Shown one piece after another: positions 1-60,666 of a stretch of DNA of 60,666 nucleotides. The stretch is from Thermoproteota archaeon (GTDB lineage Archaea > Thermoproteota > EX4484-205 > JAAOZP01). A program made the translations under genes and the position numbers. The DNA is taken from assembly GCA_038867695.1 (NCBI GenBank), contig JAWBXT010000002.1:1-60666 (forward strand). The letters are read 5' to 3'. How positions within the stretch are numbered: the stretch's first letter is position 1; every line of letters begins with the position of its first letter. The notes under the pieces are model-generated. The model did no database searches. It saw only the letters and a program-made list of their open reading frames with translations, and was not told the DNA's origin.

Positions 1-954
1 TTGAAGATAGCCTATTTGAGGAGGGTTGAAAGGCTGTTTGGGCTGGCGTCGGAAGACATGACGCATAGGGAATGGTCGACTATGGCTAGGAAAATCGCAG
101 AGAGCTTCAGCCAGGGTGATGCTGGAGTATTACTGCTGCACGGCACTGACACGATGCACTACACCTCTGCAGCATTATCCTTCATGCTAAGAGGGTTGAA
201 TGCTCCAGTCGTACTGGTTGGCTCTCAAAGGTCTAGTGACAGGGGCTCTAGAGATTCTGATATGAACATAATATGCGGCCTCCATGCTGCTGCTAAAGCA
301 AACCTCGGAGAAGTCGTTGTATGCATGCATGCTGAATCAGGCGATACCTTCAACTATCTGATTAGGGGCACGAGAGTTAGGAAAATGCATTCAACTAGGA
401 GAGACGCCTTTAAGCCAATAAACTCTCTACCACTCGCAAAGGTTTGGCCAGACGGTAGGATTGAAATGATCACAGACAACTTCAGACCCCGGAGCAGAGA
501 GCCTCCCACCGTAGACGATGTCTTCGAGCCTAAGACCGCATTGGTAAAAGCATATCCTGGTTCAAGCCCTGAGATAATAGATTTCCTCATAGACAAGGGG
601 TATAGGGGAATAGTGATAGAAGGGACTGGTATGGGCCATGTTCCAACCGAGCCGTTGGATAAAAACCTATCATGGGTCCGTAGCATTAAGAGAGGAATAG
701 AAGAAGGTGTTTTCTTCGCAATGACTACACAATGTATATTCGGAAGGGTAAACCCGTACGTCTACAGGAATGCTAGGATAATGGCTAAACTGGGGGTTGT
801 GTATTGCGAAGACATGCTTAGTGAAGTGGCGTATGTTAAACTCGGGTGGCTCTTGGGTCATGGGTTTGATAACGATACTGTTAAGAAGCTGATGCTACAT
901 GACTTCGCCGGGGAAATGTCTGAGAGATCCCTATATTCAACCTACACGCTCTAG
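1..954 (+). CDS. gatD: Glutamyl-tRNA(Gln) amidotransferase subunit D (GatD), C-terminal asparaginase-like part; the 5' end lies outside the window
   Basis: ORF open from base 1. Asparaginase-fold motifs HGTDTM, VGSQRSSDR and RKMHSTRRDAF are typical of archaeal GatD. Confidence 0.85.
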   Translation: MKIAYLRRVERLFGLASEDMTHREWSTMARKIAESFSQGDAGVLLLHGTDTMHYTSAALSFMLRGLNAPVVLVGSQRSSDRGSRDSDMNIICGLHAAAKANLGEVVVCMHAESGDTFNYLIRGTRVRKMHSTRRDAFKPINSLPLAKVWPDGRIEMITDNFRPRSREPPTVDDVFEPKTALVKAYPGSSPEIIDFLIDKGYRGIVIEGTGMGHVPTEPLDKNLSWVRSIKRGIEEGVFFAMTTQCIFGRVNPYVYRNARIMAKLGVVYCEDMLSEVAYVKLGWLLGHGFDNDTVKKLMLHDFAGEMSERSLYSTYTL

Positions 955-1190
955 CTCTTCCTCTTCTTTATAACCAGTTTCTTCTTATCCGAGAGAACCC
1001 TATAATCCTCGCTCAACTTCTTTTTACAGAGAAACCATCTAGCAGCTTTTCTGAGCCTAGTATTAGAAATGTTTTCGAAAACAATTCTCCCTCCTTCTCC
1101 ACCAGCTTTTGCTGAAAGCTTCTTCTCTAGAAACTCTCTAAGCTCCCTTTGAGCATCTCCAGGAAGCTTGGAAGCATCCAGTTCAGCCAT
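951..1190 (-). CDS. Small basic hypothetical protein (79 aa)
   Basis: ORF with a TATA-like CAATTTAAAT about 25 nt upstream of its ATG. Lys/Arg-rich C-terminus; no family recognised. Confidence 0.45.
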   Translation of the reverse strand: MAELDASKLPGDAQRELREFLEKKLSAKAGGEGGRIVFENISNTRLRKAARWFLCKKKLSEDYRVLSDKKKLVIKKRKS

Positions 1191-1223
1191 GGGTAGGCAA
1201 CAAATACTCCTGATTTAAATTGT

Positions 1224-1922
1224 TTACTGTCTTAAATGCTCATTTACTTCTAAAAATATCCGCTGGAGCCAGGGCCTCTTAAGGCCCATTGATTTTACCC
1301 GCACAACTGCTTTGACAACAAGATAGTAGGAGGGGATTATGGATATAAGTGAGTGTATAACATTGAAAACTGCTGTGAAAACTAGCGTCATTAGCAATAT
1401 TGCGTAAGGAGAATCTGCTTGAAAACCGATAGTTGCCCTAAGATATTTAGCAGCAAGGTCTAGAAAGAGGGGAAAGAACCACCAAAGCACCAGGAAGTTC
1501 ATCAGGGAGGTAACGATTATCCTTACAGCTACTGCTAGAATGGTGCCCAAGGTCATAGATAGCAATATGCTTGGGTTTTTCCTAATTCTCCTGCTTAAAA
1601 CGAAGCCCGCCCAGAGGCCTAGAATGGTGGGAGCCACTGCTAAGAATTTCATAAGAGGTCCTATCGGCGTCCACTCGCCGACCATGGTAAGAATAATCCA
1701 GTATATTACTGAAGAAAGTAGTCCAGATAAGGGCCCTGCCACGAAGAAAGCCATTACGACAGGTATCTCTGCAAGCTCGAACTTAAGATAGGGAAGTATG
1801 GGGAAGGCAAAAACAACCTTGTAAACGGTAAGGAAAATCGCTAGGCCAGCACACAAAGAGGCAAGTACAATTTCAAACGCACTGTATCGTATAAATCGGT
1901 TTATCTTATTCTCCTCCTTCAT
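1224..1922 (-). CDS. Polytopic membrane protein, ECF-transporter S-component-like
   Basis: About 6 hydrophobic helices with S-component-like size and layout. Own TATA (TTTATAAA) about 30 nt upstream. Confidence 0.55.
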   Translation of the reverse strand: MKEENKINRFIRYSAFEIVLASLCAGLAIFLTVYKVVFAFPILPYLKFELAEIPVVMAFFVAGPLSGLLSSVIYWIILTMVGEWTPIGPLMKFLAVAPTILGLWAGFVLSRRIRKNPSILLSMTLGTILAVAVRIIVTSLMNFLVLWWFFPLFLDLAAKYLRATIGFQADSPYAILLMTLVFTAVFNVIHSLISIIPSYYLVVKAVVRVKSMGLKRPWLQRIFLEVNEHLRQ

Positions 1923-2262
1923 TAAGGCTGTTTTTTAAATCACTCATAATTTATAAATTTTATTACAATGTAACAAAATGTTACAAAGAGAGTTAATGGA
2001 CTTTAACCGGTTTTTAAGACATAGGACACTATTAGCTGAAATCCATACTGTTTTCCAAGTCTCTCATAAGGGTCATACTCTAGACTATTACCCGCTTTTT
2101 TCCAACATTCTGTTTAACGAGTCTAAGATTTAAATGAGGCTGATGAATATCCTCCGCTTCTCTATCAATATCTCCTTAGAGAATGTCTTTTCTGACACTG
2201 CTTCACTCTACGAATACCAGTAAGAAGAGTTTAAAAAGCCCTCGTTTAATTGCTTGTGTATC

Positions 2263-3144
2263 TTGAAAATAATAATCGGCCCTGCCAGCACAGGCTTAGG
2301 AGAAAAAATATGTTCACTTTTGGGATTGGAGAAGATTAACGTTCATACTAAAGAGTTTCCAGACGGCGAGGTTTATGTAAGGTTGCTTGGTGACGTTAAG
2401 GATGTAGACGCGTTAATAATCCAGTCATTATCTCCTCCACAGGATAAGAACCTTATTATACTACTGCAATTAATAGCTGCATTCAAAGCCAACGGTGGCA
2501 AGGATGCTTTTCTCATAATCCCCTACATGGCTTACGCCCGCCAAGACAGGATATTCCTACCTGGAGAAAACGCTTCCGCACACTTGATTGCTAAGATAGT
2601 AGAAACTGCAGGTGCTGATCATGTGGCTCTGGTTGAGCCTCATAGTGAACATGCTGCCCAAGGTTTTAAAAACAAGATTATAATAGACGTAACCAATTCC
2701 TTCGCGAAGTATTATCTTGAGAACGGGTTTGAGGGGGCATATGTGGTTGCACCAGATAAGAATGCTGCTGCAAGAGCTCGGAGACTTGCTGAAATGATCG
2801 AAGGAGATTTCGGATGGGTTGAGAAGGTCAGAGATAAGGAAACAGGAGGAATCTCCTCTAGCGAAGGCGAGCTCAATCCGAGCGGTAGGAAGACTATTCT
2901 AATAGACGATATAATAAGCACTGGCGGCACTATTATTGAAGCTATGAAGCTACTGAAGGCGAAAGGTGCGTCGCACATATCCGTTGCTTGCATCCACGGT
3001 CTTTTCGTAGGCAATGCTTACGAAAAGATTAAGAATGCAGGTGCTTCAAGCATTTTATCATCAGATACCGTTGAAAATCAGTATTCGAATATTTCTGTTG
3101 CTGAGGATATAGTTAGGACGCTTAGGGAGAAGAACTGGATCTGA
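2263..3144 (+). CDS. prs: Ribose-phosphate pyrophosphokinase (PRPP synthetase)
   Basis: Motifs FPDGE, YMAYARQDR and PRPP-binding loop LIDDIISTGGT. The TTG at 2263 gives MKIIIGPAS and sits about 28 nt after TATA-like TTTAAAAA; the track ORF starts at 2254. Confidence 0.9.
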   Translation: MKIIIGPASTGLGEKICSLLGLEKINVHTKEFPDGEVYVRLLGDVKDVDALIIQSLSPPQDKNLIILLQLIAAFKANGGKDAFLIIPYMAYARQDRIFLPGENASAHLIAKIVETAGADHVALVEPHSEHAAQGFKNKIIIDVTNSFAKYYLENGFEGAYVVAPDKNAAARARRLAEMIEGDFGWVEKVRDKETGGISSSEGELNPSGRKTILIDDIISTGGTIIEAMKLLKAKGASHISVACIHGLFVGNAYEKIKNAGASSILSSDTVENQYSNISVAEDIVRTLREKNWI

Positions 3145-3157
3145 GCGATAAACAGAA

Positions 3158-4175
3158 ATGGGCTAAGCTTTTCGCACTCCTCTCAGGAGAACACGACAGG
3201 CTTCCCTTTGCTGAGCTAGAGGGGGCTCTTGAAGCAGAGAATGTTCCGAAGAATGTTCTTGAACCGTTAATCCAGGTTTACAGGTTTGAAGCGCCATTAG
3301 AACCTGCTTTAAGAGCATTCCGAAGGCTAGCCCTATCCCATTTCTTATACGAGGAGTTTTGCATACTGGAAAGGGGTGTTTCCGACAGTGAAGTAATCGA
3401 CTCTGTTTCAAGGAGGTGTCTCACCGGGAGTGTTGCTTTTAGAGTTAGGAGGGTCAGAGGTAGTCTCACTCCAGAAGAATCCGCCGACCTAGAGAGGAGG
3501 CTCAATGCTAAAGCTAAGAACACCGGATTACTCGTAGATTTGGAGAATCCTGAAAGCCTCATAGAGGTAATTGTCTCAGGAAGCTTTCTCTTAGTCGGTA
3601 AGAGAATTTGCTCTAGCGATAGACGTAGGGTGTTTTCAAGAAGTGGGGGCACTAAACCTTTCTTCCACCCCTCTAGCTTAAAGGCAGAGCTTGCCAGGGC
3701 AATGCTTAATCTTGCAAGAGTTAGGAAAGGCAGCATAATATTAGATCCATTCTCCGGTACGGGGACAATCCTCGTTGAGGCTTATGAGCTTCAAGCAATA
3801 CCGGTGGGACTGGAGATCGATCCTGCGATGGCCTACCCCTCCATCAGAAACTATAAATGGTTTGGAGCAGTTGGGGTTTGCCAAATACTGGGAGATGCGG
3901 GACACATGCCTTTTAGAAGCGTAGACGCTATTGTTACGGATCCTCCTTACGGGAGGAGGGCTTCAACACACGGCTTAGAATCGTTGAAGGTTTACAAAGG
4001 GTTTATAAAAAGCGCGGCTGGTGTACTTCGTGAAAGTGGCTGGATGGTCTTCCTCGCTCCAAGTGGAATGCCGGTTGAAGACTTTGTAGAGTCTAATGGC
4101 CTTAGAATCATGGAAACATATTTTATAGAGGTCCATTCGAGTCTTACCAGAAAGCTATTGGTGGCGAGAAATTGA
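3158..4175 (+). CDS. tRNA (guanine-N2)-methyltransferase, Trm11/Trm-G10-like (THUMP-like N-domain + SAM MTase); the start codon is 1 nt out of frame
   Basis: Frame 0 is open from 3126 and encodes KLFALLSGEHDRLPFAELEGAL..., LDPFSGTGT (SAM motif I) and VTDPPYG (motif IV). There is no ATG/GTG/TTG in that frame before 3540, and the ATG at 3158 is offset by one G. Confidence 0.75.
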
Positions 4176-5098
4176 GGAAGACTCTTCCCTTCGGAAGGCT
4201 TTTCCTATTGGGAACGTCTGCGGCAGTTCCGACTCCTAGTAGGAGTCATCCTTGCATAGCCCTATGGTGGAAGGGTGAGACAATACTATTCGATTGCGGA
4301 GAGGGGGCTCAGAGGCAGTTGATGATTGCTGGTTTAAGCATTGAGAAGATTTCAAACATATTCATAACACACATGCATGGAGACCACGTCCTCGGCCTCC
4401 CAGGTTTGTTAATGACGATGAGCCTTCAAAACAGGAGAAGTCCTCTTAGAATATTCGGTCCAAATGGACTCAGGCAATTCATAGAATCATGTTTACCAAT
4501 GATATTTCATCAGCCGACTTTCCCTCTTGATATTCAGGAATTTGTAGGGAACGTTTTAGTTACATCTGGTAAGAACTATAAGGTTTACTCGTATTGCGTA
4601 AAACATTCGATAGAATCGTATGCGTATTGTTTCAAAGAGGACGATAGGCCTGGAAAATTCAATGTTGAGAAGGCTGAGGAACTAGGAATCAAACCAGGAC
4701 CATTGAGGAGCATGCTTATCAGAGGAGAGTCGGTTAGGCTTAAAAACGGTAGGGTAATCAAGCCGGAGGAAGTCGTAGGCCCTCCCAGACCTGGAGTTAA
4801 GATAGTGTATACGGGCGATATGGGGAATACTCCTGGCTTTGAAGAGTTTTGTCGGAATACAGATATTCTAATACACGAGGCTACTTTCGACGAATCAATG
4901 GATACTCAAGCAGACGAGTTACAACATTCAACATGTATAGAAGCTGCTAAGCTTGCTGCTAAAGCAGGTGTTAAAAGACTCATACTGACTCACATAAGCT
5001 CCAGGTATGGCGATACCTCCGTAATACTGGAGCAGGCTAAGAGATTTTTCAATAATGTTCAAGTCGCTGAAGACTTCATGTCTATCGATATTTTCTAG
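4172..5098 (+). CDS. rnz: Ribonuclease Z (tRNA 3' endonuclease)
   Basis: Metallo-beta-lactamase motif HMHGDHVLGLPGLL, N-terminal LGTSAAVPT, about 300 aa. Start overlaps the upstream stop (TTGA). Confidence 0.9.
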   Translation: MRKTLPFGRLFLLGTSAAVPTPSRSHPCIALWWKGETILFDCGEGAQRQLMIAGLSIEKISNIFITHMHGDHVLGLPGLLMTMSLQNRRSPLRIFGPNGLRQFIESCLPMIFHQPTFPLDIQEFVGNVLVTSGKNYKVYSYCVKHSIESYAYCFKEDDRPGKFNVEKAEELGIKPGPLRSMLIRGESVRLKNGRVIKPEEVVGPPRPGVKIVYTGDMGNTPGFEEFCRNTDILIHEATFDESMDTQADELQHSTCIEAAKLAAKAGVKRLILTHISSRYGDTSVILEQAKRFFNNVQVAEDFMSIDIF

Positions 5099-5637
5099 AG
5101 AATCTCCTGAAGTTTCTTCAAAGTTTTTTCCTTAAGATCTTCTAGGCTACTTTCATTCAACACGTAAACATCGCTTAAGGCAATTACCCCACCCACTCCA
5201 ACTGAAATTTCAACCCTGTCTCTCTCCTCAAGCTCTTTAATCACTTTAGAGTCATCTGGCCTATTCCTATTTGAAAGCCTACTGTACCTTAGTCTTATTG
5301 GCGATAATACTCCTACCGTGGTTACAGAATAGCCCTTTGACTTGAAATATTCAACCTCTTTCAGAGATCTGACACCATCTACGATTATTACATCGCCCTC
5401 TATTTTCTCTATCTTCCTATCGACGAGCATTGCAACAGCATTCTCACCGAGTTCTCTCCTCAGTTCAATCATAAACTTACTCATTTCGATTATATTCTTA
5501 CTCAAACCACGTGCCTCTGCCTCCTCTCTGACAGCATCTCCCATCGACACGATTGGAAAACCTCCTTCACCCATTATCTTGGCGACAGTAGTCTTTCCAG
5601 AACCGGGCATTCCTGTTATAAGTATTAGGTGTTTCAA
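5095..5637 (-). CDS. P-loop nucleotide kinase-like protein (UPF0200 / dephospho-CoA-kinase-like)
   Basis: Walker A GMPGSGKTT right after the start, LKHLILITG. The TTG at 5637 (or 5640) lies about 25 nt downstream of a TATA. The longer track ORF runs into the divergent thpR gene. Confidence 0.7.
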   Translation of the reverse strand: MKHLILITGMPGSGKTTVAKIMGEGGFPIVSMGDAVREEAEARGLSKNIIEMSKFMIELRRELGENAVAMLVDRKIEKIEGDVIIVDGVRSLKEVEYFKSKGYSVTTVGVLSPIRLRYSRLSNRNRPDDSKVIKELEERDRVEISVGVGGVIALSDVYVLNESSLEDLKEKTLKKLQEIL

Positions 5638-5658
5638 CAAACTCTGCAATAGCGATAA

Positions 5659-5669
5659 GGTATATAAAC
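5659..5669. promoter_or_regulatory. Shared, near-palindromic TATA element (GGTATATAAAC) between divergent genes
   Basis: It lies about 25-30 nt from both the TTG at 5637 (minus strand) and the ATG at 5693 (plus strand) in a 55-bp intergenic region. Confidence 0.35.
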
Positions 5670-5692
5670 CATATCCTTGAAATAATTGGGAA

Positions 5693-6244
5693 ATGGTCAG
5701 AGTCTTCGTCTCATTAGACATTGAAGACGACAGTATAGGTAATAGGGTGTCTGAAATACAGAGGAGAATGGTTGAGACCCGTGCAGACTTGAAGCTTGTA
5801 GACACTAAGATTCTCCACATGACTCTGTTCTTCATAGGCGAGATTCACGAGAGTATGGTCAATGAACTATGCAGAGTCCTTTCTAGAGTTGAAGGACGTC
5901 CAGTGGAGATAGAACTCCGGGGACTTGGAGCATTCCCTACGGTCTCACAACCTAGAGTAGTATTTGCAAAAATCAATAAGGGTGCCGATAAGATCGTTGA
6001 CAGGGCTGGAAAGGTTTCTGAAGCTTTGTCAAGCCTTGGTTTAAGGATGAGTGAAGAGTTTTCTCCTCATATAACCTTGGCAAGAGTTAGGAGTCGTATT
6101 GGTGTCGATAAGCTTATAATGTTCATTAAAGATAATTCGGATATTCTCATCGGCGAAACCGTTACCAGTAGGCTTAGGCTCAAGAAGAGCATACTTACTC
6201 CCAAGGGGCCCATATATGAGACCCTCTGGGAAAAAATTGATTAA
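5693..6244 (+). CDS. thpR: RNA 2',3'-cyclic phosphodiesterase / 2'-5' RNA ligase family (2H phosphoesterase)
   Basis: Two HxT motifs (HMTLFF and HITLAR), about 180 aa. Confidence 0.85.
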   Translation: MVRVFVSLDIEDDSIGNRVSEIQRRMVETRADLKLVDTKILHMTLFFIGEIHESMVNELCRVLSRVEGRPVEIELRGLGAFPTVSQPRVVFAKINKGADKIVDRAGKVSEALSSLGLRMSEEFSPHITLARVRSRIGVDKLIMFIKDNSDILIGETVTSRLRLKKSILTPKGPIYETLWEKID

Positions 6245-6266
6245 TAAGCCTCGATGATTATAATCT

Positions 6267-7679
6267 ATGTCAGATAGTCTTCAAGAGGTTATTCAAGAGG
6301 TTTTAAGGAGAACCAAGCCAAGCATAGAAGAAAGAAACCATATGAACAATGTTCTCTCTAAGGTTGTTTCAAAGCTTCAAGAAGAGTTTAAGAATATTGA
6401 ACCCGAGGCGGATGTGCTTATCCAAGGTTCAGTAGCTAAGGATACTTGGTTAAGTGGAGAGACAGATGCCGATGTTTTCGTAAGATTTCCAATAAAATGG
6501 AAGAAGGATGAAATGGGTAGGAAATTGATAGATTATGTCAAGAGGGTTTTCGGCCCTGAGAGGTGTAGACTAAGATTTGCAGAACACCCTTATGTAACAG
6601 TCAGAATCGAGGGGATTAATGTAGACATTGTGCCGTGCTACAGGGTCAATAAAGGGGAGTATAGAAGTGCCACTGATAGGACTGTTTTTCACACGGAATT
6701 TATCAGGGAAAAGCTTAGTCCAGAAATGAGGGATGAAGCGCGTCTTCTGAAAAAGTTCTTCAAGGGCATAGGGGTATACGGTGCTGAGATAAAGACAAGA
6801 GGGTTCAGCGGCTTCTTGGTTGAGCTTCTAGTATACTCGTTAGGTGGATTCAAAGGAACACTTGAAAAACTGGTGTCTTTCAAGCCTCCTCTAATACTTG
6901 ATCCAGGTGAGTTGTACAAGGGTAGGGAAGAGGAATTGTACAGAAAGGCACGGGATAGTCTGATTTGCGTAATAGACCCTGTGGATGAGCTTAGGAATGT
7001 TGCTGCAGCTGTGAGTGGAGAGAGTCTGAGCATAGCGCAATACGCATCGTATCTAATGCTTAAGAAACCATCTGTTAAATTCTTCTACCCCACTCACAAG
7101 GCTTCTAAAGAGGAAATTAGGGAAATAGTGAGAAGCAGAGGGTTGAACATGTTTTCAATAACGATACCTGCTTGGACAGTTATCCCAGATATTCTATGGG
7201 GGCAAGCGTACAGGCTTCTCTCTAGGATCAGCATATTCCTTGAAGAAAACGAGTTTAGAGTCTTAATGAATAAGGTTTGGAGCGACGAGGAGAAGAACGT
7301 AGTATTACTGTTTATATTAGAGGAAGTTGAGAAGAGAGCGGCGGTCTTACATATGGGTCCTCCGTATTTCAGCAATAATGTTCCTATATTCATCGAAACA
7401 TATTTGAATAATGAGAGGACATTAGTACAGCCGTTTCCTAGAAATGGAAGATGGTGGACAATATTAAAGCCCAAGGCGAGGGATGTAAGTGAAGCTTTCT
7501 CCAAGGCGCTTTCGTCAAAAGAATTTCTTAAAGGTTTTTCAGATAATATTTTGAAGGCGCTCTCTGAAAGCAAAATGTGTTACGGTGAGGATGTTGTTGA
7601 AGCCGTAGACAATGCTGGTTATCTATCTTTCTTAGAGAAAAATATTCACCCCTTCTCCTGGATGCTTAGAGAAGACTAG
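6267..7679 (+). CDS. cca: CCA-adding enzyme (archaeal class I tRNA nucleotidyltransferase)
   Basis: GSVAKDTWLSGETDADVFV nucleotidyltransferase motif, about 470 aa. The tRNA in this window does not encode CCA. Confidence 0.9.
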   Translation: MSDSLQEVIQEVLRRTKPSIEERNHMNNVLSKVVSKLQEEFKNIEPEADVLIQGSVAKDTWLSGETDADVFVRFPIKWKKDEMGRKLIDYVKRVFGPERCRLRFAEHPYVTVRIEGINVDIVPCYRVNKGEYRSATDRTVFHTEFIREKLSPEMRDEARLLKKFFKGIGVYGAEIKTRGFSGFLVELLVYSLGGFKGTLEKLVSFKPPLILDPGELYKGREEELYRKARDSLICVIDPVDELRNVAAAVSGESLSIAQYASYLMLKKPSVKFFYPTHKASKEEIREIVRSRGLNMFSITIPAWTVIPDILWGQAYRLLSRISIFLEENEFRVLMNKVWSDEEKNVVLLFILEEVEKRAAVLHMGPPYFSNNVPIFIETYLNNERTLVQPFPRNGRWWTILKPKARDVSEAFSKALSSKEFLKGFSDNILKALSESKMCYGEDVVEAVDNAGYLSFLEKNIHPFSWMLRED

Positions 7680-8394
7680 CAAACAACTTTGCAGAATCAA
7701 GCATCTTCTTATTGTTGAATAAAACATAGATCTCTTCAGCATCCTTTAAACTATTTACAATGTTTAACAACTTCTTCAAATCCCCCAAGCTATATTCATA
7801 GCTATAATTGTATCTTTTTCCAAGACCGTGGAGTCTAAAGTAGTATACTCCAGTAGTTAGAGGCTGATCCCAGAACGGGTCTACTACATGAATCAATTCA
7901 AGCTTCTCCAGTAGGCTTTTCGTAATGTTTTTCTTCTCCAACCATTCCCCCCGAGGCTCCCAAGCAAGGAATAACCCTCCTCTATCTATTTCTTTGAAGA
8001 ACTTCCTCATATTATCGATATTCTTAGGAGAGGGGTTGAAGCTCGGAGGAGTTTGTAAAACAACTATCTTCGCACCAAGCTTATTAGCGATCTCCAATGT
8101 TTTATCCCAGGCTTCAAAGACTTTTCTTGAAGGATTAAAGTTACCATAATCCTTGAGCTCCCCCTTGCTTAACCCGCTTCTCTTCCAGGTCGGGCTCTCA
8201 GGCGGATGCGTAACACCCTGCCAAGCCTTTAGGGTGAATTCAAAATCCTCGGGGGCTTGCCTCCTCCACTTTTCCGCAGTCTTAGGCATGGGAAGCTTGT
8301 AAAAAGTAGACTGTAATTCAACGAGATCGAACTCGGAGAAATACCTACTCAAGGAAAGCGGGAAACCGCAACAACCGTATTTAATAACTGCCAA
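7666..8394 (-). CDS. DUF72 (UPF0759) family protein
   Basis: N-terminal IKYGCCGF...LVELQSTFYKLP pattern and length typical of DUF72. Confidence 0.75.
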   Translation of the reverse strand: MAVIKYGCCGFPLSLSRYFSEFDLVELQSTFYKLPMPKTAEKWRRQAPEDFEFTLKAWQGVTHPPESPTWKRSGLSKGELKDYGNFNPSRKVFEAWDKTLEIANKLGAKIVVLQTPPSFNPSPKNIDNMRKFFKEIDRGGLFLAWEPRGEWLEKKNITKSLLEKLELIHVVDPFWDQPLTTGVYYFRLHGLGKRYNYSYEYSLGDLKKLLNIVNSLKDAEEIYVLFNNKKMLDSAKLFASLL

Positions 8395-8484
8395 TCCTAG
8401 GATTATATGGCTAAACTTAGACTTAAAAACAATATGGAAAAGGCTTTATACTTCCTGCTTTAAAAACCCGTGTGTGAAGCGAGG

Positions 8485-9515
8485 ATGCTTACAGTAATAG
8501 TGTCAGGATTCTTCGGCGACGAGGGAAAACCTTCAAAGGGTCCCTAGAAGGAAAAGTCGCCGCGTTCCTGGCGCTTAGGGAGCGTCCGAAGGTAGCTGTT
8601 CGAGTTGGTTCTGTAAATGCTGGACACACAGTGATTTATAGGGGGAACACGTATAGGCTTAGGATGGTGCCGAGTGCTTTTCTCGTTCCAGAAACAAAGC
8701 TCCTGATAGGAGCTGGTGCGAATGTTGATCCAAAAGTCCTCTTAAGCGAGATTGCCATGTTGGGTGTAGAAGGCAGGGTGTTTGTCGACGGGAATGCATC
8801 AGTAATTGAACAGAGGCACATAGATGCAGATAGGGGGAACGATTTCTTCAGGGAATTCATAGGTACTACTGGAACCGGGGTTTCTCCTGCTCTCGTCGAT
8901 AGAGTAGCTAGAAAAGCAAAGCTTGTAAGAGATACCCCTGAGTTAAGCAAGTATGTTACAGACGTTTCTGAAGAAGTTAATTCTGCTCTAGATAGGGATG
9001 AGACCGTACACATTGAGGGGACACAGGGCTTCTACCTAAGCCTCTACCATGGGACATACCCATATGTTACGGGTAGGGATACTACTGCTGCAGCCGTCTG
9101 TAGCGAAGTAGGAGTCGGTCCAAAAAGAGTGGATGAAGTAATACTTGTTCTCAAAAGCTTTGTAACGAGAGTAGGTAATGGACCATTGGATAATGAGCTT
9201 TCTCCTGAAGAAGCCGAGAGAAGAGGATTTGTGGAAAGAGGCACAGTCACAGGTAGGCTTAGGAGGGCTGCACCCTTCAACTTCCAGATGGCTAAGCGTG
9301 CATGCAGGGTTAACGGAGCAACTCAAATAGCTGTAACTAAAGTGGATGTACTTTTCCCAGAATGTTCCAAAGCTAAGAATAGAGGATCCTTGTCTGAAAG
9401 GTGCTTGGAATTCCTTAAGAGGGTTCAGGATGAAACCGGCGTACCCGTAACTATAGTTGGCACCGGTCCCGATGCTGAGGACACTATATATCTTGGTCCC
9501 GAGGGAGTAAAGTAA
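8485..9515 (+). CDS. purA: Adenylosuccinate synthetase (short archaeal type), interrupted by a 20-nt insert at 8528-8547
   Basis: Exon 1 encodes MLTVIVSGFFGDEGK and exon 2 encodes GKVAAFLALRERPKVAVRVGSVNAGHTV...TTGTG...TKVD. Joined length is 336 aa and regenerates the GDEGKGK P-loop. Confidence 0.8.
8528..8547 (+). other. Candidate bulge-helix-bulge (BHB) intron inside the purA mRNA
   Basis: Central helix AGGG 8522-8525 / CCCT 8542-8545. 3-nt bulges at 8526-8528 and 8546-8548. Inner hairpin 8529-8533 / 8537-8541. Distal helix GGCGAC 8515-8520 / GTCGCC 8556-8561. Confidence 0.55.
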
Positions 9516-9520
9516 GTATC

Positions 9521-10243
9521 TTACTCTTGCTGGCTCTGCATAACGCTTTGAAGCCTAACGACAAGCGGGCTATCAGTATTCTGCTGCCTATTACTGTTTA
9601 TCGCTCTTAATAACTCTATGAAGTTGCTTCTCTGCGGTGTTATCGTTTCATGGGAAGCCTTCTGTTTCAGGTTTTTCAATCTAGCCAGTATCGATTCTGT
9701 CTCCTTTATCTCTAAAAGAGTTATATCCAGATTCGACTCTATCATTGTTTCCGCAACCTTATAGCTTATTTCATCAACCTCTCCTGTTGAAAGCTGAACT
9801 CTGTTTATAGACCTGATTCGAGTAAGCATGTCCAGCCTATTCTTAAGCTCCTCTTGAACCTTACTGAGCTCTGAAACCAGCTCGATAACCTTCTTGTTGA
9901 GCTCATTCATATCTCTTACATACGTGTTCTTAAGCTCATCGTATATATTGGTAGGTATCTGATGCTCCTGTCTAAGCTTTTCAAGAGCCTCCAGCCTCCT
10001 CCTAGTTATCTCAACTCCTCTTATCAGGCTTTCCGCTTTTATCTTCCAGAAGTTTTTCAAAACCACATACTCCTTCCCAGCCTCCACCGCTTCATTCTCA
10101 ACCTTCAGGAAGCTCCCATTAGGCATCATTATGAAGAAGTTGGAGGGCATCCCCCTAGAGTCGATCTCGAAACCAACCAGAGTCCCAATCTCCCTTTCAT
10201 ATATGTCTTTTACTGGCAGACCCAGTACTTTACTGTAGTCCAT
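9521..10243 (-). CDS. cdvA: Cell division protein CdvA (PRC-barrel-like N-domain + coiled coil)
   Basis: N-terminal VKDIYEREIGTLVG, central RRRLEALEKLRQEHQIPTNIYDELK and a long coiled coil, resembling crenarchaeal CdvA as recalled from memory; 240 aa. Confidence 0.7.
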   Translation of the reverse strand: MDYSKVLGLPVKDIYEREIGTLVGFEIDSRGMPSNFFIMMPNGSFLKVENEAVEAGKEYVVLKNFWKIKAESLIRGVEITRRRLEALEKLRQEHQIPTNIYDELKNTYVRDMNELNKKVIELVSELSKVQEELKNRLDMLTRIRSINRVQLSTGEVDEISYKVAETMIESNLDITLLEIKETESILARLKNLKQKASHETITPQRSNFIELLRAINSNRQQNTDSPLVVRLQSVMQSQQE

Positions 10244-10348
10244 TACCTGGGTTTCTCCTGGAATGTTCTATTTAATCTAGATTGTAAAAAGTGTTTACAA
10301 TTTACAACAATATTTTTGACCTTTTTAATTTTTGATAATTATAAATTT

Positions 10349-12559
10349 TTAATCGTTAAATTCTGCAAGGCTTTTCTGAAAGCTCTCTCCCTTCCTCCTC
10401 TTCTCCCATTCCTCCCTGTGTATTATGCCTCCTGCCTCCTTCTTTATATTCAATGCGAGTTTCTGACCTATACCTGGTATTCTGGAAAGCTCGCTTACGC
10501 TTGCAGAAGCGATGTCTGAAAGCTTTTTAAAACCATGGCTGAAAAGCCGCCTGGCCCTCACCCTTCCAATGCCTTCAAGTGAGGAAACCAGCTCAAGTAG
10601 TTCCGGCTTAACACCGTACTCTATCCTAGTTTCAAGCTCCTCAAGCTTCTTTAAAGCGTCGTAATCCTTTAGAAGCCTCGCTATCTCTTTAGCAGAGTAA
10701 GCCAGCCACTGGGCTGTCTCCTTACATGCATAAATATCACCGGGCTCAACGCCGAGCCTAAGATAAATATCGTCCTCGCTATACTCGTTTATCCACATCC
10801 ATAGTGCCGTCATCGTTTTATAGGTCTCCATTGGATTAATGTCTTCAATATCTAAGTACAGCTCTAGTTCATGCTTACTGATGAATTCAATTACAAGATT
10901 CTCGGTAGGGCTGGTTATGCTAAACTTTGGCCTCATATCTGGGGATACACATATTAGGTGGAGGCCACTGATTTCAGTGAAGGCTCGCGGTTTATTCTTA
11001 AGTCCTTTTAGGAACAATACGCCTGTGGATGGGGATACATATAGCTCTGATATCCTTCTGCCCAAGGGTGTTGCCTCAAGGAAGCTGTTCTTCTTGATTA
11101 TGAGCCCGTCCTCTATCAGTATCTTCAAAACTCTTTTAACCCTGTTTGAAACCCCTTTCCCTCTCTGAACATGGTAAAGCGTGTTTTTGAATACTTCAAG
11201 AATGTTCTTAGCATCGACTGCTATACCGCTGGCAACACATGCAAGTATGGCTGTTGAAAAGTATGTTCCAAGACCTAGTTTAGATTCGATCGGTTCTGCA
11301 ATAGACTCAATGTACTTGGCCATTAGATAATCTATTTCTCTCTCGCTCCTAGCGTATAGGACCGCCTCTCCAAACTTATCGTACCTTGGTCTTCCGGCTC
11401 TTCCGGCCATCTGTTTATACTCCATAACAGGTATCGGGCTACTGGTATGTGTTTCAGGATCAAACCTGTTAACCGAGGTTATGCAGACTACTCTCGCAGG
11501 AAGATTAACCCCAGCCGCGAGAGTTGGAGTTGCTGTTATCACCTTTAAAATCCTTTCTCTAAAAGCCTCCTCAACAATCCTACGCTGGAAACTAGTTAAC
11601 CCTGCATGGTGGAAGGCAACGCCTTTTTCAACAACACCTGCAAGATCCTCCCCAATTATTGCTGATTCACTATTCTCTCTTATCTCTTTTGCAAGTTCCT
11701 TCAGCTTCTTCTTCTCCGAGTCAGAGAGGTGTAGATAAGATACGGAGGAGAGTTTTCTTGCCAAGTATACTGTTTTCTTCCTTGTTTCGACGAAGAAAAG
11801 GGCTTGACCCCCATCTCTAAGCGAATAGGCTAATAATGAGTGTAAAGGCTCTTCAAAATTATCTTCCAGTTCAATGATTTCACCGTCTTTTAAGAATATT
11901 TTTGAACCGTGGAAAACTCCTTCTCTTAGGTTGATGGGTCTCCATTCTGAAACTATGCATTTTGCACCAAGCCATTTTGCGACTTCATAGGCGTTAGAAA
12001 CTGTAGCACTTAAGGCTATTAATTGGACTCTAGGCAAGATTGCTCTGGTGAAGGATACTAAAGTCTCTATTCCTGGACCACGGTCTTCAGAATTCACATA
12101 ATGTATCTCATCGAAAATAATGAGATTAACTTCACTTATCCACTTTGGTCTATGTCTGACTATTGAGTCAAACTTTTCATAAGTCGCAACTATTACATCG
12201 TAATCAGCAAGCTCCTCAGCTTTAGAATCATAGTCCCCAGTTGCTAAGGCTACCCTAATCTTACCGTTCAGACCCTCGATCTCCTTTAGAAGGCTAAAGT
12301 CGACATATTTCTCCCAAGCTATTGCCTTTAGCGGGACGAGGTATATGGTTTTGCCTCCTTCATTCTTAAGCTTGTATATCGCAGCCAGTTGTGCAATCAG
12401 AGTCTTACCAGAGGCTGTTGGTACAGCTACTAGTAAATTCTCTCCTTCGAATAATCCTGCCTTAACTGCTTGTTCTTGAGGCGGATAGAGCGTTTTAAAA
12501 CCTGCCTTTGCAAGTTCCCTCTTAGCATCCTCTCCTATTGGTAACTCTTCTAAATCCAT
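10349..12559 (-). CDS. hel308: Ski2-type DNA helicase Hel308 (Hjm)
   Basis: Motifs PTASGKT and DEIH, ratchet domain, C-terminal HhH (GIGRVRARRL...IPGIGQKLA); 736 aa. Confidence 0.9.
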   Translation of the reverse strand: MDLEELPIGEDAKRELAKAGFKTLYPPQEQAVKAGLFEGENLLVAVPTASGKTLIAQLAAIYKLKNEGGKTIYLVPLKAIAWEKYVDFSLLKEIEGLNGKIRVALATGDYDSKAEELADYDVIVATYEKFDSIVRHRPKWISEVNLIIFDEIHYVNSEDRGPGIETLVSFTRAILPRVQLIALSATVSNAYEVAKWLGAKCIVSEWRPINLREGVFHGSKIFLKDGEIIELEDNFEEPLHSLLAYSLRDGGQALFFVETRKKTVYLARKLSSVSYLHLSDSEKKKLKELAKEIRENSESAIIGEDLAGVVEKGVAFHHAGLTSFQRRIVEEAFRERILKVITATPTLAAGVNLPARVVCITSVNRFDPETHTSSPIPVMEYKQMAGRAGRPRYDKFGEAVLYARSEREIDYLMAKYIESIAEPIESKLGLGTYFSTAILACVASGIAVDAKNILEVFKNTLYHVQRGKGVSNRVKRVLKILIEDGLIIKKNSFLEATPLGRRISELYVSPSTGVLFLKGLKNKPRAFTEISGLHLICVSPDMRPKFSITSPTENLVIEFISKHELELYLDIEDINPMETYKTMTALWMWINEYSEDDIYLRLGVEPGDIYACKETAQWLAYSAKEIARLLKDYDALKKLEELETRIEYGVKPELLELVSSLEGIGRVRARRLFSHGFKKLSDIASASVSELSRIPGIGQKLALNIKKEAGGIIHREEWEKRRKGESFQKSLAEFND

Positions 12560-12560
12560 T

Positions 12561-14624
12561 TCAACGCCTTATTCTTCTAACAGTCTCCTCATCAGGGAAC
12601 ATTATTACTCCTTGTTCTCTCATCTGCTCTATGAGCTTGTAGAATTCGTCCGCCTCAATCTTCTTTTCTTCGCATCTTTTCCTCAACTCGCTTAATAGTG
12701 CTTTCCCAGTTTCAGCCTCTAGGCTTTCTATTTCCTTCAGTATTATTCGCATTTTCTCCCACTTGCTTCTAGACTTTCCAGTCATCAGAATGTCAACGTC
12801 AATCTTACCTGTCGACACGTCTAATCCTGCTGTGCCCAGACTGTAATTCATAAGCCTTATCGCTGCTTCAGCGTCTTCGACGGTGACCTCTTCTCTCAGC
12901 ATCAGCCTGGCCCTAGCTACGCTAAGCCTTATTAAAGACTCTAAATGCCTCGGGGTTATCGGTATTGGAGCATTCGCCTCTTGACTGCTGCCTCTAAGTT
13001 GAAGGAAGAAGTTTTTAATCCTCTCAGTCGCCTCAGGGGTGAGCCTCGGAGTTATTCTTTTGCAATACGCTAAGTATTTCCTAAGGAGGTCTGGCGGAAT
13101 AATTTCATCACTGTAATTATAAGCTTCCATATGCAATTGAAGAATATGGTCTGAGAGCCTAGCATCCGCCTCCTTATCCGGTTTATCTTTTATTATAAAG
13201 TATAGGTCGAACCTGGAGAGTAGGGTTGGAGGTAAATCAACGTTCTCGCTGAAGTTAAGAGTATCATCATATCTGCCATATACAGGGTTTGCTGCAGCGA
13301 GTATTGCTGTCCTAGCGTTAAGCGTTGCTACTATTCCCCCCTTAGCTACGCTTACGGTTTGCTGCTCCATTGCCTCATGTATAGCAACCCTGTCTTCAGC
13401 TTTCATTTTCTCAAACTCGTCTATTGCAGCTATCCCTTTGTCGGCAAGAACTACCGCACCAGCCTCCAATGTGAAGCTTCCAGTCTTATCTCTGACTACT
13501 GCTGCTGTTAAACCAGCTGCCGTAACTCCTCTTCCAGAAGTGTAAAGGCCCCTGGGTGCTATTCTTTGAACATACTTGAGAAGCTGGCTCTTAGCTGTTC
13601 CAGGGTCCCCTATTAGAAGCAGGTTTATGTCGCCCCTGACAGTTACACCGTCCGGATAAGTTCTTCTCACACCCCCAACCATCTGTAGAAGTATCGCCTC
13701 CTTAATCTCCTCGAGACCGTATATAGAGGGTGCTATCGACTTTATTAGCTTCCGATATATCCACGGGTCTTTGCTTATTTCTATAATCTTTCGCTCCTCT
13801 TCGGGAGTTAATGTTACTTCTCCAAGCTCTTGCATCAAAGCCTCTATGTAGTTTACCTCAATGCTGAGCGAGAAAGTCGTGTATTGAAGGTTCTTCAACG
13901 GATGTCTATCGGGAGTAGCAACTACTACTCCAGTTATCTGAACCCTGTCTCCAGGTCTAACCCGGTCAGTGAGGTCTCCGGTGAGTCTGAGGTTTATACT
14001 GTGAGGCATAACTCCAGCTGGGAGGTCTTCAGGCTTCTCCTGAACTCTTATCTCTTGGTAATCTATGAACGTAGAGCGATCTTGGAGCAATTCAAAATTC
14101 GAAAGTTTACTTGTTCCACAAACATTGCAACGCGGCGGTTTTAAAACGAGCCCTGACTGAGGTTCCTCATATACCCCGCCACAGTTCTTACATTGAAAGA
14201 CTCCTTTTAAAAGTATGCTTTTTATCTCGGAGGCTCTGACTACAACGCCTTCGAAACATATTAGTTTACCCAGCAGGCTGGACTTTATGTCCCTTATTGA
14301 TATCTTCTTTCCAAGGCCTCTTATTCTCACGGCAACTCGTTGTACCCTCGAAGCATAATCCTTGTCTAGACTGCTCAATACGGACATAGCAATGTTTCCT
14401 AAGTCTTCTAGAACTGAGGGATTTTCGACGATCTCTTCTACCATCTCCCTGCTATAAGAGAGCATGTCCTGGAAATCTATTACGATTGACGACGTCCCAA
14501 GGGACGGGAGGGATGCTATCTGATCATAGTATTTCCTCTCATTATTCTCGTCTCTGAAATTTCTTATGAAATCTAGGAACAGACTTTGGATTGGAACCCT
14601 AGTCTTGACCCTGCTGTCCTCCAT
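12561..14624 (-). CDS. mcm: Minichromosome maintenance helicase MCM
   Basis: C4 zinc motif CKNCG...CNVCG, Walker A GDPGTAKSQ, Walker B IDEFEKM, arginine finger SRFDL; 687 aa. Confidence 0.95.
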   Translation of the reverse strand: MEDSRVKTRVPIQSLFLDFIRNFRDENNERKYYDQIASLPSLGTSSIVIDFQDMLSYSREMVEEIVENPSVLEDLGNIAMSVLSSLDKDYASRVQRVAVRIRGLGKKISIRDIKSSLLGKLICFEGVVVRASEIKSILLKGVFQCKNCGGVYEEPQSGLVLKPPRCNVCGTSKLSNFELLQDRSTFIDYQEIRVQEKPEDLPAGVMPHSINLRLTGDLTDRVRPGDRVQITGVVVATPDRHPLKNLQYTTFSLSIEVNYIEALMQELGEVTLTPEEERKIIEISKDPWIYRKLIKSIAPSIYGLEEIKEAILLQMVGGVRRTYPDGVTVRGDINLLLIGDPGTAKSQLLKYVQRIAPRGLYTSGRGVTAAGLTAAVVRDKTGSFTLEAGAVVLADKGIAAIDEFEKMKAEDRVAIHEAMEQQTVSVAKGGIVATLNARTAILAAANPVYGRYDDTLNFSENVDLPPTLLSRFDLYFIIKDKPDKEADARLSDHILQLHMEAYNYSDEIIPPDLLRKYLAYCKRITPRLTPEATERIKNFFLQLRGSSQEANAPIPITPRHLESLIRLSVARARLMLREEVTVEDAEAAIRLMNYSLGTAGLDVSTGKIDVDILMTGKSRSKWEKMRIILKEIESLEAETGKALLSELRKRCEEKKIEADEFYKLIEQMREQGVIMFPDEETVRRIRR

Positions 14625-15129
14625 CTGAATACATCAACTCCCTCTGCCACGTGCTTAAAGTCTCCTTAAGGAAGTTATATAGAAGCAGTTCCTCCGGCTG
14701 AAGTCTTTCAAGGATACTTGTCGGTACTTCCTTTAAAAACACTAGTTTAATCAATTTTCTGAGTCGTATGTCAATTATTTCCTGAAGATCGTTCTGGATT
14801 TCGATGGTTTTAGAACTCTTACTATCTTCCATTAGCTTCATAGCCTTAAGATAAAAGAAGTCGGGGAGTTTGATGAGAGCTTCATCTGATGATTCAAGCC
14901 ATCTCATTGAAGCAATGTCCTTTATGGTTAAATGCTCCTCACTCATTTTAACCCATCCAGAATCTGATAAGTAGTTAGCAATACCCCTATAAATCCTTAC
15001 GGCCTTCCCCTTTTCCATAACCACTTCTTCAAGCCCGGGCAACTTGATGCTTTTCGAATCCACCTGAGGGATTACTAGGGCCTCGTCAAATTCATACTTC
15101 AGCCTTATTCTCTTCAACTCCCTCTTCAT
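14599..15129 (-). CDS. GINS subunit (Gins23-like)
   Basis: About 176 aa, immediately upstream of mcm and overlapping it, as in Sulfolobus gins23-mcm. C-terminal LxPEE..LY-type helical segment. The ATG at 15129 is about 25-30 nt after a TATA; the track ORF is longer. Confidence 0.55.
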   Translation of the reverse strand: MKRELKRIRLKYEFDEALVIPQVDSKSIKLPGLEEVVMEKGKAVRIYRGIANYLSDSGWVKMSEEHLTIKDIASMRWLESSDEALIKLPDFFYLKAMKLMEDSKSSKTIEIQNDLQEIIDIRLRKLIKLVFLKEVPTSILERLQPEELLLYNFLKETLSTWQRELMYSDGGQQGQD

Positions 15130-15192
15130 CACCCAGCGCAGTAGCTCTATAGTTATATTATCCAATTCTTGATTAACACGACGAGCGAAACA

Positions 15193-15205
15193 TTTAACTT
15201 TAAAC
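15193..15205 (+). promoter_or_regulatory. TATA-like element for rfcS (TTTAACTTTAAAC)
   Basis: About 25-30 nt upstream of the ATG at 15226 that gives MSVSDLLWVEKYRPKT. Confidence 0.35.
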
Positions 15206-15225
15206 AACCACTATTTCCGGTAGCG

Positions 15226-16188
15226 ATGAGCGTATCGGATCTTCTATGGGTCGAGAAATATAGGCCAAAAACACTGGATGAAATAATAGATAGAGAAGAG
15301 ATCGTGACCCGGCTTAAGGCATTCGTTAGGACCGGGAATGTTCCAAACATGCTTTTCGTCGGTCCTCCTGGTACTGGGAAGACCACCGCTGCGCTAGCTC
15401 TTGTAAACGACCTTTACCAGGGCTCTACTGCAGGCAAGTTTATGGAGCTTAATGCCTCAGATGAGAGAGGTATAAACACGATAAGGGAGATAGTTAAGGA
15501 CTTTGCCAGAAGCAGACCTTCTGCGGAGGTTCCATTCAAAATACTCATATTAGACGAGAGTGACAACATGACTCAGGATGCTCAACAAGCCCTCAGAAGA
15601 ATAATGGAAAGGTATGCTTCGGTCACTAGGTTTATACTCCTCGCTAATTATCAGTGGGGAATAATTGAGCCTATTCAATCAAGATGTGCCGTATTTAGAT
15701 TCCCGCCCCTTAGTCCAACTTACATAAGAGAGGGTGTTTTAAGAGTTTTAGAAAAGGAGAAGGTCTCTTGGACTGAGGAGGCGATAGATGAAATAGTTAA
15801 AGCTGCCAGAGGTGATATGAGGAAGGCGATAAACATTGCTCAGTCTGCTGCAGGTGGTTTAAAGAAAATTACTGGTGAGAGCATCAGACAGGTCGTAGGC
15901 GTTCTTCATCCTAGAGAGGTTGAAGAGATGATAAATGAGGCGTTGAAAGGTGATTTTACTTCGGCTAGGAAGAGGCTTGCAAAACTTCTATACGACGATG
16001 GTCTGTCAGCAAACGACATATTGAGAGAGATGAATTCCGAACTCATGTCGATTGAGATGGACGAAAGAAAACGGCTCTATGTTGTCAATGCCTTAGGAGA
16101 GGCAAACTTTCGAGTAGCTATGGGTGCTGATGCTGAAATACAGATAAGCACTGTTCTCGCTGCTTTGGCTACAGATCTTCAGAAATGA
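15226..16188 (+). CDS. rfcS: Replication factor C small subunit
   Basis: WVEKYRPKTLDEI, GPPGTGKTT, LDESDNM and the SRC motif. Confidence 0.9.
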   Translation: MSVSDLLWVEKYRPKTLDEIIDREEIVTRLKAFVRTGNVPNMLFVGPPGTGKTTAALALVNDLYQGSTAGKFMELNASDERGINTIREIVKDFARSRPSAEVPFKILILDESDNMTQDAQQALRRIMERYASVTRFILLANYQWGIIEPIQSRCAVFRFPPLSPTYIREGVLRVLEKEKVSWTEEAIDEIVKAARGDMRKAINIAQSAAGGLKKITGESIRQVVGVLHPREVEEMINEALKGDFTSARKRLAKLLYDDGLSANDILREMNSELMSIEMDERKRLYVVNALGEANFRVAMGADAEIQISTVLAALATDLQK

Positions 16189-17420
16189 ACATGTCTCGAC
16201 TAAGCTGGGTTGAAAAATATAAGCCTAAGACGCTAGAAGAAATAGTTGGAAATGATGCTGCTAAGAAAGATTTTCTTGACTGGATTGAGAAATGGGATGA
16301 ACGTGGAAAGGCTGCATTGCTTCACGGTCCACCTGGTGTTGGGAAAACGGTTTTAGTGGAAGTCGTCGCGTCTACACTCAACTATAGACTTATAGAGACG
16401 AATGCGAGTGAAACCAGAAAAATAGATTTTTTAGAAAATGTTATCAGGCCGGCAGCCTTTAACAGAAGCCTTTTCAGCAGTAGGGTTCTGATCTTCTTCG
16501 ACGAAATCGACGGCCTATCGAGTGAAGAATCTGGAGCTATTAGCTTCTTATTGGATTTAATAGAGTCATCGAGAGTACCTATCGCAATGGCTGCAAATGA
16601 TCCGTGGGTGCCTCAGCTCTCTAAGATAAGAGACAAAGTCTACATGATTCCATTTCATCGGGTAAGACCACAGAGCATAATTAAGAGACTTAGAGAGATA
16701 TGTAAGGCAGAAGGAATCAAATGTAGACAGGAAATACTCATGATGATCGCAGAGCATTCCGAAGGAGATATGAGAGCTGCCATAGAAGATTTGGAATTTC
16801 TATACTCTTCACATGAGGATGTAGACGTAGAAGAAGCCGAGAAAATCTTATCATATAGAAACGTAGAAAGGAACGTATTTGAGACTTTAAGTGCAGCAGC
16901 TTACGCATCAACCTTGGAAAAAGCATCCATATCGCTATCTTCCTCAGAAGAAAAGCCTGAAGATTTGCTCGAATGGGTTTTTGAAAATATCCCCCATATC
17001 TCGCCTAGACAATGGCTCTTCTCGGCGTTAAAATATGTGGCCGAGGCGGATATGCTTCTTAGACAAATATCTAGGAATTCAATGTGGAGGCTTCTGCCTG
17101 ATTTCTACCATAAATTGTCAAGTGCGTTTTTTGCACTGCCTCAGAAGAACAAGGTTAGATTTGTCTTCCCAAACAGGATGAGAGAGAGGTTTAAGAGAAT
17201 ACAACATCTTAAAAGCATTAGAGAGTTGGAGCTTTTCTTTATGAAGGAGCTTCATGTTGGGAAAACGGTTTTTAGGAAAGAACTTATACCACTGTTAAGA
17301 CTCCTCTCTCGGGACGATGACTTCAGGAGCAAGTTGCTAATTAGGCTGAGCGATGCTCATCTGAGAGAACTATACAGCTCAATCATCCTTAGAGAAGAAA
17401 TCCGCAGAAGATCTGCTTAA
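16185..17420 (+). CDS. rfcL: Replication factor C large subunit
   Basis: WVEKYKPKTLEEIVGN, GPPGVGKT, FDEIDG. Start overlaps the rfcS stop. Confidence 0.85.
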   Translation: MNMSRLSWVEKYKPKTLEEIVGNDAAKKDFLDWIEKWDERGKAALLHGPPGVGKTVLVEVVASTLNYRLIETNASETRKIDFLENVIRPAAFNRSLFSSRVLIFFDEIDGLSSEESGAISFLLDLIESSRVPIAMAANDPWVPQLSKIRDKVYMIPFHRVRPQSIIKRLREICKAEGIKCRQEILMMIAEHSEGDMRAAIEDLEFLYSSHEDVDVEEAEKILSYRNVERNVFETLSAAAYASTLEKASISLSSSEEKPEDLLEWVFENIPHISPRQWLFSALKYVAEADMLLRQISRNSMWRLLPDFYHKLSSAFFALPQKNKVRFVFPNRMRERFKRIQHLKSIRELELFFMKELHVGKTVFRKELIPLLRLLSRDDDFRSKLLIRLSDAHLRELYSSIILREEIRRRSA

Positions 17421-17687
17421 AATACTGAGTAGCATTCTGATGTTAGGATTATCCTTATTCAGAAAGTAAATTCTCACTCTTCCGAAAGACTTCTCCCTTA
17501 CAAATCCCTTATCAATCATTACTGCCAAGCTCTTTTTAACTATCTTATGATTCAGACCAGTCTGTCTTATTATCTGAGAGATATTCATTTCGCCGTTTCT
17601 AAACAATCTCCAAAATATTCTTGAAACACTTACAGAATGTGAGATTTCTTCAAACAGGCTTATAAGCTCGTCTCGCCGCCTATACAC
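17379..17687 (-). CDS. Small winged-helix DNA-binding protein
   Basis: 102 aa with a wHTH-like core (MNISQIIRQTGLNHKIVKKSLAVMIDKGFV). Its start overlaps the end of the orc1/cdc6-like gene. Confidence 0.5.
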   Translation of the reverse strand: MYRRRDELISLFEEISHSVSVSRIFWRLFRNGEMNISQIIRQTGLNHKIVKKSLAVMIDKGFVREKSFGRVRIYFLNKDNPNIRMLLSILSRSSADFFSKDD

Positions 17688-18664
17688 TTTGCCTTCACTA
17701 CGCCTGTTCTTCCTCTTTTGAAGTTAATTACTTTAAAATCTAGAAGCATCCTCCTCTTCAATATTCTAACCTTCTTCCATAGTTGCGTATACCCTAAAGG
17801 TCTCATCCCACTATTCGTGCATACTCTACTATATTCTTCGAAGAGTTTCTTTAAACTCACGCCTTGAGGATGCTGTGAAAGTACTTTAAAAATAGCTTTA
17901 ATATGAAGGTCGTTTGTTTGAATAAAATTGTAAATAAAATAATCCTCAGATATTTTTCTTAAGGCTTCCAGTACATGTTTTTCGCTAATGGGTTTACCTT
18001 TAGAAAAATGCAAGGCTGTTTCAAGAATCATTAGAGCAAGCTTCGCATTCCCTCCGGATGTTCTGCTTATAATATCTAAGGCTTTTTCTTCAGCGGATCT
18101 TCCAATACTTCTGAGAGCAATATCTATTATCATACGGATTTCGTCAGGACTATAAGGGTTAAGATGCGTTAAGTATAAGGGTGGGGAAAAGGTTAAAACA
18201 TTTATTGGAAGCGCCTCTGAGCTGAAAAGCATTAATATGAAAAGTCCTTCATGCGGAAATCCCTCACTAATTCTTAAGATATCTTGAAAAATCCTTTCAT
18301 TAACAATGCTTTCAGCATTATCTATCACGATTAAAAATTTGCATTCGCTCTCTTCCAGGATGCGGAGAATCTCTGTGGCTGAATAGCCATTTAGTTTCCA
18401 GGCTTTCTGCAATATTGCGAAGAACCCGTAATGATTATCCGTTTCGGGATCTAGATAAATTGTTTTAAGATCCTTCCAAACCGATGCGGCATCCTTCATG
18501 ATCTTCTTGGCAAGAGTCGTCTTACCGGTGCCTTTTTCGCCAAATGCGATAACTAGTACAGATAGAGGGGTGGCGCTCTCCATGAACATTTCAAGAAGCA
18601 TCCATATTCTACCATACTCCTCCAGCCTCAACCTAAAGTCCTCAAGGCTTCTGCAGCTTTCCAT
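17660..18664 (-). CDS. Orc1/Cdc6-like AAA+ protein (divergent paralog)
   Basis: Walker A GEKGTGKTT, sensor region GGNAKLALMILETAL (compare GDARxAldlL), LNPYSPDEI, C-terminal winged helix. Walker B reads VIDNAE. Confidence 0.7.
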   Translation of the reverse strand: MESCRSLEDFRLRLEEYGRIWMLLEMFMESATPLSVLVIAFGEKGTGKTTLAKKIMKDAASVWKDLKTIYLDPETDNHYGFFAILQKAWKLNGYSATEILRILEESECKFLIVIDNAESIVNERIFQDILRISEGFPHEGLFILMLFSSEALPINVLTFSPPLYLTHLNPYSPDEIRMIIDIALRSIGRSAEEKALDIISRTSGGNAKLALMILETALHFSKGKPISEKHVLEALRKISEDYFIYNFIQTNDLHIKAIFKVLSQHPQGVSLKKLFEEYSRVCTNSGMRPLGYTQLWKKVRILKRRMLLDFKVINFKRGRTGVVKAKCIGGETSL

Positions 18665-18774
18665 GCTTCGGAAAGCAGGGTTAATACTTATTTCTATTAT
18701 GGTTGTAAGATGGTGAGGGAGAGAGTTAAGTGAATGAGTAATATTTTTAAACTCCGTTTAAAGATAACTGAGTA

Positions 18775-18927
18775 ATGCCAGAGTTTCAATGTTTAGCCTG
18801 TAACAGGATTCTTAACGAGAAGGATCTGTTAGAGTTCAGAGGAGGCGTTAGATGCCCTTACTGTGGCTTCAGAGTCCTAAAAAAATCACGTTCGAAAAAC
18901 ATAGTTAAGCAAGTTCTTGCAGAGTAA
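18775..18927 (+). CDS. rpoP: DNA-directed RNA polymerase subunit P (Rpo12); 50 aa, absent from the ORF track
   Basis: Translated by hand as MPEFQCLACNRILNEKDLLEFRGGVRCPYCGFRVLKKSRSKNIVKQVLAE. It has a CxxC...CxxC zinc ribbon with the GVRCPYCG signature. Confidence 0.75.
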   Translation: MPEFQCLACNRILNEKDLLEFRGGVRCPYCGFRVLKKSRSKNIVKQVLAE

Positions 18928-18929
18928 GG

Positions 18930-18939
18930 TTTATATAAA
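18930..18939 (+). promoter_or_regulatory. Strong TATA box TTTATATAAA
   Basis: Directly after the rpoP stop and about 25 nt upstream of the G-run that begins the 18958-19040 inverted repeat. Confidence 0.35.
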
Positions 18940-18957
18940 TACTCTTTTCTCGATTAA

Positions 18958-19040
18958 GGGGGAACGGTGAGGGCTGCCCTCTAACAACATATTGATTCTA
19001 ATCTCTGAGGGCATTCCCCCCACCCTCACCGTTTCCTCCT
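18958..19040. repeat. Long imperfect inverted repeat (about 16 bp outer arms, 6 bp inner arms); candidate structured sRNA or ORB-like origin element
   Basis: GGAACGGTGAGGG 18961-18973 pairs with CCCTCACCGTTTCC 19023-19036. GCCCTC 18976-18981 pairs with GAGGGC 19007-19012. A T6 run at 19042-19047 follows. Confidence 0.6.
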
Positions 19041-19166
19041 ATTTTTTAAGATAATTATGTATGATAAGGCGTAGCATTGTTAGTGAGAAGTATTACGAGC
19101 TTTAAAATGGGATTCAGACACAAAAAAAGAATAACAGTAAGCGGGTGGATTCACGGTAGGAAACAA

Positions 19167-19177
19167 AGTTTTTAAAC
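19167..19177 (+). promoter_or_regulatory. TATA-like element for the tRNA gene (AAGTTTTTAAAC region)
   Basis: About 27 nt upstream of tRNA position 1 (19201). Confidence 0.4.
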
Positions 19178-19200
19178 TTCTTAAACAATCGTGAAAACGA

Positions 19201-19308
19201 GGGGTCGTCGTCTAGAGGCTAAACCAGGCAGCTTGGTCTAGGATACCAGCCTGAAGCAAGAACTGGCTAAGGGCGCTGGCGACCTGGGTTCAAATCCCGG
19301 CGACCCCA
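19201..19308 (+). tRNA. Intron-containing tRNA, best read as tRNA-Pro(GGG) with two BHB introns (19216-19231 and 19254-19270); the alternative reading is Phe(GAA)
   Basis: Acceptor GGGGTCG/CGACCCC plus A73. T-arm CTGGG-TTCAAAT-CCCGG. Anticodon stem CCAGC/GCTGG. The 108-nt gene is about 33 nt too long. No CCA is encoded. Confidence 0.8.
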
Positions 19309-19394
19309 TAGGTTTATCCTCTTAAAACCCTCCCCATCCTATGCAGCTACCTTTTAAAATGGCTTGGTATTGCAGTACGAAAAGTTTATACACG

Positions 19395-19640
19395 ATGATA
19401 CGCAGCAATAACGGATTGCCCGTCTATTACTGCCCGGATTGCGGTGGAGAGCTCAGGTACGAGTTAAATACCAAACTTTACATTTGTAAGTCTTGTGGAA
19501 GAGTTTACGGTTTCGAGGAGCTTAAGACTACAAGGGAAAGGTTCCTTAAATCGGTGATGGAGAGTGATGAGGAGAGGAGAAAGAAGCAGAAAAGGGAAGT
19601 TGTTAAGTGGTGGCTTGGTAAGAAGTCAGAGGAAGAATAG
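19395..19640 (+). CDS. Zinc-ribbon protein with basic C-terminal tail
   Basis: CPDCG...CKSCG ribbon followed by a Lys/Arg/Glu-rich tail. The start is uncertain; the track ORF begins at 19341. Confidence 0.5.
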   Translation: MIRSNNGLPVYYCPDCGGELRYELNTKLYICKSCGRVYGFEELKTTRERFLKSVMESDEERRKKQKREVVKWWLGKKSEEE

Positions 19641-19794
19641 CTCTAAATCGGCTTGTCGTTTCTCGCTGCTCAGGTGGCTTTAGCGATTAATCGAATCTAT
19701 TGTTTAAAAGAATGTTGTCAACCAGTACTTTAAAGTCTAGACGAACTAGTTCAGTAACTTTTAAAAGACTAGTGTTTTTTAAGCTTACCGTCAA

Positions 19795-21054
19795 ATGAAT
19801 GATTCGCCCTACCGTTTTAGCCCCTTCAATATTAGTGATGGAGATAGGCATTACGTGGAGCAGATAATGCTCGACGTGAAAGAGAGAGGTGATGAGGCGC
19901 TTATAGACTACACTTCTCGTCCCAAGCCTTTTGACAATGTTAAACTATCGAAGGATGTGATTGCAGTTAGCCAGGATGAATTAGAGAATTCTGAAAAATA
20001 TTTGTCAAAAGACGTTGAGGAGGCAATACTTTTCATGATGAGTAGGATTAGGAAAGTGGTTAATTTGCAGATGAAAATATTGTCGATAAACACGCTTAAG
20101 AACGAGGGTTTTAAATATCATATAAGGTTCTATCCGCTCGAAAGAATCGGAGTGCTTGTACCCGGAGGGAAAGCGCCTTATGTTTCAACTATAGTTATGG
20201 CAGCTTATCCAGCTGTTCTAGTAGGTGTTAAGGAAATCCATGTTATAACTCCCCCCAGACAGGATGGTTCCGTGAATCCAGCGGTTCTTTATGCTGCTAA
20301 ACTAATGGGCTTGAAAAGGGTTTATAGGTGCAACATGGTTGCCGGTGTCGGTGCATTAACCTTCGGTACCCAGACTATTCCTAGGGTGGAGAAGATAATT
20401 GGCCCGGGGAACAGGTTTGTAACTTTGGCAAAGATGATTGCAACCAGTTATGGTGTCTCTATTGACATTCCTGCAGGACCATCAGAACTTGTTGTATTAG
20501 CAGATTCTAATGCAGATCCTAAATTCGTAGCCTTAGATCTGGTTGCCCAAGCAGAGCATTCACCAGATTCTTTTGTAGCTTTAATTACCGACTCTAAATC
20601 CTTAGCCGAATCCGTTGAAAAAATATTCCAAGAGTTTTCAAAGAAATACGGCTTGGAGGCGAGAATGAATACGTATTTGGTTCAATCCATAGAAGAAGGT
20701 TTAGAAAAATGCAACTCCCTCGCTCCTGAACACGTTTCCCTCCAAGTTAGAAATCCAAATAGGCTGTTGAGTAAACTTACAACAGCTGGTACTGTTTTCC
20801 TTGGGGGCTTTTCGCCACCAGCGGTAGGAGATTACGTGTCAGGAAGCAACCATATTCTCCCAACGGGCGGATACGCTAGGGTGAGAGGCGGCGTGACGGT
20901 GCTCGACTATCTCAGAATAGTTTCATACCAATATTTCTCTATCAAATACTTGAATAGGGTTGCTAAGTATGTTAATACCTTAAGTAAGGTGGAAGGGCTT
21001 CCTCTTCATGGGATGAGTGTAGAGTCTAGGATTAAGAGGAAGATAACAGTATGA
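19795..21054 (+). CDS. hisD: Histidinol dehydrogenase
   Basis: GPGNRFV, AQAEH, APEH...; about 420 aa. No other his genes are nearby. Confidence 0.85.
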   Translation: MNDSPYRFSPFNISDGDRHYVEQIMLDVKERGDEALIDYTSRPKPFDNVKLSKDVIAVSQDELENSEKYLSKDVEEAILFMMSRIRKVVNLQMKILSINTLKNEGFKYHIRFYPLERIGVLVPGGKAPYVSTIVMAAYPAVLVGVKEIHVITPPRQDGSVNPAVLYAAKLMGLKRVYRCNMVAGVGALTFGTQTIPRVEKIIGPGNRFVTLAKMIATSYGVSIDIPAGPSELVVLADSNADPKFVALDLVAQAEHSPDSFVALITDSKSLAESVEKIFQEFSKKYGLEARMNTYLVQSIEEGLEKCNSLAPEHVSLQVRNPNRLLSKLTTAGTVFLGGFSPPAVGDYVSGSNHILPTGGYARVRGGVTVLDYLRIVSYQYFSIKYLNRVAKYVNTLSKVEGLPLHGMSVESRIKRKITV

Positions 21055-21824
21055 AAGCCATCTTCCTAATAGGCACTGCAGGAAGTGGTAAAACTACCTT
21101 CGTAAAAAACTTTTCCGAATGGATTGAGAATAAAGGTGTTGACGTTGCGAGAATCAATTTGGATCCTGGTGTAATCAGTCTGCCCTATACTGCTGACTTC
21201 GATGTTAGGGAGTATGTTAGTACTGAGAAGATTATGAGAGATCTTGGGCTAGGACCTAACAGCGCCTTAACTGTCGCTTCAGACTTGATAGCAGTAAAGG
21301 TTCATGAGATTAGCGATGAGATCGAAGCAATGGATTATGAGATTGCTATTGTAGACACACCCGGTCAGATAGAGTTATTTGCCTTCAGGCCTGTTGGAAA
21401 GGTTTTCTCAGAAAGATTTTTAGAAGGCCCTAGGATGGTAATATACCTTTTTGACTATGCACTCATGCTTGAGCCACTTAGCTTTCTTGCTTCACTATAT
21501 CTTAGCTTATCTGTTTACGCATCCCTTACCATACCACAGCTTAACGTAATTAACAAAGTGGACATGGCGGAACCTCGCTTAGTCAAGAGAATAAGCGAAT
21601 GGTTCTCTAGCCCACTAACCCTCTATGAGGCTGTTAATAAATACTACAGGGGCGAGAAATTGAAACTAGGTCAAGAGCTTTCGAAAGCACTCCCCATATT
21701 GAGTAGTTTGAACAGGCCAATACCTGTTTCAGCAATAACAATGGAGGGCTTTGTAGATGTATACTCGCAGGTTACTAGAATACTTGGGACTGGTGAAGAG
21801 TTTGCACAGGAACAGGCCATTTAA
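21051..21824 (+). CDS. GPN-loop GTPase
   Basis: GTAGSGKTT P-loop, GLGPNSAL GPN motif, DTPGQIE, NKVD. Confidence 0.85.
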   Translation: MKAIFLIGTAGSGKTTFVKNFSEWIENKGVDVARINLDPGVISLPYTADFDVREYVSTEKIMRDLGLGPNSALTVASDLIAVKVHEISDEIEAMDYEIAIVDTPGQIELFAFRPVGKVFSERFLEGPRMVIYLFDYALMLEPLSFLASLYLSLSVYASLTIPQLNVINKVDMAEPRLVKRISEWFSSPLTLYEAVNKYYRGEKLKLGQELSKALPILSSLNRPIPVSAITMEGFVDVYSQVTRILGTGEEFAQEQAI

Positions 21825-21881
21825 AGCTGTTTTCTGGCTACCGGAAAATTTATTAAACCATTATTAAAATCACTCAATGAT

Positions 21882-22766
21882 TTGCCAGCGTTCCAAGAGG
21901 CTGAGAGCTTAGCAGGCGATTATACTAGGCAGCAGATCGAAGAGGAGCTCAGGAAACAGAAGGAGAAGCTTAAGGATCTTATAAGTAGGAGGAAACTGAT
22001 TAAAGAGGAGATCATCGAGATAACCAAGCAGATAGACGAGAACACTACTAAGAGGAATGAGATTAATCAGCAGATTAAGAAACTCAAGGAGGAAATAGCT
22101 CAATTAAGAAACTCTGAGAAGAGCCTTAGAGACGAGATCGAACAGAAGAGGGTCGTCGTTAAAAGTCGTTCCAAGAAGATAAAGATAAGTGAGAGAGAGG
22201 CTAGGGCCTATCTCTCAAAACTTGAGTGGAGATTGGCAACGGAGCATTTAGACCCCAAGGAGGAGGCTGAACTTGTAAGGGAGATCGAAAGGGCAAGGAT
22301 GCTGCTACGAGAAGTAGAGTCAATCGTCGGTATGAAGAAGAATATGGAGGATTTTGAAAATAAGATCGGAGACATAAAATCGATGATTATTCAGAAGAGT
22401 AATGAAAAAGCAAAACTCGTTGAAGCATCAAACCTGTATCATACTAAGATTAAGGAGTTGTTAGAGGAGAGGAGAATCAAGAGGGACGAGCTCTCTAGGC
22501 TCGATGCGGAGATTGAAGAGGCTAGGAAGAAGAAGGACGAGCTCTTCATGAAAATAGTTGAATTAGATGCTAAATCCTATCTTGCTAAAATGAGACGTAT
22601 GCTGATGTTTCAGGAAGAACAGGCTAAGCGCTTAAAGATGGAGGAAGCGATAAGGAGTAAGCTTGCCTCAGATGCTCAGGAGAAGCTTAAGCGCGGTGAA
22701 ACCCTTGATTGGGAAGAATTTAAAGCTCTAATCGAAGCACAGAGTAATCAGTTTCAAGGAAGATAA
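21882..22766 (+). CDS. Long coiled-coil protein (archaeal COG1340-like)
   Basis: 294 aa, almost entirely heptad-rich E/K/R/L sequence. Confidence 0.55.
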   Translation: MPAFQEAESLAGDYTRQQIEEELRKQKEKLKDLISRRKLIKEEIIEITKQIDENTTKRNEINQQIKKLKEEIAQLRNSEKSLRDEIEQKRVVVKSRSKKIKISEREARAYLSKLEWRLATEHLDPKEEAELVREIERARMLLREVESIVGMKKNMEDFENKIGDIKSMIIQKSNEKAKLVEASNLYHTKIKELLEERRIKRDELSRLDAEIEEARKKKDELFMKIVELDAKSYLAKMRRMLMFQEEQAKRLKMEEAIRSKLASDAQEKLKRGETLDWEEFKALIEAQSNQFQGR

Positions 22767-22838
22767 CATTGGTTTTAGGCTTTTCATACATACGGAAATT
22801 TTTAATAATAAGGGCATTATCAAATTCTCAGGAGCCTA

Positions 22839-23951
22839 TTGGAAGAAGGTGCTAAGAGAGTACTAATCTTATGCGTCGACCTAGATGATGATGTAGGCAG
22901 AAAAACAGGTTTAGAAACACCTATAATAGGCAGGGAAAACGTTTTGAAAGCAGCTGAAAAACTTGCTCTTCTCGATCCTGAGGAGGCTGATTCAAATGCT
23001 ATGTTCGCCTCCATAAGGCTCTCCGACGACTTTTCTAAATCAGGGCATTTAACCGAGGTTTGTGTTGTCAGTGGTTTAAAAGACGGTGGTCTAGAGGCCT
23101 CTAGGAAAGCCGTTCAGGAAATAACTTATGTTGCAAAATTGTTTTCTCCATCTGAGGTTTATGTCGTTACTGACGGTTTTGGAGAGGAAGATATAGAGCC
23201 AGTTTTAAAAGCTAGACTACCCCTAGCGGGTGTGAGGAGGGTTGTCATTAAACAGAGTCGTGCTATTGAGGAATCGTACATAGTATTGGGAAGGTATTTA
23301 AAAATGCTCTTCACTGATCCAAGGTTCAAAAAATGGGTTCTCGGGCTTGGAGGCTTATTGATAACATCAATAACCATATTGAGTTATTTCGGGTCCTCGT
23401 ATAGAGAAGTCAACACAGTATTCTGGAGCATGGTTGGCATAGCAATATTGATGAAAGGCCTAGATTTGGATAAAATGGTTTCTTCGGGTCTGAAGCAAAT
23501 ATACGGTGAGAACCTTCCTCCAATCATGTTAGTGTCTAAGTCGCTATTTTTATTCACAGGAGTTGCATTAATTCTATTCACCATCTACACTGGATACTCG
23601 ATGGAGAAGAATGAGGTGCCCCTCACTCTTTTGGGGAGATTCATCGCGCAGGTTATCGACATTTTCCTCTTCGGAGTTGCGCTAATACTCGTAAGCGGCT
23701 CATTGAGGTACCCGCTTAATGTCTCAAGCATACGGGATTCTCTATCAATACTGGCAAACCTTATGTCCTTAGCTCCATTGATTAGGACCCTGGGGATCGC
23801 TGCATCAATTCCATCGTTTGACCTTAGGATTTTACTTTACGTGAGTATACTCACGTTAATTTTAATGTATTCCGTTAACATCCTTATATTTCTTGTCACA
23901 AGATTCCTTATATTTCTCTCAAAAATGTTTAAAATAGCTCTTGAAGAATGA
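22839..23951 (+). CDS. DUF373-family membrane protein
   Basis: N-terminal soluble VLILCVDLDDDVGRKTG...IGRE...LLDPEEADSNAMF followed by several TM helices. Confidence 0.7.
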   Translation: MEEGAKRVLILCVDLDDDVGRKTGLETPIIGRENVLKAAEKLALLDPEEADSNAMFASIRLSDDFSKSGHLTEVCVVSGLKDGGLEASRKAVQEITYVAKLFSPSEVYVVTDGFGEEDIEPVLKARLPLAGVRRVVIKQSRAIEESYIVLGRYLKMLFTDPRFKKWVLGLGGLLITSITILSYFGSSYREVNTVFWSMVGIAILMKGLDLDKMVSSGLKQIYGENLPPIMLVSKSLFLFTGVALILFTIYTGYSMEKNEVPLTLLGRFIAQVIDIFLFGVALILVSGSLRYPLNVSSIRDSLSILANLMSLAPLIRTLGIAASIPSFDLRILLYVSILTLILMYSVNILIFLVTRFLIFLSKMFKIALEE

Positions 23952-23958
23952 AGAATGA

Positions 23959-24759
23959 ATGAGGCTCCTAGGGAGTATTGCATTAAGGCTTTCGAGAAGC
24001 AGGCTCTCAGTCTGGCTCTATGAGAAAAGCCTGCTTAAGCAAGTCAGCCAAATGCCTATGCCAAACCACATAGGAATAATTATGGATGGCAATCGAAGGT
24101 GGGCTGAGCTAAAGGGCTTGGATAAGTCGCTTGGGCACGTTTTTGGCGCTAAGAAGGTTGACGAGGTTCTTAAGTGGTGTCATGAGCTCGGGATAAAGAT
24201 TCTGACTCTTTACGTCCTATCTACGGAGAATCTTAAGCGGCCTCGAGAGGAGATACAATTACTACTCGGTTTATTCAGGGATAAGCTCGCAGAAATAATG
24301 GATAAAAGGATTCTGCACGAAAATCAAACCCGCTTCAAAGTAATCGGCAGAAGAGACCTTATCCCCCCCGACATAATGAAATACGTGGAGAAAATAGAGA
24401 AGGAGACTGAGAAGTATTCGTTGCACTTCTTAAATATTGCCTTTGCATACGGAGGTAGGGCTGAAATAGTGGATGCCGTCAGAAGCATTGCCCGTGACGT
24501 TTCGAAAAAGCTACTTGACCCTGAGGAAATAAATGAGGAGACTATTTCAAACCGACTATACACCGCATATCTCCCAAAGCCGGATCCTGACTTGATAATT
24601 AGAACATCCGGAGAGGAGAGGCTCAGCAACTTTCTCCTCTGGCAATCAGCCTACAGCGAGCTTGTATTCATAGACGTGTACTGGCCGGAGTTCAGGAAAA
24701 TAGACCTTTTAAGAGCTATAAGAACGTATCAGAAGAGAAAGAGAAGATTTGGCCTTTAA
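23959..24759 (+). CDS. uppS: cis-Prenyltransferase (undecaprenyl-diphosphate synthase family)
   Basis: HIGIIMDGNRRWA, RTSGEERLSNFLLWQSAYSE, YQKRKRRFG. Confidence 0.9.
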   Translation: MRLLGSIALRLSRSRLSVWLYEKSLLKQVSQMPMPNHIGIIMDGNRRWAELKGLDKSLGHVFGAKKVDEVLKWCHELGIKILTLYVLSTENLKRPREEIQLLLGLFRDKLAEIMDKRILHENQTRFKVIGRRDLIPPDIMKYVEKIEKETEKYSLHFLNIAFAYGGRAEIVDAVRSIARDVSKKLLDPEEINEETISNRLYTAYLPKPDPDLIIRTSGEERLSNFLLWQSAYSELVFIDVYWPEFRKIDLLRAIRTYQKRKRRFGL

Positions 24760-25802
24760 AAAGTGAGTTTAACGGGCCCGAAATCGGTTATAAGATATGT
24801 ATCTTCAATCCTCACTCCGCCAACGCCTGGTATATAGATGCCTGGTTCTATGGTTATGACGTTGCCGGCTTTAAGTTCTTCATTGCTCGATGGAGCAATA
24901 GTAGGCGGCTCGTGAATATCGATTCCAACACCATGCCCAAGCCCATGCATAAAATACTTGTCAAATCCATACTCTGCAAGTATTTCGCAGGCACGCTTAT
25001 CCACTTCGTAAGACCTAGCTCCCGGTAAAGCCTTCTTCTCAGCGGCTCTCTTAGATTCTTCGACTGCTTCAATCATTTCTCTAACAACACTGTTTTCCCC
25101 ATCTCCCTTAAAGACTATTGTCCTCGTCAAATCGCTCTTATAGTTTAAATAATCCGCTCCCACATCAAACAGTACAATGTCTTTCTTCTGTAGCTTTCTG
25201 AGAGAGGGAGTGAAGTGGGGATTGGAGGAATTTTCTCCAAAGGCTACTATGGTTTCGAAAGCTGGTTTAAAAGCTCCCTTTAAAACAACCTTGTAATTAT
25301 ACCGACACGCGATTTCAACTTCGGAAATTCCTTCATCCAATTCTTCCAATACTTCTTTAAATGTTAAGCTTGCTATTTCAGCAGCTTTTTTCAGCCTTTC
25401 AATTTCAAACTGGTCCTTAATCATACGCATTTCACTTACAATCCTGCTTCTAGTTTTCACAAGGACGCCAAGCTCCTCTTCCAACTTCAGAGCATCACTC
25501 ATATCCAGATGGTCGAACTCAACATACTTGAGGCCTCTCTCCACCTCCTTTAGAACCCCCTGGAGAAGCCTCTCTCCTCTTCCTATTTTAATTACTCTAA
25601 CACTATTAATTGAAGATGGAAGGTTAACGCTTTCGAGCGGACTAGTTAGAAACTTGGCATCGCCGCTCTTTGGTATTAATAGGGCTCCTGAAAGAGGTTT
25701 TTCCCAATCAACAGCATACATTATGTTTCCCTGTTCCCGTAGTACGAGAAGATCTATCCCTGTCTTACTCAGCTTCTCCTGTATCCTTCCTATTCTGCTC
25801 AT
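24756..25802 (-). CDS. pepQ: Xaa-Pro aminopeptidase/dipeptidase (M24B)
   Basis: HGLGHGVGIDIHEPP, EPGIYIPGVGGVRIED. Confidence 0.85.
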   Translation of the reverse strand: MSRIGRIQEKLSKTGIDLLVLREQGNIMYAVDWEKPLSGALLIPKSGDAKFLTSPLESVNLPSSINSVRVIKIGRGERLLQGVLKEVERGLKYVEFDHLDMSDALKLEEELGVLVKTRSRIVSEMRMIKDQFEIERLKKAAEIASLTFKEVLEELDEGISEVEIACRYNYKVVLKGAFKPAFETIVAFGENSSNPHFTPSLRKLQKKDIVLFDVGADYLNYKSDLTRTIVFKGDGENSVVREMIEAVEESKRAAEKKALPGARSYEVDKRACEILAEYGFDKYFMHGLGHGVGIDIHEPPTIAPSSNEELKAGNVITIEPGIYIPGVGGVRIEDTYLITDFGPVKLTF

Positions 25803-26325
25803 CAGAAGTCGATGGTTGCAAACGGCTTCTTAAGGCTTGTCTAAGCTCTTCATCACTACGCGCGCCGAAAATGCTTAAGCCAGTAGGAGTAAGCCTTAGC
25901 AGCCTACTCCTACCGCTTCTGCTCGCCTCAACAAGACCCATTTCAACCAGCCTCCGGATTTGCTTATAAGCATGAGTTCCTCTTAAAACAATGATCTTAG
26001 ACTGGGCAATAGGTTGTTTCAAACCTATTAAAGTCAGTGTTTTTAAGCTCGCTCTGCTAATCATCGGTTTAACTCCCAATTTTCTGACATAATTCGTGTA
26101 TTCTGGTTTAACCCTAAGCATATAATTTTCCTTACCAATTTCAACTATCTCAAGGCTCGTATCCCTTGATCTGTATTCTTCAATGAGCTCCTTTAATGCA
26201 TTCTCAACCTTCTCGAGTTTCCTAACTCCCGCTGCCGACTTAAGCTGTAAGAGACTCAGCGGCCTACCTGAGGCGAACAATGCCGCTTCTATCCTCTTTT
26301 TATACTCCGATTCCTTCAAAACCAT
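25765..26325 (-). CDS. scpB: Segregation and condensation protein B
   Basis: IEAALFASGRPLSLLQL..., tandem winged helices. Directly downstream of scpA. Confidence 0.8.
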   Translation of the reverse strand: MVLKESEYKKRIEAALFASGRPLSLLQLKSAAGVRKLEKVENALKELIEEYRSRDTSLEIVEIGKENYMLRVKPEYTNYVRKLGVKPMISRASLKTLTLIGLKQPIAQSKIIVLRGTHAYKQIRRLVEMGLVEASRSGRSRLLRLTPTGLSIFGARSDEELRQALRSRLQPSTSDEQNRKDTGEAE

Positions 26326-26974
26326 TCTCCGACACTATGTAATATTCATCATCTTCTAAAAGAATGTCGAAACCAGGTTCAGACAATACGAAGAGTATCA
26401 ATATGAATGTTCTGGCTGCTTCAAGAGGATTTTTCCCCTCGATCAGGCATCTTACTAGAATCTTGCCTTTACCACGTATCAGTTTTAAAAGGCTCCTTCT
26501 AAACTCTTCAACCTTCTTCTCAATGTCTCTCATGAACTCGTCCTGTTGTGGGACTATTGGTGGCAAAGGCTCTTCTTCAAAAGGCTTTTTGGAATACTCT
26601 TTCTCCATTATCTGAAGAAGTGCTTTAACTAGTTGTTCCAGATCTATAACTGGTTGCGGAGGTCTGAGAGGAGCCTCCAAGGGGCTTATTCTATCAAGTG
26701 CCTCTAAAGGTATGTCTGAAGCCTCCTTGGCTTCCTCGTCACTCCTTTCTTCCTTAGGCTCGATTGATAAGAGGGACTCTGTCTTCCGAAGGTAAACTAT
26801 TGAAGAAGCCAATAGTAAAAGCCCTGAAAGAGTAAATTGCATATACCCTTTTTCACGTAATTCTCTAGATAGCTGTTTCAAGATGATTGATATTTTAATA
26901 TCCCATGGGTTAGCCTTCTTGAGTCTTATCAGGTCGAATATTAATTCAGATGCTTTAGGAGCCTCGTCCAGCAA
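26300..26974 (-). CDS. scpA: Segregation and condensation protein A (kleisin)
   Basis: LIRLKKANPWDIKISIILKQ..., C-terminal WHD (RTFILILFVLSEPGFDILLED). Overlaps the smc stop. Confidence 0.8.
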   Translation of the reverse strand: MLDEAPKASELIFDLIRLKKANPWDIKISIILKQLSRELREKGYMQFTLSGLLLLASSIVYLRKTESLLSIEPKEERSDEEAKEASDIPLEALDRISPLEAPLRPPQPVIDLEQLVKALLQIMEKEYSKKPFEEEPLPPIVPQQDEFMRDIEKKVEEFRRSLLKLIRGKGKILVRCLIEGKNPLEAARTFILILFVLSEPGFDILLEDDEYYIVSENGFEGIGV

Positions 26975-29900
26975 CAGCTATCTCCTCTAAAGCCTTCTCA
27001 CTCGGCATCTCCATAAATCTCGACGAACCTTTCTTAACATATACCCCTATAACCTTGTCAGCCTTACTAACGACAACATCTCTAAGCGATATTACTATCA
27101 TTTGACTGTCTTTAGAAACTTCTTTAAGGAGGTCAGTCATCCTATCGATATTAACGTAATCTAAATGTGCATCCGGTTCGTCGAAAATGTAGAATGCTGC
27201 TGGAAAGAGCTTCTGCATCGCAAAGACTAAGCAGAGTGCCGCAACTGATTTTTCTCCCCCACTTACTCCGCTTATTACTCTAGCCTCCTTACCCGGAAAC
27301 TTGACATAAACGTTTAAGCCTGTTTCAAGAGGATTCTCAGGGTCCTCGGGCTGAAGCCAACCTTCTCCGCCAGTCATTTTATTGAAAAACATTGAGAAAT
27401 AACTATTTATTTTATTTAAGCCATCTAGAAAAGCCTCTCTCTTCCTCCTTTCAATATCATCCATGAACTCTTGGATGCTTCTCCTCTCTTCCTCAAGCTC
27501 GTTAATCCTTTCAAGAGCATTTCTGTAAAAATCGATTTCCTGTTCGTATTGCTTTATGGCGAGCATATTTACTTCCTGAACTTTCTCAAGCTCGCTTTTG
27601 AGAATACTCAGATATCTCTCCACGGGAACTCTCATCTCCTCCGGCACATGGGGCGGCTGACCCATTATCTTATTCCTCAACTCCGTAAGCCTGTTCTCAT
27701 TTACCTCCTTTTCAACCAAGAGCTTTATCTCAGCATCTTTGGCTTTGCTAATCTCTACATTCAACAATTCAGCTTTTTCATCTAGTTTACGTATGGCTTC
27801 AACTAGCTTACTTTGTCTATCTAAATTCTCCTCGTTTTCCTCACCCTTCTTTGTCATTAGTAATTCGATTTTGCTTCTAAGATTGTTTATCAGATCTGTA
27901 GAGCTTTTTATTTCCCTCTTAATACTAAAAATCTTACCAGCTAGCTTTTCCTCGACTGTCTTATACTCCTCTACCTTTCTACGCAGGGTATTAATAATGT
28001 TCTCAATTTCTATTAAACTCCTTTTGATTCGTATTTTTTCACTGCTCAGTTTATCTGATTCTGCCTCAAGCAATCTTATTTTCTTACGAATAGTCCTTAC
28101 TTTTCTCTCTCTTAAAACTATTGAAGACCTCAATCTCAGCGATTCCTTTTCAAGCGAACGTTTTTTGCTAGAATCGCGTTCTCTGAACATTTGATTAAGT
28201 TTCTTGGAGGTCGACAGGTATTCCTCAGCTAGAATTTTCAACTGCTCTTCTAACTTGTTCATGTGTAAATCGATGGCATTCAACTCATTTTCAAGTCTGT
28301 TCCGAAACTCTGAAGCCTCAAGCATTTTCTTATTTAAAGAACGCTTTATATATGCCTCCACTATCTCGATTGTCCTTGATAATTCTCCAGCCTTCTCGGT
28401 AAAACTATTCATGAATTTAAGGAGGTTCCCAAATTCTTTATTGCTATCTTCGGGTATTGAAGCACCCTCATTCGTGAAGACCTGCCCATCTGGAGTCACT
28501 GCTTTGAAACCATTCTTTGCGAAAAGCAGAGCGTCCTCGACACTATTTACTAGAATACTATTCCAGAATATTTTTAAAACGTGTTTTTCAATGCTCTTAG
28601 GATACTTAAGTAAATCCATCATATGCGTACCTCGTCCATTAAGCTTAACGGGCACCTCTTTTCTGGAAACACCCCCCTCAGATGTTAACACTTTGACACC
28701 GACATTTTTTTCTACAAGCAGGTTCATTAATACCAGCATATCAAACGAATTCTCAACCAAAATGGAATCTATCCATTCGCCAGCTAAACTTTCAACAGCC
28801 TTCCTAAAGTTCTCCGGAAACCAGAGGTTTTTCCTTAGAGTCCCATAGACTCTTAAACCTTTTTCTTCTAACCTTCTCTCTACAAGCTCTAATACCGTCT
28901 CCTTATCCTTTCTACTCTTGTAACTTAAAACACCAGATGTTTTTGCAAAGAAAATCCTGAAAGTATCTAGACTTTCAGTGAGAACCTCAAGTGTATTAAT
29001 AATATTGCTAAGCGTCTTTCTCCTCTCTGCCAGAACCTCTTCAAGGTCAGTTAATCTTTCTACAACTCTTCTCCTTCTAGCATCTCTTTTACTTCTTGCC
29101 TTGTTTAAAGCAATTATCCTTCTCTTAATACTTTTATAATGATTTAAAATATCTTTTAACACTTTCTCAGAATCCTTTTCCTCCATAATGGTCTTTTCTA
29201 ATTCTTTTTCAACTATAGTTAGCCTATTTCTAAGCTGAGAAATCCTTTCCATTTCCTGTTTCTCGATTTCCTGCAGCCTTCTCTTCTCATTCGAGATCCT
29301 AGAAAGTAGGTTATCAATTAAAGAGTTCTTGCTTAAAATTACGTTTAGAACTCCCAATAATCGTTTCGTCTTTCTTCTTGCTCTGTACTTTCTATTTTTC
29401 ACTCTTTGAAACTCTTTCTTAAGTGCATCTAGTTCCTCTTTCCTCTCATCCACTTTCCTCAAACATTCGCCGAGCTGTCTTTCATAATCTCTGATTTCAT
29501 ACTCGATTCTAATTCTTTCTGAATCGCCGATTGAGGATGCAGCTTTAAGTAGTTCTTCAGTTCTCTCCATTAGTTTTTTCTTATCCGATTGTACTTCAAC
29601 AAGCTCAGTTTCAAGCCTTTTTCTCAAGGCATGGTTCTCTCCAATCAGTTTAGAAATATCATTAAGTTTACCTACAAGCCTCCAGTATTCAAGCGAGTCT
29701 ATGATAAGTTGTATTTTTTCAACCTCTTTTTCAAGCATCTTCCTTCTCAAAAGGAGGTTTCTCTCCCTTTCTAATTGAAACATCCTTCTATCTATCTCTT
29801 GGAGCCTAGCTTGTGCAACTCTGAGATTATTGTCTGCTTGTTGCAGATTGTTAAGAGCTTCTGCTTTTTTCTCATCGTATTGAGCTAGGCCGAGTGCCTG

Positions 29901-30860
29901 TTCAATCTCCTTTCGTCTCTCAACTGGATTCTTGTCGGCAAGCCTTGATATTTCTCCCTGAAGAATGATATTATATCCTCTAGCCGAGAGACCTGCTGTA
30001 GATATTATGTCTTCAATAACGTTTCTAGGAGTCCTCCTGCCATTGAGGTAATAGGTGCTCTCCCCATCGCGCCCCATCCTTCTAGTTATTGTAATGATTT
30101 TATCCTGACCAGGGATAACAGAATCGCTATTGTCTATGGTTACCCTAACATATGCCTCCGCATCCCTTCCAGCATTATCGTTAACTAGGGATGAAAGCCT
30201 ATCAGTCCTAAGTAGCCTAGGGTTGTTCTCTCCTAACGCGAAGCGTATTGCATCCACCAAATTACTGTTGTGAACTATTACTCCATTTCCAATGATATAT
30301 GATCCAATACCCTTTACATAAAGGTCGTAAACAAATCCTACCCATCGCTTCTCCACGATCCTATCCAAGACATCGGCAATTATTCTCCCGTTTTCAAAAA
30401 CCAGTATTCTGCTACCCAGCGGTAGACTCGATGCTTTAACCCATCTTAACTCATTTCCAGAAGCCACTGCTATCTTATGTTCTGGAGTAACTTCGATAAC
30501 TCTTCCTGATAGGGTTGTAAGCTTCAAAAGCTGCCCCTCGTAAGTCTTCCTAAATAGAGCGCTAATACTGGTTTCCAAACACTTATTTAAGCATCTATAA
30601 TAACTTAGAAGCATCTCTTTATCATAGGGGACTACATACTCCAATCCCCGTTCGCGAATCCTTAAGCCGTTAGAGCAAACATCTCGGAAAATAGCTTCTA
30701 TACTTCTCTCTCCCCAAGGCTGGGCCACGGGCATCCAGGGTGCAATACACTTGCCTGAGCCATTTCTACCGGTCAGGACCGTCAACCCCTTGCTCAGGCT
30801 TATTACTTGCCGGTCCAGTATAGATTTGAAATTTCTTATCTCAATCTTGGTAAGGTGCAA
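26955..30860 (-). CDS. smc: Chromosome partition protein SMC, carrying a mini-intein in the Walker A loop
   Basis: Head IEIRNFKS...GRNGSGK|intein|SNLVDAIRFALG, long coiled coils and a hinge. C-terminal signature SGGEKS and Walker B FYIFDEPDAHLD. 1301 aa including 161 aa of intein. Confidence 0.9.
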   Translation of the reverse strand: MHLTKIEIRNFKSILDRQVISLSKGLTVLTGRNGSGKCIAPWMPVAQPWGERSIEAIFRDVCSNGLRIRERGLEYVVPYDKEMLLSYYRCLNKCLETSISALFRKTYEGQLLKLTTLSGRVIEVTPEHKIAVASGNELRWVKASSLPLGSRILVFENGRIIADVLDRIVEKRWVGFVYDLYVKGIGSYIIGNGVIVHNSNLVDAIRFALGENNPRLLRTDRLSSLVNDNAGRDAEAYVRVTIDNSDSVIPGQDKIITITRRMGRDGESTYYLNGRRTPRNVIEDIISTAGLSARGYNIILQGEISRLADKNPVERRKEIEQALGLAQYDEKKAEALNNLQQADNNLRVAQARLQEIDRRMFQLERERNLLLRRKMLEKEVEKIQLIIDSLEYWRLVGKLNDISKLIGENHALRKRLETELVEVQSDKKKLMERTEELLKAASSIGDSERIRIEYEIRDYERQLGECLRKVDERKEELDALKKEFQRVKNRKYRARRKTKRLLGVLNVILSKNSLIDNLLSRISNEKRRLQEIEKQEMERISQLRNRLTIVEKELEKTIMEEKDSEKVLKDILNHYKSIKRRIIALNKARSKRDARRRRVVERLTDLEEVLAERRKTLSNIINTLEVLTESLDTFRIFFAKTSGVLSYKSRKDKETVLELVERRLEEKGLRVYGTLRKNLWFPENFRKAVESLAGEWIDSILVENSFDMLVLMNLLVEKNVGVKVLTSEGGVSRKEVPVKLNGRGTHMMDLLKYPKSIEKHVLKIFWNSILVNSVEDALLFAKNGFKAVTPDGQVFTNEGASIPEDSNKEFGNLLKFMNSFTEKAGELSRTIEIVEAYIKRSLNKKMLEASEFRNRLENELNAIDLHMNKLEEQLKILAEEYLSTSKKLNQMFRERDSSKKRSLEKESLRLRSSIVLRERKVRTIRKKIRLLEAESDKLSSEKIRIKRSLIEIENIINTLRRKVEEYKTVEEKLAGKIFSIKREIKSSTDLINNLRSKIELLMTKKGEENEENLDRQSKLVEAIRKLDEKAELLNVEISKAKDAEIKLLVEKEVNENRLTELRNKIMGQPPHVPEEMRVPVERYLSILKSELEKVQEVNMLAIKQYEQEIDFYRNALERINELEEERRSIQEFMDDIERRKREAFLDGLNKINSYFSMFFNKMTGGEGWLQPEDPENPLETGLNVYVKFPGKEARVISGVSGGEKSVAALCLVFAMQKLFPAAFYIFDEPDAHLDYVNIDRMTDLLKEVSKDSQMIVISLRDVVVSKADKVIGVYVKKGSSRFMEMPSEKALEEIAVAGRGS
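30267..30749 (-). mobile_element. Mini-intein (161 aa, no homing-endonuclease domain) in the SMC P-loop
   Basis: Begins with Cys (CIAPW), has block B TPEH and ends in VIVHN followed by the +1 Ser. Removing it restores GSGKSNLVDAIRFALG. Boundary codons were checked at nucleotide level. Confidence 0.85.
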
Positions 30861-31036
30861 CTTAAACCATCTCCGTCTTCATCTCTAGGCCCTGAGAACC
30901 TGGAATTTCCAACACGCTTTTCAAACACTTGTTTTTTGGGTGTCCAGATGCCCTAGGGCCCTCCCTTGGTTTCATAAGCCTTATGGAATCCTGCGGGAAT
31001 AAGTTTTTAAGGGTTATTTCAAGACTCTAAGCCGGA

Positions 31037-31426
31037 TTGTCCGTATACCATGGGGACTTATTCAAAAGGAAGAGCACTGGTGGTAAGAAGAATCCGTATA
31101 GGGGTAAGCGTAAGTATGAGATGGGCAGACCTTCCACACTCACAAGAATTGGCGATGGGAATAAGACTAAGAAAATTAGGGTTAAGGGTGGAGGCTTGAA
31201 GATCAGGGTTCTTCAAGCTGCTTACGCTAATGTTGCTGTTGAAAAGGGTAAAGTTGTGAAAGCTAAGATTCTAGATGTTATAGAAAATCCTGCGAATAGA
31301 GAATTTGGCAGGATGAAAGTAATAACCAAGGGTGCCGTGATAAAGACTGAAATAGGTGATGCAGTAGTAACTTCGAAGCCGGGGTCAACCGGGGTCGTTA
31401 ACGCTAGGCTGGTATCCGCAGGATGA
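31037..31426 (+). CDS. rps8e: 30S ribosomal protein S8e
   Basis: KRKSTGGKKNPYRGKRKYEMGRP N-terminus, 129 aa. Confidence 0.9.
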   Translation: MSVYHGDLFKRKSTGGKKNPYRGKRKYEMGRPSTLTRIGDGNKTKKIRVKGGGLKIRVLQAAYANVAVEKGKVVKAKILDVIENPANREFGRMKVITKGAVIKTEIGDAVVTSKPGSTGVVNARLVSAG

Positions 31427-31719
31427 AGAGGCTTTCAAAAGATCGATATGTAATACTCTATCCTCAATACTTCGATTCTAAGCTTTCGCATAAAATGGGT
31501 AGGCGTGTTCCAAAAAGCCTTGCAGTAAGCTCTCCAAGCTTAGCTAAGATTAAGGAAGTATGCGAGAAACTCGGCTTTAAAACTATAGTAGAGGTGGAAA
31601 AGGCTTATTGCAGGATTAGTAACGTTAAGTCCGGTAGGTTAATCGTATTCTGCAACGACTTGAAAAAAAGAAATATTATTCAGGAAGTGGGTAGAGTACT
31701 TAAAGGTGCTGTCGGTTGA
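31423..31719 (+). CDS. srp19: Signal recognition particle protein SRP19
   Basis: YVILYPQYFDSKLSHKMGRRVPK signature, 98 aa. Confidence 0.85.
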   Translation: MKRLSKDRYVILYPQYFDSKLSHKMGRRVPKSLAVSSPSLAKIKEVCEKLGFKTIVEVEKAYCRISNVKSGRLIVFCNDLKKRNIIQEVGRVLKGAVG

Positions 31720-31949
31720 AGCGTAAAGGTATTATTGAAAACATTCTTAATGAGAGGATTGCCGTAGTAAAGCTTGAAGGCCTAGTTAGCCTTGGCTCCA
31801 CTGTTCTAAATGGTTCGAGAAAACCTGTGGGAAACGTTACCGACTTGATAGGCCCAGTTAAGGAGCCCTATGCGGTTATAGTCTTAAGGAGGGGGATTAA
31901 GGGTCTTAAGAAGGGCGATATCGTGTTTTTTAAGCTTGGAAAAAGGTGA
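31716..31949 (+). CDS. gar1: H/ACA RNP protein Gar1
   Basis: 77-aa beta-barrel protein with GNVTDLIGPVKEPYAVI. Confidence 0.8.
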   Translation: MKRKGIIENILNERIAVVKLEGLVSLGSTVLNGSRKPVGNVTDLIGPVKEPYAVIVLRRGIKGLKKGDIVFFKLGKR

Positions 31950-32016
31950 GAAGTAGGAAAACACTAGAAACCTTTATAGCTTTTCAACGTATTCATCAAT
32001 ATGGTGAAAGTATCCG

Positions 32017-32430
32017 GTGATAAGAAAGGCTTCAAGGAGATACAGGCTAGAGGGTAAGGTGCTCAACATAATAATGCGTTCTAAAGATGGTATTGTTCAG
32101 ACAGACTTGTATAAGATGCTTAACATTTCCAGTAGAGAAGGCTCCAGGATATGCTTGAAGCTTGAGTCATGGGGTCTGATAAGGAGAGAGAAGGTTCTCC
32201 ATAAGGAAAGGTGGACTTACAAGCTTTACTCGACTCGGAAAATCCCTAAGATAGATTCTTTAAAAGGTTCGCCTTGCTTTTCCTGCCAGTACTTTAATAG
32301 GGGTTGCGCATCGGATTCTGTTGTAAGCCCAGAGCGGTGCGAGCTTCTAGATAAGTGGGTACTTACGATAGAGCCTGGAGGCGCTGAGGTTGAAATCAAA
32401 GAGGCGTTGGTTACACGAGAGGAGGAATGA
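32017..32430 (+). CDS. Winged-helix DNA-binding protein with Cys-containing C-terminal segment
   Basis: wHTH-like LNIIMRSKDGIVQTDLYKMLNISSREGSRICLKLESWGLI; CFSC...C...C downstream. Confidence 0.45.
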   Translation: MIRKASRRYRLEGKVLNIIMRSKDGIVQTDLYKMLNISSREGSRICLKLESWGLIRREKVLHKERWTYKLYSTRKIPKIDSLKGSPCFSCQYFNRGCASDSVVSPERCELLDKWVLTIEPGGAEVEIKEALVTREEE

Positions 32431-33007
32431 CCCTTACTTCTTACTTTCAAAGAAAGAGGGTTATCGGAGTAGAGCGTCTTTTAAACTAAAACAGATAATA
32501 GACGAGTATAGAATTATAAAACTTGGCGATAATGTACTCGATATAGGTTGCGCCCCAGGTGGATGGCTTCAAGTTGCCTCTCAATACGTTGGAGATTCCG
32601 GTATTGTTGTCGGTGTAGACATTAAGCCTGTTGAAGACCTCAGCTTAGAGAATGTTAAAACATGTGTTCTGGATGTTTTCGACGAAAACTTTACGAATAC
32701 TGTCCTGAAACTATCTGGAGGCAAGTTCGATGTTGTCCTTTCAGATCTTTCTCCAAATATGTCCGGCATTTATGAGATCGATCATGGAAGACAAATAGAG
32801 ATGGTTAAAAGAGTCATCGGCCTCTTAAAAGACATCTTGAAAAAAGATGGTTGCTTAGTAATAAAAATTTTTGAGGGTAAATATTCTCATAGAGTAGACA
32901 AAAAGATACGTGAAATATTCAAATCCGTAAAGAGGTTTAAGCCAATGGCATCTAGGAAAAGTAGTTCCGAGTACTATCTGATTGCCAAATCCTTTAGAGG
33001 TTTCTAA
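32390..33007 (+). CDS. rlmE: 23S rRNA 2'-O-ribose methyltransferase RlmE/FtsJ
   Basis: YRSRASFKL, LDIGCAPGGW, VLSDLSPNMSG, IKIFEG. Confidence 0.85.
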   Translation: MKSKRRWLHERRNDPYFLLSKKEGYRSRASFKLKQIIDEYRIIKLGDNVLDIGCAPGGWLQVASQYVGDSGIVVGVDIKPVEDLSLENVKTCVLDVFDENFTNTVLKLSGGKFDVVLSDLSPNMSGIYEIDHGRQIEMVKRVIGLLKDILKKDGCLVIKIFEGKYSHRVDKKIREIFKSVKRFKPMASRKSSSEYYLIAKSFRGF

Positions 33008-34175
33008 CGATATTAACTAAATCATCCAAGCTTGCATCAGTCCTTATACAGTTTACGTCTAAACCACTTCTACAGGCTCGGAATCCTTTTTCCAAGAGCT
33101 TCTCGATTACGACTTTACTACTAGGTGGCGATATGTGTAGGCTAGATGCTAACCCAATTAAGTCAAAACAGCCCACAGGTTTCTGATCGTCTAAAAGAAG
33201 ATTGTTGAAAATTCTGAATATTTTCATCTCCAACAAGCTTTTATCAACAAGGTCTGAGATAAGCTTTTCAATCCAGCTCTTGGAAAATACTTCACCGGTA
33301 TACAAGGGGCCGAGTAGAATGCAGGAATTCTCTGCTTTATGCTCTGAAGTATCAACTACACCCATCGGTTCATAAAATTCTCCGATCTTCCTAACCCTGA
33401 GGAACTTTATTTTAGAAATTGTTTGGAAAGCGTGCTTCCTACCTTTTAAAATTCTTGCAACGACCTTCACATAGTGTCTGCTCGCAATAGAGACTATTGG
33501 CTCGATTCCTCTTTCATTTCTTGCAGCAGCTTCTGCAAGACTTTTTAATAAAACTCTAATGCCAAGCTCCCTCATAAAACCCGTTTTCAAAAGGTTTACT
33601 CCATAAAGTATTTTAGCAGCTCGCTTCTGTACCCCAAATAGATTTGCCGTGTCCGTGGCAGTAATACTGATTAGGCCTCCATGTTTAACTGCTCGAACAC
33701 CAGTGTCCAAAAACCTAACAGGTGTTCCAAATGGATCTATATCAAGCATATCTAACTTAGCTCCCCCAGAGGAGTGTTCAATATGGAATAGGTTAGCATC
33801 GACCTTAGAGGGATGGGCTTTCCCAACCAATCTGTTTTTCTCAATATTTACAACTATGTTTGCAAATGCTCTTTCACTATTATCGTTAACATAGGCTTCA
33901 TCCCATTCTGATTCGACAAGTATCCTTATCGATCTAACACCTACCCCCGCCATCGAGTCGCCGAAAATAAGCCTATGATTCGTTTCCCTCCTCACTACAC
34001 TTGCGACGGCAATGGTTAAATCCCTGTTTTCTTTCATCAACGGATTATAGAATACCGGAGCTTTTGAAGGCACATACTCGTTTAAAGAGACCCTGTAATA
34101 ATCAGGCTTCGGTACGATTATCTCCGCCTTCCCCTCCCTGACTGTAACTGTTTCAAAATCTAAATCTTCTTTCAA
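32994..34175 (-). CDS. trm1: tRNA (guanine26-N2)-dimethyltransferase Trm1
   Basis: FYNPLMKENRDLT, DIDPFGTP, about 390 aa. Confidence 0.85.
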   Translation of the reverse strand: MKEDLDFETVTVREGKAEIIVPKPDYYRVSLNEYVPSKAPVFYNPLMKENRDLTIAVASVVRRETNHRLIFGDSMAGVGVRSIRILVESEWDEAYVNDNSERAFANIVVNIEKNRLVGKAHPSKVDANLFHIEHSSGGAKLDMLDIDPFGTPVRFLDTGVRAVKHGGLISITATDTANLFGVQKRAAKILYGVNLLKTGFMRELGIRVLLKSLAEAAARNERGIEPIVSIASRHYVKVVARILKGRKHAFQTISKIKFLRVRKIGEFYEPMGVVDTSEHKAENSCILLGPLYTGEVFSKSWIEKLISDLVDKSLLEMKIFRIFNNLLLDDQKPVGCFDLIGLASSLHISPPSSKVVIEKLLEKGFRACRSGLDVNCIRTDASLDDLVNIVRNL

Positions 34176-34253
34176 ATTTCACTATTCATAGAAGTTTATG
34201 GTGATTTAAAAACTGTTAGGAAACTTTTTAACCCAGTTAATAAACAAAAGCCC

Positions 34254-35591
34254 ATGTTGTACGACGTACTGGTAGTGGGATCTGGCGTGGCTGGTGCGAC
34301 ATTAGCTAGAGAAGGAGCGAGGAAGGGGCTTAAAGTACTACTCATCGACAGATTGCCAGAAAATAAAGTGGGAGACAAGGTTTGTGGGGATGCTTTAGGT
34401 TCTCACCATGTAGAGAAGCTTGGCTTAAGCCTGCCTAAGGAATCATATTTTGCGATTTATCCTGGGATAGAGATATATTCTCCAGATATGAAGAGCCGTC
34501 TTAGCATAGTTGCCGAAGGACTGAGTGCCTATGCCTTAGACAGAATTAAATTCGGCCAGTTTCTTCTTAGGCTCGCCCTAGATTCCGGATGCGAATTTAT
34601 ACCAGAGACTCAGGCTACGGAATTAATTATACAAGATGGGTCTGTAAAGGGGGCAAGACTGTTTAGCCTTAGGGACGGGTCTAAAAAAGAGGTCTACGCG
34701 AAGGTGACTGTAGACGCTACGGGTGCCTCCAGAATTCTTTCAAGAAGCCTTAAAGGATTTGGTTTTGATCAGAGGCTTGACGACGATGAGACGCTAGTCT
34801 GCTACAGGGAGATACTAGAAACGGAAGAAACTCCACCGTTGCCGACAATATACTTGGATACGGAGAATGCTCCAGGAGGTTACTTCTGGGTTTTTCCAGA
34901 GGGGGAGAATAGAGTCAACGCTGGTCTGGGCGTTGTTAGAAACGCCGCTAATCCAAAGCTATTGTTCGATAAATGGGTCGAGAAACTCCCTTGCCTAAAG
35001 GGAAGGATTAAGAGAGTTATCCATGAAGGAGGTGGAATAGTTCCAGCGAGGAGACCGATAGACTCAGCGGTATGGAACGGCTTCATGGCTATTGGAGACG
35101 CAGCGTTTATGGTTAACCCTGTTCACGGCGGTGGGATAGGCTCCTCAATGACTGGAGGATTCATTGCCGCTAAAGTGATTGCAGAAGCCCTAGAGAATGG
35201 TGTTGTAGACGAGGCTTCACTATGGGGCTTTAACATGCGGTACATGAATAATTATGGTGCTAAGCAAGCAGCCTTAGACGTGTTCCGAATATTTCTACAA
35301 GGTTTAAATAATGAACTTATCAACTACGGTATGGCTCAAGGGCTCATAAAGGATGAAGACCTTTTAAAAACAAGCATGGGTGATAAGCTCAGGCTAAATA
35401 TTACTGAAAAAGCGTCAAGGTTTTTCGCAGGGATTGGTAAACCGTGGTTTCTACTGAAGCTTAACAAGACCGCTCAGTTAATGGAGGATTTTAGGCAATT
35501 TTACATCAACTACCCTTCTTTCGAAGGCTTTGAGGAGTGGAGGAGTAGGGTTAAAGCTTTTCACGAAAGGATACATAAAGAAATTGGTTAA
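34254..35591 (+). CDS. Geranylgeranyl reductase family flavoprotein
   Basis: FAD motif YDVLVVGSGVAGATLA, KVCGDAL, GDAAFMVNPVHGGGI. Confidence 0.85.
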   Translation: MLYDVLVVGSGVAGATLAREGARKGLKVLLIDRLPENKVGDKVCGDALGSHHVEKLGLSLPKESYFAIYPGIEIYSPDMKSRLSIVAEGLSAYALDRIKFGQFLLRLALDSGCEFIPETQATELIIQDGSVKGARLFSLRDGSKKEVYAKVTVDATGASRILSRSLKGFGFDQRLDDDETLVCYREILETEETPPLPTIYLDTENAPGGYFWVFPEGENRVNAGLGVVRNAANPKLLFDKWVEKLPCLKGRIKRVIHEGGGIVPARRPIDSAVWNGFMAIGDAAFMVNPVHGGGIGSSMTGGFIAAKVIAEALENGVVDEASLWGFNMRYMNNYGAKQAALDVFRIFLQGLNNELINYGMAQGLIKDEDLLKTSMGDKLRLNITEKASRFFAGIGKPWFLLKLNKTAQLMEDFRQFYINYPSFEGFEEWRSRVKAFHERIHKEIG

Positions 35592-35676
35592 GTATAACCA
35601 AAGTTTTTTAATAACGATAAAAATGAGAAATGCTTATTTAGCCTTATTAAAAAGAACTCGATAGACCGGCGAGGGT

Positions 35677-36357
35677 TTGAGCATTATAAAACCGAGCAAA
35701 TCTGAAGTCGTGCTGACAAGGTTAAACAAGTATTCCTGCGTTTATATTATTACACAGACCCAAAGGCTTCTTACAAATCCATGTGAAATAGACGTAAATA
35801 GTGTAGAATTACTGGATTACATTCTCATAACCGACGAGCAGCCGGAAAGCTTCGACGAGAACCTTATAATGGAGCTCCACTGCCTTAAGAAAGTGGGGAA
35901 AATAATTGCAGATGAGACCAGCTACAGAATACTTAGATCGCAGATACCCAAAGAAATGTTGATTCTGGCAACGCCCAATAAGCTTCTGGTAAGCGAGGGA
36001 TTGGTAATAAAATCCTATCCCAGTGAAAACCGTGAGGCATCAACGCCAGTCACTTACATGATAACTCTTGAAAACGGCTGCAAACTATTCCAAACGGGTC
36101 AATCGCAAATATCCAAGATGCTTAGTAAAGTGACTAGGGAAGAGAAGCCAGACATAACCTTCCTACCAGTAGGGTTTAACCCTAAGCTTAACATTACCTC
36201 ATTTATAGAATCATTAAGTAATGCCGAATCTAAGCTCATAATCCCCTACTACGGGGAAAGCATGAAGGATATACAGCGAGTAGTTAAGAAGAAAGGCTTA
36301 AAGACAGAGCTTGCGATACTTGAAGTAGGGAAACCATTTGTCTACAAGCTTAGTTAA
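35677..36357 (+). CDS. Metallo-beta-lactamase-fold-like protein lacking the HxHxDH motif
   Basis: Layout resembles UPF0173/MBL hydrolases, but the motif position reads ILITDEQPESFD. Confidence 0.4.
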   Translation: MSIIKPSKSEVVLTRLNKYSCVYIITQTQRLLTNPCEIDVNSVELLDYILITDEQPESFDENLIMELHCLKKVGKIIADETSYRILRSQIPKEMLILATPNKLLVSEGLVIKSYPSENREASTPVTYMITLENGCKLFQTGQSQISKMLSKVTREEKPDITFLPVGFNPKLNITSFIESLSNAESKLIIPYYGESMKDIQRVVKKKGLKTELAILEVGKPFVYKLS

Positions 36358-36928
36358 CCTGGTTGCGAAAAGGCTTGTTCAATCAGGCGGCTTCCTTATA
36401 TGGCCCGAGAAGACTGATGAGGGGATTCTACAACCATATGTGCTTGACTTAACGATTATCCTTAGCGACCCGAAGGTTTTCGACAGAGTTGCTGGGAGAA
36501 TGGTAGATATTGTTAAGAGGGAAATTGGAGTCGAAGAATTCAACGCTGTCCTAGGAGTCCCACTGGCTGGAATACCCTATGCCTCCTACATTTCCGTCAA
36601 AACCGGTAAGCCGATGTTGCTCCTAAAAGAGGGAGGAGAAAAAGCTGTAGAGGGTTTATTTAAGATGGGTGATAAAATACTCATAGTTGACGATTTTATT
36701 TCTACCGGTAAGCAGATAGTGAGAGCTATGGATAAGATAGTTTCCGAGGGAGGAGTAGTAGAAGATGCTTTAGTAATAGTCTGCCAAAGCGAAAATACTG
36801 CTGAGAAGCTTAGGAAAAGGGGGATAAGACTACACTTTTTGTTTGATTTTAAAAAACTTGTTAAAAGCCTGAGGAAGCTTGACGCCTTAACTGAAGAAGA
36901 GTATAGGGCCCTTCTACCTAGGGCTTAG
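36338..36928 (+). CDS. Orotate phosphoribosyltransferase-like (type I PRTase)
   Basis: PRPP loop ILIVDDFISTGKQ, VLGVPLAGIPYAS. Confidence 0.7.
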   Translation: MSTSLVNLVAKRLVQSGGFLIWPEKTDEGILQPYVLDLTIILSDPKVFDRVAGRMVDIVKREIGVEEFNAVLGVPLAGIPYASYISVKTGKPMLLLKEGGEKAVEGLFKMGDKILIVDDFISTGKQIVRAMDKIVSEGGVVEDALVIVCQSENTAEKLRKRGIRLHFLFDFKKLVKSLRKLDALTEEEYRALLPRA

Positions 36929-37616
36929 AAGACTCAGATTCCTCAATTAACGGTATAATCTCCTCGATTGTGAATCTTATGAAGGAAGCCGGATCAATCC
37001 TACTAAAGATCGTTACAACGCTATCTCTAGTAATCCCTGCAACATAACCGGTTTTTCTATGAGAAATTACAACGTACCATATGTCCCCGTGTTTTAAATA
37101 GTCTGCGAACAAGCTAGTGTTAGCAAGCGAGGGCCCATAGAGAGAAAGCTTCTTTATATTAGGTATGTCAACATTATCGAAGAAAACCACTTTGGCAGCA
37201 TCGCTGTTAGCATTATGATATTCGAGCATAACCTTCGGAGAGATCCTCGCCTCAACTATCTTTCCGCTCTTGAGAAATATGATTTGGCTGAACATGTTGG
37301 CAACCATATTAGCTATGGGTTTTTTCTCTATCACTATGAGGAAAACCCTTCTTTTACGAAAAACAAAGCTGAAGATAGAGTCTACAGTCTTAACTGCGAT
37401 CTCCGTCTTATCCCTCCTTCTCAGTGTTAAAGGGACATCCCTACTTAAAACTCCTTCAAGCACATTTTGAGAAGCCTTAAGCTCAGCAACTTCAGTAACG
37501 AGTGTTAGATCCGTCCCTTCCAGCGGGGTTTCAACCTTATACCCCTTAAGCCTCTGAGCAAGCTCGTTTTGAGACAAGTATTCGTCAAGCCTGAATACCT
37601 TGCCTGCAGTAACCAT
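36918..37616 (-). CDS. Hypothetical protein (232 aa), divergent from the SMC-like operon
   Basis: Long ORF with no recognisable motif. Antisense ORFs are short. Confidence 0.5.
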   Translation of the reverse strand: MVTAGKVFRLDEYLSQNELAQRLKGYKVETPLEGTDLTLVTEVAELKASQNVLEGVLSRDVPLTLRRRDKTEIAVKTVDSIFSFVFRKRRVFLIVIEKKPIANMVANMFSQIIFLKSGKIVEARISPKVMLEYHNANSDAAKVVFFDNVDIPNIKKLSLYGPSLANTSLFADYLKHGDIWYVVISHRKTGYVAGITRDSVVTIFSRIDPASFIRFTIEEIIPLIEESESSKP

Positions 37617-37752
37617 CTTAACATTCAGCCCATATTCGGTTTTTAACCGTTTCCCATCGGTATAATGTTTAACATTGTTAGAAAAGAAACAAATAATATA
37701 CTTATTCTCAGAGTGAAACCCTTATCTAAGCCTCTAAGGCAGCAAAACACCG

Positions 37753-39534
37753 GTGGAGACGGTAGAACAAGAGAGGAAGCTTCGACTCAAAGAGGTGATT
37801 TTAGAGAACTTCATGAGTTACCGATATAGTAAAATACCTATTCGTCCCGGGCTTAATCTTATTCTGGGTCCCAATGGCTCAGGCAAGTCTTCTATCCTCT
37901 GGGGGATTTCGGTTGGACTCGGTCAGTCACGTAGTGGCAGGGCTGAGAGATTGAGTGATTTGATAAGGATTGGTGAGGATATTGCTAGGGTTACTCTAAT
38001 ATTCGATAATTCCCCAGGCATTGATGGTAAGAGACCCATACCCTTCGTGAGGTCTGATGAGCTTGTTATAACAAGGTACTTAAGAAGAGACGGAGAATAT
38101 TGGAGTCAAATAAATTATAATCCTGCTACAAAGATGGAGGTTGACGAAATCCTCTCACTGTTCAGAATAGACCCTTCTAACATGCTTATAATAATGCACC
38201 AGTATATGATCGAGGAATTTGCATCCCTAGACCCTTCTGAGAAGCTTAAGCTGGTAGAAGGCGCTATAGGGCTCTCAGGCTTAAGGGATAATATAAAGGC
38301 TTCAAGAGAAAAGTTGAGCAAGATAGTAAGCGAAGAGAAGGCTGTTGAAGCACTTTTGAACGAGGCCCATGAGACGTTAGAGATGTGGAGAACAGAGTAC
38401 GATAAGCTAGTTAAGAGAAGGGAGCTTCAGTCTCTCCATGCTGAGTTGAATAGGCTTCTCAAGTGGAGTGTTTTCAAGCAACTCAGCGGTGAGAAGAATA
38501 GGATTCAAGAAAAGATGTCTAAGATTGAAGGGAGGATAAAAAGAGGTGATCAAATAGCTACAATAAACATCGAGAAAAGCGAGAAAGTTTGGAATAACAT
38601 AAATAAGGCTAGGATGAAACTAAGGGGGGTTTTCTTCAAGGCTTCAGAAAATAAGGCTAATTTTGAAAGTCTCATCGACGAGTATAGTAGGCTCGATGAG
38701 GAGATAACAAAGTTGATAAGAAAATACGTAAAGTTGAATGTTAGAGCTGAGATAATAAAGTATAGGCTTAAAGAACTTGAGTCTGAGCGTCGTCGCCTTC
38801 AGGATAAGATGAAGTCCGTTGAATCGAAGATAGATGAAATTAAAGGTCAACTCGAGGGTGAAGCACCTGAGGGAGTAGACCCTCCAGATTTGATAGAAAA
38901 GAAAATCAACGACTGCGTTATTCAAATAGCCTCTCTTGGTACGGTTTCAGAGAATGCGGAAGAGCTTTATAAGAACTACCTCAATGTATATAATGATCTT
39001 CAACAGAAAGTTAAAATCGTCGTCGAAAACAGGATGGCTGCTGAAAACGAGCTTAAAGATAGAATGGAGATATGGAGGAGAAGAGTGATTGAAACCGTGG
39101 AGAAAATCAATGAGAACTTCAAGAAGAATATGGAGATCATGGGTGGGACTGGAGACTTACGCTTAGTAAACATGGAGGATATTGATAATGCTGGTCTAGT
39201 GATACTCGTAGGCTTTGGAGGAGGTCCCCTTACAGAATTTAATGTCTATACTCAAAGCGGTGGTGAGAGGAGTGCAACAGTAGTATCCTTCTTAATGGCG
39301 CTCCAATCGCTGGTTAAATCGAGTGTGAGAGGAATCGACGAGCTAGATGTACATATGGACCCGCTCATGAGGAAAAAGTTCTTCCAGATACTTTCGGAAG
39401 TGGTTAAAGAGAACCCTGGAGTTGCCTATCTGTGTATAACTCCCGGAACCCCACCCCCCGTGAGAGATGCACACATAATAGTTGTTCAAAAAGTCCAGGA
39501 CGAATCAAGAATACTTGAAGTCGACTCAGGTTAA
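37753..39534 (+). CDS. Short SMC5/6-like ABC ATPase (593 aa)
   Basis: LENFMSY...LILGPNGSGKSSILWGISVGLG (Walker A). About 280 aa of coiled coil without a hinge-sized domain. QSGGERS signature, Walker B GIDELDVHMDP. Confidence 0.75.
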   Translation: METVEQERKLRLKEVILENFMSYRYSKIPIRPGLNLILGPNGSGKSSILWGISVGLGQSRSGRAERLSDLIRIGEDIARVTLIFDNSPGIDGKRPIPFVRSDELVITRYLRRDGEYWSQINYNPATKMEVDEILSLFRIDPSNMLIIMHQYMIEEFASLDPSEKLKLVEGAIGLSGLRDNIKASREKLSKIVSEEKAVEALLNEAHETLEMWRTEYDKLVKRRELQSLHAELNRLLKWSVFKQLSGEKNRIQEKMSKIEGRIKRGDQIATINIEKSEKVWNNINKARMKLRGVFFKASENKANFESLIDEYSRLDEEITKLIRKYVKLNVRAEIIKYRLKELESERRRLQDKMKSVESKIDEIKGQLEGEAPEGVDPPDLIEKKINDCVIQIASLGTVSENAEELYKNYLNVYNDLQQKVKIVVENRMAAENELKDRMEIWRRRVIETVEKINENFKKNMEIMGGTGDLRLVNMEDIDNAGLVILVGFGGGPLTEFNVYTQSGGERSATVVSFLMALQSLVKSSVRGIDELDVHMDPLMRKKFFQILSEVVKENPGVAYLCITPGTPPPVRDAHIIVVQKVQDESRILEVDSG

Positions 39535-39667
39535 AAGTCGTTTTTGAATTTCAGAAATGCATTACCTAGTATTTTATGGAAAGTACAATGGGAATTAATT
39601 CTCCGAAAGGTTATGTTTATATTTATTTTATTGACCATGGTTTCAAGGTCCAGAGGGATTGAACTAA

Positions 39668-40384
39668 ATGAATCAGTCAAATAGATACGTTGAATTAATT
39701 GAGAGAATAATCTCTCTTTGCGATGAGGTTATTGAGAAAAATATCGACCCATTCGTTGTAGATATCAAGGAGAACCTCAAGAAGCTTAGAGAAGGATTAT
39801 CTGAAATAGATGAGAGAATCCTTGTAATGAACATGGCTGCTCTGCTAAAATTAATCTACGTAATACTGCTTCAACAGGAAGATGTCAAGAAGAGAGCTAG
39901 CAGGCTCTATCTCGATCCTTTCTTAATGGAAATAAGGCTCATGGGGCTTAATAGGGAGAAGCTTGCAGAAGCTTTCCTCAAAGCATTCAGACCGGTTGCT
40001 GAAAATGAACAAGCCACCATGAATATAATGCGAATAGCCTACGGCTACTGGGCTAGCATGAGAGAATACCGACTGCCTGAGATAGTGGAGACCCCAATGC
40101 CCGATGCTCTAAACATGTTCAACGAGCTTCTGAAAATGGAGGAGGCTGATTTCGAAAGAGAGATGGAGAAGATTCTAAACGAGATGGGCCCAGATCCAGT
40201 TGATTACTATAATTTGATAGGTAGGGATGGAGAAGATAGGAAAGTATTCAGAGCATTAGCCTTAAGCTTCCTAATGACAAGGGGCTTAGTGGGAGTCTTG
40301 CAAGACCCCTTGAGTAACAGGGTCTTGGTTTTCAAGACGACTCCGAAGGATGTGGAGAAGCATTCGGTAGCCCTACCGGTATAA
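39668..40384 (+). CDS. Kleisin-like protein (ScpA/Nse4-like)
   Basis: N-terminal NIDPFVVDI...LVMNMAALLKLIYVILL and C-terminal WHD-like RKVFRALALSFLMTRGLVGVLQDP, matching the ScpA architecture. Confidence 0.5.
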   Translation: MNQSNRYVELIERIISLCDEVIEKNIDPFVVDIKENLKKLREGLSEIDERILVMNMAALLKLIYVILLQQEDVKKRASRLYLDPFLMEIRLMGLNREKLAEAFLKAFRPVAENEQATMNIMRIAYGYWASMREYRLPEIVETPMPDALNMFNELLKMEEADFEREMEKILNEMGPDPVDYYNLIGRDGEDRKVFRALALSFLMTRGLVGVLQDPLSNRVLVFKTTPKDVEKHSVALPV

Positions 40385-40396
40385 GGGGCGGGTGCC

Positions 40397-40948
40397 TTGG
40401 AGCAAGAGGAAAGGATAAGGAGCAAGGTTGCGCGGGCGGTGCAGCTCTTACTATTTAAAAGCCATAGGATTCCTGGAGTTAAGGGGTGGGAACTCAAGAA
40501 GAACCTTGGACCAGGCTACCTCTCAATAATTAAGTTTCTTAACACGCGTTTTCAAGAACTGGGATTGACGATAAAGATTGTTTCAGACGATGGAAGTGAG
40601 CTTAGCATGAGCGATGATGAAAGCAAATTATCAACAGCAAGGTTCTACGTTACTCTTAAGGACGAGTTGAGCTTGACTGCTGCGAAAACCCTTGGCTGGT
40701 CGATAGATGAGATTGCTGGATTGGCTGTTGTCATCTCAACAATAATTTCCCACAAGGGCTCAGCCTCAGTTAAGGAAGTCGAAGAGATATTGAAGAAAAA
40801 GTTTCCTGAATGGAAGGTTAAGCTCAACCTAGCCAGGTATATACGGAGGGGGTATATTGCTGAAGATGGAGATAACCTCATATTAGGCTGGAGAACTTTT
40901 GCAGAACTCGACGTCGAAAAATTCGTACATTATATTCTAAGTGCTTGA
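40397..40948 (+). CDS. Tandem winged-helix (kite-like; ScpB/Nse3-MAGE-like) protein
   Basis: Two WH-like halves (AVQLLLFKSHRIPGVKGWELKKNLG...; ...SASVKEVEEILKKKF...YIRRGYI). Starts 12 nt after the kleisin-like gene. Confidence 0.45.
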   Translation: MEQEERIRSKVARAVQLLLFKSHRIPGVKGWELKKNLGPGYLSIIKFLNTRFQELGLTIKIVSDDGSELSMSDDESKLSTARFYVTLKDELSLTAAKTLGWSIDEIAGLAVVISTIISHKGSASVKEVEEILKKKFPEWKVKLNLARYIRRGYIAEDGDNLILGWRTFAELDVEKFVHYILSA

Positions 40949-41002
40949 CCCACATATCCGTCTTGAGTCAATTTGCTAAAAAACGCAATATAGTCCCTAT
41001 GT

Positions 41003-43873
41003 CTAAGCATTTTGAAAGCGACGTCTCTCAGCGTCTACAACCATTTTCACAATATCTTCTCCAGTTATGCTTCTCCTCGCCAATATTTTCTCAACAGTCT
41101 TCAGGCCTAATCCCCTCCCAGCTAGGGCTAGGGCAGCATCTTTACCATATTTCTCTAATAGCTCTGCTGTTTTAGCAATCTTTTTGAAGATCATTCTCGT
41201 CCTCTTGGATTTTCCACGCCTAATCCTGACGCTTGGAGTAGGATTCACACCAAGTTTGCCGCCACATCTGCCACACTTTATCCCTGGAATATATTCCCCA
41301 GGCTTAACAGTCCCGTAGGGGAAACCGCATTCGCTGCACACTAGCTCTAGAGGAGTATTCCTAAGCCTTGCTGAAGCATACATTAGGATTATCTTGTCAA
41401 CTTTCTCAGGTGGATATATGTCCAGATGTCTCTCAGCCTGTCTGAGGATAGGTTTAGCTAAGGATGATGGTTCAGCACCGCTTTCATATATCCTGGTTTC
41501 AATCTCTCCTGAGGCGATTCCTCTAATCATATCCATCAAGGGCTTTACATCATAGTCTTTAGAGAGTAGCTCCTTGACAGCCTCATCGTAAACAATGCTT
41601 CCCTTACTGCTTCTTATGAGCGACTCTAGCCTTATTGAAGTGAGGTCGGCATCCTTCTCTATTATCCCCATCCTCCTGGCAACATGTAGAAACCTCCTCT
41701 TGAAAAGACCCACGTTCTCGATGTTTTCTAAAAGCATCTTCATAACCTCCTTTTCATCAAGTCTCTTAAGCCTGTCAAGTATTATTGACGGTGAGACTAC
41801 TCTCTCAACCATAACCCGATATGGATCCCTGCTAACTGGAATTGTTAAACCTACTTCGGAAAGCACTATCGACCCGACTATCTTGGATAGTGCCCTATTA
41901 CCTAGGTCGCCGAGGCAAGCATGTATAATCGTATAATCACCCCATTTCTCGAAGACTATTCTCTTATCCGTGCCCACTGGTACTCCCTTTTCGAGACATT
42001 CTAAAATCGGCTTGATGACCCTAATAGCAAAATCTTTCTCAACACCGTATTTCTCAGCTATCCCGCCAGCTATCTCCTCTGGGCTGAGTCCTTTTACATA
42101 CTCTTCTTCAACAGTTCTCCTAAGGGCTCCAACTTCCATTGCTGTCTCATAGGTGACAGGTATTTCCTCACCAGTCCAGAAGGGTACCGCGCCCAGAGGG
42201 TCTTCCGCTTTTTTAACGATAACTTTACCGTCGAAAACTTGGACTATAGACCATACTACGCCTCCCATTACAAACTTCGTACCGGGAAGACCTTTTTCTG
42301 CAACAAATTCTTCGTCAAGGTTTCCAACTACAAGGTTTTCCTTCTCGTGGAAAACAGGGTATTGATTAACCTCCGGTATGCTCGAAATATGCTCGAAGAA
42401 GAATCTTATTAGTTCTCTTCTCCTGCCGGGCCTTATCATATCACTATACTTCTCGAAAAGCAACAGCCTGGGATATTGTGAGGAGAGAAACTCTAATACT
42501 CTTTCAAACTCTTCTTTAGAAATCTTTGAATACGGTATGCTTTTCTTAACGAGTTTAAGCATTTCCCCCATGCTATGATGATTTTCCTCTAAAAGCATTC
42601 CGATTACTTGATGTGCGAGAATATCATAAGGAGCCTCTGGAGGTGAGACAGGCTCGTAAATACTGTTCAAGGCCCTTCTTCTTATAACCATCGATTCAAT
42701 AGCATCATCCTCATCCATACATAGGACCATCCCCCTAGATGTTAAGCCGATCCTGTGGCCGCTTCTTCCAATCCTCTGTATAAGCCTTGAAGCCTGCCTG
42801 GGGGAGCCGTATTGGATTACGAAATCTATCAGACCAATGTCTATGCCCAGCTCAAGGCTGGAAGTACATACTAGCCCCCTCAATTCTCCTTCTTTCAAGC
42901 CTTCTTCAGCTCTAACCCTAGCCTCCACGCCGAGCGACCCGTGGTGGACTGAAACAGGTGTTGGAAGATTCATTACCAGCAGCCTGTTTGAAAGTGCTTC
43001 AGCGGTAGCCCTAGTATTGGTGAATAGCAATAATGCGTTGCTTTTACCGAGCATTTCTTTGATTACCCTCAGCCTCGCTGATACTTCCGGGGTTGTCAGA
43101 AGCTTCTCAGCCACTATATAATCCTCATCAAGAACTTCGGGAAGTACAAGGCTTATCTCAATATCCTTAGGCACTGGGGTTACAATGACCTTGAAACCGT
43201 CTTCTGACCCTACAAGGAAGTGTGCAAGCTGCTCTGGCTCACCTATCGTTGCAGAGAGCCCTATAATCTGTATCCTCCTCCCTACAAGGCTCTTGAGCCT
43301 CTCTAAGCCGAGTGAAAGCTGGCTTCCTCTCTTATCAGAGGCAAGCTCGTGAAGCTCATCCACCACAACCCACCTAACCGTTTTCAAATGGTTCCTGAGC
43401 CTGGAGCCTATTAGAAGTATTTGGAATGTCTCCGGAGTTGTTATGAGAATATGGGGAGGACTTAGTGACTGTATCCTTCTTTGAGAAGAGGGTGTGTCTC
43501 CATGTCTTACGGAAAGCTTGAAATCAAGCCTACTTGCCCACCAGCTTATTCTCTCAACCAGATCCCTGTTTAAAGCCCTAAGCGGGGTTACATAGAGCAT
43601 GAAAATACCGTTCTTAACATTAACTCTCTCTCTAACCATTGCGCTTAAAATGGGCAGTAGGGCTGCCTCAGTCTTCCCTATTCCCGTCGGGGCAACTATT
43701 AGAACATTGTTTCCATTGACTATCTCGGGTATTGCTCTAACCTGAGGTTCTGTTAACGGTATTAATCCCCTCTCTAAAACAAGTTTCGCAACAGGCTCGG
43801 CGAGCATCGAAACAACCTCCTCGCTAGATGAGCTTCTCACGAATGATGACTCAAGCATTTGACTGAAAAACAT
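41003..43873 (-). CDS. lhr: Lhr-type large SF2 helicase with C-terminal zinc ribbon
   Basis: APTGIGKTEAA, VDELHE, SSLELGIDIG, QRIGRSGH, DEAD-associated domain, C-terminal CSECG...CGRCG. Confidence 0.85.
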   Translation of the reverse strand: MFFSQMLESSFVRSSSSEEVVSMLAEPVAKLVLERGLIPLTEPQVRAIPEIVNGNNVLIVAPTGIGKTEAALLPILSAMVRERVNVKNGIFMLYVTPLRALNRDLVERISWWASRLDFKLSVRHGDTPSSQRRIQSLSPPHILITTPETFQILLIGSRLRNHLKTVRWVVVDELHELASDKRGSQLSLGLERLKSLVGRRIQIIGLSATIGEPEQLAHFLVGSEDGFKVIVTPVPKDIEISLVLPEVLDEDYIVAEKLLTTPEVSARLRVIKEMLGKSNALLLFTNTRATAEALSNRLLVMNLPTPVSVHHGSLGVEARVRAEEGLKEGELRGLVCTSSLELGIDIGLIDFVIQYGSPRQASRLIQRIGRSGHRIGLTSRGMVLCMDEDDAIESMVIRRRALNSIYEPVSPPEAPYDILAHQVIGMLLEENHHSMGEMLKLVKKSIPYSKISKEEFERVLEFLSSQYPRLLLFEKYSDMIRPGRRRELIRFFFEHISSIPEVNQYPVFHEKENLVVGNLDEEFVAEKGLPGTKFVMGGVVWSIVQVFDGKVIVKKAEDPLGAVPFWTGEEIPVTYETAMEVGALRRTVEEEYVKGLSPEEIAGGIAEKYGVEKDFAIRVIKPILECLEKGVPVGTDKRIVFEKWGDYTIIHACLGDLGNRALSKIVGSIVLSEVGLTIPVSRDPYRVMVERVVSPSIILDRLKRLDEKEVMKMLLENIENVGLFKRRFLHVARRMGIIEKDADLTSIRLESLIRSSKGSIVYDEAVKELLSKDYDVKPLMDMIRGIASGEIETRIYESGAEPSSLAKPILRQAERHLDIYPPEKVDKIILMYASARLRNTPLELVCSECGFPYGTVKPGEYIPGIKCGRCGGKLGVNPTPSVRIRRGKSKRTRMIFKKIAKTAELLEKYGKDAALALAGRGLGLKTVEKILARRSITGEDIVKMVVDAERRRFQNA

Positions 43874-43918
43874 TCCCTTTTAATCATAAAACAGTTTTTC
43901 CCACATTCTGTTCTGGTT

Positions 43919-44554
43919 TTAAGCTACCAGAAAACTAATGCCATCTAGCATGAAGGAAACACCTATTACTACTATTGCAAGGTTACATAACGTTATCAGA
44001 ACCTTCAGGCTTTTCCCACCGAGGCTTCTAGCACCACTAGCCATTAGCCCGGAGATAGACCCTAAAACTACCAAGTCGCCTATTTCATGACTAATGTAGA
44101 ATAAGAAGATCCCTAATGCACCCCACGGTATCGACTTAGAAATATAAGCTGCTCCTATGGTAAGCCACCAGGTAATCCAATATGGGTTTGAAACAGATAT
44201 GGTTGCACCCAGTACAATCATAGTTGAAAGATGAGGGGTTTTAACATTATCCTTGGCTTCCATATCCTTCCCTCTTTTTACGAAAGCTAGAAGGCCGGTC
44301 AATACTAACACAATACCGCCCACTATACTTATTAAAGGATAAAACTCTTTATCGATATTAAGCAAACCGTATGTTAGCATTACGGTAATGGGTGCTTCCG
44401 CCAAGGCGTGCCCAAGCGATAACAATAAGCCAGGCCTGAAACTCCTTGTGTAAGATGATTCTCGGATAGTCGTAACCATTAGAGGACCGGGGGCAAGAGC
44501 TCCTGAGAGTGATACAATGAAGGAAGTTAACGGTATCTCCATTATACTACTCAA
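43919..44554 (-). CDS. LysE/RhtB-type translocator-like membrane protein
   Basis: About 6 TM helices, with an N-terminal GALAPGP motif typical of the LysE superfamily. Confidence 0.65.
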   Translation of the reverse strand: MSSIMEIPLTSFIVSLSGALAPGPLMVTTIRESSYTRSFRPGLLLSLGHALAEAPITVMLTYGLLNIDKEFYPLISIVGGIVLVLTGLLAFVKRGKDMEAKDNVKTPHLSTMIVLGATISVSNPYWITWWLTIGAAYISKSIPWGALGIFLFYISHEIGDLVVLGSISGLMASGARSLGGKSLKVLITLCNLAIVVIGVSFMLDGISFLVA

Positions 44555-44605
44555 GTGTGTTCAACCCAATGAGTAAATATCCTCTCGCACTTCGTTTTCA
44601 AAAGC

Positions 44606-45451
44606 TTATTGAGCATGTTTCCTCAACCTCATCTTCCCATAGTCCACAGGGAATACCCTAGGCATACGCCTCTTATGCTGGTTCAGCCTTATTCTCTCTA
44701 GAACTGTCCTCACCGTCCCCGGGGAGGTTCCAAGGGTCTTCTGGATCTCTTTTTCTCCAAAGCTTTTTTCGAACTTCAGGTAAAGTATTGCATCCAGCGT
44801 ATCGTAATCGATACCTATCTCGCCTTCGGCAGTCTGACCTGGCCAAAGGGCTGGTGAAGCCGGCTTGCTACGTATTTTCTCAGGGACTCCAAGATGCTCA
44901 GCTAATCCTTTCACCATAGTTTTGTAGAGTCCTCCTATTGGGAATAAATCCGCACCACCGTCACCGTATTTGGTGAAATAGCCTAAGAGTATCTCGCTCC
45001 TGTCACCTGTGCCTATGACTAAACCCCCATGAACTGCAGCCTCGTGGTAAAGCATGATCATCCTGCTCCTGGCCATCACATTCCCCTTCTCAACTCTACC
45101 CATGGGTCCCAATAGCTTCTCGAATACCTCGACGATAGGATCAATATTGATCATTTTCCAATTCTCCCCAGGTATGTTTAATTGTTTGACAATGTTCATA
45201 GCATCTTCAATATCCTCTTGTGGTGTAGCTTTTGAAGGAAGTATGTATAGCCTCGTTCCCTCCCTCCCCAATGCTTTAACTGTCAAGTAGGCTACAACGC
45301 TACTATCAAGTCCACCGGACAATCCTATGATCCCCGTTTTCCTCCGGGCTTTTTCAAAGTAACCCCTTAAGCTGATCGTTAGATATTCGCTAACCCTATT
45401 GTAATCGAGCTTCGGCAAAAGTTCAGAGGGTGTTTTCATCGCGTATCGCAC
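44606..45451 (-). CDS. nadE: NH3-dependent NAD+ synthetase
   Basis: PP-loop GLSGGLDSSVVA; GTGDRSE; YGDGGAD. Confidence 0.9.
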   Translation of the reverse strand: MRYAMKTPSELLPKLDYNRVSEYLTISLRGYFEKARRKTGIIGLSGGLDSSVVAYLTVKALGREGTRLYILPSKATPQEDIEDAMNIVKQLNIPGENWKMINIDPIVEVFEKLLGPMGRVEKGNVMARSRMIMLYHEAAVHGGLVIGTGDRSEILLGYFTKYGDGGADLFPIGGLYKTMVKGLAEHLGVPEKIRSKPASPALWPGQTAEGEIGIDYDTLDAILYLKFEKSFGEKEIQKTLGTSPGTVRTVLERIRLNQHKRRMPRVFPVDYGKMRLRKHAQ

Positions 45452-45483
45452 ACCATTCCCTCATATAAATCTTGAGCCTATTC

Positions 45484-46014
45484 TTATTTATCACTATGAT
45501 TCCTGATTAAATCGTAGATGCCGATTATTGTCTTAGCGTCTTTAATAGTGCCGTCCTTAACCATTCCTAACACCTCTTCCGGCGTTAACTCCAATACCTC
45601 TATGTCCTCGTCTAACTCGAGTTTCTGACTCCTCTTATTCAATCCTCTAGCTATGAAGAGTGTTATCTTCTCCGTCGAATAACCTGGTGCTAAGTATACG
45701 CTCCTTATCCTCTTTAATAGGCTTGCCTCATATCCTGTTTCTTCCAAAAGTTCTCTCTTGGCACATTCCTCCTCACCCTCACCCTCTTTCAGCGTCCCCG
45801 CAGGCACTTCTATCAGGCTCTCGTCGACCGGAAGTCTATACTGCTTAACCAAGATTATCTTACCATCGTCTTTAACCGGGATTATTGCAACCGCACCGGG
45901 GTGCTTAACGACTTCCCTTATCGTTTCCAAACCTTTAATCGAGACGCGATACCTAATTAGAGTCAACAGTTTTCCTTTATACGTTTTTTCCACTCTCAGG
46001 ATTTTCTCAAGCAT
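45484..46014 (-). CDS. Nudix hydrolase (ADP-ribose pyrophosphatase-like)
   Basis: Nudix box GTLKEGEGEEECAKRELLEETGY. Confidence 0.85.
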   Translation of the reverse strand: MLEKILRVEKTYKGKLLTLIRYRVSIKGLETIREVVKHPGAVAIIPVKDDGKIILVKQYRLPVDESLIEVPAGTLKEGEGEEECAKRELLEETGYEASLLKRIRSVYLAPGYSTEKITLFIARGLNKRSQKLELDEDIEVLELTPEEVLGMVKDGTIKDAKTIIGIYDLIRNHSDK

Positions 46015-46081
46015 GCGTCTTCAAGATCCTTGGAGGCGATAAACCTTTATTTATACGATTTTTCAGAACACCTATAAGCCT

Positions 46082-46642
46082 ATGGCTGTTAAAAACAAGG
46101 ATGAAAGCTGTAAGAGGCAGCAGAGTAAAGTATCGTTACCGCTTCTCCACACTAAGTGGGGGCTGTTTCCTATTACGGTACTAACTTTTTCCCTAGTTTT
46201 CCTAGTTTCCTCAACAATTCCTGTTGAAAGAAGTTTAGCTGAGGATATAGTTGCTTCTCTCGAGGAATCTACAAGCTTAAGTATGCTTGAAGTTTTTGAA
46301 TACGGTCTATTATCAAGTCTAATTATGATGATACCCATATTCGGTTTCATATTCAGCATGTTTCTATCTTCTGTTAATGGTATGGCTGCATCCGCTATTT
46401 CAGTTATAACCAATTCGAATCCGCTAGATATTGCGGTAAACTATATCTCGAATACGGGAGTCATACTGGAGTTTCTTGCCTTCGGTTTAGCTTCTGCACA
46501 GGGACTTGCTGGATTCTTCGCTATAGTTGAGAAAAGAGTTAGAAGGGAGCTTAAAGAGTATTTGATAACGGTCCTCATCGTAATAGGCCTACTGCTTGCA
46601 GCCATCTCATTAGAGGTATTTCAAACAACCGTTTACCCATGA
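46082..46642 (+). CDS. Membrane protein, SpoIIM/DUF95-like
   Basis: 4-5 TM helices. The overlapping minus-strand ORF 46072-46413 is judged spurious. Confidence 0.5.
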   Translation: MAVKNKDESCKRQQSKVSLPLLHTKWGLFPITVLTFSLVFLVSSTIPVERSLAEDIVASLEESTSLSMLEVFEYGLLSSLIMMIPIFGFIFSMFLSSVNGMAASAISVITNSNPLDIAVNYISNTGVILEFLAFGLASAQGLAGFFAIVEKRVRRELKEYLITVLIVIGLLLAAISLEVFQTTVYP

Positions 46643-47313
46643 TAAAAATGCTTTTTTCAGATCTAGACGGAACACTTGTTGAGGAGGAGAGCAGTTGGAG
46701 GCTCGTACATAGGTTTCTGGGCACTGATTACTTTGCTGCGAGAGCTTTGGAAAGGTTTTCCAGAGGGGAGATAAATTATGAGGAATTTGTCGTTCACGAT
46801 GTGAACCTTTGGCCCAGAAGGCTTCACAAATCTTTTTTCGAATACGTTTTCTCTAAAGTTAAGATAAGAGAAGAGGCTAAAAGTCTATTTAAACAGCTTA
46901 AGGAACTAGGTATTAATAGAATTATAGTTACAAGTGGGCTCAACGTGTTAGCAGAAAAAGTAAGTAGAGAATTAGATGCAGACGAATGCATTTCCAACGA
47001 GATGTTTTTTGACGAAAAAGGGTTCTTCACGGGTATTGTTAAGATTAACGTGGACCCTTCTAAGAAATCTCGGATTCTGAGGAAAATATGTAGAAAATAT
47101 TCTATTCCCCTAAGCGAAACAGTCGCGATCGGCGACAGCGTATATGACAAGAGCATGTTTCAAGTTGCTGGCTTTTCAATATTATACGCAAAACAGAAAA
47201 TTCCCCCAAAGATATATGGGGTACATCGAGTTGTGGATAATCTTGAAGAAGCGGCACGTATCCTAATAGGCCTTATCGAAAAAGAAAAGGGGGAAAATTG
47301 CCCTATTTTTTAG
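46639..47313 (+). CDS. HAD-superfamily phosphatase (phosphoserine-phosphatase-like, subfamily IB)
   Basis: Motif I FSDLDGTL, motif II VTSG, motif III/IV K...GDSVYD. Confidence 0.75.
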   Translation: MIKMLFSDLDGTLVEEESSWRLVHRFLGTDYFAARALERFSRGEINYEEFVVHDVNLWPRRLHKSFFEYVFSKVKIREEAKSLFKQLKELGINRIIVTSGLNVLAEKVSRELDADECISNEMFFDEKGFFTGIVKINVDPSKKSRILRKICRKYSIPLSETVAIGDSVYDKSMFQVAGFSILYAKQKIPPKIYGVHRVVDNLEEAARILIGLIEKEKGENCPIF

Positions 47314-47470
47314 CCTTTTTAGCCTTTTTGGCTTTTTTAGCCTTTTTAGCCTTTTTAGCCTTAGGCTTTGCTTTGGCTTTTTTAGCCGGCTTCTTCGGAG
47401 GCGGCGAGGGCGCGGCTTCAGGAGCTGCAGGTGCTGCAGCGGCTTCTCCACCAGTACCTACTTCACTCAT
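47303..47470 (-). CDS. Very small Lys/Ala/Pro-rich basic protein (H1-tail-like); 55 aa from M9, or 63 aa from the first ATG
   Basis: MSEVGTGGEAAAAPAAPEAAPSPPPKKPAKKAKAKPKAKKAKKAKKAKKAKKAKK. TATA TTTATATA at 47497-47504 favours the ATG at 47470. Confidence 0.5.
   Translation of the reverse strand: MSEVGTGGEAAAAPAAPEAAPSPPPKKPAKKAKAKPKAKKAKKAKKAKKAKKAKK
47311..47364. repeat. Six tandem copies of a 9-bp unit (TAGCCTTTT and variants) encoding the (AKK)n tail
   Basis: Direct reading: tagcctttt tagcctttt tggcttttt tagcctttt tagcctttt tagccttag. Confidence 0.9.
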
Positions 47471-47527
47471 AATGGATATTTTCATTTCAGTCATATATAA
47501 ATCTTTAACACAATTCTTAATTCCTAC

Positions 47528-48088
47528 TCATCTCTTATTCTCCAGAGCTTCGATTATGAGCAAGGCTGTTTCTTCGAACGAAATCTTCGAAGTGTTTATC
47601 ATCAAGTCATAAAGCAATGGGTCCCTCCAATTTCTGTGGAAAAGCTTTTCTACTAAACTACTCCTGTCTATATCGGAGGCTTTAATATCTTCCTCGATCT
47701 GTCTAAGTTCCTCGGACTTCCTTTTTTCGGCAAGATGCTTCAACCTATCTTTAAAATCCCTGTACAAGAATACTTTCAGGTCAGCCTCATGGCTTAAGGC
47801 CATCAGGGCGCTTCTTCCCTCTATTATAGCTGGACCGTTGTTCACGATATCCAGGACCATACTGTAAAGAACCTTTTCTATCTCTATTTCTCCCGAGACG
47901 GATTTCTCGACAAGAGCTTTAAAGCTCAAAGTAGGTGAAGACACTAGGTTTCTTATAAACTTCTCAGTATTATGGACTTCTAGACCAAGTTTCTTAGAGA
48001 GCAATTCCCCAACCTCTGTACAGCCAGCCCCCAATTCGCCGGCGATCAGAATAACCGGTCTACCCTTACTCATTTCTACTTGCATCAA
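47528..48088 (-). CDS. Cytidylate-kinase-like family protein with a degenerate P-loop
   Basis: ILIAGELGAGCTEVGELLSKKLGL in place of GxxGxGKT. Size and layout match archaeal Cmk or cytidylate_kin2. Confidence 0.6.
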   Translation of the reverse strand: MMQVEMSKGRPVILIAGELGAGCTEVGELLSKKLGLEVHNTEKFIRNLVSSPTLSFKALVEKSVSGEIEIEKVLYSMVLDIVNNGPAIIEGRSALMALSHEADLKVFLYRDFKDRLKHLAEKRKSEELRQIEEDIKASDIDRSSLVEKLFHRNWRDPLLYDLMINTSKISFEETALLIIEALENKR

Positions 48089-48116
48089 TTAATGCTTTTT
48101 TTTAAACATTTCTTCC

Positions 48117-48569
48117 TCATGCTCTTTTCTTAATATACCTCCTTACAGTTAGCAGCCCTAGTAGCAGGTATACAGCTATGAAGTAAGGCGATAAAAGAAC
48201 ATGATTCACTGAATAGTTCAGGTATATTACTGTCTCACTGTCTGCTCTGAACTCTAACGTACGTTTACTGTTATTAACGCTCTCAAGCCTGTACCAGAAT
48301 CCATAGTCACCAACAACTTCCGGTTCTCCAGTGATCCATAAACTACTGCCCTTAGGAACTTGAAAAACCAAGGCTTTAGATGAATTAACCTTCAGTTCAA
48401 TCCCGTATATGCTCGAAGAACCGTTAACATATACCCTGAAACTAGGTCTTGAAAGCGGGTCCCAAGACGATACTTTAAGAACTACAGTAACATTAACCAT
48501 TTCAACCTCACCTACTGGTTTCGAAGACATTAACAGCGTTATGATCGTCAATACTCCAGCTATATTCAA
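48117..48569 (-). CDS. Hypothetical protein with N-terminal signal/anchor and C-terminal TM helix
   Basis: Hydrophobic N- and C-termini, beta-rich middle with N-x-S/T sequons. Confidence 0.5.
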   Translation of the reverse strand: MNIAGVLTIITLLMSSKPVGEVEMVNVTVVLKVSSWDPLSRPSFRVYVNGSSSIYGIELKVNSSKALVFQVPKGSSLWITGEPEVVGDYGFWYRLESVNNSKRTLEFRADSETVIYLNYSVNHVLLSPYFIAVYLLLGLLTVRRYIKKRA

Positions 48570-48631
48570 CGCGTCTTATAATCTGAACTTCAATATAATC
48601 CTTATTTTTACCCTAAGAGGATTAAGAATAG

Positions 48632-49270
48632 ATGCAAGAGCCTAATGTAGCTATCCTATCGAGGCTTTTGAAAAGGCTTTTAGAAAAAGGCTTAACAATA
48701 GGTAGAGAAGAAGCTATAGAATACCAGGAGTATTTAAAACCGCTTTTAATCAACGGGGTTATTATAGAGGGTAAAGAGGGCTTCAAAGCGCTTCCGGAGT
48801 GTTGTCTAATCCTTCTCCAGAAATTAGTTAAATCAGGAGTTTATTTGGAGAATGTTTTGAAAGAAGTTAATTGGAGAGGGTTTGAAAGGATTATTGCAGA
48901 AGTATTTTGGCTTCAGGGCTTCAAAGTTAAGGAGCATTTCAGATTTCATGTAGAGGGAGTTAGAAGGGAAATAGACATCCTAGTTGAGACGCCGATGTTC
49001 TTTATCTCAATAGACTGTAAGCAATGGATTAGGAGAAACTATAACCTCCATTCAGCTTGTAAGCTTCAATTTAAAAGGTCGCTGCTGTTTTCCAAATACC
49101 TTATTAAAAAGGGCATCGGGAAGGAAGTCTACCCTCTTATTATTACTTTCTTAGATTCTGAAATCAGACTCTTAAACAATTGCCTAGTCATACCTGTTTG
49201 GAAAGTGGGAGAGATAGCGAAGACTCCAGAGATACTAAGAACCTTGGGGAACCCTGTAACACTATTCTAA
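48632..49270 (+). CDS. PD-(D/E)xK nuclease-fold protein (Mrr-like catalytic domain) with N-terminal helical/WH region
   Basis: WRGFERIIAEVFWLQGF...REIDILVE...ISIDCKQW resembles the Mrr_cat motif pattern. Confidence 0.55.
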   Translation: MQEPNVAILSRLLKRLLEKGLTIGREEAIEYQEYLKPLLINGVIIEGKEGFKALPECCLILLQKLVKSGVYLENVLKEVNWRGFERIIAEVFWLQGFKVKEHFRFHVEGVRREIDILVETPMFFISIDCKQWIRRNYNLHSACKLQFKRSLLFSKYLIKKGIGKEVYPLIITFLDSEIRLLNNCLVIPVWKVGEIAKTPEILRTLGNPVTLF

Positions 49271-49960
49271 GACCCACATTTCTCTTGATCTTGGCAGGAA
49301 CAATAGCTTTGCCTTCATTATTAGCTTCTTCTCATCTAAGGAACCGTCTGCGAGCAAGATATCGCCATGAATTATGGGTATGTTTGCGTCAGCCATGATC
49401 TTGAATATTCTGAATCCATTGTTAAAATCGAATATGGTAAGACATTCTCCAGCTTCCTTATTGTATTTCCCCATCATACCTGTCTTTACCGGGATGTCTA
49501 GAGAAAAGTTCTTCCTACTCCTAATTATTATCCCCTCAACCTTCCCCACGAACCATTCTCCAGCCAACCCAGGGATCCCTGCGAGTCTATCTTCAACCGC
49601 TAGAGTCAGCTCTCTGCTGGGTATGTCTATCTCAAGGATATACTCGGTTCCAACAATTGGTTTTAACAGTTCCACAGGAACCAGGGTTTTAATGACGGGT
49701 TTAACAAAGGGTAAGGCAATAGAATTAGCCAGGGCCCTACTTATTGCTATAGAGTCGTCTTCTAAGAGCTCAGTAGCCTCTAGGGGAGGACCTTTCTGCA
49801 CCCCATACTTGTTGGGGAGGAATGCTTGAAGAGTCTTAAGATCTATCTGCTTATTCGGTTCGTAAATTAGTAATAGTTCAGCTAGACCTACTGATCTATA
49901 CTCCTTCTTAACGAAGCCAAGTAATTCGCCTCCATGCATAACCGGAGATCCCTCAACCAT
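49262..49960 (-). CDS. Hypothetical protein (232 aa)
   Basis: Long ORF; no recognisable motif. Confidence 0.5.
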   Translation of the reverse strand: MVEGSPVMHGGELLGFVKKEYRSVGLAELLLIYEPNKQIDLKTLQAFLPNKYGVQKGPPLEATELLEDDSIAISRALANSIALPFVKPVIKTLVPVELLKPIVGTEYILEIDIPSRELTLAVEDRLAGIPGLAGEWFVGKVEGIIIRSRKNFSLDIPVKTGMMGKYNKEAGECLTIFDFNNGFRIFKIMADANIPIIHGDILLADGSLDEKKLIMKAKLLFLPRSREMWVLE

Positions 49961-50033
49961 GATTTCCGCAACTGGTTGAGGATTATTAACGGTTTTCTTT
50001 TATATTATAAAATACTTCGAGCTTTAGGCAGCC

Positions 50034-50798
50034 TTAAAGGAATAAGTCTCTCTTTCTGGGTCTCAAAATACTCTTAACCCCCAGCTCCGCAAAATCATAT
50101 CTATATCCTTTTATTAATGCTCCTATGTTTCCCTCGGAAGCGCTTCCGGTAACGAGCTCGCTTGCAGCAGCTAACTCGTCAACAATAGCCATACGCTTGA
50201 ACCTTAAAACATATCCGTAGAGGTCCCTACTCCCCCTAAGGTCCTTGATTGGAGCTATCCCGGAGCATCCTATGGCCATGTTAACCTGGCCTATTCTGAA
50301 AGGCCTGTCGAAAGAATCAGTTATTATTACTCCTACGTTAACCTTTTCGTCAAGAAACTGTCTTCTTATCATCCTAGCAATCTTATCCGGGTTCCTTGGA
50401 TGATAAGCCATGCTTAAACCACCGTCCACGTTAGAGATGTCAACCCCCGAATTGGCACATATTATCCCACTTCGAGTCCTTGTTATAAGGCGGCTTCCAA
50501 CAAGCCTTATTACATCCTTACTTTCTCTTAGAATAATCTCAACTTCTTCAGGGGGTTTACGTAACCTGTCAGCTAGTGCTAAGGCTAGCGGGCTTGGCTT
50601 AACTTGTTTAAAACTTATTATGCAACCCGTCGATTTAGATACTGCAACGTGAGTTAGAGTAACTATGTCCCCATCCTCCACCTTAACGCCTTCTTTCCCA
50701 AGGGACTCTATCGTTATCTTAGCCAGGTTATCGCCCCTCTTTATAGTCTTATTGTACTTTATGCCGAAAATCCTGACTTCCCTCAACCCCTTTTCCAT
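50034..50798 (-). CDS. cofE: Coenzyme F420-0:L-glutamate ligase (CofE family)
   Basis: GDIVTLTHVAVSKSTG, ANSGVDISNV, VIITDSFDRPFRIGQVNMAIG, DELAAASELV. Confidence 0.8.
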   Translation of the reverse strand: MEKGLREVRIFGIKYNKTIKRGDNLAKITIESLGKEGVKVEDGDIVTLTHVAVSKSTGCIISFKQVKPSPLALALADRLRKPPEEVEIILRESKDVIRLVGSRLITRTRSGIICANSGVDISNVDGGLSMAYHPRNPDKIARMIRRQFLDEKVNVGVIITDSFDRPFRIGQVNMAIGCSGIAPIKDLRGSRDLYGYVLRFKRMAIVDELAAASELVTGSASEGNIGALIKGYRYDFAELGVKSILRPRKRDLFL

Positions 50799-51403
50799 AC
50801 CTCCCCAAGAATTTTCTCTACCATTTGTATATCGGATGCTCGCGTAATCCTTACGCTTGATAGCAACATGGGATCAAGGTCTTTCATTGTGGAGTAGGCT
50901 ATGTACATGACTCTTCTAAGCCTCTCAATAACATCATTCATATCTCTCAGCCCTCCAGCCCCAATAGCACCGAGGAGGCTCCTCCTATTATAGGCTGACA
51001 GAAACCAGTCAACATCCCCCCTAATATTCCTAGTCAAGACAGCATCTCTCTTCTCGCATAGCTCTGTTAAAAGAGCAAGTATGTCAATCGGTATCAGGGG
51101 GGCATTCGCAGGGGCAGTGATGACTATATCTCCATTAACCACGCTCAACCCCTCCTCAAGGATGCTCAGCGTATCTCCAGAGTTACTGATTTCAACAAGT
51201 CTACACTCGTTGAATCCATGCTCTGAAATAACCTTGTCATAAATATCCTGCGAACCTTTAGATACTGCTAAAACAACCTCTTCCGTAACTTCTCCAATAT
51301 TCCTGACAACATGTAGGAAAACAGGGTATTCTCCAATCTTATTGAGTTCAACGAAGCTCTCGCCGCCATAACCTAATGCTAAAACTAGGCCGCTTGTTCT
51401 CAA
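50783..51403 (-). CDS. MobA/CofC-like nucleotidyltransferase
   Basis: Rossmann-like NTP-transferase layout (LVLALGYGG..., ITAPANAPLI). Overlaps cofE. Confidence 0.5.
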   Translation of the reverse strand: MRTSGLVLALGYGGESFVELNKIGEYPVFLHVVRNIGEVTEEVVLAVSKGSQDIYDKVISEHGFNECRLVEISNSGDTLSILEEGLSVVNGDIVITAPANAPLIPIDILALLTELCEKRDAVLTRNIRGDVDWFLSAYNRRSLLGAIGAGGLRDMNDVIERLRRVMYIAYSTMKDLDPMLLSSVRITRASDIQMVEKILGEVWKRG

Positions 51404-52239
51404 CTCCTTCCAGCCTCCATCAAATGCTCTATCAACTCGCGTGCAACATTAAGCCTCAAACTTTCTTCAACACCCTTGAAATCCGGTTGAGAATTAACAT
51501 CCAATATAAAGGCATTGCCGTCCTTAATAGATATGTCTACGCCGGCAAACTCGCATCTTACAGCGGCGGATGCCTTAACAGCAAGTTCCTCGATTTCTCC
51601 ACTCGCTTCAAAACTGCTTCCAACTCCACCTTGAGATATGTTTGTAACATGTTTATCAGAAGTTCTCTTCATTACTGCTATTACACGTCCTCCTAATACC
51701 AGTATCCTAAGGTCCCAATTCCCTTCTCTCACACAAGACTGGGCTATCCAGGCTCCATGACTATTTTTAAAATCAAGGTCTTCAAGGTCTTTGATAAACC
51801 TGATTCCTCTCCCCCTTGAACCATAGGTTGGTTTTAAGAAGAAAGGAGAGCTCATTTCTATGAGTCTGTTTTTCGAGGGAGAGAGAATAGAATCCGGTAA
51901 GGGGAGGCCGTTTAATAAAAGGTTTCTATAAGTAATTACTTTGTCAAGAGTATTCAAATATCCTTGGAAAGAGTTCAGCACGTAAAAACCCTCTTCCTCA
52001 AGGATCTTGGTGAGGAATACTGCGTAAAGCATTATTGGGCTGAGCAGCGTCTTAGGCCTTGAGAAAACACTTTTAACCTTGCTGTCGAAGACTCTTAACA
52101 AGGTTTCCCTCCTCTTCATTAAAATCGCAGTATTCTTGAAATCCACTACTCGACAAGAAACCCCCTGCTTACTGGCTTCTTCCAATAACCGCGTTGAGGA
52201 ATATGAAAACGGTTTATGTGTTAAAACTGCTATTTCCAA
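51400..52239 (-). CDS. RimK-type ATP-grasp ligase (alpha-L-glutamate ligase family; CofF/MptN-like)
   Basis: FLKPTYGSRGRGI, WIAQS, GGVGSS, FAGVDI...ILDVNSQP. Confidence 0.75.
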   Translation of the reverse strand: MEIAVLTHKPFSYSSTRLLEEASKQGVSCRVVDFKNTAILMKRRETLLRVFDSKVKSVFSRPKTLLSPIMLYAVFLTKILEEEGFYVLNSFQGYLNTLDKVITYRNLLLNGLPLPDSILSPSKNRLIEMSSPFFLKPTYGSRGRGIRFIKDLEDLDFKNSHGAWIAQSCVREGNWDLRILVLGGRVIAVMKRTSDKHVTNISQGGVGSSFEASGEIEELAVKASAAVRCEFAGVDISIKDGNAFILDVNSQPDFKGVEESLRLNVARELIEHLMEAGRS

Positions 52240-52266
52240 CCTGCTTCAAACGCTTCACACCCAGAT

Positions 52267-52872
52267 TTAAGCTTGATGTATAAGCAGCTCTAAAAGAACT
52301 GAGCCCAGGGCCCTTAAAGCCGAGCCTTTGCTTTCCCCGCCTACAATAATTATTGAATCCCCGTCTTGAGGGCTCATTTCACATATCTTGCCGTAATCGC
52401 TACTAGAGACTGATTTAAGGTCTTCAACTACATATGGTATTTCAACACGCCCCTCTTTGTAAGAAAGGAGAACAGCACCAGTTCCGCCTAGTCTAATAAC
52501 CATGTCTCTAATCCTCAATATTTCAGATATCTTCATACCCCTTAGTATGGCAGCATAATTTATTTTCCCAACCGACAAGTACTCTAAGCTAATCCTGCAA
52601 ATCCTAGGCACAAAAACCATTATTTTCCTAAGCATGCTCAAGCCCTTTTTCGTCAACTTGCTCCCCGCTCTGGAAGTAGATACTAATCCGTGTTTTTTCA
52701 TATACTTCACTATGCTTTTCACAGACCCCTCCCCTAAGCCTAAAAGCTCCTTAAGCTTAGACCTCGATAAACCCTCTTCAGCATAGAACAGGATTAAAAG
52801 AATATGTCCAATGTTAAAATCCTTAGGGTGCTTTTCAAACTCCTTTTCCATCTTTCTTAAAACCAGTTCCAC
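52267..52872 (-). CDS. wHTH protein with C-terminal ligand-domain-like half (DUF4443-like)
   Basis: N-terminal wHTH (LSRSKLKELLGLGEGSVKSIVKYMKKHGLV). Confidence 0.45.
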   Translation of the reverse strand: MELVLRKMEKEFEKHPKDFNIGHILLILFYAEEGLSRSKLKELLGLGEGSVKSIVKYMKKHGLVSTSRAGSKLTKKGLSMLRKIMVFVPRICRISLEYLSVGKINYAAILRGMKISEILRIRDMVIRLGGTGAVLLSYKEGRVEIPYVVEDLKSVSSSDYGKICEMSPQDGDSIIIVGGESKGSALRALGSVLLELLIHQA

Positions 52873-52904
52873 GCTAAGTCATAATGGTCTTCTCTAGAAA
52901 AACT

Positions 52905-53408
52905 TTAAGGCTTCCCCGGTGGCCAACTGCTCGTATCAACGAGATACCACGCTAACACGTCACCATCTTTTAAAAAGTAGGACTCGCAGCCAGTTTCGCC
53001 CATAACCCAATCTTTTTCCACAGGGTTCCATCTATACCAAATCCAATAGTAAGCGTCGTGGGAGCTTGCACCATTTATGCCCATTATGAATACTCCAAAA
53101 GGATAAGTCTGGTAGTCAACTCTACCGTTTGTTAAATGGATTGTTGCGTTGAAAAGCGACCAGCCTACGGGGATCCTCGTGTTGTTAAACCATGTTTTAG
53201 TACCATTATCATACTTTATGAGTATGTTCACACTATTAGTTATGCCCTCAATACTTTTTAGCAGCTCTGAATAAGCTTTTTCCCTGTCATTCAACTGCAT
53301 TTTTAAATTAACCACAAACAAGGCTTCTCCTATAACTATTGCTAAGAGAAATACTGTTGCAACAAACCATATACTCCGCGGGAACCTCATCTTGGATAAA
53401 ATATCCAA
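52905..53408 (-). CDS. Membrane-anchored DUF4430-like protein
   Basis: N-terminal TM helix, then ...GINGASSHDAYYWIWYRWN...YFLKDGDVLAWY, characteristic of DUF4430. Confidence 0.6.
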   Translation of the reverse strand: MDILSKMRFPRSIWFVATVFLLAIVIGEALFVVNLKMQLNDREKAYSELLKSIEGITNSVNILIKYDNGTKTWFNNTRIPVGWSLFNATIHLTNGRVDYQTYPFGVFIMGINGASSHDAYYWIWYRWNPVEKDWVMGETGCESYFLKDGDVLAWYLVDTSSWPPGKP

Positions 53409-53430
53409 GTTTTCTCTTCTATTTAAATTT

Positions 53431-54003
53431 TTATTCTCTTACTTGTTTCATTATCCTGTAGATTACTGGTGTAGCTAAAGGAAAGAAAAATGCATTGGAA
53501 ACCTCATGAATTAATCCCATGGGCATGGGGAAATTCATTGTAAGCAACCCCATAATAATGGATCCGTAAAAAATATATCCGACAAAACTGTTTGTTATTA
53601 TGTCATAAATAAGAGTCGAGAAAAATCCTAATGAACTAAGAAATAGGGAATCATGGAAGCTTATTTTATCCCATTGTGATTTCACGCTTGAAGCAATTTT
53701 AGAGAAGAGAACATAAACCATCTCGCTAAGAGTGACTACTATCAAAGTTGGCAGACTGAAGCCCAAAGGATTTAAAGTTCCGTAAACTATCCATATGATT
53801 ATTGCTAGAGTTGCTCCAAACTTTACTCCCATTACGAGGCTGGATGCGAAGATTATAACGTCCATAAGCTTAACGTTTGGAAAGCCTAGTAGAACGTAGT
53901 TTGAAGAAAGAGCTAAAGCTGATAGCAGTGATAATAAAGCAACGCTTCTCGTAAACATTTTAGACTTCTCGAGCTTTTCGTTCATCATGGATATTTTATC
54001 CAA
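53431..54003 (-). CDS. ECF-transporter S-component-like membrane protein
   Basis: About 6 TM helices. Adjacent to a DUF4430 gene, a common pairing. Confidence 0.5.
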   Translation of the reverse strand: MDKISMMNEKLEKSKMFTRSVALLSLLSALALSSNYVLLGFPNVKLMDVIIFASSLVMGVKFGATLAIIIWIVYGTLNPLGFSLPTLIVVTLSEMVYVLFSKIASSVKSQWDKISFHDSLFLSSLGFFSTLIYDIITNSFVGYIFYGSIIMGLLTMNFPMPMGLIHEVSNAFFFPLATPVIYRIMKQVRE

Positions 54004-54123
54004 GTTATTATTAAAGCCTTTTAAACTTTGAGATTAAAAGATTAGGGATCCAATTAATAGCCGTGTTTTTAATCAACAAAAGTTTATAAATGGTAAAATT
54101 TAAAATACACAGAACCTTTTAAT

Positions 54124-55068
54124 ATGAATATGCCTTCAAGGATCATAATAGTCATCGCGATCATTCTTGCACTAATAAGTGCTTTTTCTGCCTATCAATA
54201 TTATAATCGTACTGCTGAAGATGCGTTAAGATCAAAGAGAATATCTTTATTGATTAGTCTCAACTTGACTGACTATAAGACTGTTGTATCATTTGACAAC
54301 AAATACAATTATCTGGCTATTGATAACGAGTATAATCGTACTGTTCTCGAGTTCTTTAAGTACTGGTGTTTGAACCAAAGCCTTGCTGAAGAATACTTAA
54401 ATACTTTTAAAAATATAGAAGAAGCAAACGATTACCTTTCAGAATATTACGCGAAGCCTAAAAGATTATCTTTTCTCATTAAACATGCCAATGCAACAGA
54501 ACTTGAAGCAATGCTGTTTGACAAAGAATACAATTATCTGGCTACGGGCAATGAGTATAATCGTACTGTTCTCGAGTTCTTTAAATATTGGCGTGCAAAC
54601 AGTAGCTTAGCATCGCTCTGTTTAAATATTCTCCAAGATGTTAAGGAGACCAATAATTATCTTTCTGGATTAGAAAGAGCCGTCATAAATCTATTTTCAG
54701 GAGAAGATTTGTCGCTAATACTTTCAGTATGTACGGACAAGGATGAATATTTATTGACTGGAGATGAAAAAGTAAGGTTAACAATCATCCTACTCAGTAA
54801 CAGGGACTTGGGGGATGTTGCCATCGACATATTTGGCTTTAAGAGTCGCTATAGAGGGTATGTTGTGAACAATAAGTGGATTGATCCTACAGGTATTTTG
54901 AAGATTCCTGTCCGGAGAGGTTTAAACTCAAAAACTTTCAATATAGAAGTTCCATGCTCGCCTTGCTATGTAATTCAAAGCGGTTTAAACAATTTAACAT
55001 GTGTAATTAAATATAACAGTTTGAGACTAAGCGTTACGAAGACATTCCTATTGAAATCAGGGTCTTAG
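54124..55068 (+). CDS. Membrane-anchored extracellular protein with an internal 75-aa duplication
   Basis: N-terminal TM helix. Repeated segment (F)D(N/K)(K/E)YNYLA..NEYNRTVLEFFKYW...; many N-x-S/T sequons. Confidence 0.55.
   Translation: MNMPSRIIIVIAIILALISAFSAYQYYNRTAEDALRSKRISLLISLNLTDYKTVVSFDNKYNYLAIDNEYNRTVLEFFKYWCLNQSLAEEYLNTFKNIEEANDYLSEYYAKPKRLSFLIKHANATELEAMLFDKEYNYLATGNEYNRTVLEFFKYWRANSSLASLCLNILQDVKETNNYLSGLERAVINLFSGEDLSLILSVCTDKDEYLLTGDEKVRLTIILLSNRDLGDVAIDIFGFKSRYRGYVVNNKWIDPTGILKIPVRRGLNSKTFNIEVPCSPCYVIQSGLNNLTCVIKYNSLRLSVTKTFLLKSGS
54292..54591 (+). repeat. Direct repeat with 225-bp period; cores 54292-54366 and 54517-54591 are nearly identical at DNA level
   Basis: Copy 1: tttgacaacaaatacaattatctggctattgataacgagtataatcgtactgttctcgagttctttaagtactgg. 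Copy 2: tttgacaaagaatacaattatctggctacgggcaatgagtataatcgtactgttctcgagttctttaaatattgg. Confidence 0.9.
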
Positions 55069-55070
55069 AA

Positions 55071-56183
55071 TTGATGCAAAGATATTCTAGAAATTTTCTG
55101 TGGCTTATTTTTCTGACGAGTTTCTTTAACCTTCTTTTAGTAATTGTCCACGCTCTGCCTCAGAATCTAACTGTCTACTACTTTATTGCAGAAGGCTGTG
55201 AACACTGTATAAGAGCCGAGAATTATATTAACATGATTAAGGCACAATACCCTAATGTAGCTTTCCAGAGGTTTGATATATTCAATAACGATACTAATAT
55301 AGAATTGTTCATCGCTATTGCTGAAGGTTTTAATATAACTGAAGAAGTTCGCGATGTCCCTGCAGTTTTCATAGGGGATTCCTATCTGATCGGAGAGGAG
55401 AATATTATCCGGAACTTGGAAAACCTGATACTTGAGTATAGCTGTAGTAGTTATTACGATAAGGCTGGTGAAATAATAAGAGATTTCATAGAGAAAAATC
55501 GTGCTAAAGCATCTCTACCTTCTGTGGTTAACGTAGTCATCGCTGCCTCTATAGATTCTTTAAACCCATGTGCATTCGCTACAATAATACTACTCTTAAC
55601 ATACTCTATTTCAAAAGGATCTTCTAGGAGGATGTTAATAGATTGTGGAGCATTTATAATTGGTGTTTTAATCTCATACTTGAGTGTTGGCATCGGTCTA
55701 CTCTACTTGCTCAACATTGCTCCATTCAGAGTATTTCTACGCTACCTAGTTGGCCTGATGGCAATCTTTTTCGCAACTTTAGAGTTTAAAGAATTTCTGT
55801 TCTATGGTAAGGGTATAAGCCTTGAACAGCCTGGTGTATTAAGCAAGATTTTAAACAGGTATTCTGCTGGTATGACTGTTGGGGCAAGCCTTCTGGTGGG
55901 CATAGCTGTCTCAATGGTTGAGCTACCCTGTACGGGTGGAATTTACATAACCATACTCTATCTGCTTGCGAAAATAGGTTTAACGCTTGAAGTCTTCCTC
56001 CTACTCCTCTTGTACAACTTGATATTCATCCTTCCTCTTATCACTATTCTTCTTCTTGTCTACTTTGGTAGGAGTGTGTTAGAGATCGATGCTTGGAGGA
56101 TTGAGAAAAGAAGGTATATGCGGCTAATAGCAGGGATGCTCTTAATTATAGTGGGTGTAGCGATAATTGCTGGTTTAATTTAA
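55071..56183 (+). CDS. Thioredoxin-like domain fused to a DsbD/CcdA-type thiol:disulfide transporter
   Basis: N-terminal signal/TM, CEHC redox motif, then a polytopic domain with LNPCAF and LPCTGG. Confidence 0.7.
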   Translation: MMQRYSRNFLWLIFLTSFFNLLLVIVHALPQNLTVYYFIAEGCEHCIRAENYINMIKAQYPNVAFQRFDIFNNDTNIELFIAIAEGFNITEEVRDVPAVFIGDSYLIGEENIIRNLENLILEYSCSSYYDKAGEIIRDFIEKNRAKASLPSVVNVVIAASIDSLNPCAFATIILLLTYSISKGSSRRMLIDCGAFIIGVLISYLSVGIGLLYLLNIAPFRVFLRYLVGLMAIFFATLEFKEFLFYGKGISLEQPGVLSKILNRYSAGMTVGASLLVGIAVSMVELPCTGGIYITILYLLAKIGLTLEVFLLLLLYNLIFILPLITILLLVYFGRSVLEIDAWRIEKRRYMRLIAGMLLIIVGVAIIAGLI

Positions 56184-56185
56184 TA

Positions 56186-57511
56186 CTAGCCAAATGCCCT
56201 TGTTATCCTAACTTTTCTTATGATTGCAGTCGGCACATAGGTTGGTACTTCAACCTCCCACCACTTGATTGGGTAAAGCTTGTCTGAAAGAAACTCTATG
56301 TTGGAAATGATCCTTTGAAGGTTGTCGCTTATTCTGCATCCCTTAACGGGATACTTTATCTCACCGTTCTCGACATAAAAAGCACCGTCTCTAACTATTG
56401 TCGAGAAGTCTCCAGTTCTAAAATTCTGATACCTCTGATACCAACTGTTTGTTAAATATAATCCATTCCCAAGTTTCTGCAGCATATCTTCTTCCCTTAT
56501 GATGCCGGGCTTAATCACGATGTTCCAAGGATGTGGGTATATTATTCCAGCATTTCCCGTGGACGATGTTCCAGCAACCTTAGCCGTCCTACTATTGTGT
56601 AAATAGTTTTTCAAAACACCGTTCTCAATTATTACCGTTTTCCGAGTAGGCATACCTTCGTCATCAAAAACCTTCTCGCCGAGCCCTTGGGGCATAGTAG
56701 GATCATCAATAATAGTGAGTTCATCGACACCGACTTTCTCGCCGAGCTTACCGCTAAGAAAACTCATTTCTATCTGCACTAAAAAGCCGGAGGCAAAACC
56801 TGCAACCTCACTCATTATGTTTGCAAATATTAATGGCCCCATGTAAACATCATAAGCCCCCTCTTCTACAAATTTTGGGTTTAAACTCATTCTAGCTATT
56901 TCGCCAGCCCTCTTGCCAGCATCGTAAGGATTGAAATCTCTTAGAGTTGTAGAGCATGAGACCCATTGCCCCGTCGCCTCCGGACTCGCAAATGCCCGGT
57001 GGTTCAGACTTATAGTCGAGGAATCTTCTTTTAAGTCTAAACCTGTTGAAGAAGCAAGCCTCTCCTCCTGGTGATCGGCATAAATTATTCCCGCGCTTCT
57101 CTCTGCTCCGGCTTCCTTACTTGCCCTAACAGCCTCGGAGACATAGGAGATCAATTGTTCATCTATTCTCCTTATTCTCTCCTCCACTCTTTTATCAGTC
57201 CTGTAATTGAAAGGTCCTTTCGGTATCGGAGCATAGTATGGAGATGGCGGGGAGTTTTTAGTCATGGTTATAACATCGTCGACAATCTTCTCAATGAAGT
57301 CTTCGGAAACGTTTTCAAAGCTTCCCAGGAAGCTTCTTTCCCTAATGCTGCTGTATATTGTTACGGTATTTATCACCCCGGAGAGGGCTATGGTAGGTTC
57401 ATTGTTAGCATACCTTACAGAGCTCCTCTCATGGGTTCTCAGTATTACTATTGCTTCTTCAGCTCCTTTTTCCATTAGCATTTTCAAAACCTTCTCATGA
57501 AGCTCAACCAT
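56186..57511 (-). CDS. pmbA: PmbA/TldE-family metalloprotease subunit
   Basis: PmbA_TldD fold (GTSSTGNAG...; SDNLQRI...). Adjacent to tldD. Confidence 0.8.
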   Translation of the reverse strand: MVELHEKVLKMLMEKGAEEAIVILRTHERSSVRYANNEPTIALSGVINTVTIYSSIRERSFLGSFENVSEDFIEKIVDDVITMTKNSPPSPYYAPIPKGPFNYRTDKRVEERIRRIDEQLISYVSEAVRASKEAGAERSAGIIYADHQEERLASSTGLDLKEDSSTISLNHRAFASPEATGQWVSCSTTLRDFNPYDAGKRAGEIARMSLNPKFVEEGAYDVYMGPLIFANIMSEVAGFASGFLVQIEMSFLSGKLGEKVGVDELTIIDDPTMPQGLGEKVFDDEGMPTRKTVIIENGVLKNYLHNSRTAKVAGTSSTGNAGIIYPHPWNIVIKPGIIREEDMLQKLGNGLYLTNSWYQRYQNFRTGDFSTIVRDGAFYVENGEIKYPVKGCRISDNLQRIISNIEFLSDKLYPIKWWEVEVPTYVPTAIIRKVRITRAFG

Positions 57512-57512
57512 G

Positions 57513-58946
57513 CTATCCTACACCTCCTACCCTGATGCCCCTTATTCTTACACTAGGCCCCCCAGTGTATACTGGTACTCCTTGCATAGGATCTCCCTTA
57601 CCGCACGTTGCTGCCGTAAAACCCAAATCCCTGCCTACGGCATCGATGCTTGAGAAAAGCTTCTCGGTAGTTATTTCTATAACTGGATTTTTGACGGGGA
57701 CCGTCACCTTACCATCTTCTATTAGGTATGCTTCCAGACCAACATACCGCTGGTTCCATCTCTTATCGTCAATATTCCACTCCATAAAGCTCTTGATATA
57801 GACTCCCTTTGAAACATCGCTCAAAAGTTCCTCTAAAGTGTAATCGCCAGGGAGCATGAATGTATTCGACATCCTTACTATTGGCTCCACATTGTATCCT
57901 GATGCTCTAGCCGACCCATTGCTTTTTACGCCCAGCTTTGCAGCAGTCTCCCTATTCATTAAGAATTCGAATATTCTCCCCTCTTTTATCAAGTATTTTC
58001 TCCTAGCCTTAACTCCCTCGTCATCGAAAAGATAAAAACCGAAGGAGCCAGGTATGGTTGGGTCGTCAACCAAATTGACAACTTCACTTCCCACCTTCCT
58101 GCCGATGTCGATAGGCATCAGATAGGACTCGCCTGCCTGAGCCCCCTCTCTACCGAGTATCCTATCAGCTTCCCCAGGGTGTCCAGAAGCCTCATGCGAT
58201 ATTATCCCCGTTACCTCGCTACCAATAACCACGTCCATAATTCCCTCAGGAGGCTTTATTGAATCCACAAGCATCTTATGGAGCATCTTTACCTCCTCCT
58301 TCAGCTTCTCCTCAAGCTTCCAGGATTCTACAGCCTCCAAGCCCCCCGAGCCTCCGAATTGGAGAGCCCTCTGTATAACTCCCTTAGAAGGGTCTGCTAC
58401 TGTTATTAATGCAAGGAAAGAGGGGCGTGATATTCTTGCTAATATGAAAGCTCCTTCAGTATTAACATATACTCGCTCGCTCCTCTCTTCCGAATAGGCT
58501 AAATATCTGGATGAGACGTTTACATTTTGGCTTAAAACCTCACCATCTAACTTCTTGAGGAAATCAACTTTATCGTTCAAACTCCAATTTTCAAGATTCT
58601 TCTTTTCAAAAACACTCCACTCGATAGAATAAACATCCTCTTCTGAAAACCTAATATCGGCGGTTCTATGTAATGAGGATGCTCTAGCCATTTTAACGGC
58701 TTTATCCACTACGCTTGTAATCGTTTCAGGCTTGAGGAGATTGGTCGAAGCAAAACCCAGCCCCCCGTTAACGATAACCCTAATGCCTACTCCCCTTTCA
58801 TAATTTGCTTCAACCGCTTCCAGATCTCCGTTTTTTAGAGTAATTCCTTTCTCAAAATCATTATGGAATCTGACTTCAGCATATGAAGCTCCTGACGCAA
58901 TAGCATAATCAAGAATCTTTTTCAATAGTTCAATCAAGTTTGTCAT
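57513..58946 (-). CDS. tldD: TldD-family metalloprotease
   Basis: HEASGHPGEAD zinc motif; GSARASGYN; CGKGDP near the C-terminus. Confidence 0.9.
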   Translation of the reverse strand: MTNLIELLKKILDYAIASGASYAEVRFHNDFEKGITLKNGDLEAVEANYERGVGIRVIVNGGLGFASTNLLKPETITSVVDKAVKMARASSLHRTADIRFSEEDVYSIEWSVFEKKNLENWSLNDKVDFLKKLDGEVLSQNVNVSSRYLAYSEERSERVYVNTEGAFILARISRPSFLALITVADPSKGVIQRALQFGGSGGLEAVESWKLEEKLKEEVKMLHKMLVDSIKPPEGIMDVVIGSEVTGIISHEASGHPGEADRILGREGAQAGESYLMPIDIGRKVGSEVVNLVDDPTIPGSFGFYLFDDEGVKARRKYLIKEGRIFEFLMNRETAAKLGVKSNGSARASGYNVEPIVRMSNTFMLPGDYTLEELLSDVSKGVYIKSFMEWNIDDKRWNQRYVGLEAYLIEDGKVTVPVKNPVIEITTEKLFSSIDAVGRDLGFTAATCGKGDPMQGVPVYTGGPSVRIRGIRVGGVG

Positions 58947-59015
58947 GCTTTTTGGAATCCTAATCTTTTTTATAAATCTCTCGTACCTTCCTTAGGAAAC
59001 TATTTAAGCTTCTTA

Positions 59016-59438
59016 TTGCTTATTTTTGCGATTTTGTCGGAGGAACTAAAGAGGGTGCTTTCGGAAATCCAGAATTCCCTATGCTCACTAACGTTTTCGA
59101 TGAGAAAGTATATCGACAATGGTTTAGAGGGTAATATTGATGGTATTGACGATTTAGGGCAGAGCTTTATTTCGCTTGCAGACCGTTTCAGGAGTCAGCT
59201 TAAAGAATTGAAACACACAGTCTTATCACTAACTCTTATGGAGGCTGGTGTAAGTATAAGAGGAAGAGTGAAGAAAATGAGGAGGAAAGGGGTATCAACA
59301 GATGACATCGTGTTTTTTGAGGAAGTCTATTCTCTGGTGAAACTTATTGAAGACAGTATCGCTTCCGGAGAATATTATGAAGAGCTTGTAAAAATATACC
59401 GGAATAAGCTTACCGAAGATCTCCACACTCGCATATAG
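59016..59438 (+). CDS. Hypothetical helical protein (140 aa)
   Basis: ORF only. TTG start, and it converges with and overlaps the next gene by 29 nt. Confidence 0.35.
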   Translation: MLIFAILSEELKRVLSEIQNSLCSLTFSMRKYIDNGLEGNIDGIDDLGQSFISLADRFRSQLKELKHTVLSLTLMEAGVSIRGRVKKMRRKGVSTDDIVFFEEVYSLVKLIEDSIASGEYYEELVKIYRNKLTEDLHTRI

Positions 59439-60165
59439 CATCATGTAAAATGGACTCTAATGATTCAAATCCTGTTCCAACAATGGCTGAAACAAAAACA
59501 GTTCTTTGCCTTCTAAGCATGGGATGGATAATCTTAGAATACTCTAACATATATTCCTGTAAAAGCCCGTCTTCTTCTTCAACGATCCTGTTTTCTAAAT
59601 AATCCAAATTCTGCATTAAGAGTTCCAGGTCAACCCTTCCCAATGCGTCAGCCTTAGTGACTACGTGGACGAGTGGAACGTTTAATCTCAACCTACATGC
59701 TGTTGCCAGTGAGAACATTGCTATGAGATCGCTTGGACAACGTATTAGTTGACCGTCTATCAAAAACACTATTATCGTTCTACCTATTCTAGAAAGACTC
59801 TTAACAATCTCCGGTCCCGTATTTCTGAATACGAACAACTCGCTCTGGCCGGGAGTATCTATAAGCCTGTAATCTGCTTGGAAAGATTCTATCTTAGAGG
59901 TTAATTCACAGCTTTTTTCAGCTAATATGTCCATAGCCCTTATCATGGCCCCGTTTGGCCCCAGCCTTTCCCTCCTCATTATTTCCTCGACGGTAAAGAA
60001 TTCTCTAATATCAAATGATGGGGAGTATGGTACTTCTTCAACTCCGGGATCAAGGTTTACAAAGGAGATTTTCTGTCCACTTGAGCTAAGCCATTCCCCA
60101 TACTTACCGACTAAAGTCGTCTTTCCTGAACCAGCTGGACCTATGAAAACTATTTGCATCACCAT
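59410..60165 (-). CDS. GPN-loop GTPase (second paralog)
   Basis: GPAGSGKTT, RLGPNGAMI, DTPGQSE, TKAD. Confidence 0.85.
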   Translation of the reverse strand: MVMQIVFIGPAGSGKTTLVGKYGEWLSSSGQKISFVNLDPGVEEVPYSPSFDIREFFTVEEIMRRERLGPNGAMIRAMDILAEKSCELTSKIESFQADYRLIDTPGQSELFVFRNTGPEIVKSLSRIGRTIIVFLIDGQLIRCPSDLIAMFSLATACRLRLNVPLVHVVTKADALGRVDLELLMQNLDYLENRIVEEEDGLLQEYMLEYSKIIHPMLRRQRTVFVSAIVGTGFESLESILHDAICECGDLR

Positions 60166-60211
60166 TTTTTTACTGAGTCTTAAATCGAGGTTACTTAAAT
60201 ATTATATGGGT

Positions 60212-60666
60212 TTAAGCCTCTCCCTTAACCTCTTTCAATAGCCTTGATAAGAAGACCTCCATGAATTCATGCCTCTCTTTTGCAATTCCTTTCGCCGTTT
60301 CAGTATTCAATAAATCCCTTATTTTAAGAAGCTTGTCGTAAAAATGTTTAAGGGTTGAAGCAACGTTCTCTTCTTCAGAGTAAATGGGGATTTTCCTATT
60401 GCCTCCGTGAGAGAAAGTTCTCGCTATACCTATTGCACCGATTGCATCCAGACGGTCAGCATCCTGAAGTATTTTCGCCTCTAGAGTAGTTGCTTTGATT
60501 CCATTTCTGAATCTATGCTGTCTGATCGCTTCTTGGACTCTGATTATCTTATCTCTTGGGAATCCTATTTCATAGAGGATTTCGCCTGCTATCTCAGCAC
60601 TCTTCTCAGAGTGGTCCATGCCTTTCTCAAGCTCATATGAAACACCAATATCGTGAAGCAGAGCTG
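60212..60666 (-). CDS. HD-domain phosphohydrolase; the 5' end lies outside the window
   Basis: The frame stays open to the window edge (…ALLHDIGVSYELEKGMDHSEKS…). The HD motif sits at the edge and DADRLDAIGAIG lies downstream. Confidence 0.7.
   Translation of the reverse strand, partial: ALLHDIGVSYELEKGMDHSEKSAEIAGEILYEIGFPRDKIIRVQEAIRQHRFRNGIKATTLEAKILQDADRLDAIGAIGIARTFSHGGNRKIPIYSEEENVASTLKHFYDKLLKIRDLLNTETAKGIAKERHEFMEVFLSRLLKEVKGEA

Follow-up and report, generated by a model that had tools for sequence, protein, structure and literature searches.

The purA gene and its interrupted reading frame

The window, i.e. the whole stretch of 60,666 nucleotides analysed here, carries on its forward strand a purA gene for adenylosuccinate synthetase (AdSS) that lies in two frames. 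AdSS is a GTP-consuming enzyme at the IMP branch point, and its family is defined by the GTP phosphate loop, GDEGKGK. The frame opened by the start ATG at 8485 encodes MLTVIVSGFFGDEGK, continues with PSKGP and ends at a TAG stop codon (8545–8547), and the remainder of the enzyme (GKVAAFLALRERPK... to the TAA at 9513–9515) lies in a different frame. When nucleotides 8528–8547 were deleted, a single ORF of 336 amino acids containing GDEGKGK was obtained; deletion of 8529–8548 or 8530–8549 gave the same result. These frames, the TAG, the 336-residue product and the restored motif had been given in a preliminary description of this DNA, and every coordinate was confirmed on re-reading the sequence. 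The features of the locus are as follows.

8423–8451, forward strand: conserved upstream block with a TATA-like TTTATA (8445–8450), about 35 nt before the ATG; from sequence conservation
8485–8527, forward strand: purA exon 1, MLTVIVSGFFGDEG plus the first base of Lys15
8528–8547, forward strand: predicted bulge-helix-bulge (BHB) intron of 20 nt; contains the in-frame TAG 8545–8547, and its removal restores GDEGKGK
8548–9515, forward strand: purA exon 2, the last two bases of Lys15, then GKVAAFLAL... to the TAA; PF00709 family
8483–8520, forward strand: 5' halves of the exon-exon helices, 8483–8490 (including the AUG), 8499–8508 and 8514–8520; from the fold
8522–8525, forward strand: 5' strand of the central helix, AGGG, in the exon (Glu and Gly codons); pairs with 8542–8545
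8526–8528, forward strand: 5' bulge, AAA; predicted cleavage between 8527 and 8528
8529–8541, forward strand: inner intron hairpin h', ACCUU (8529–8533) with AGGGU (8537–8541), loop CAA
8542–8545, forward strand: 3' strand of the central helix, CCCU, in the intron; pairs with 8522–8525
8546–8548, forward strand: 3' bulge, AGA; predicted cleavage between 8547 and 8548
8556–8587, forward strand: 3' halves of the exon-exon helices, 8556–8562, 8566–8575 and 8580–8587; from the fold

The upstream block was near-identical in this window, L001, L006 and L141, with diverged flanks. Judged by this conservation the block is probably the promoter of purA, in which case the 5' UTR would be very short.

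The central helix, bulges, inner hairpin and distal exon-exon helix of the preliminary description were all verified at their coordinates. The distal helix, GGCGAC with GUCGCC, was lengthened in the MFE fold to 8514–8520 and 8556–8562. The MFE fold differs slightly from this structure by a fifth pair, A8526–U8541, and the BHB-constrained fold was only 0.8 kcal/mol worse (−45.0 compared with −45.8). The segment 8483–8587 (105 nt) folded at −44.4 kcal/mol (z = −4.62), and none of 200 shuffles was as stable. Two opposed 3-nt bulges, 4 bp apart, thus lie at the exon-intron boundaries. About 7 nt separate the 3' bulge from the distal exon-exon helix, and because no exon-exon helix adjoins this bulge, we refine the modelled motif to a relaxed BHB of the HBh' type, in which h' is adjacent, h is distal and the structure is closed by a distal exon-exon clamp. 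No known RNA family matched 8400–8700 in Rfam, even at a permissive threshold.

Searches for similar cases elsewhere in the window yielded only rejected candidates. When the two strands were scanned for BHB motifs in general (a 4-bp helix, 3-nt bulges and a hairpin of 3 bp or more, 12–70 nt), there were 872 and 833 matches compared with 805–852 in shuffles, and the scan was abandoned as unspecific; its ORF-joining filter overlooked even purA, since upstream the exon-2 frame is open. A pattern derived from purA gave 3 matches where 0.3 were expected, and the two besides purA itself, at 911–935 and 53528–53554, lacked a contiguous inner hairpin and were judged chance. The ORF pairs 32017/32390, 35677/36338 and 25765/26300/26955, considered as further split genes, belong to unrelated Pfam families and are hence ordinary neighbours.

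Inserts, covariation and selection among relatives

The insert is not peculiar to this genome. At least about 117 purA loci (60 distinct sequences) carried an insert at the same P-loop site, in Brockarchaeota, Bathyarchaeota, Methanomethylicaceae/Methanosuratincola and other Thermoproteota, i.e. in at least four archaeal lineages, from hot spring, sediment and soil. A metagenome scan with a pattern that ignored insert content matched at least 120 loci, about 110 of them true purA among the matches listed; soil-type Bathyarchaeota made up more than half of the metagenome matches listed. The comparison of relatives with and without the insert, suggested in the preliminary description, found both states among the Brockarchaeota. 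In two species-level relatives (87–92% amino acid identity) this site likewise holds an insert of 20 nt, which differs in the loop only; five others (~80% identity) had an uninterrupted purA, and remoter purA genes had 17-nt and 22-nt inserts in the same place. This recurrence in independent assemblies and lineages puts the interruption beyond chance. The window probably comes from a metagenome assembly, where a spurious 20-nt insertion could arise during sequencing or assembly; such an artefact is vanishingly improbable, as an identical protein was present on 4 contigs in the protein collection, and the same or variant inserts occurred in independent NCBI, JGI, ENA and Logan assemblies of many samples.

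In a parse that, like the covariation alignment, was fitted to the BHB model, and in which the restoration of GDEGKGK leaves little freedom, all 60 distinct sequences showed a 4-bp helix, an AAA bulge, a hairpin of 3–9 bp, CCC followed by U, C or A, and an A-N-A bulge (AGA, AAA, AUA or ACA). In one clade the outermost central pair is an A-A mismatch (CCCA). A cut behind the second bulge nucleotide gave GDEGKGK in the window and in every homologue, across eight insert lengths (17, 18, 20, 21, 22, 23, 28 and 30 nt) and two phases. In the trimmed alignment 98.5% of cells were paired, with compensatory changes in 4 of 7 pairs. The covariation score was 0.478, compared with 0.14 in shuffles, none of 500 shuffles reached that value, and the score collapsed in a control in which pairing partners were slid. 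The first central pair covaried between A-U and G-C among lineages, and the inner hairpin was present in every lineage with wholly different stem sequences and compensatory changes at all three closing pairs. The covariation thus reveals conservation of the structure of the intron rather than of its sequence.

These data also bear on translational recoding, in which a frameshift or a 20-nt hop in the style of phage T4 gene 60 would produce full-length AdSS from unspliced mRNA. In favour of this are the shortness of the insert, the stop codon and hairpin after the last exon-1 codon, and the repeat of GGA AAA on both sides, an arrangement with a superficial likeness to take-off and landing in gene 60; cbf5 introns were formerly mistaken for frameshift sites (PMC2738675). 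However, insert lengths span 0, 1 and 2 mod 3, so that no single frameshift, be it +1 or −1 from a slippery site, would join the two frames. All 18 distinct inserts of a length divisible by three, including those of 18, 21 and 30 nt, contained an in-frame stop. Bypass by peptidyl-tRNA-Lys would need a cognate codon before the second GGN, where the actual triplets are GAA/GAG, AGA, AUA and ACA, of which none encodes Lys. Hopping from Gly to Gly would give GDEGKV, with GK deleted and the P-loop lost, and matched take-off and landing codons were not present. Neither frameshifting nor bypass needs a covarying 4-bp helix with 3-nt bulges, and we consider recoding highly improbable.

The coding exons were under purifying selection. 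For exon 2 this selection was strong: dN/dS was 0.03–0.075 between intron-bearing relatives, the same as between intronless relatives. Exon 1 showed no synonymous difference at 61 synonymous sites (six pairs summed, four intron-bearing relatives). Over codons 1–30, synonymous divergence in intron-bearing sequences was 0/61 and 8/73 sites, compared with 0.4–0.76 elsewhere, whereas the intronless sister clade had a normal synonymous divergence of 0.32–0.35 over the same codons; suppressed synonymous change near the intron was thus restricted to intron-bearing clades. Substitutions of relatives in the region of the exon-exon helices lay in loops or kept the pairing (U8501 with G8573 changed to A). 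Exon-exon clamps were predicted in nearly every clade and were conserved in the three clades tested (Bathyarchaeota, Methanomethylicaceae and the 21-nt clade), though the codons differ.

It is therefore extremely improbable that purA is a pseudogene in decay, or a disrupted copy that is tolerated, with an incidental fold, even if its frame is broken in the DNA and gene callers give only N-terminally truncated products of 304–317 aa. Exon 1 is conserved, the low dN/dS speaks against relaxed selection, the insert structure covaries, and the interruption has been kept in those at least about 117 loci and at least four lineages without other lesions accumulating. The preliminary description would have abandoned its reading for an intact second purA combined with further decay of this copy; neither was seen, the 60-kb window, where the second copy was sought, holding no other AdSS gene.

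Proposed splicing of the purA transcript and its possible role

We regard nucleotides 8528–8547 as very probably a BHB intron in the purA pre-mRNA. This reading, already advanced in the preliminary description, is supported by the same-site inserts, the covarying core, a cleavage rule that yields GDEGKGK and the purifying selection on the coding exons, and it alone accounts for all the comparative data. In the transcript, exon AGGG (8522–8525) would pair with intron CCCU (8542–8545), the intron hairpin 8529–8541 would stack on one side of this central helix, and about 25 bp of exon-exon pairing (8483–8520 with 8556–8587) would clamp its other side, so that the archaeal RNA-splicing endonuclease (EndA) would meet two 3-nt bulges at a spacing of 4 bp. 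EndA would cut between 8527 and 8528 and between 8547 and 8548, after the second bulge nucleotide on each strand, leaving 2',3'-cyclic phosphate and 5'-OH ends, and the tRNA ligase RtcB would join the exons, with the intron expected as a circle; both steps, like any regulatory role, we infer from the sequences. Translation of the spliced mRNA would then give full-length AdSS with an intact GDEGKGK phosphate-binding loop, while unspliced RNA would give only a peptide of about 20 aa, because the stop lies inside the intron. The predicted mature mRNA junction, 8527^8548, reads ...GAGGGAA on the exon-1 side and AAGGAAAAG... on the exon-2 side, and the predicted junction peptide is ...FFGDEGKGKVAAF..., for example VIVSGFFGDEGKGK / GKVAAFLALR.

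Some points do not favour an intron. As the start codon is part of the structure, ribosomes loading on the nascent transcript would compete with its folding, which counts against the intron reading, as do the relaxed form of the motif, the lack of EndA and RtcB genes in the window and the A-A mismatch of one clade. Full-length proteins of more than 90% identity to an intron-bearing gene, which would suggest an assembled spliced transcript, were not found in the protein collection; the best full-length match was 90% identical, and its partner may be a truncated call.

Cleavage by EndA might also proceed without ligation. The site would then act in regulation or in decay of the mRNA, on the pattern of TSEN-initiated decay in yeast, or the real product would be an N-terminally truncated protein. 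Endonuclease-only outcomes exist in yeast (PMC10485636), and it is the ligation step that is inferred here. A product without GDEGKGK would, however, lack the family-defining loop; exon 1 and all P-loop codons are conserved, and canonical cleavage followed by ligation always rebuilds the motif in frame. Moreover, after a stop at 8496–8498 the exon-2 frame offers no ATG, GTG or TTG start until 8631. We consider cleavage alone very unlikely.

EndA, RtcB and Cbf5 were not among the roughly 60 ORFs of the 60-kb window in the Pfam annotation. Relaxed BHB motifs are reported to need an (alpha-beta)2 endonuclease, here taken as the form with the crenarchaeal loop, or an epsilon2 endonuclease (PMC6379350). 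The single tRNA gene of the window (19201–19308), detected by Rfam while ARAGORN reported no tRNA, contained two intron-like insertions, one of them at a non-canonical position in the D-loop. Insertions at such positions are the pattern of archaea with broad-specificity endonucleases (PMC6379350), which hints by analogy at an endonuclease of the relaxed-motif type. When parsed by hand for BHB motifs, both tRNA insertions gave imperfect helices only.

It is unlikely, in our judgement, that the purA intron is a conserved control point and not a passive passenger. If it were, the exon-exon clamp that buries the AUG in this genome, together with an obligatory cut-and-ligate step, would gate AdSS production. 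RtcB is GTP-dependent, and with this ligase as the gating enzyme splicing would tie the making of AMP to the supply of GTP or to the capacity for RNA processing. Dominant-negative read-through products would be blocked by the conserved in-frame stops. In a related view, BHB introns may be mobile elements that invaded the GAR-GGN-AAR coding sequence of the P-loop more than once, or shifted by 1 nt inside it. Suppressed synonymous change, conserved stops, two phases and a patchy distribution are compatible with this reading as a whole but do not demonstrate regulation.

Comparison with known systems

The statement of the preliminary description that BHB introns within protein-coding genes of archaea are established essentially only for cbf5 holds in the literature searchable, where only cbf5 (coding sequence) and the HVO_1309 5' UTR were reported; no paper linking adenylosuccinate synthetase or purA with BHB introns was found there. 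Since 2002, splicing of a coding-sequence intron by the tRNA-splicing machinery of archaea has been shown for cbf5 only, and a 2023 review stated that further cases "remain to be discovered" (PMC10485636). If splicing is confirmed on RNA, purA would become, after cbf5, just the second protein-coding sequence known to depend on tRNA-type BHB splicing. A second case would show that mRNA splicing by endonuclease and ligase is neither a one-gene curiosity nor restricted to Sulfolobales and Desulfurococcales, in this instance in a housekeeping metabolic gene whose hosts include the methanogenic Methanomethylicaceae/Methanosuratincola. It would be a testable system, with a junction predicted to the base, natural variants of 17–30 nt, intronless sister lineages and possibly cultured hosts, and it opens the questions of how splicing proceeds alongside coupled transcription-translation and why introns sit in active-site codons. 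Public annotations give an N-terminally truncated purA without the P-loop (e.g. MEM3713020.1, TMI37791.1 and MEM3039214.1), so purA may be miscalled in metabolic reconstructions; intron-aware gene finding is needed for these archaea.

The cbf5 pre-mRNA intron of Crenarchaeota (Watanabe 2002; Yoshinari 2006; Yokobori 2009, PMC2738675) is the closest in kind. Both are short BHB-type introns in coding sequence (16–44 nt in cbf5, 17–30 nt in purA) with a relaxed cleavage motif, and both interrupt codons of a catalytic motif, in cbf5 the codon of a catalytic residue (PMC2738675). In both, presence or absence varies among close relatives, genome annotations are wrong or silent, and some copies have a length divisible by three. 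However, cbf5 encodes an RNA-modification enzyme and purA a purine-biosynthesis enzyme, and the former intron is found in Sulfolobales and Desulfurococcales, the latter in Brockarchaeota, Bathyarchaeota, Methanomethylicaceae and other uncultured Thermoproteota. Splicing of cbf5 is experimental, whereas that of purA is deduced by comparing sequences. In purA a long exon-exon clamp is predicted, and synonymous change is suppressed around the intron.

With archaeal tRNA and rRNA BHB introns (Marck & Grosjean 2003; PMC6379350; hBHBh', relaxed hBH / HBh') the predicted purA intron shares the 4-bp helix, the two 3-nt bulges, the cut after the second bulge nucleotide, the pairing of the 5'-exon strand with the 3' part of the intron, and hairpin h', and its length is within the range of small tRNA introns. 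It differs in that outer helix h stands apart from the 3' bulge, and since the host RNA is an mRNA, no mature tRNA body aids recognition. The 5'-UTR intron of HVO_1309 in Haloferax volcanii (Schwarz 2020, PMC7714728) is likewise an mRNA BHB intron cut by the splicing endonuclease, as predicted for purA, but it is 46 nt long and lies in an untranslated leader, leaving the frame uninterrupted, in a euryarchaeon with an alpha2 enzyme (PMC7714728).

More distant parallels are HAC1/XBP1 splicing and gene 60 bypass. In the unconventional cytoplasmic splicing of HAC1/XBP1 (IRE1 plus tRNA ligase/RTCB), as predicted for purA, a structure-specific endonuclease makes two cuts in an mRNA, joining is by a tRNA ligase, and the altered reading frame yields the active protein; that system, however, uses IRE1 and other recognition stem-loops and is eukaryotic and stress-regulated, and the purA intron is not a member of it. 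Phage T4 gene 60 likewise has a coding sequence broken by a short untranslated gap, which opens with a stop codon and a hairpin. Unlike gene 60, purA lacks a matched pair of take-off and landing codons by which the protein would be rebuilt, and the length and sequence of its gap vary while the BHB is conserved.

Reading frame and predicted fold of the interrupted purA gene

The adenylosuccinate synthetase (AdSS) gene purA starts at ATG 8485, which encodes MLTVIVSGFFGDEGK followed in the same frame by PSKGP and TAG at 8545-8547. The rest of AdSS (Pfam PF00709) lies in another frame, from GGA 8550 to TAA 9513-9515. Removal of 8528-8547 gave a single 336-aa ORF with the P-loop GDEGKGK, and removal of 8529-8548 or 8530-8549 gave the identical product. 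No other AdSS copy was found within the window. In the public collection, the window's own predicted product is a 315-aa protein beginning past the P-loop, so the interruption is hidden in the annotation; because this product is present on four contigs, a one-off assembly error is excluded. The elements of the fold around the insert are as follows.

8483-8490 / 8580-8587, + strand: exon-exon helix including the AUG (predicted fold)
8499-8508 / 8566-8575, + strand: exon-exon helix (predicted fold)
8514-8520 / 8556-8562, + strand: exon-exon helix, the distal helix (predicted fold)
8522-8525 (AGGG) / 8542-8545 (CCCU), + strand: central helix, pairing in the window sequence
8526-8528 (AAA) and 8546-8548 (AGA), + strand: bulges, unpaired, each 3' of its own helix strand
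8529-8533 / 8537-8541, + strand: inner hairpin, 5 bp

The preliminary description had claimed a 20-nt interruption of purA, a 336-aa frame repair with GDEGKGK, and a motif of the bulge-helix-bulge (BHB) type with a central helix, 3-nt bulges, an inner hairpin and a distal helix. Its gene coordinates matched the window sequence exactly, and every element of the motif was recovered. The thermodynamic optimum contained an extra pair, A8526-U8541, and the BHB-constrained fold was just 0.8 kcal/mol costlier. The region 8483-8587 folded at -44.4 kcal/mol (z = -4.62), with 0/200 shuffles equally stable, because three exon-exon helices surround the BHB core. The pattern GGGAAA-N(9-24)-CCCYANA had 3 matches in the window versus 0.3 expected; those at 911-935 (+) and 53528-53554 (+) were judged to be chance, as an unbroken inner hairpin is lacking in both and the latter lies outside + strand genes.

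Distribution and covariation of the insert

In a protein search, the closest relatives of the spliced protein were 'Candidatus Brockarchaeota' and Thermoproteota/Nitrososphaerota MAGs. The comparison of purA among relatives, as suggested in the preliminary description, revealed a 20-nt insert at the identical site in two species-level genomes, JZZ.bins.4 (92% aa identity) and CAZTSG01 (87%), and an unbroken GDEGKGK in five further genomes of the window's group, ~80% identical. Both inserts have the same helix and bulge sequences as the window, with changes in just two places: the hairpin (its loop, and a U-G pair replaced by U-A) and the base following the 3' bulge. Many protein matches were missing their N-terminus and measured 304-317 aa; in the loci retrieved for three of them, an insert of 17 nt (in a Kamchatka Thermoproteota MAG) or 22 nt (in sediment contigs) occupied the same site. 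The searched protein collection contained no near-identical full-length counterpart of an intron-bearing gene.

Metagenome contigs were scanned with a pattern that fixed the flanking codons, F-[FW]-G-D-E-G-K ... G-K-[VI], and left 12-42 nt free. This yielded at least 120 loci, from which 8 unrelated ones were discarded, the remainder of the matches listed being purA; together with the earlier loci, the matches listed comprise at least 117 loci and at least 60 distinct sequences. The inserts listed were 17, 18, 20, 21, 22, 23, 28 and 30 nt long. Going by the names under which sources list the truncated proteins, Candidatus Bathyarchaeota carries the 23-nt soil type (TMI37791.1) and Candidatus Methanomethylicaceae, including Methanosuratincola sp., the 28-30-nt type. 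Uninterrupted purA genes, ~70-90% identical to the intron-bearing ones, also occur within both clades, and in a neighbour-joining tree, which is indicative only as it covers a single protein, intron-bearing and intronless genes were interleaved in two of the three intron-containing clades. Archaeal (Bathyarchaeia-like) purA was also seen on two MAG contigs with bacterial labels, locus L053 (DASQZS010000240, Candidatus Acidoferrum) and locus P0136 (Candidatus Dormibacteraeota), the latter with the intron read through in another frame; these labels probably reflect binning contamination of public MAGs.

All 60 distinct sequences (matches listed plus earlier loci) could be parsed into [A/G]GGG, an AAA bulge, a 3-9 bp hairpin, CCC[U/C/A] and an A-N-A bulge, and a cut placed past the second nucleotide of each bulge would give GDEGKGK in 60/60. 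The parse was model-guided; the boundaries are nonetheless set by GDEGKGK restoration to within the ambiguity of the A-run. The hairpin stems are of unrelated sequence (ACCUU/AGGGU, GCU/AGC, GGC/GCC, GCGG/CCGC, GACGA/UCGUC, GGUGCCCGC/GCGGGCGCC and others). For covariation, 28 distinct rows were aligned over 6 exon nt, helix, bulge, the three closing hairpin pairs, helix, bulge and 6 exon nt, with the hairpin apices cut off. In this trimmed alignment 98.5% of cells were paired, and double substitutions were present in all three hairpin pairs and in the outer central pair (A-U 16, G-C 8, G-U 1, mismatch 3). The covariation score was 0.478 versus 0.14 ± 0.02 for shuffled alignments, none of 500 of which attained it, and sliding the partners by 1-3 columns left pairing at only 36-69%.

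The helix starts at base 2 of the Glu codon in Brockarchaeota-like clades (phase 1, GAG GGA A|AA) and at base 3 in Bathyarchaeota and Methanomethylicaceae (phase 2, GAR GGG AA|A), so the intron position is shifted by one nucleotide between clades. Phase follows whether Gly is encoded by GGA or GGG, and the difference suggests intron sliding or independent gains. One clade (loci L083-L085, L096, L107, L114, L116, L162 and others) has CCCA rather than CCCU, which makes the outermost central-helix pair, adjoining the 3' bulge, an A-A mismatch; if spliced, this intron is an even more relaxed substrate.

Selection, in-frame stops and alternatives to splicing

Between pairs of intron-bearing relatives, the dN/dS of exon 2 was 0.03-0.075, indistinguishable from the 0.035 of the intronless pair L002/L003, and pS reached values up to 0.72. 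Judged by its codons, the interrupted purA is a functional gene, and a pseudogene is excluded by this selection together with the way one clean lesion recurs. Synonymous differences between intron-bearing pairs were 0/61 sites in codons 1-15 (summed over pairs) and 8/73.5 in codons 16-30, and synonymous divergence was 0.40-0.76 in the remainder of the gene. The intronless sister clade showed normal values of 0.35 and 0.32 in the same two codon blocks, which links the constraint to the intron rather than to the 5' end itself. Within 8483-8600, the small number of substitutions fall in predicted loops or change U8501-G8573 to U-A. Bathyarchaeota, Methanomethylicaceae and the 21-nt clade also showed a synonymous dip; codons 10-16 are in part set by the search pattern in these clades, and that share of the dip is ascertainment. 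Consensus folds of these three clades again placed the BHB core inside long exon-exon helices, which draw on different codons (FFG with ALKD, GGFF with KIAA, WGD with DRP) and are either invariant or changed from G-C to G-U alone.

Among the matches listed, an in-frame stop is present in each of the 18 distinct inserts whose length is divisible by three. Most inserts of other lengths also lead to a stop within the intron or at most ~10 codons past it. In the 30-nt Methanomethylicaceae type (loci L090, L104, L110, L117, L124, L137, L143, L161, L167, L174, L177 and L204), an in-frame UAG (UAGCG context) occupies a fixed loop position amid variable neighbouring bases. Unspliced RNA would thus almost never encode AdSS with a peptide-interrupted P-loop.

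Frameshifting cannot serve all three insert length classes, nor inserts with in-frame stops. Bypass of the gene 60 type requires that the take-off tRNA find its cognate codon at the landing site; the second Gly is preceded by GAA/GAG, AGA, AUA or ACA, none of them Lys, and hopping from Gly to Gly would produce GDEGKV. Synthesis of AdSS as two pieces is implausible, since ahead of 8631 the exon-2 frame offers neither ATG nor GTG nor TTG as a start and the P-loop would fall in two halves. Cleavage of the RNA without ligation is an unlikely alternative and would leave unexplained why the canonical cut sites always restore GDEGKGK in frame.

Splicing machinery, neighbouring genes and known mRNA introns

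The splicing endonuclease EndA and the ligase RtcB, proposed to process the purA pre-mRNA, are not encoded within the window. Relaxed motifs are reported to require the broad-specificity endonuclease type (PMC6379350). The only pointer to such an enzyme in the host, a hint, comes from a tRNA gene at 19201-19308 (+), probably Phe-GAA (Rfam 41 bits, anticodon loop CUGAAG, missed by ARAGORN), whose Rfam alignment contains two intron-like insertions of ~20 nt (D-loop) and ~17 nt (anticodon loop); their hand-parsed BHB helices are imperfect. A run of RNA-processing genes at 3540-7679 lies just upstream of purA.

within 3540-7679: RNA methyltransferase (UPF0020)
4172-5098: tRNase Z
5693-6244: LigT-like 2H phosphoesterase / 2'-5' RNA ligase family protein
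6267-7679: CCA-adding enzyme

LigT family enzymes act on 2',3'-cyclic phosphate ends, as left by EndA; the closeness of these genes to purA is probably coincidental. Elsewhere, an SMC gene at 26955-30860 (-), 1301 aa, has its Walker A split by a ~160-aa mini-intein (...GRNGSGK|CIAPW...GVIVHN|SNLVDAIRF...) with classic C...HN|S boundaries and a weak Pfam Intein_splicing match (28 bits, below cutoff). The window thus holds two interrupted P-loop motifs, one at the protein level (SMC) and one, as predicted, at the RNA level (purA). Also noted, at 21051-21824 (+) and 59410-60165 (-), were two ATP_bind_1 paralogues (GPN-loop GTPase family), almost equal in length.

At the sequence level, the purA insert has every feature of a BHB intron in the relaxed HBh' form, h' being the inner intron hairpin, and a BHB-intron mechanism is very probable. 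The initial reading as a candidate archaeal mRNA intron is supported by the BHB core and GDEGKGK restoration throughout the 60 distinct sequences, by covariation and by purifying selection. Its accompanying claim, that coding BHB introns are essentially limited to cbf5, held in the searchable literature: the intron of Haloferax HVO_1309 lies in a 5' UTR (PMC7714728), a 2023 review puts the number of cases at 'at least two archaeal genes' (PMC10485636), and a 2025 structural paper still cites the cbf5 work alone. In the searchable literature, which largely leaves subscription journals outside, no paper linked adenylosuccinate or purA to bulge-helix-bulge motifs or the splicing endonuclease, and the description of Brockarchaeota does not mention introns. 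If spliced, purA, a gene of central metabolism carried by several major uncultured archaeal groups, would add a second example within a coding sequence after more than twenty years; its junction is predicted to the base, and natural variants and intronless relatives are at hand for experiments.

The strand arrangement of the purA intron is like that of tRNA introns. Its closest likeness is the cbf5 intron, a coding intron of 16-44 nt with a relaxed motif that interrupts a catalytic-residue codon (PMC2738675). The two agree in size, motif type and placement in active-site codons, and differ in gene and host lineages.

Follow-up and report, generated by a model that had tools for sequence, protein, structure and literature searches.

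The three-gene locus and its surroundings

Three co-oriented genes lie on the forward strand of the window, the term used here for the whole 60,666-nucleotide stretch that was analysed. The first (37753-39534, GTG start) encodes an ATPase of 593 aa, the second, ORF2 (39668-40384, ATG start), a protein of 238 aa, and the third, ORF3 (40397-40948, TTG start), a protein of 183 aa. The intergenic gaps are 133 and 12 nt respectively. A preliminary description of this DNA had given the same arrangement, and the ORF list agrees with it exactly; the motifs quoted there, including NIDPFVVDI, RALALSFLMTRGLVGVL and AVQLLLFKSHRIPGVKGWELKK, are all present in the translations. Some 30-50 nt before the ORF2 ATG, the 133-nt spacer (39535-39667) has an AT-rich stretch resembling a TATA box, TTATGTTTATATTTATTTTATTG, and possibly harbours a separate, putative promoter for the second and third genes. 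Homologues numbered 992 for the ATPase (E<=1e-10), 27 for ORF2 and 520 for ORF3 (both E<=1e-3). Judged by this conservation, the three ORFs are genuine genes and not chance ORFs.

The surroundings consist of housekeeping genes, among them those for Trm1, a geranylgeranyl reductase, NAD synthase and LysE. Downstream, the operon converges, as initially described, on an Lhr helicase gene (41003-43873, reverse strand, 956 aa), the two stop codons lying 54 nt apart. This helicase matched Pfam DEAD, Helicase_C, WH_Lhr and DEAD_assoc as well as PRK13767 (516 bits), and it ends in a CxxC...CxxC tail. A Cys-rich C-terminal tail defines aLhr1 (PMC8301817), and by its sequence the window helicase is of the aLhr1 type. 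On the other side, divergent from the ATPase gene, lies an ORF for a conserved 232-aa protein (36918-37616, reverse strand). Neither this protein alone nor its family profile A5 found a match in Pfam, NCBIfam, PADLOC or the PDB.

A canonical SMC operon is located 6.9 kb from the three-gene module. The resident SMC (26955-30860, reverse strand, 1301 aa) has SMC_N and SMC_hinge matches and carries a mini-intein inserted in its P-loop (GSGK/CIAPW...VIVHN/SN). ScpB (25765-26325, reverse strand) was recognized by PF04079 (6e-36), and a 224-aa protein encoded between the two, which has no Pfam match, is presumed to be ScpA. The module is a second, chromosomal SMC-kleisin-kite machine beside canonical SMC-ScpAB, as the preliminary description had proposed, with the identity of ScpA presumed.

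The ATPase, kleisin and kite proteins

The ATPase is composed of an N-terminal head (residues ~1-170), an antiparallel coiled-coil arm (~171-440) and a C-terminal head (~441-593), and Pfam SMC_N matched residues 12-552 (7.7e-28). The Walker A motif (P-loop) GPNGSGKSS (residues 39-47; 37867-37893, forward strand) is invariant in an alignment of 20 family sequences. Invariant columns are also found in the ABC signature QSGGERS (501-507) and the Walker B/D-loop IDELDVHMDP (528-537), which together span 39253-39363 on the forward strand. The family-invariant residues are G39-S47, Q150, S502-R506, D529, E530 and D532. ENFMSY lies at residues 18-23, and the switch region reads CITPG (561-565). These features indicate a split SMC-type ABC head with Walker A, Q-loop, signature and Walker B, in which all catalytic motifs appear intact.

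The head halves are about 270 residues apart, giving an arm of about 125-135 residues per strand, or ~19 nm. The apex of the arm (38614-38667, forward strand; residues ~288-305, KLRGVFFKASENKANFES) is unconserved, and in the family alignment A3 it is an indel hot-spot with insertions of 0-100 residues. No Pfam SMC_hinge match was obtained in the ATPase and no hinge fold was seen at the apex. A CxxC zinc hook is likewise absent from the protein, which has no cysteines other than C388 and C561. The short arms lacking a hinge-sized domain and a hook, which had been noticed at the outset, are therefore real features of this protein. Some relatives of the ATPase carry a hinge, detectable in P0356, P0328 and P0341, and others carry a zinc hook. 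A conserved non-coiled break interrupts the C-terminal strand of the arm (38845-38952, forward strand; residues 365-400, G..EAPEGVDPPDL...IASLGTVSENAEE). It is marked by a Pro/Gly cluster and a falling heptad score, and has an invariant G369 and a nearly invariant L395; in human SMC6 and yeast Smc5 its counterpart in the alignment is the part of the arm next to the head. We infer that this break is a 'joint'-like element.

The ATPase was placed by the ranking of profile scores, together with published trees for the same taxa. In a single-sequence search of the PDB, Smc5 ranked first (E 6.6e-26, 94 bits). When the family profile A3 was compared with solved chains, all 10 distinct Smc5/Smc6 sequences scored 185-206 bits, whereas Pyrococcus SMC scored 158, Smc2 143 and Rad50 49 bits; the resident SMC scored 112 bits against the same profile. 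Among NCBIfam models, SMC_prok_A gave 189 bits, which is under its cutoff. The family consensus DEFDVHMDP..NR aligns to LDEFDVYMDMVNR in human SMC6 and VDEINQGMDSRNE in yeast Smc5, and the consensus ITPG aligns to LLTPQ and LITPK in the same two proteins respectively. By sequence comparison the head is nearest to Smc5/Smc6 when set against SMC1-4, canonical SMC and Rad50. The earlier suggestion, that it resembles Smc5/Smc6 more than it does the resident SMC, is borne out by both the scores and the shared DEFDVxMD and ITP motifs.

ORF2 has an N-terminal helical domain with a DPF motif, a poorly ordered middle and a C-terminal winged helix (~160-225), the last being the best predicted part of its AF2 model (pLDDT ~63-86). 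The window protein by itself gave no significant match, and comparison with the resident ScpA by hhalign was not significant. Relationships emerged with A4, a profile of the diverse ORF2 family. In the PDB it matched human EID3/NSMCE4B (0.0058), yeast Nse4 (0.024), the ScpA N-domain (0.012, N-end to N-end) and the ScpA C-terminal winged helix (0.012-0.017). Seven of its eight best PDB matches were kleisins, each aligned at the correct end. Pfam Nse4_C was matched by half of the family members (7 of 14, best 3.4e-7). The top Foldseek matches of the ORF2 model, weak ones (E 0.05), were to the C-terminal winged helix of ScpA in complex with an SMC head. At the level of the family, with modest E-values of 0.006-0.02 and Nse4_C found in relatives, the sequences identify ORF2 as an Nse4-type kleisin. 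The ScpA-like ends that the preliminary description saw in it also reappeared in these matches.

ORF3 was modelled by AF2 with a pLDDT of 88.3 and a pTM of 0.74 as two winged-helix domains. The four best Foldseek matches of this model (E 4.5e-5 to 6.5e-4) were MAGE-G1 (Nse3) or Nse1 chains of 5hvq and 7dg2, with MukE and ScpB ranking below them. Pfam MAGE was matched by just 2 of 33 family members (E 0.01), and hhalign gave no significant similarity between ORF3 and the resident ScpB. A RING domain is absent from the 183-aa protein. The model identifies ORF3 as a kite of the Nse1/Nse3 type with tandem winged helices, in keeping with the two winged-helix-like halves first described. Profile A4, Nse4_C and the ORF3 model together gave the kleisin and winged-helix folds that had been expected of the two downstream proteins.

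Conservation of the operon and comparison with known systems

In all 19 loci with enough downstream sequence the order ATPase-kleisin-kite is kept, and in 16 of them the genes directly adjoin one another. Intervening genes occur in L027 and L028, and in L030, a 77%-identical relative, an inversion has parted the ATPase gene from the kleisin-kite pair, an arrangement in keeping with the possible separate promoter of that pair. Apart from one close relative, the locus ATPases are 33-46% identical to the window protein, and the loci span Thermofilales, Bathyarchaeia, Methanomethylicia, Nitrososphaerota and Thermoprotei. A hinge-bearing ATPase relative of 835 aa has the same kleisin and kite partners. 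This gene-neighbourhood census in Thermoproteota, which the preliminary description had proposed, indicates that the three genes are inherited together.

Two flanking genes recur with the operon. Lhr lies within 6 kb in nine loci, and the Cys-rich tail is present in all eight linked Lhr genes with a covered C-terminus. In 10 of 21 loci a homologue of the 232-aa protein (38-50% identity) is encoded less than 5 kb from the ATPase gene, and this protein is a possible candidate for an additional partner of the complex. Besides these two, no flanking family recurred beyond close relatives among the loci compared.

Operons of this type have been described in archaea. Yoshinaga and Inagaki (2021; PMC8665677) reported an SMC5/6-related aSMC clade in the same taxa as the window family, and van Hooff et al. 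(bioRxiv 2024/25, 10.1101/2024.01.07.573240) described operons of an SMC5/6-related SMC, an Nse4-related kleisin and an Nse1/3-related kite in TACK and Asgard archaea. The window operon is another member. It shares with the archaeal SMC5/6-related complex the three components, the gene order, the coexistence with canonical SMC-ScpAB and the taxa, namely Thermoprotei ('Crenarchaeota'), Methanomethylicia ('Verstraetearchaeota'), Nitrososphaerota ('Thaumarchaeota') and Bathyarchaeia, and no essential difference was found. The preliminary description knew of no experimental account of such a complex. Experimental work on archaeal SMC5/6-related operons was indeed not found in the literature, but the operon type itself is already on record from comparative genomics. 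Arm length, the apex lacking hinge and hook, the aLhr1 linkage and the 232-aa neighbour are not discussed in either of the two studies.

With eukaryotic Smc5/6 the window operon has in common the head nearest to Smc5/Smc6 (DEFDVxMD, ITP), the Nse4-like kleisin and the Nse3/Nse1 kite fold. In contrast to the eukaryotic complex, it has one SMC gene, and therefore presumably forms a homodimer, and in place of Nse1 and Nse3 it has a single kite gene, whose product lacks a RING. Its ATPase of ~590 aa, compared with ~1100 aa, has arms of ~19 nm and no hinge. Eukaryotic Smc5/6 also has the Nse2 SUMO ligase and the Nse5/Nse6 loader, and none of these is recognizable among the window's neighbouring genes. 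Smc-ScpAB follows the same SMC-kleisin-kite logic and order, and weak alignments link the ends of ORF2 to the N-domain and the C-terminal winged helix of ScpA. Unlike Smc-ScpAB, the three window proteins are without Pfam matches to the hinge, ScpA (PF02616) or ScpB (PF04079).

Proposed complex and its function

Very probably the operon specifies an SMC5/6-related complex of the archaeal phylum Thermoproteota, and with good confidence we take such a complex to be the best explanation of the locus as a whole; the clamp action and the role in repair put forward below are its tentative part. In a model drawn from the solved structures of Smc5/6 and Smc-ScpAB, two ATP would be sandwiched between the heads of two ATPase subunits. 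The kleisin would contact one subunit at the neck, through its N-terminal helices, and the second at the cap, through its C-terminal winged helix. With a kite dimer seated on the kleisin middle, DNA would be clamped between the engaged heads on one side and the kite-kleisin module on the other. The arms, ~19 nm long, end without hinge or zinc hook, so we think that the hinge-less form would act as a local ATP-gated DNA clamp, not as a long-range loop extruder. The ring or clamp geometry is conjecture for a pair of subunits that have neither hinge nor hook to hold them together.

Given the repeated linkage to aLhr1, the likeliest job of the complex, as of eukaryotic Smc5/6, is in repair, by processing DNA junctions or stalled forks; we propose this putative function tentatively. 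Replication-fork structures are named as the preferred target of archaeal Lhr in a passage of one study (PMC7437997). The same complex may instead serve chromosome organization or segregation, as a second condensin-like activity and partial backup of SMC-ScpAB, the adjacency of Lhr being inherited synteny; we regard this as somewhat unlikely. About half of the loci, including most of those from Bathyarchaeia, have no Lhr within 6 kb, and the loci share ancestry and therefore are not independent samples for the linkage. In L025 the canonical SMC-ScpA-ScpB operon is followed directly by the SMC5/6-related one, which has the same orientation. Against a role in chromosome organization, hinge-less arms of ~19 nm would fit condensin-type loop extrusion poorly, and the aLhr1 linkage persists across lineages whose ATPases are 33-41% identical to the window protein and in which every other flank is different. 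In L030, too, Lhr has stayed beside the kite gene in spite of the inversion.

A defence module of the Wadjet, MukBEF or Lamassu type, directed against plasmids or viruses and with its nuclease effector lost or encoded elsewhere, is very improbable. Kleisin-like and winged-helix partners accompany an SMC-like ATPase in SMC-family defence systems as well, Wadjet and MukBEF combine an SMC ATPase, a kleisin and a tandem winged-helix kite as the window operon does, and MukE was among the lower structural matches of ORF3. An integrase gene lies upstream of the operon in L029, and a passage in PMC10586767 states that eukaryotic Smc5/6, too, restricts viral DNA. The ATPase matched PADLOC profiles weakly (mad3 85, LmuB 76 and JetC 33 bits), but these matches reflect generic ABC-ATPase features and fall below the SMC families (Smc5 94, SMC_prok_A 189 bits). 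ORF2 and ORF3 matched none of JetA, JetB and LmuC, and no JetD or LmuA nuclease is encoded nearby. Lamassu as a specific candidate was rejected by the LmuB score, the missing LmuA effector and the lack of any PADLOC match for ORF2 and ORF3. The locus is a housekeeping neighbourhood and not a defence island, and the operon occurs across the major sampled Thermoproteota lineages with conserved flanks, unlike patchy defence islands. The Wadjet-like surveillance module offered as an alternative in the preliminary description is thus disfavoured by the PADLOC profiles and by the neighbourhood. Least probable of all is an ATPase of the Rad50, SbcC, RecN or ASRP (ClsN/Sph) type followed by two unrelated genes. 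RecN, Rad50, ASRP/ClsN and Lamassu LmuB share with the window ATPase a short coiled coil and the lack of a canonical hinge; its ~600 aa recall RecN and ASRP, and the NCBIfam ASRP profile also has 593 positions. Their head similarity to it is much lower, however, with 49.6 bits for ASRP against a cutoff of 300, at most 66 bits for Rad50 against cutoffs of at least 700, and 38 bits for RecN (NCBIfam), and Rad50 came far below every SMC in the PDB searches. ASRPs and Rad50 possess a zinc hook (PMC9389158), which the window ATPase lacks. None of these proteins is paired with an Nse4-like kleisin and an Nse1/3-like kite, whereas the kleisin and kite genes here are strictly co-inherited with the ATPase gene.

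The SMC5/6-related complex may be taken one step further, in a proposal that we consider speculative and rather doubtful. The hinge-less 'mini' SMC5/6 of ~19 nm would be the prevalent form in Thermoproteota and would work with aLhr1, and perhaps with the 232-aa protein, as a helicase-coupled clamp at junctions and forks. If this is true, SMC5/6-type function would need neither long arms nor a hinge, since in a single clade the apex has switched among three states: hinge, zinc hook or neither. Helicase-linked repair, and not loop extrusion, would then be the role from which the SMC5/6 lineage started.

The operon and its ATPase

Three co-oriented genes on the forward strand encode what is very probably an archaeal SMC5/6-related complex. 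These are an ATPase gene (37753-39534, GTG start, 593 aa), ORF2 (39668-40384, 238 aa) and ORF3 (40397-40948, 183 aa), which are separated by gaps of 133 and 12 nt. Their coordinates and strand were confirmed by ORF listing, and all motifs cited in the preliminary description were found in the translations. The operon converges, as had been described, on a 956-aa Lhr helicase gene on the opposite strand (41003-43873, -) with DEAD, Helicase_C, WH_Lhr and DEAD_assoc domains, which ends 54 nt past the end of ORF3. Evidence from the head, kleisin, kite and co-inheritance agrees with the SMC-kleisin-kite module first proposed: the operon codes for an intact SMC-type ATPase with a Smc5/6-like head, an Nse4-like kleisin and an Nse1/3-like kite, and it is strictly co-inherited.

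The ATPase matched SMC_N over residues 12-552 in Pfam, with no match to SMC_hinge. Cysteine occurs only at C388 and C561, and a zinc hook is therefore absent; the protein has neither hinge nor CxxC hook, in agreement with the first reading. Against solved structures, the single sequence matched Smc5 best (6.6e-26), followed by Pyrococcus SMC (6.6e-22) and Smc6, with Rad50 at 4e-10. A profile built from 20 diverse members of the ATPase family (A3) scored all ten distinct Smc5/Smc6 sequences at 185-206 bits, the Pyrococcus SMC head plus coil at 158 bits, Smc2 at 143 bits, the resident canonical SMC at only 112 bits and Rad50 at 49 bits at most. The head is thus closer to Smc5/Smc6 than to the resident SMC, as had been claimed from motifs. 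In alignments, the family consensus 'RAVDEFDVHMDPxNR ... ITPG' stood opposite 'RCLDEFDVYMDMVNR ... LLTPQ' in human SMC6 and 'RVVDEINQGMDSRNE ... LITPK' in yeast Smc5. Placement with Rad50, RecN or ASRP was rejected because of low scores, the missing zinc hook and partners of the wrong kind; in NCBIfam, ASRP reached 50 bits (cutoff 300), and Rad50 and RecN also fell far under their thresholds. An identical ATPase is on record from a 'Thermoproteota archaeon' MAG, and relatives of about 78% identity carry the label Brockarchaeota.

Among 1.84 billion representative proteins searched, about 55 were full-length representatives of the ATPase family (540-685 aa, 540-847 bits), past which scores fell sharply to 254 bits or less, with SMCs of 1040-1200 aa. 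In the family alignment, the arm apex is an unconserved indel hot-spot. At residues 365-400 the coil is interrupted by a conserved break, which aligned with the SMC6 and Smc5 arms close to the head. We infer an arm of roughly 19 nm that would end not far above a joint-like element. A few closely related ATPases differ at the apex. P0295, P0302 and P0304 (L032, 2105-5248) are about 1020-1047 aa and have long coils with apical CxxC motifs (IRCDKCGS, IKCDKCGS, ITCERCGS) that appear zinc-hook-like; no kleisin or kite gene was found within 5 kb downstream of P0295. P0328, P0341 and P0356 (L033, 5001-7508) bear a hinge (SMC_hinge, 4.6e-11 in P0356), and the genes next after P0356 include homologues of the kleisin (2e-9) and the kite (8e-11) described here. 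The short hinge-less architecture and this apex diversity are modest new leads.

The kleisin, the kite and the resident SMC-ScpAB

ORF2 is fast-evolving, and only 27 close homologues were found. Neither the single sequence nor a narrow profile rose above noise in Pfam, NCBIfam or PDB. A family signal emerged only with a diverse alignment (A4) of the genes next after the ATPase in distant syntenic loci (24-32% identity). The best PDB match of this profile was human EID3 (NSMCE4B; 0.0058); both ends of ScpA followed, the N-terminal domain at 0.012 with the two N-ends aligned and the C-terminal winged helix at 0.012-0.017, and then yeast Nse4 (0.024). Nse4_C of Pfam was found in seven of the 14 A4 members (best 3.4e-7). 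At the family level, the kleisin-like nature proposed for ORF2 therefore holds. The AF2 model of ORF2 is of low confidence (pLDDT 56.7 overall), as expected of a kleisin modelled alone. Its best-predicted part is the C-terminal winged helix (about residues 160-225), and its best Foldseek matches, ScpA C-domains bound to SMC heads (E 0.05), are no more than suggestive.

ORF3 is well conserved, with 520 homologues. Single-sequence and narrow-profile searches of Pfam, NCBIfam and PDB gave noise only, and Pfam MAGE was found in just two of 33 kite family members (E 0.01). The model of ORF3 was confident (pLDDT 88.3) and consists of two winged helices, as the preliminary description had proposed. 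Its four significant structural matches were to MAGE-G1 (Nse3) and Nse1 chains taken from Nse1-Nse3(-Nse4) structures; below these came other Nse1/3/4 entries, MukE and ScpB.

A separate canonical system lies nearby, as had been noted. The canonical SMC (26955-30860, -, 1301 aa) contains a hinge and a mini-intein of about 160 aa directly after the GSGK of its Walker A P-loop (GSGK/CIAPW...VIVHN/SN), and ScpB (25765-26325, -) matched PF04079 (6e-36). The 224-aa product of the gene between them (26300-26974, -) is presumed to be ScpA; it had no Pfam match at E<=0.001, and its end-to-end alignment with the profile of the second-system kleisin was not significant by hhalign. Nor was the match of the kite profile to the resident ScpB. 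In the distant relative L025, a canonical SMC-ScpA-ScpB operon, which also appears to be intein-bearing, immediately precedes the SMC5/6-like operon; the canonical SMC there (85-4146), directly upstream, shows a faint intein-domain match near its N-terminus.

Co-inheritance and linked genes

The operon was compared across 21 distinct loci: the window, 11 archaeal loci among the matches listed in a species-level genome scan with a generic P-loop pattern, and nine from contig look-ups. The predicted co-occurrence of the three genes was upheld, since every one of the 19 loci whose sequence continues downstream past the ATPase gene has a kleisin and then a kite homologue. The ATPases of the compared loci are 33-46% identical to the window protein, except that of L030 (77%). 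The three genes abut in 16 loci. One gene is inserted between ATPase and kleisin in L028 (7959-8327, a Roadblock/LC7 protein) and four in L027 (8010-10596, including DUF835, a KaiC-like ATPase and a V4R protein). In L030, an inversion parts the ATPase gene from the kleisin-kite pair, leaving Lhr beside the kite and the gene for a 232-aa protein on the ATPase side; a V4R protein is also encoded beside the ATPase gene there (4969-5820). The 133-nt ATPase-kleisin spacer of the window (39535-39667) holds an AT-rich stretch, a putative TATA-like element, which fits this inversion. This suggests that ATPase and kleisin-kite form two transcription units in the window lineage; in most other lineages the genes overlap or abut.

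When all 449 ORFs of 100 aa or more in the 21 loci were clustered, there were only two recurrent real families beyond the core genes, the 232-aa protein (10 loci) and Lhr (nine loci). The remaining flanking families either recurred in four loci or fewer, and then in close genomes only, or were antisense shadow ORFs, and recurrent small-ORF clusters were rejected as antisense shadows inside the ATPase, Lhr and 232-aa genes. The gene for the 232-aa protein (36918-37616, -) is found upstream of the ATPase gene and points away from it, and in the 10 loci its homologues, 38-50% identical, are no more than 5 kb from the ATPase gene. No family was found for it in Pfam, NCBIfam, PADLOC or PDB by single sequence or profile; it is a candidate for a fourth partner in the complex.

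Lhr is found no more than 6 kb from the operon in the window, L001, L002, L021, L023, L026, L028, L029 and L030, often convergent and directly adjoining. Eight of the linked Lhr proteins have a sequence that reaches the C-terminus, and each of the eight ends in a CxxC...CxxC tail, the defining mark of aLhr1, an uncharacterised class of Lhr helicase without conserved gene context according to the Lhr survey (PMC8301817). Linkage to aLhr1 and to the 232-aa protein likewise provides modest new leads. L002 has two Lhr paralogues, one on either side of the operon. A type IB topoisomerase gene lies directly upstream and divergent in L026 (1-1314, Methanomethyliaceae MAG) and a type IA topoisomerase gene about 3.5 kb upstream in L027 (374-2452, Hecatellales MAG), which may be coincidence.

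Published relatives and possible role

Operons of this kind have been reported by comparative genomics. Yoshinaga and Inagaki (2021; PMC8665677), accepting sequences of 500-1500 aa, found 80 'SMC5/6-related aSMC' homologues, 66 of them from TACK, and a clade from Crenarchaeota, Verstraetearchaeota, Thaumarchaeota and Bathyarchaeota grouped with Smc5+6. An operon type of SMC5/6-related SMC, Nse4-related kleisin and Nse1/3-related kite was described by van Hooff et al. (bioRxiv 10.1101/2024.01.07.573240), with kleisin and kite genes adjacent in 31 of 31 cases, pairs tabulated in Thermofilales, Methanomethylicia, Korarchaeia and Bathyarchaeia, and the contigs SOJC01000029.1 and BEHE01000017.1 named. 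Because taxa and architecture are the same, the window operon is regarded as a further member; together with the profile ranking, they place it, on sequence grounds, in the published clade. Neither paper discusses the short-arm architecture or the linkage to aLhr1 and the 232-aa protein. The earlier statement that no experimental description is known stands, as no experimental study of such an operon was found in the literature, but the kind itself was already known.

By analogy with solved Smc5/6 and Smc-ScpAB structures, the ATPase would form a homodimer with ATP-engaged heads, the kleisin would link one subunit at its neck with the other at its cap and would carry a kite dimer, and DNA would be clamped on the engaged heads. 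Given the short arms and the lack of a hinge, a local action on DNA is probable, speculative as this is. The aLhr1 linkage and the replication-fork preference reported for archaeal Lhr (PMC7437997) lead to the speculation that it processes forks or junctions. A role in repair is conceivable, falling a little short of an even chance. The main functional rival, that the complex serves chromosome organisation, is rather unlikely. Defence of the Wadjet or Lamassu type, including the Wadjet-like surveillance first entertained, was rejected: the PADLOC matches of the ATPase were generic only, ORF2 and ORF3 had none, no nuclease is encoded nearby and the neighbourhood is of housekeeping type.

Of all SMC complexes, eukaryotic Smc5/6 is understood least, and work on its origin has led back to relatives in archaea. 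The aLhr1 linkage suggests a pointer to the ancestral role of SMC5/6. The window holds no new kind of system, and its leads deserve a proper census and biochemistry. The archaeal complex has only three subunits, all small, with one SMC and one kite, and it comes from thermophile-rich lineages; it would be a far simpler target for biochemistry and structure determination. Because its arms are short and hinge-less, it would also allow a test of how far SMC function depends on arms and hinges.
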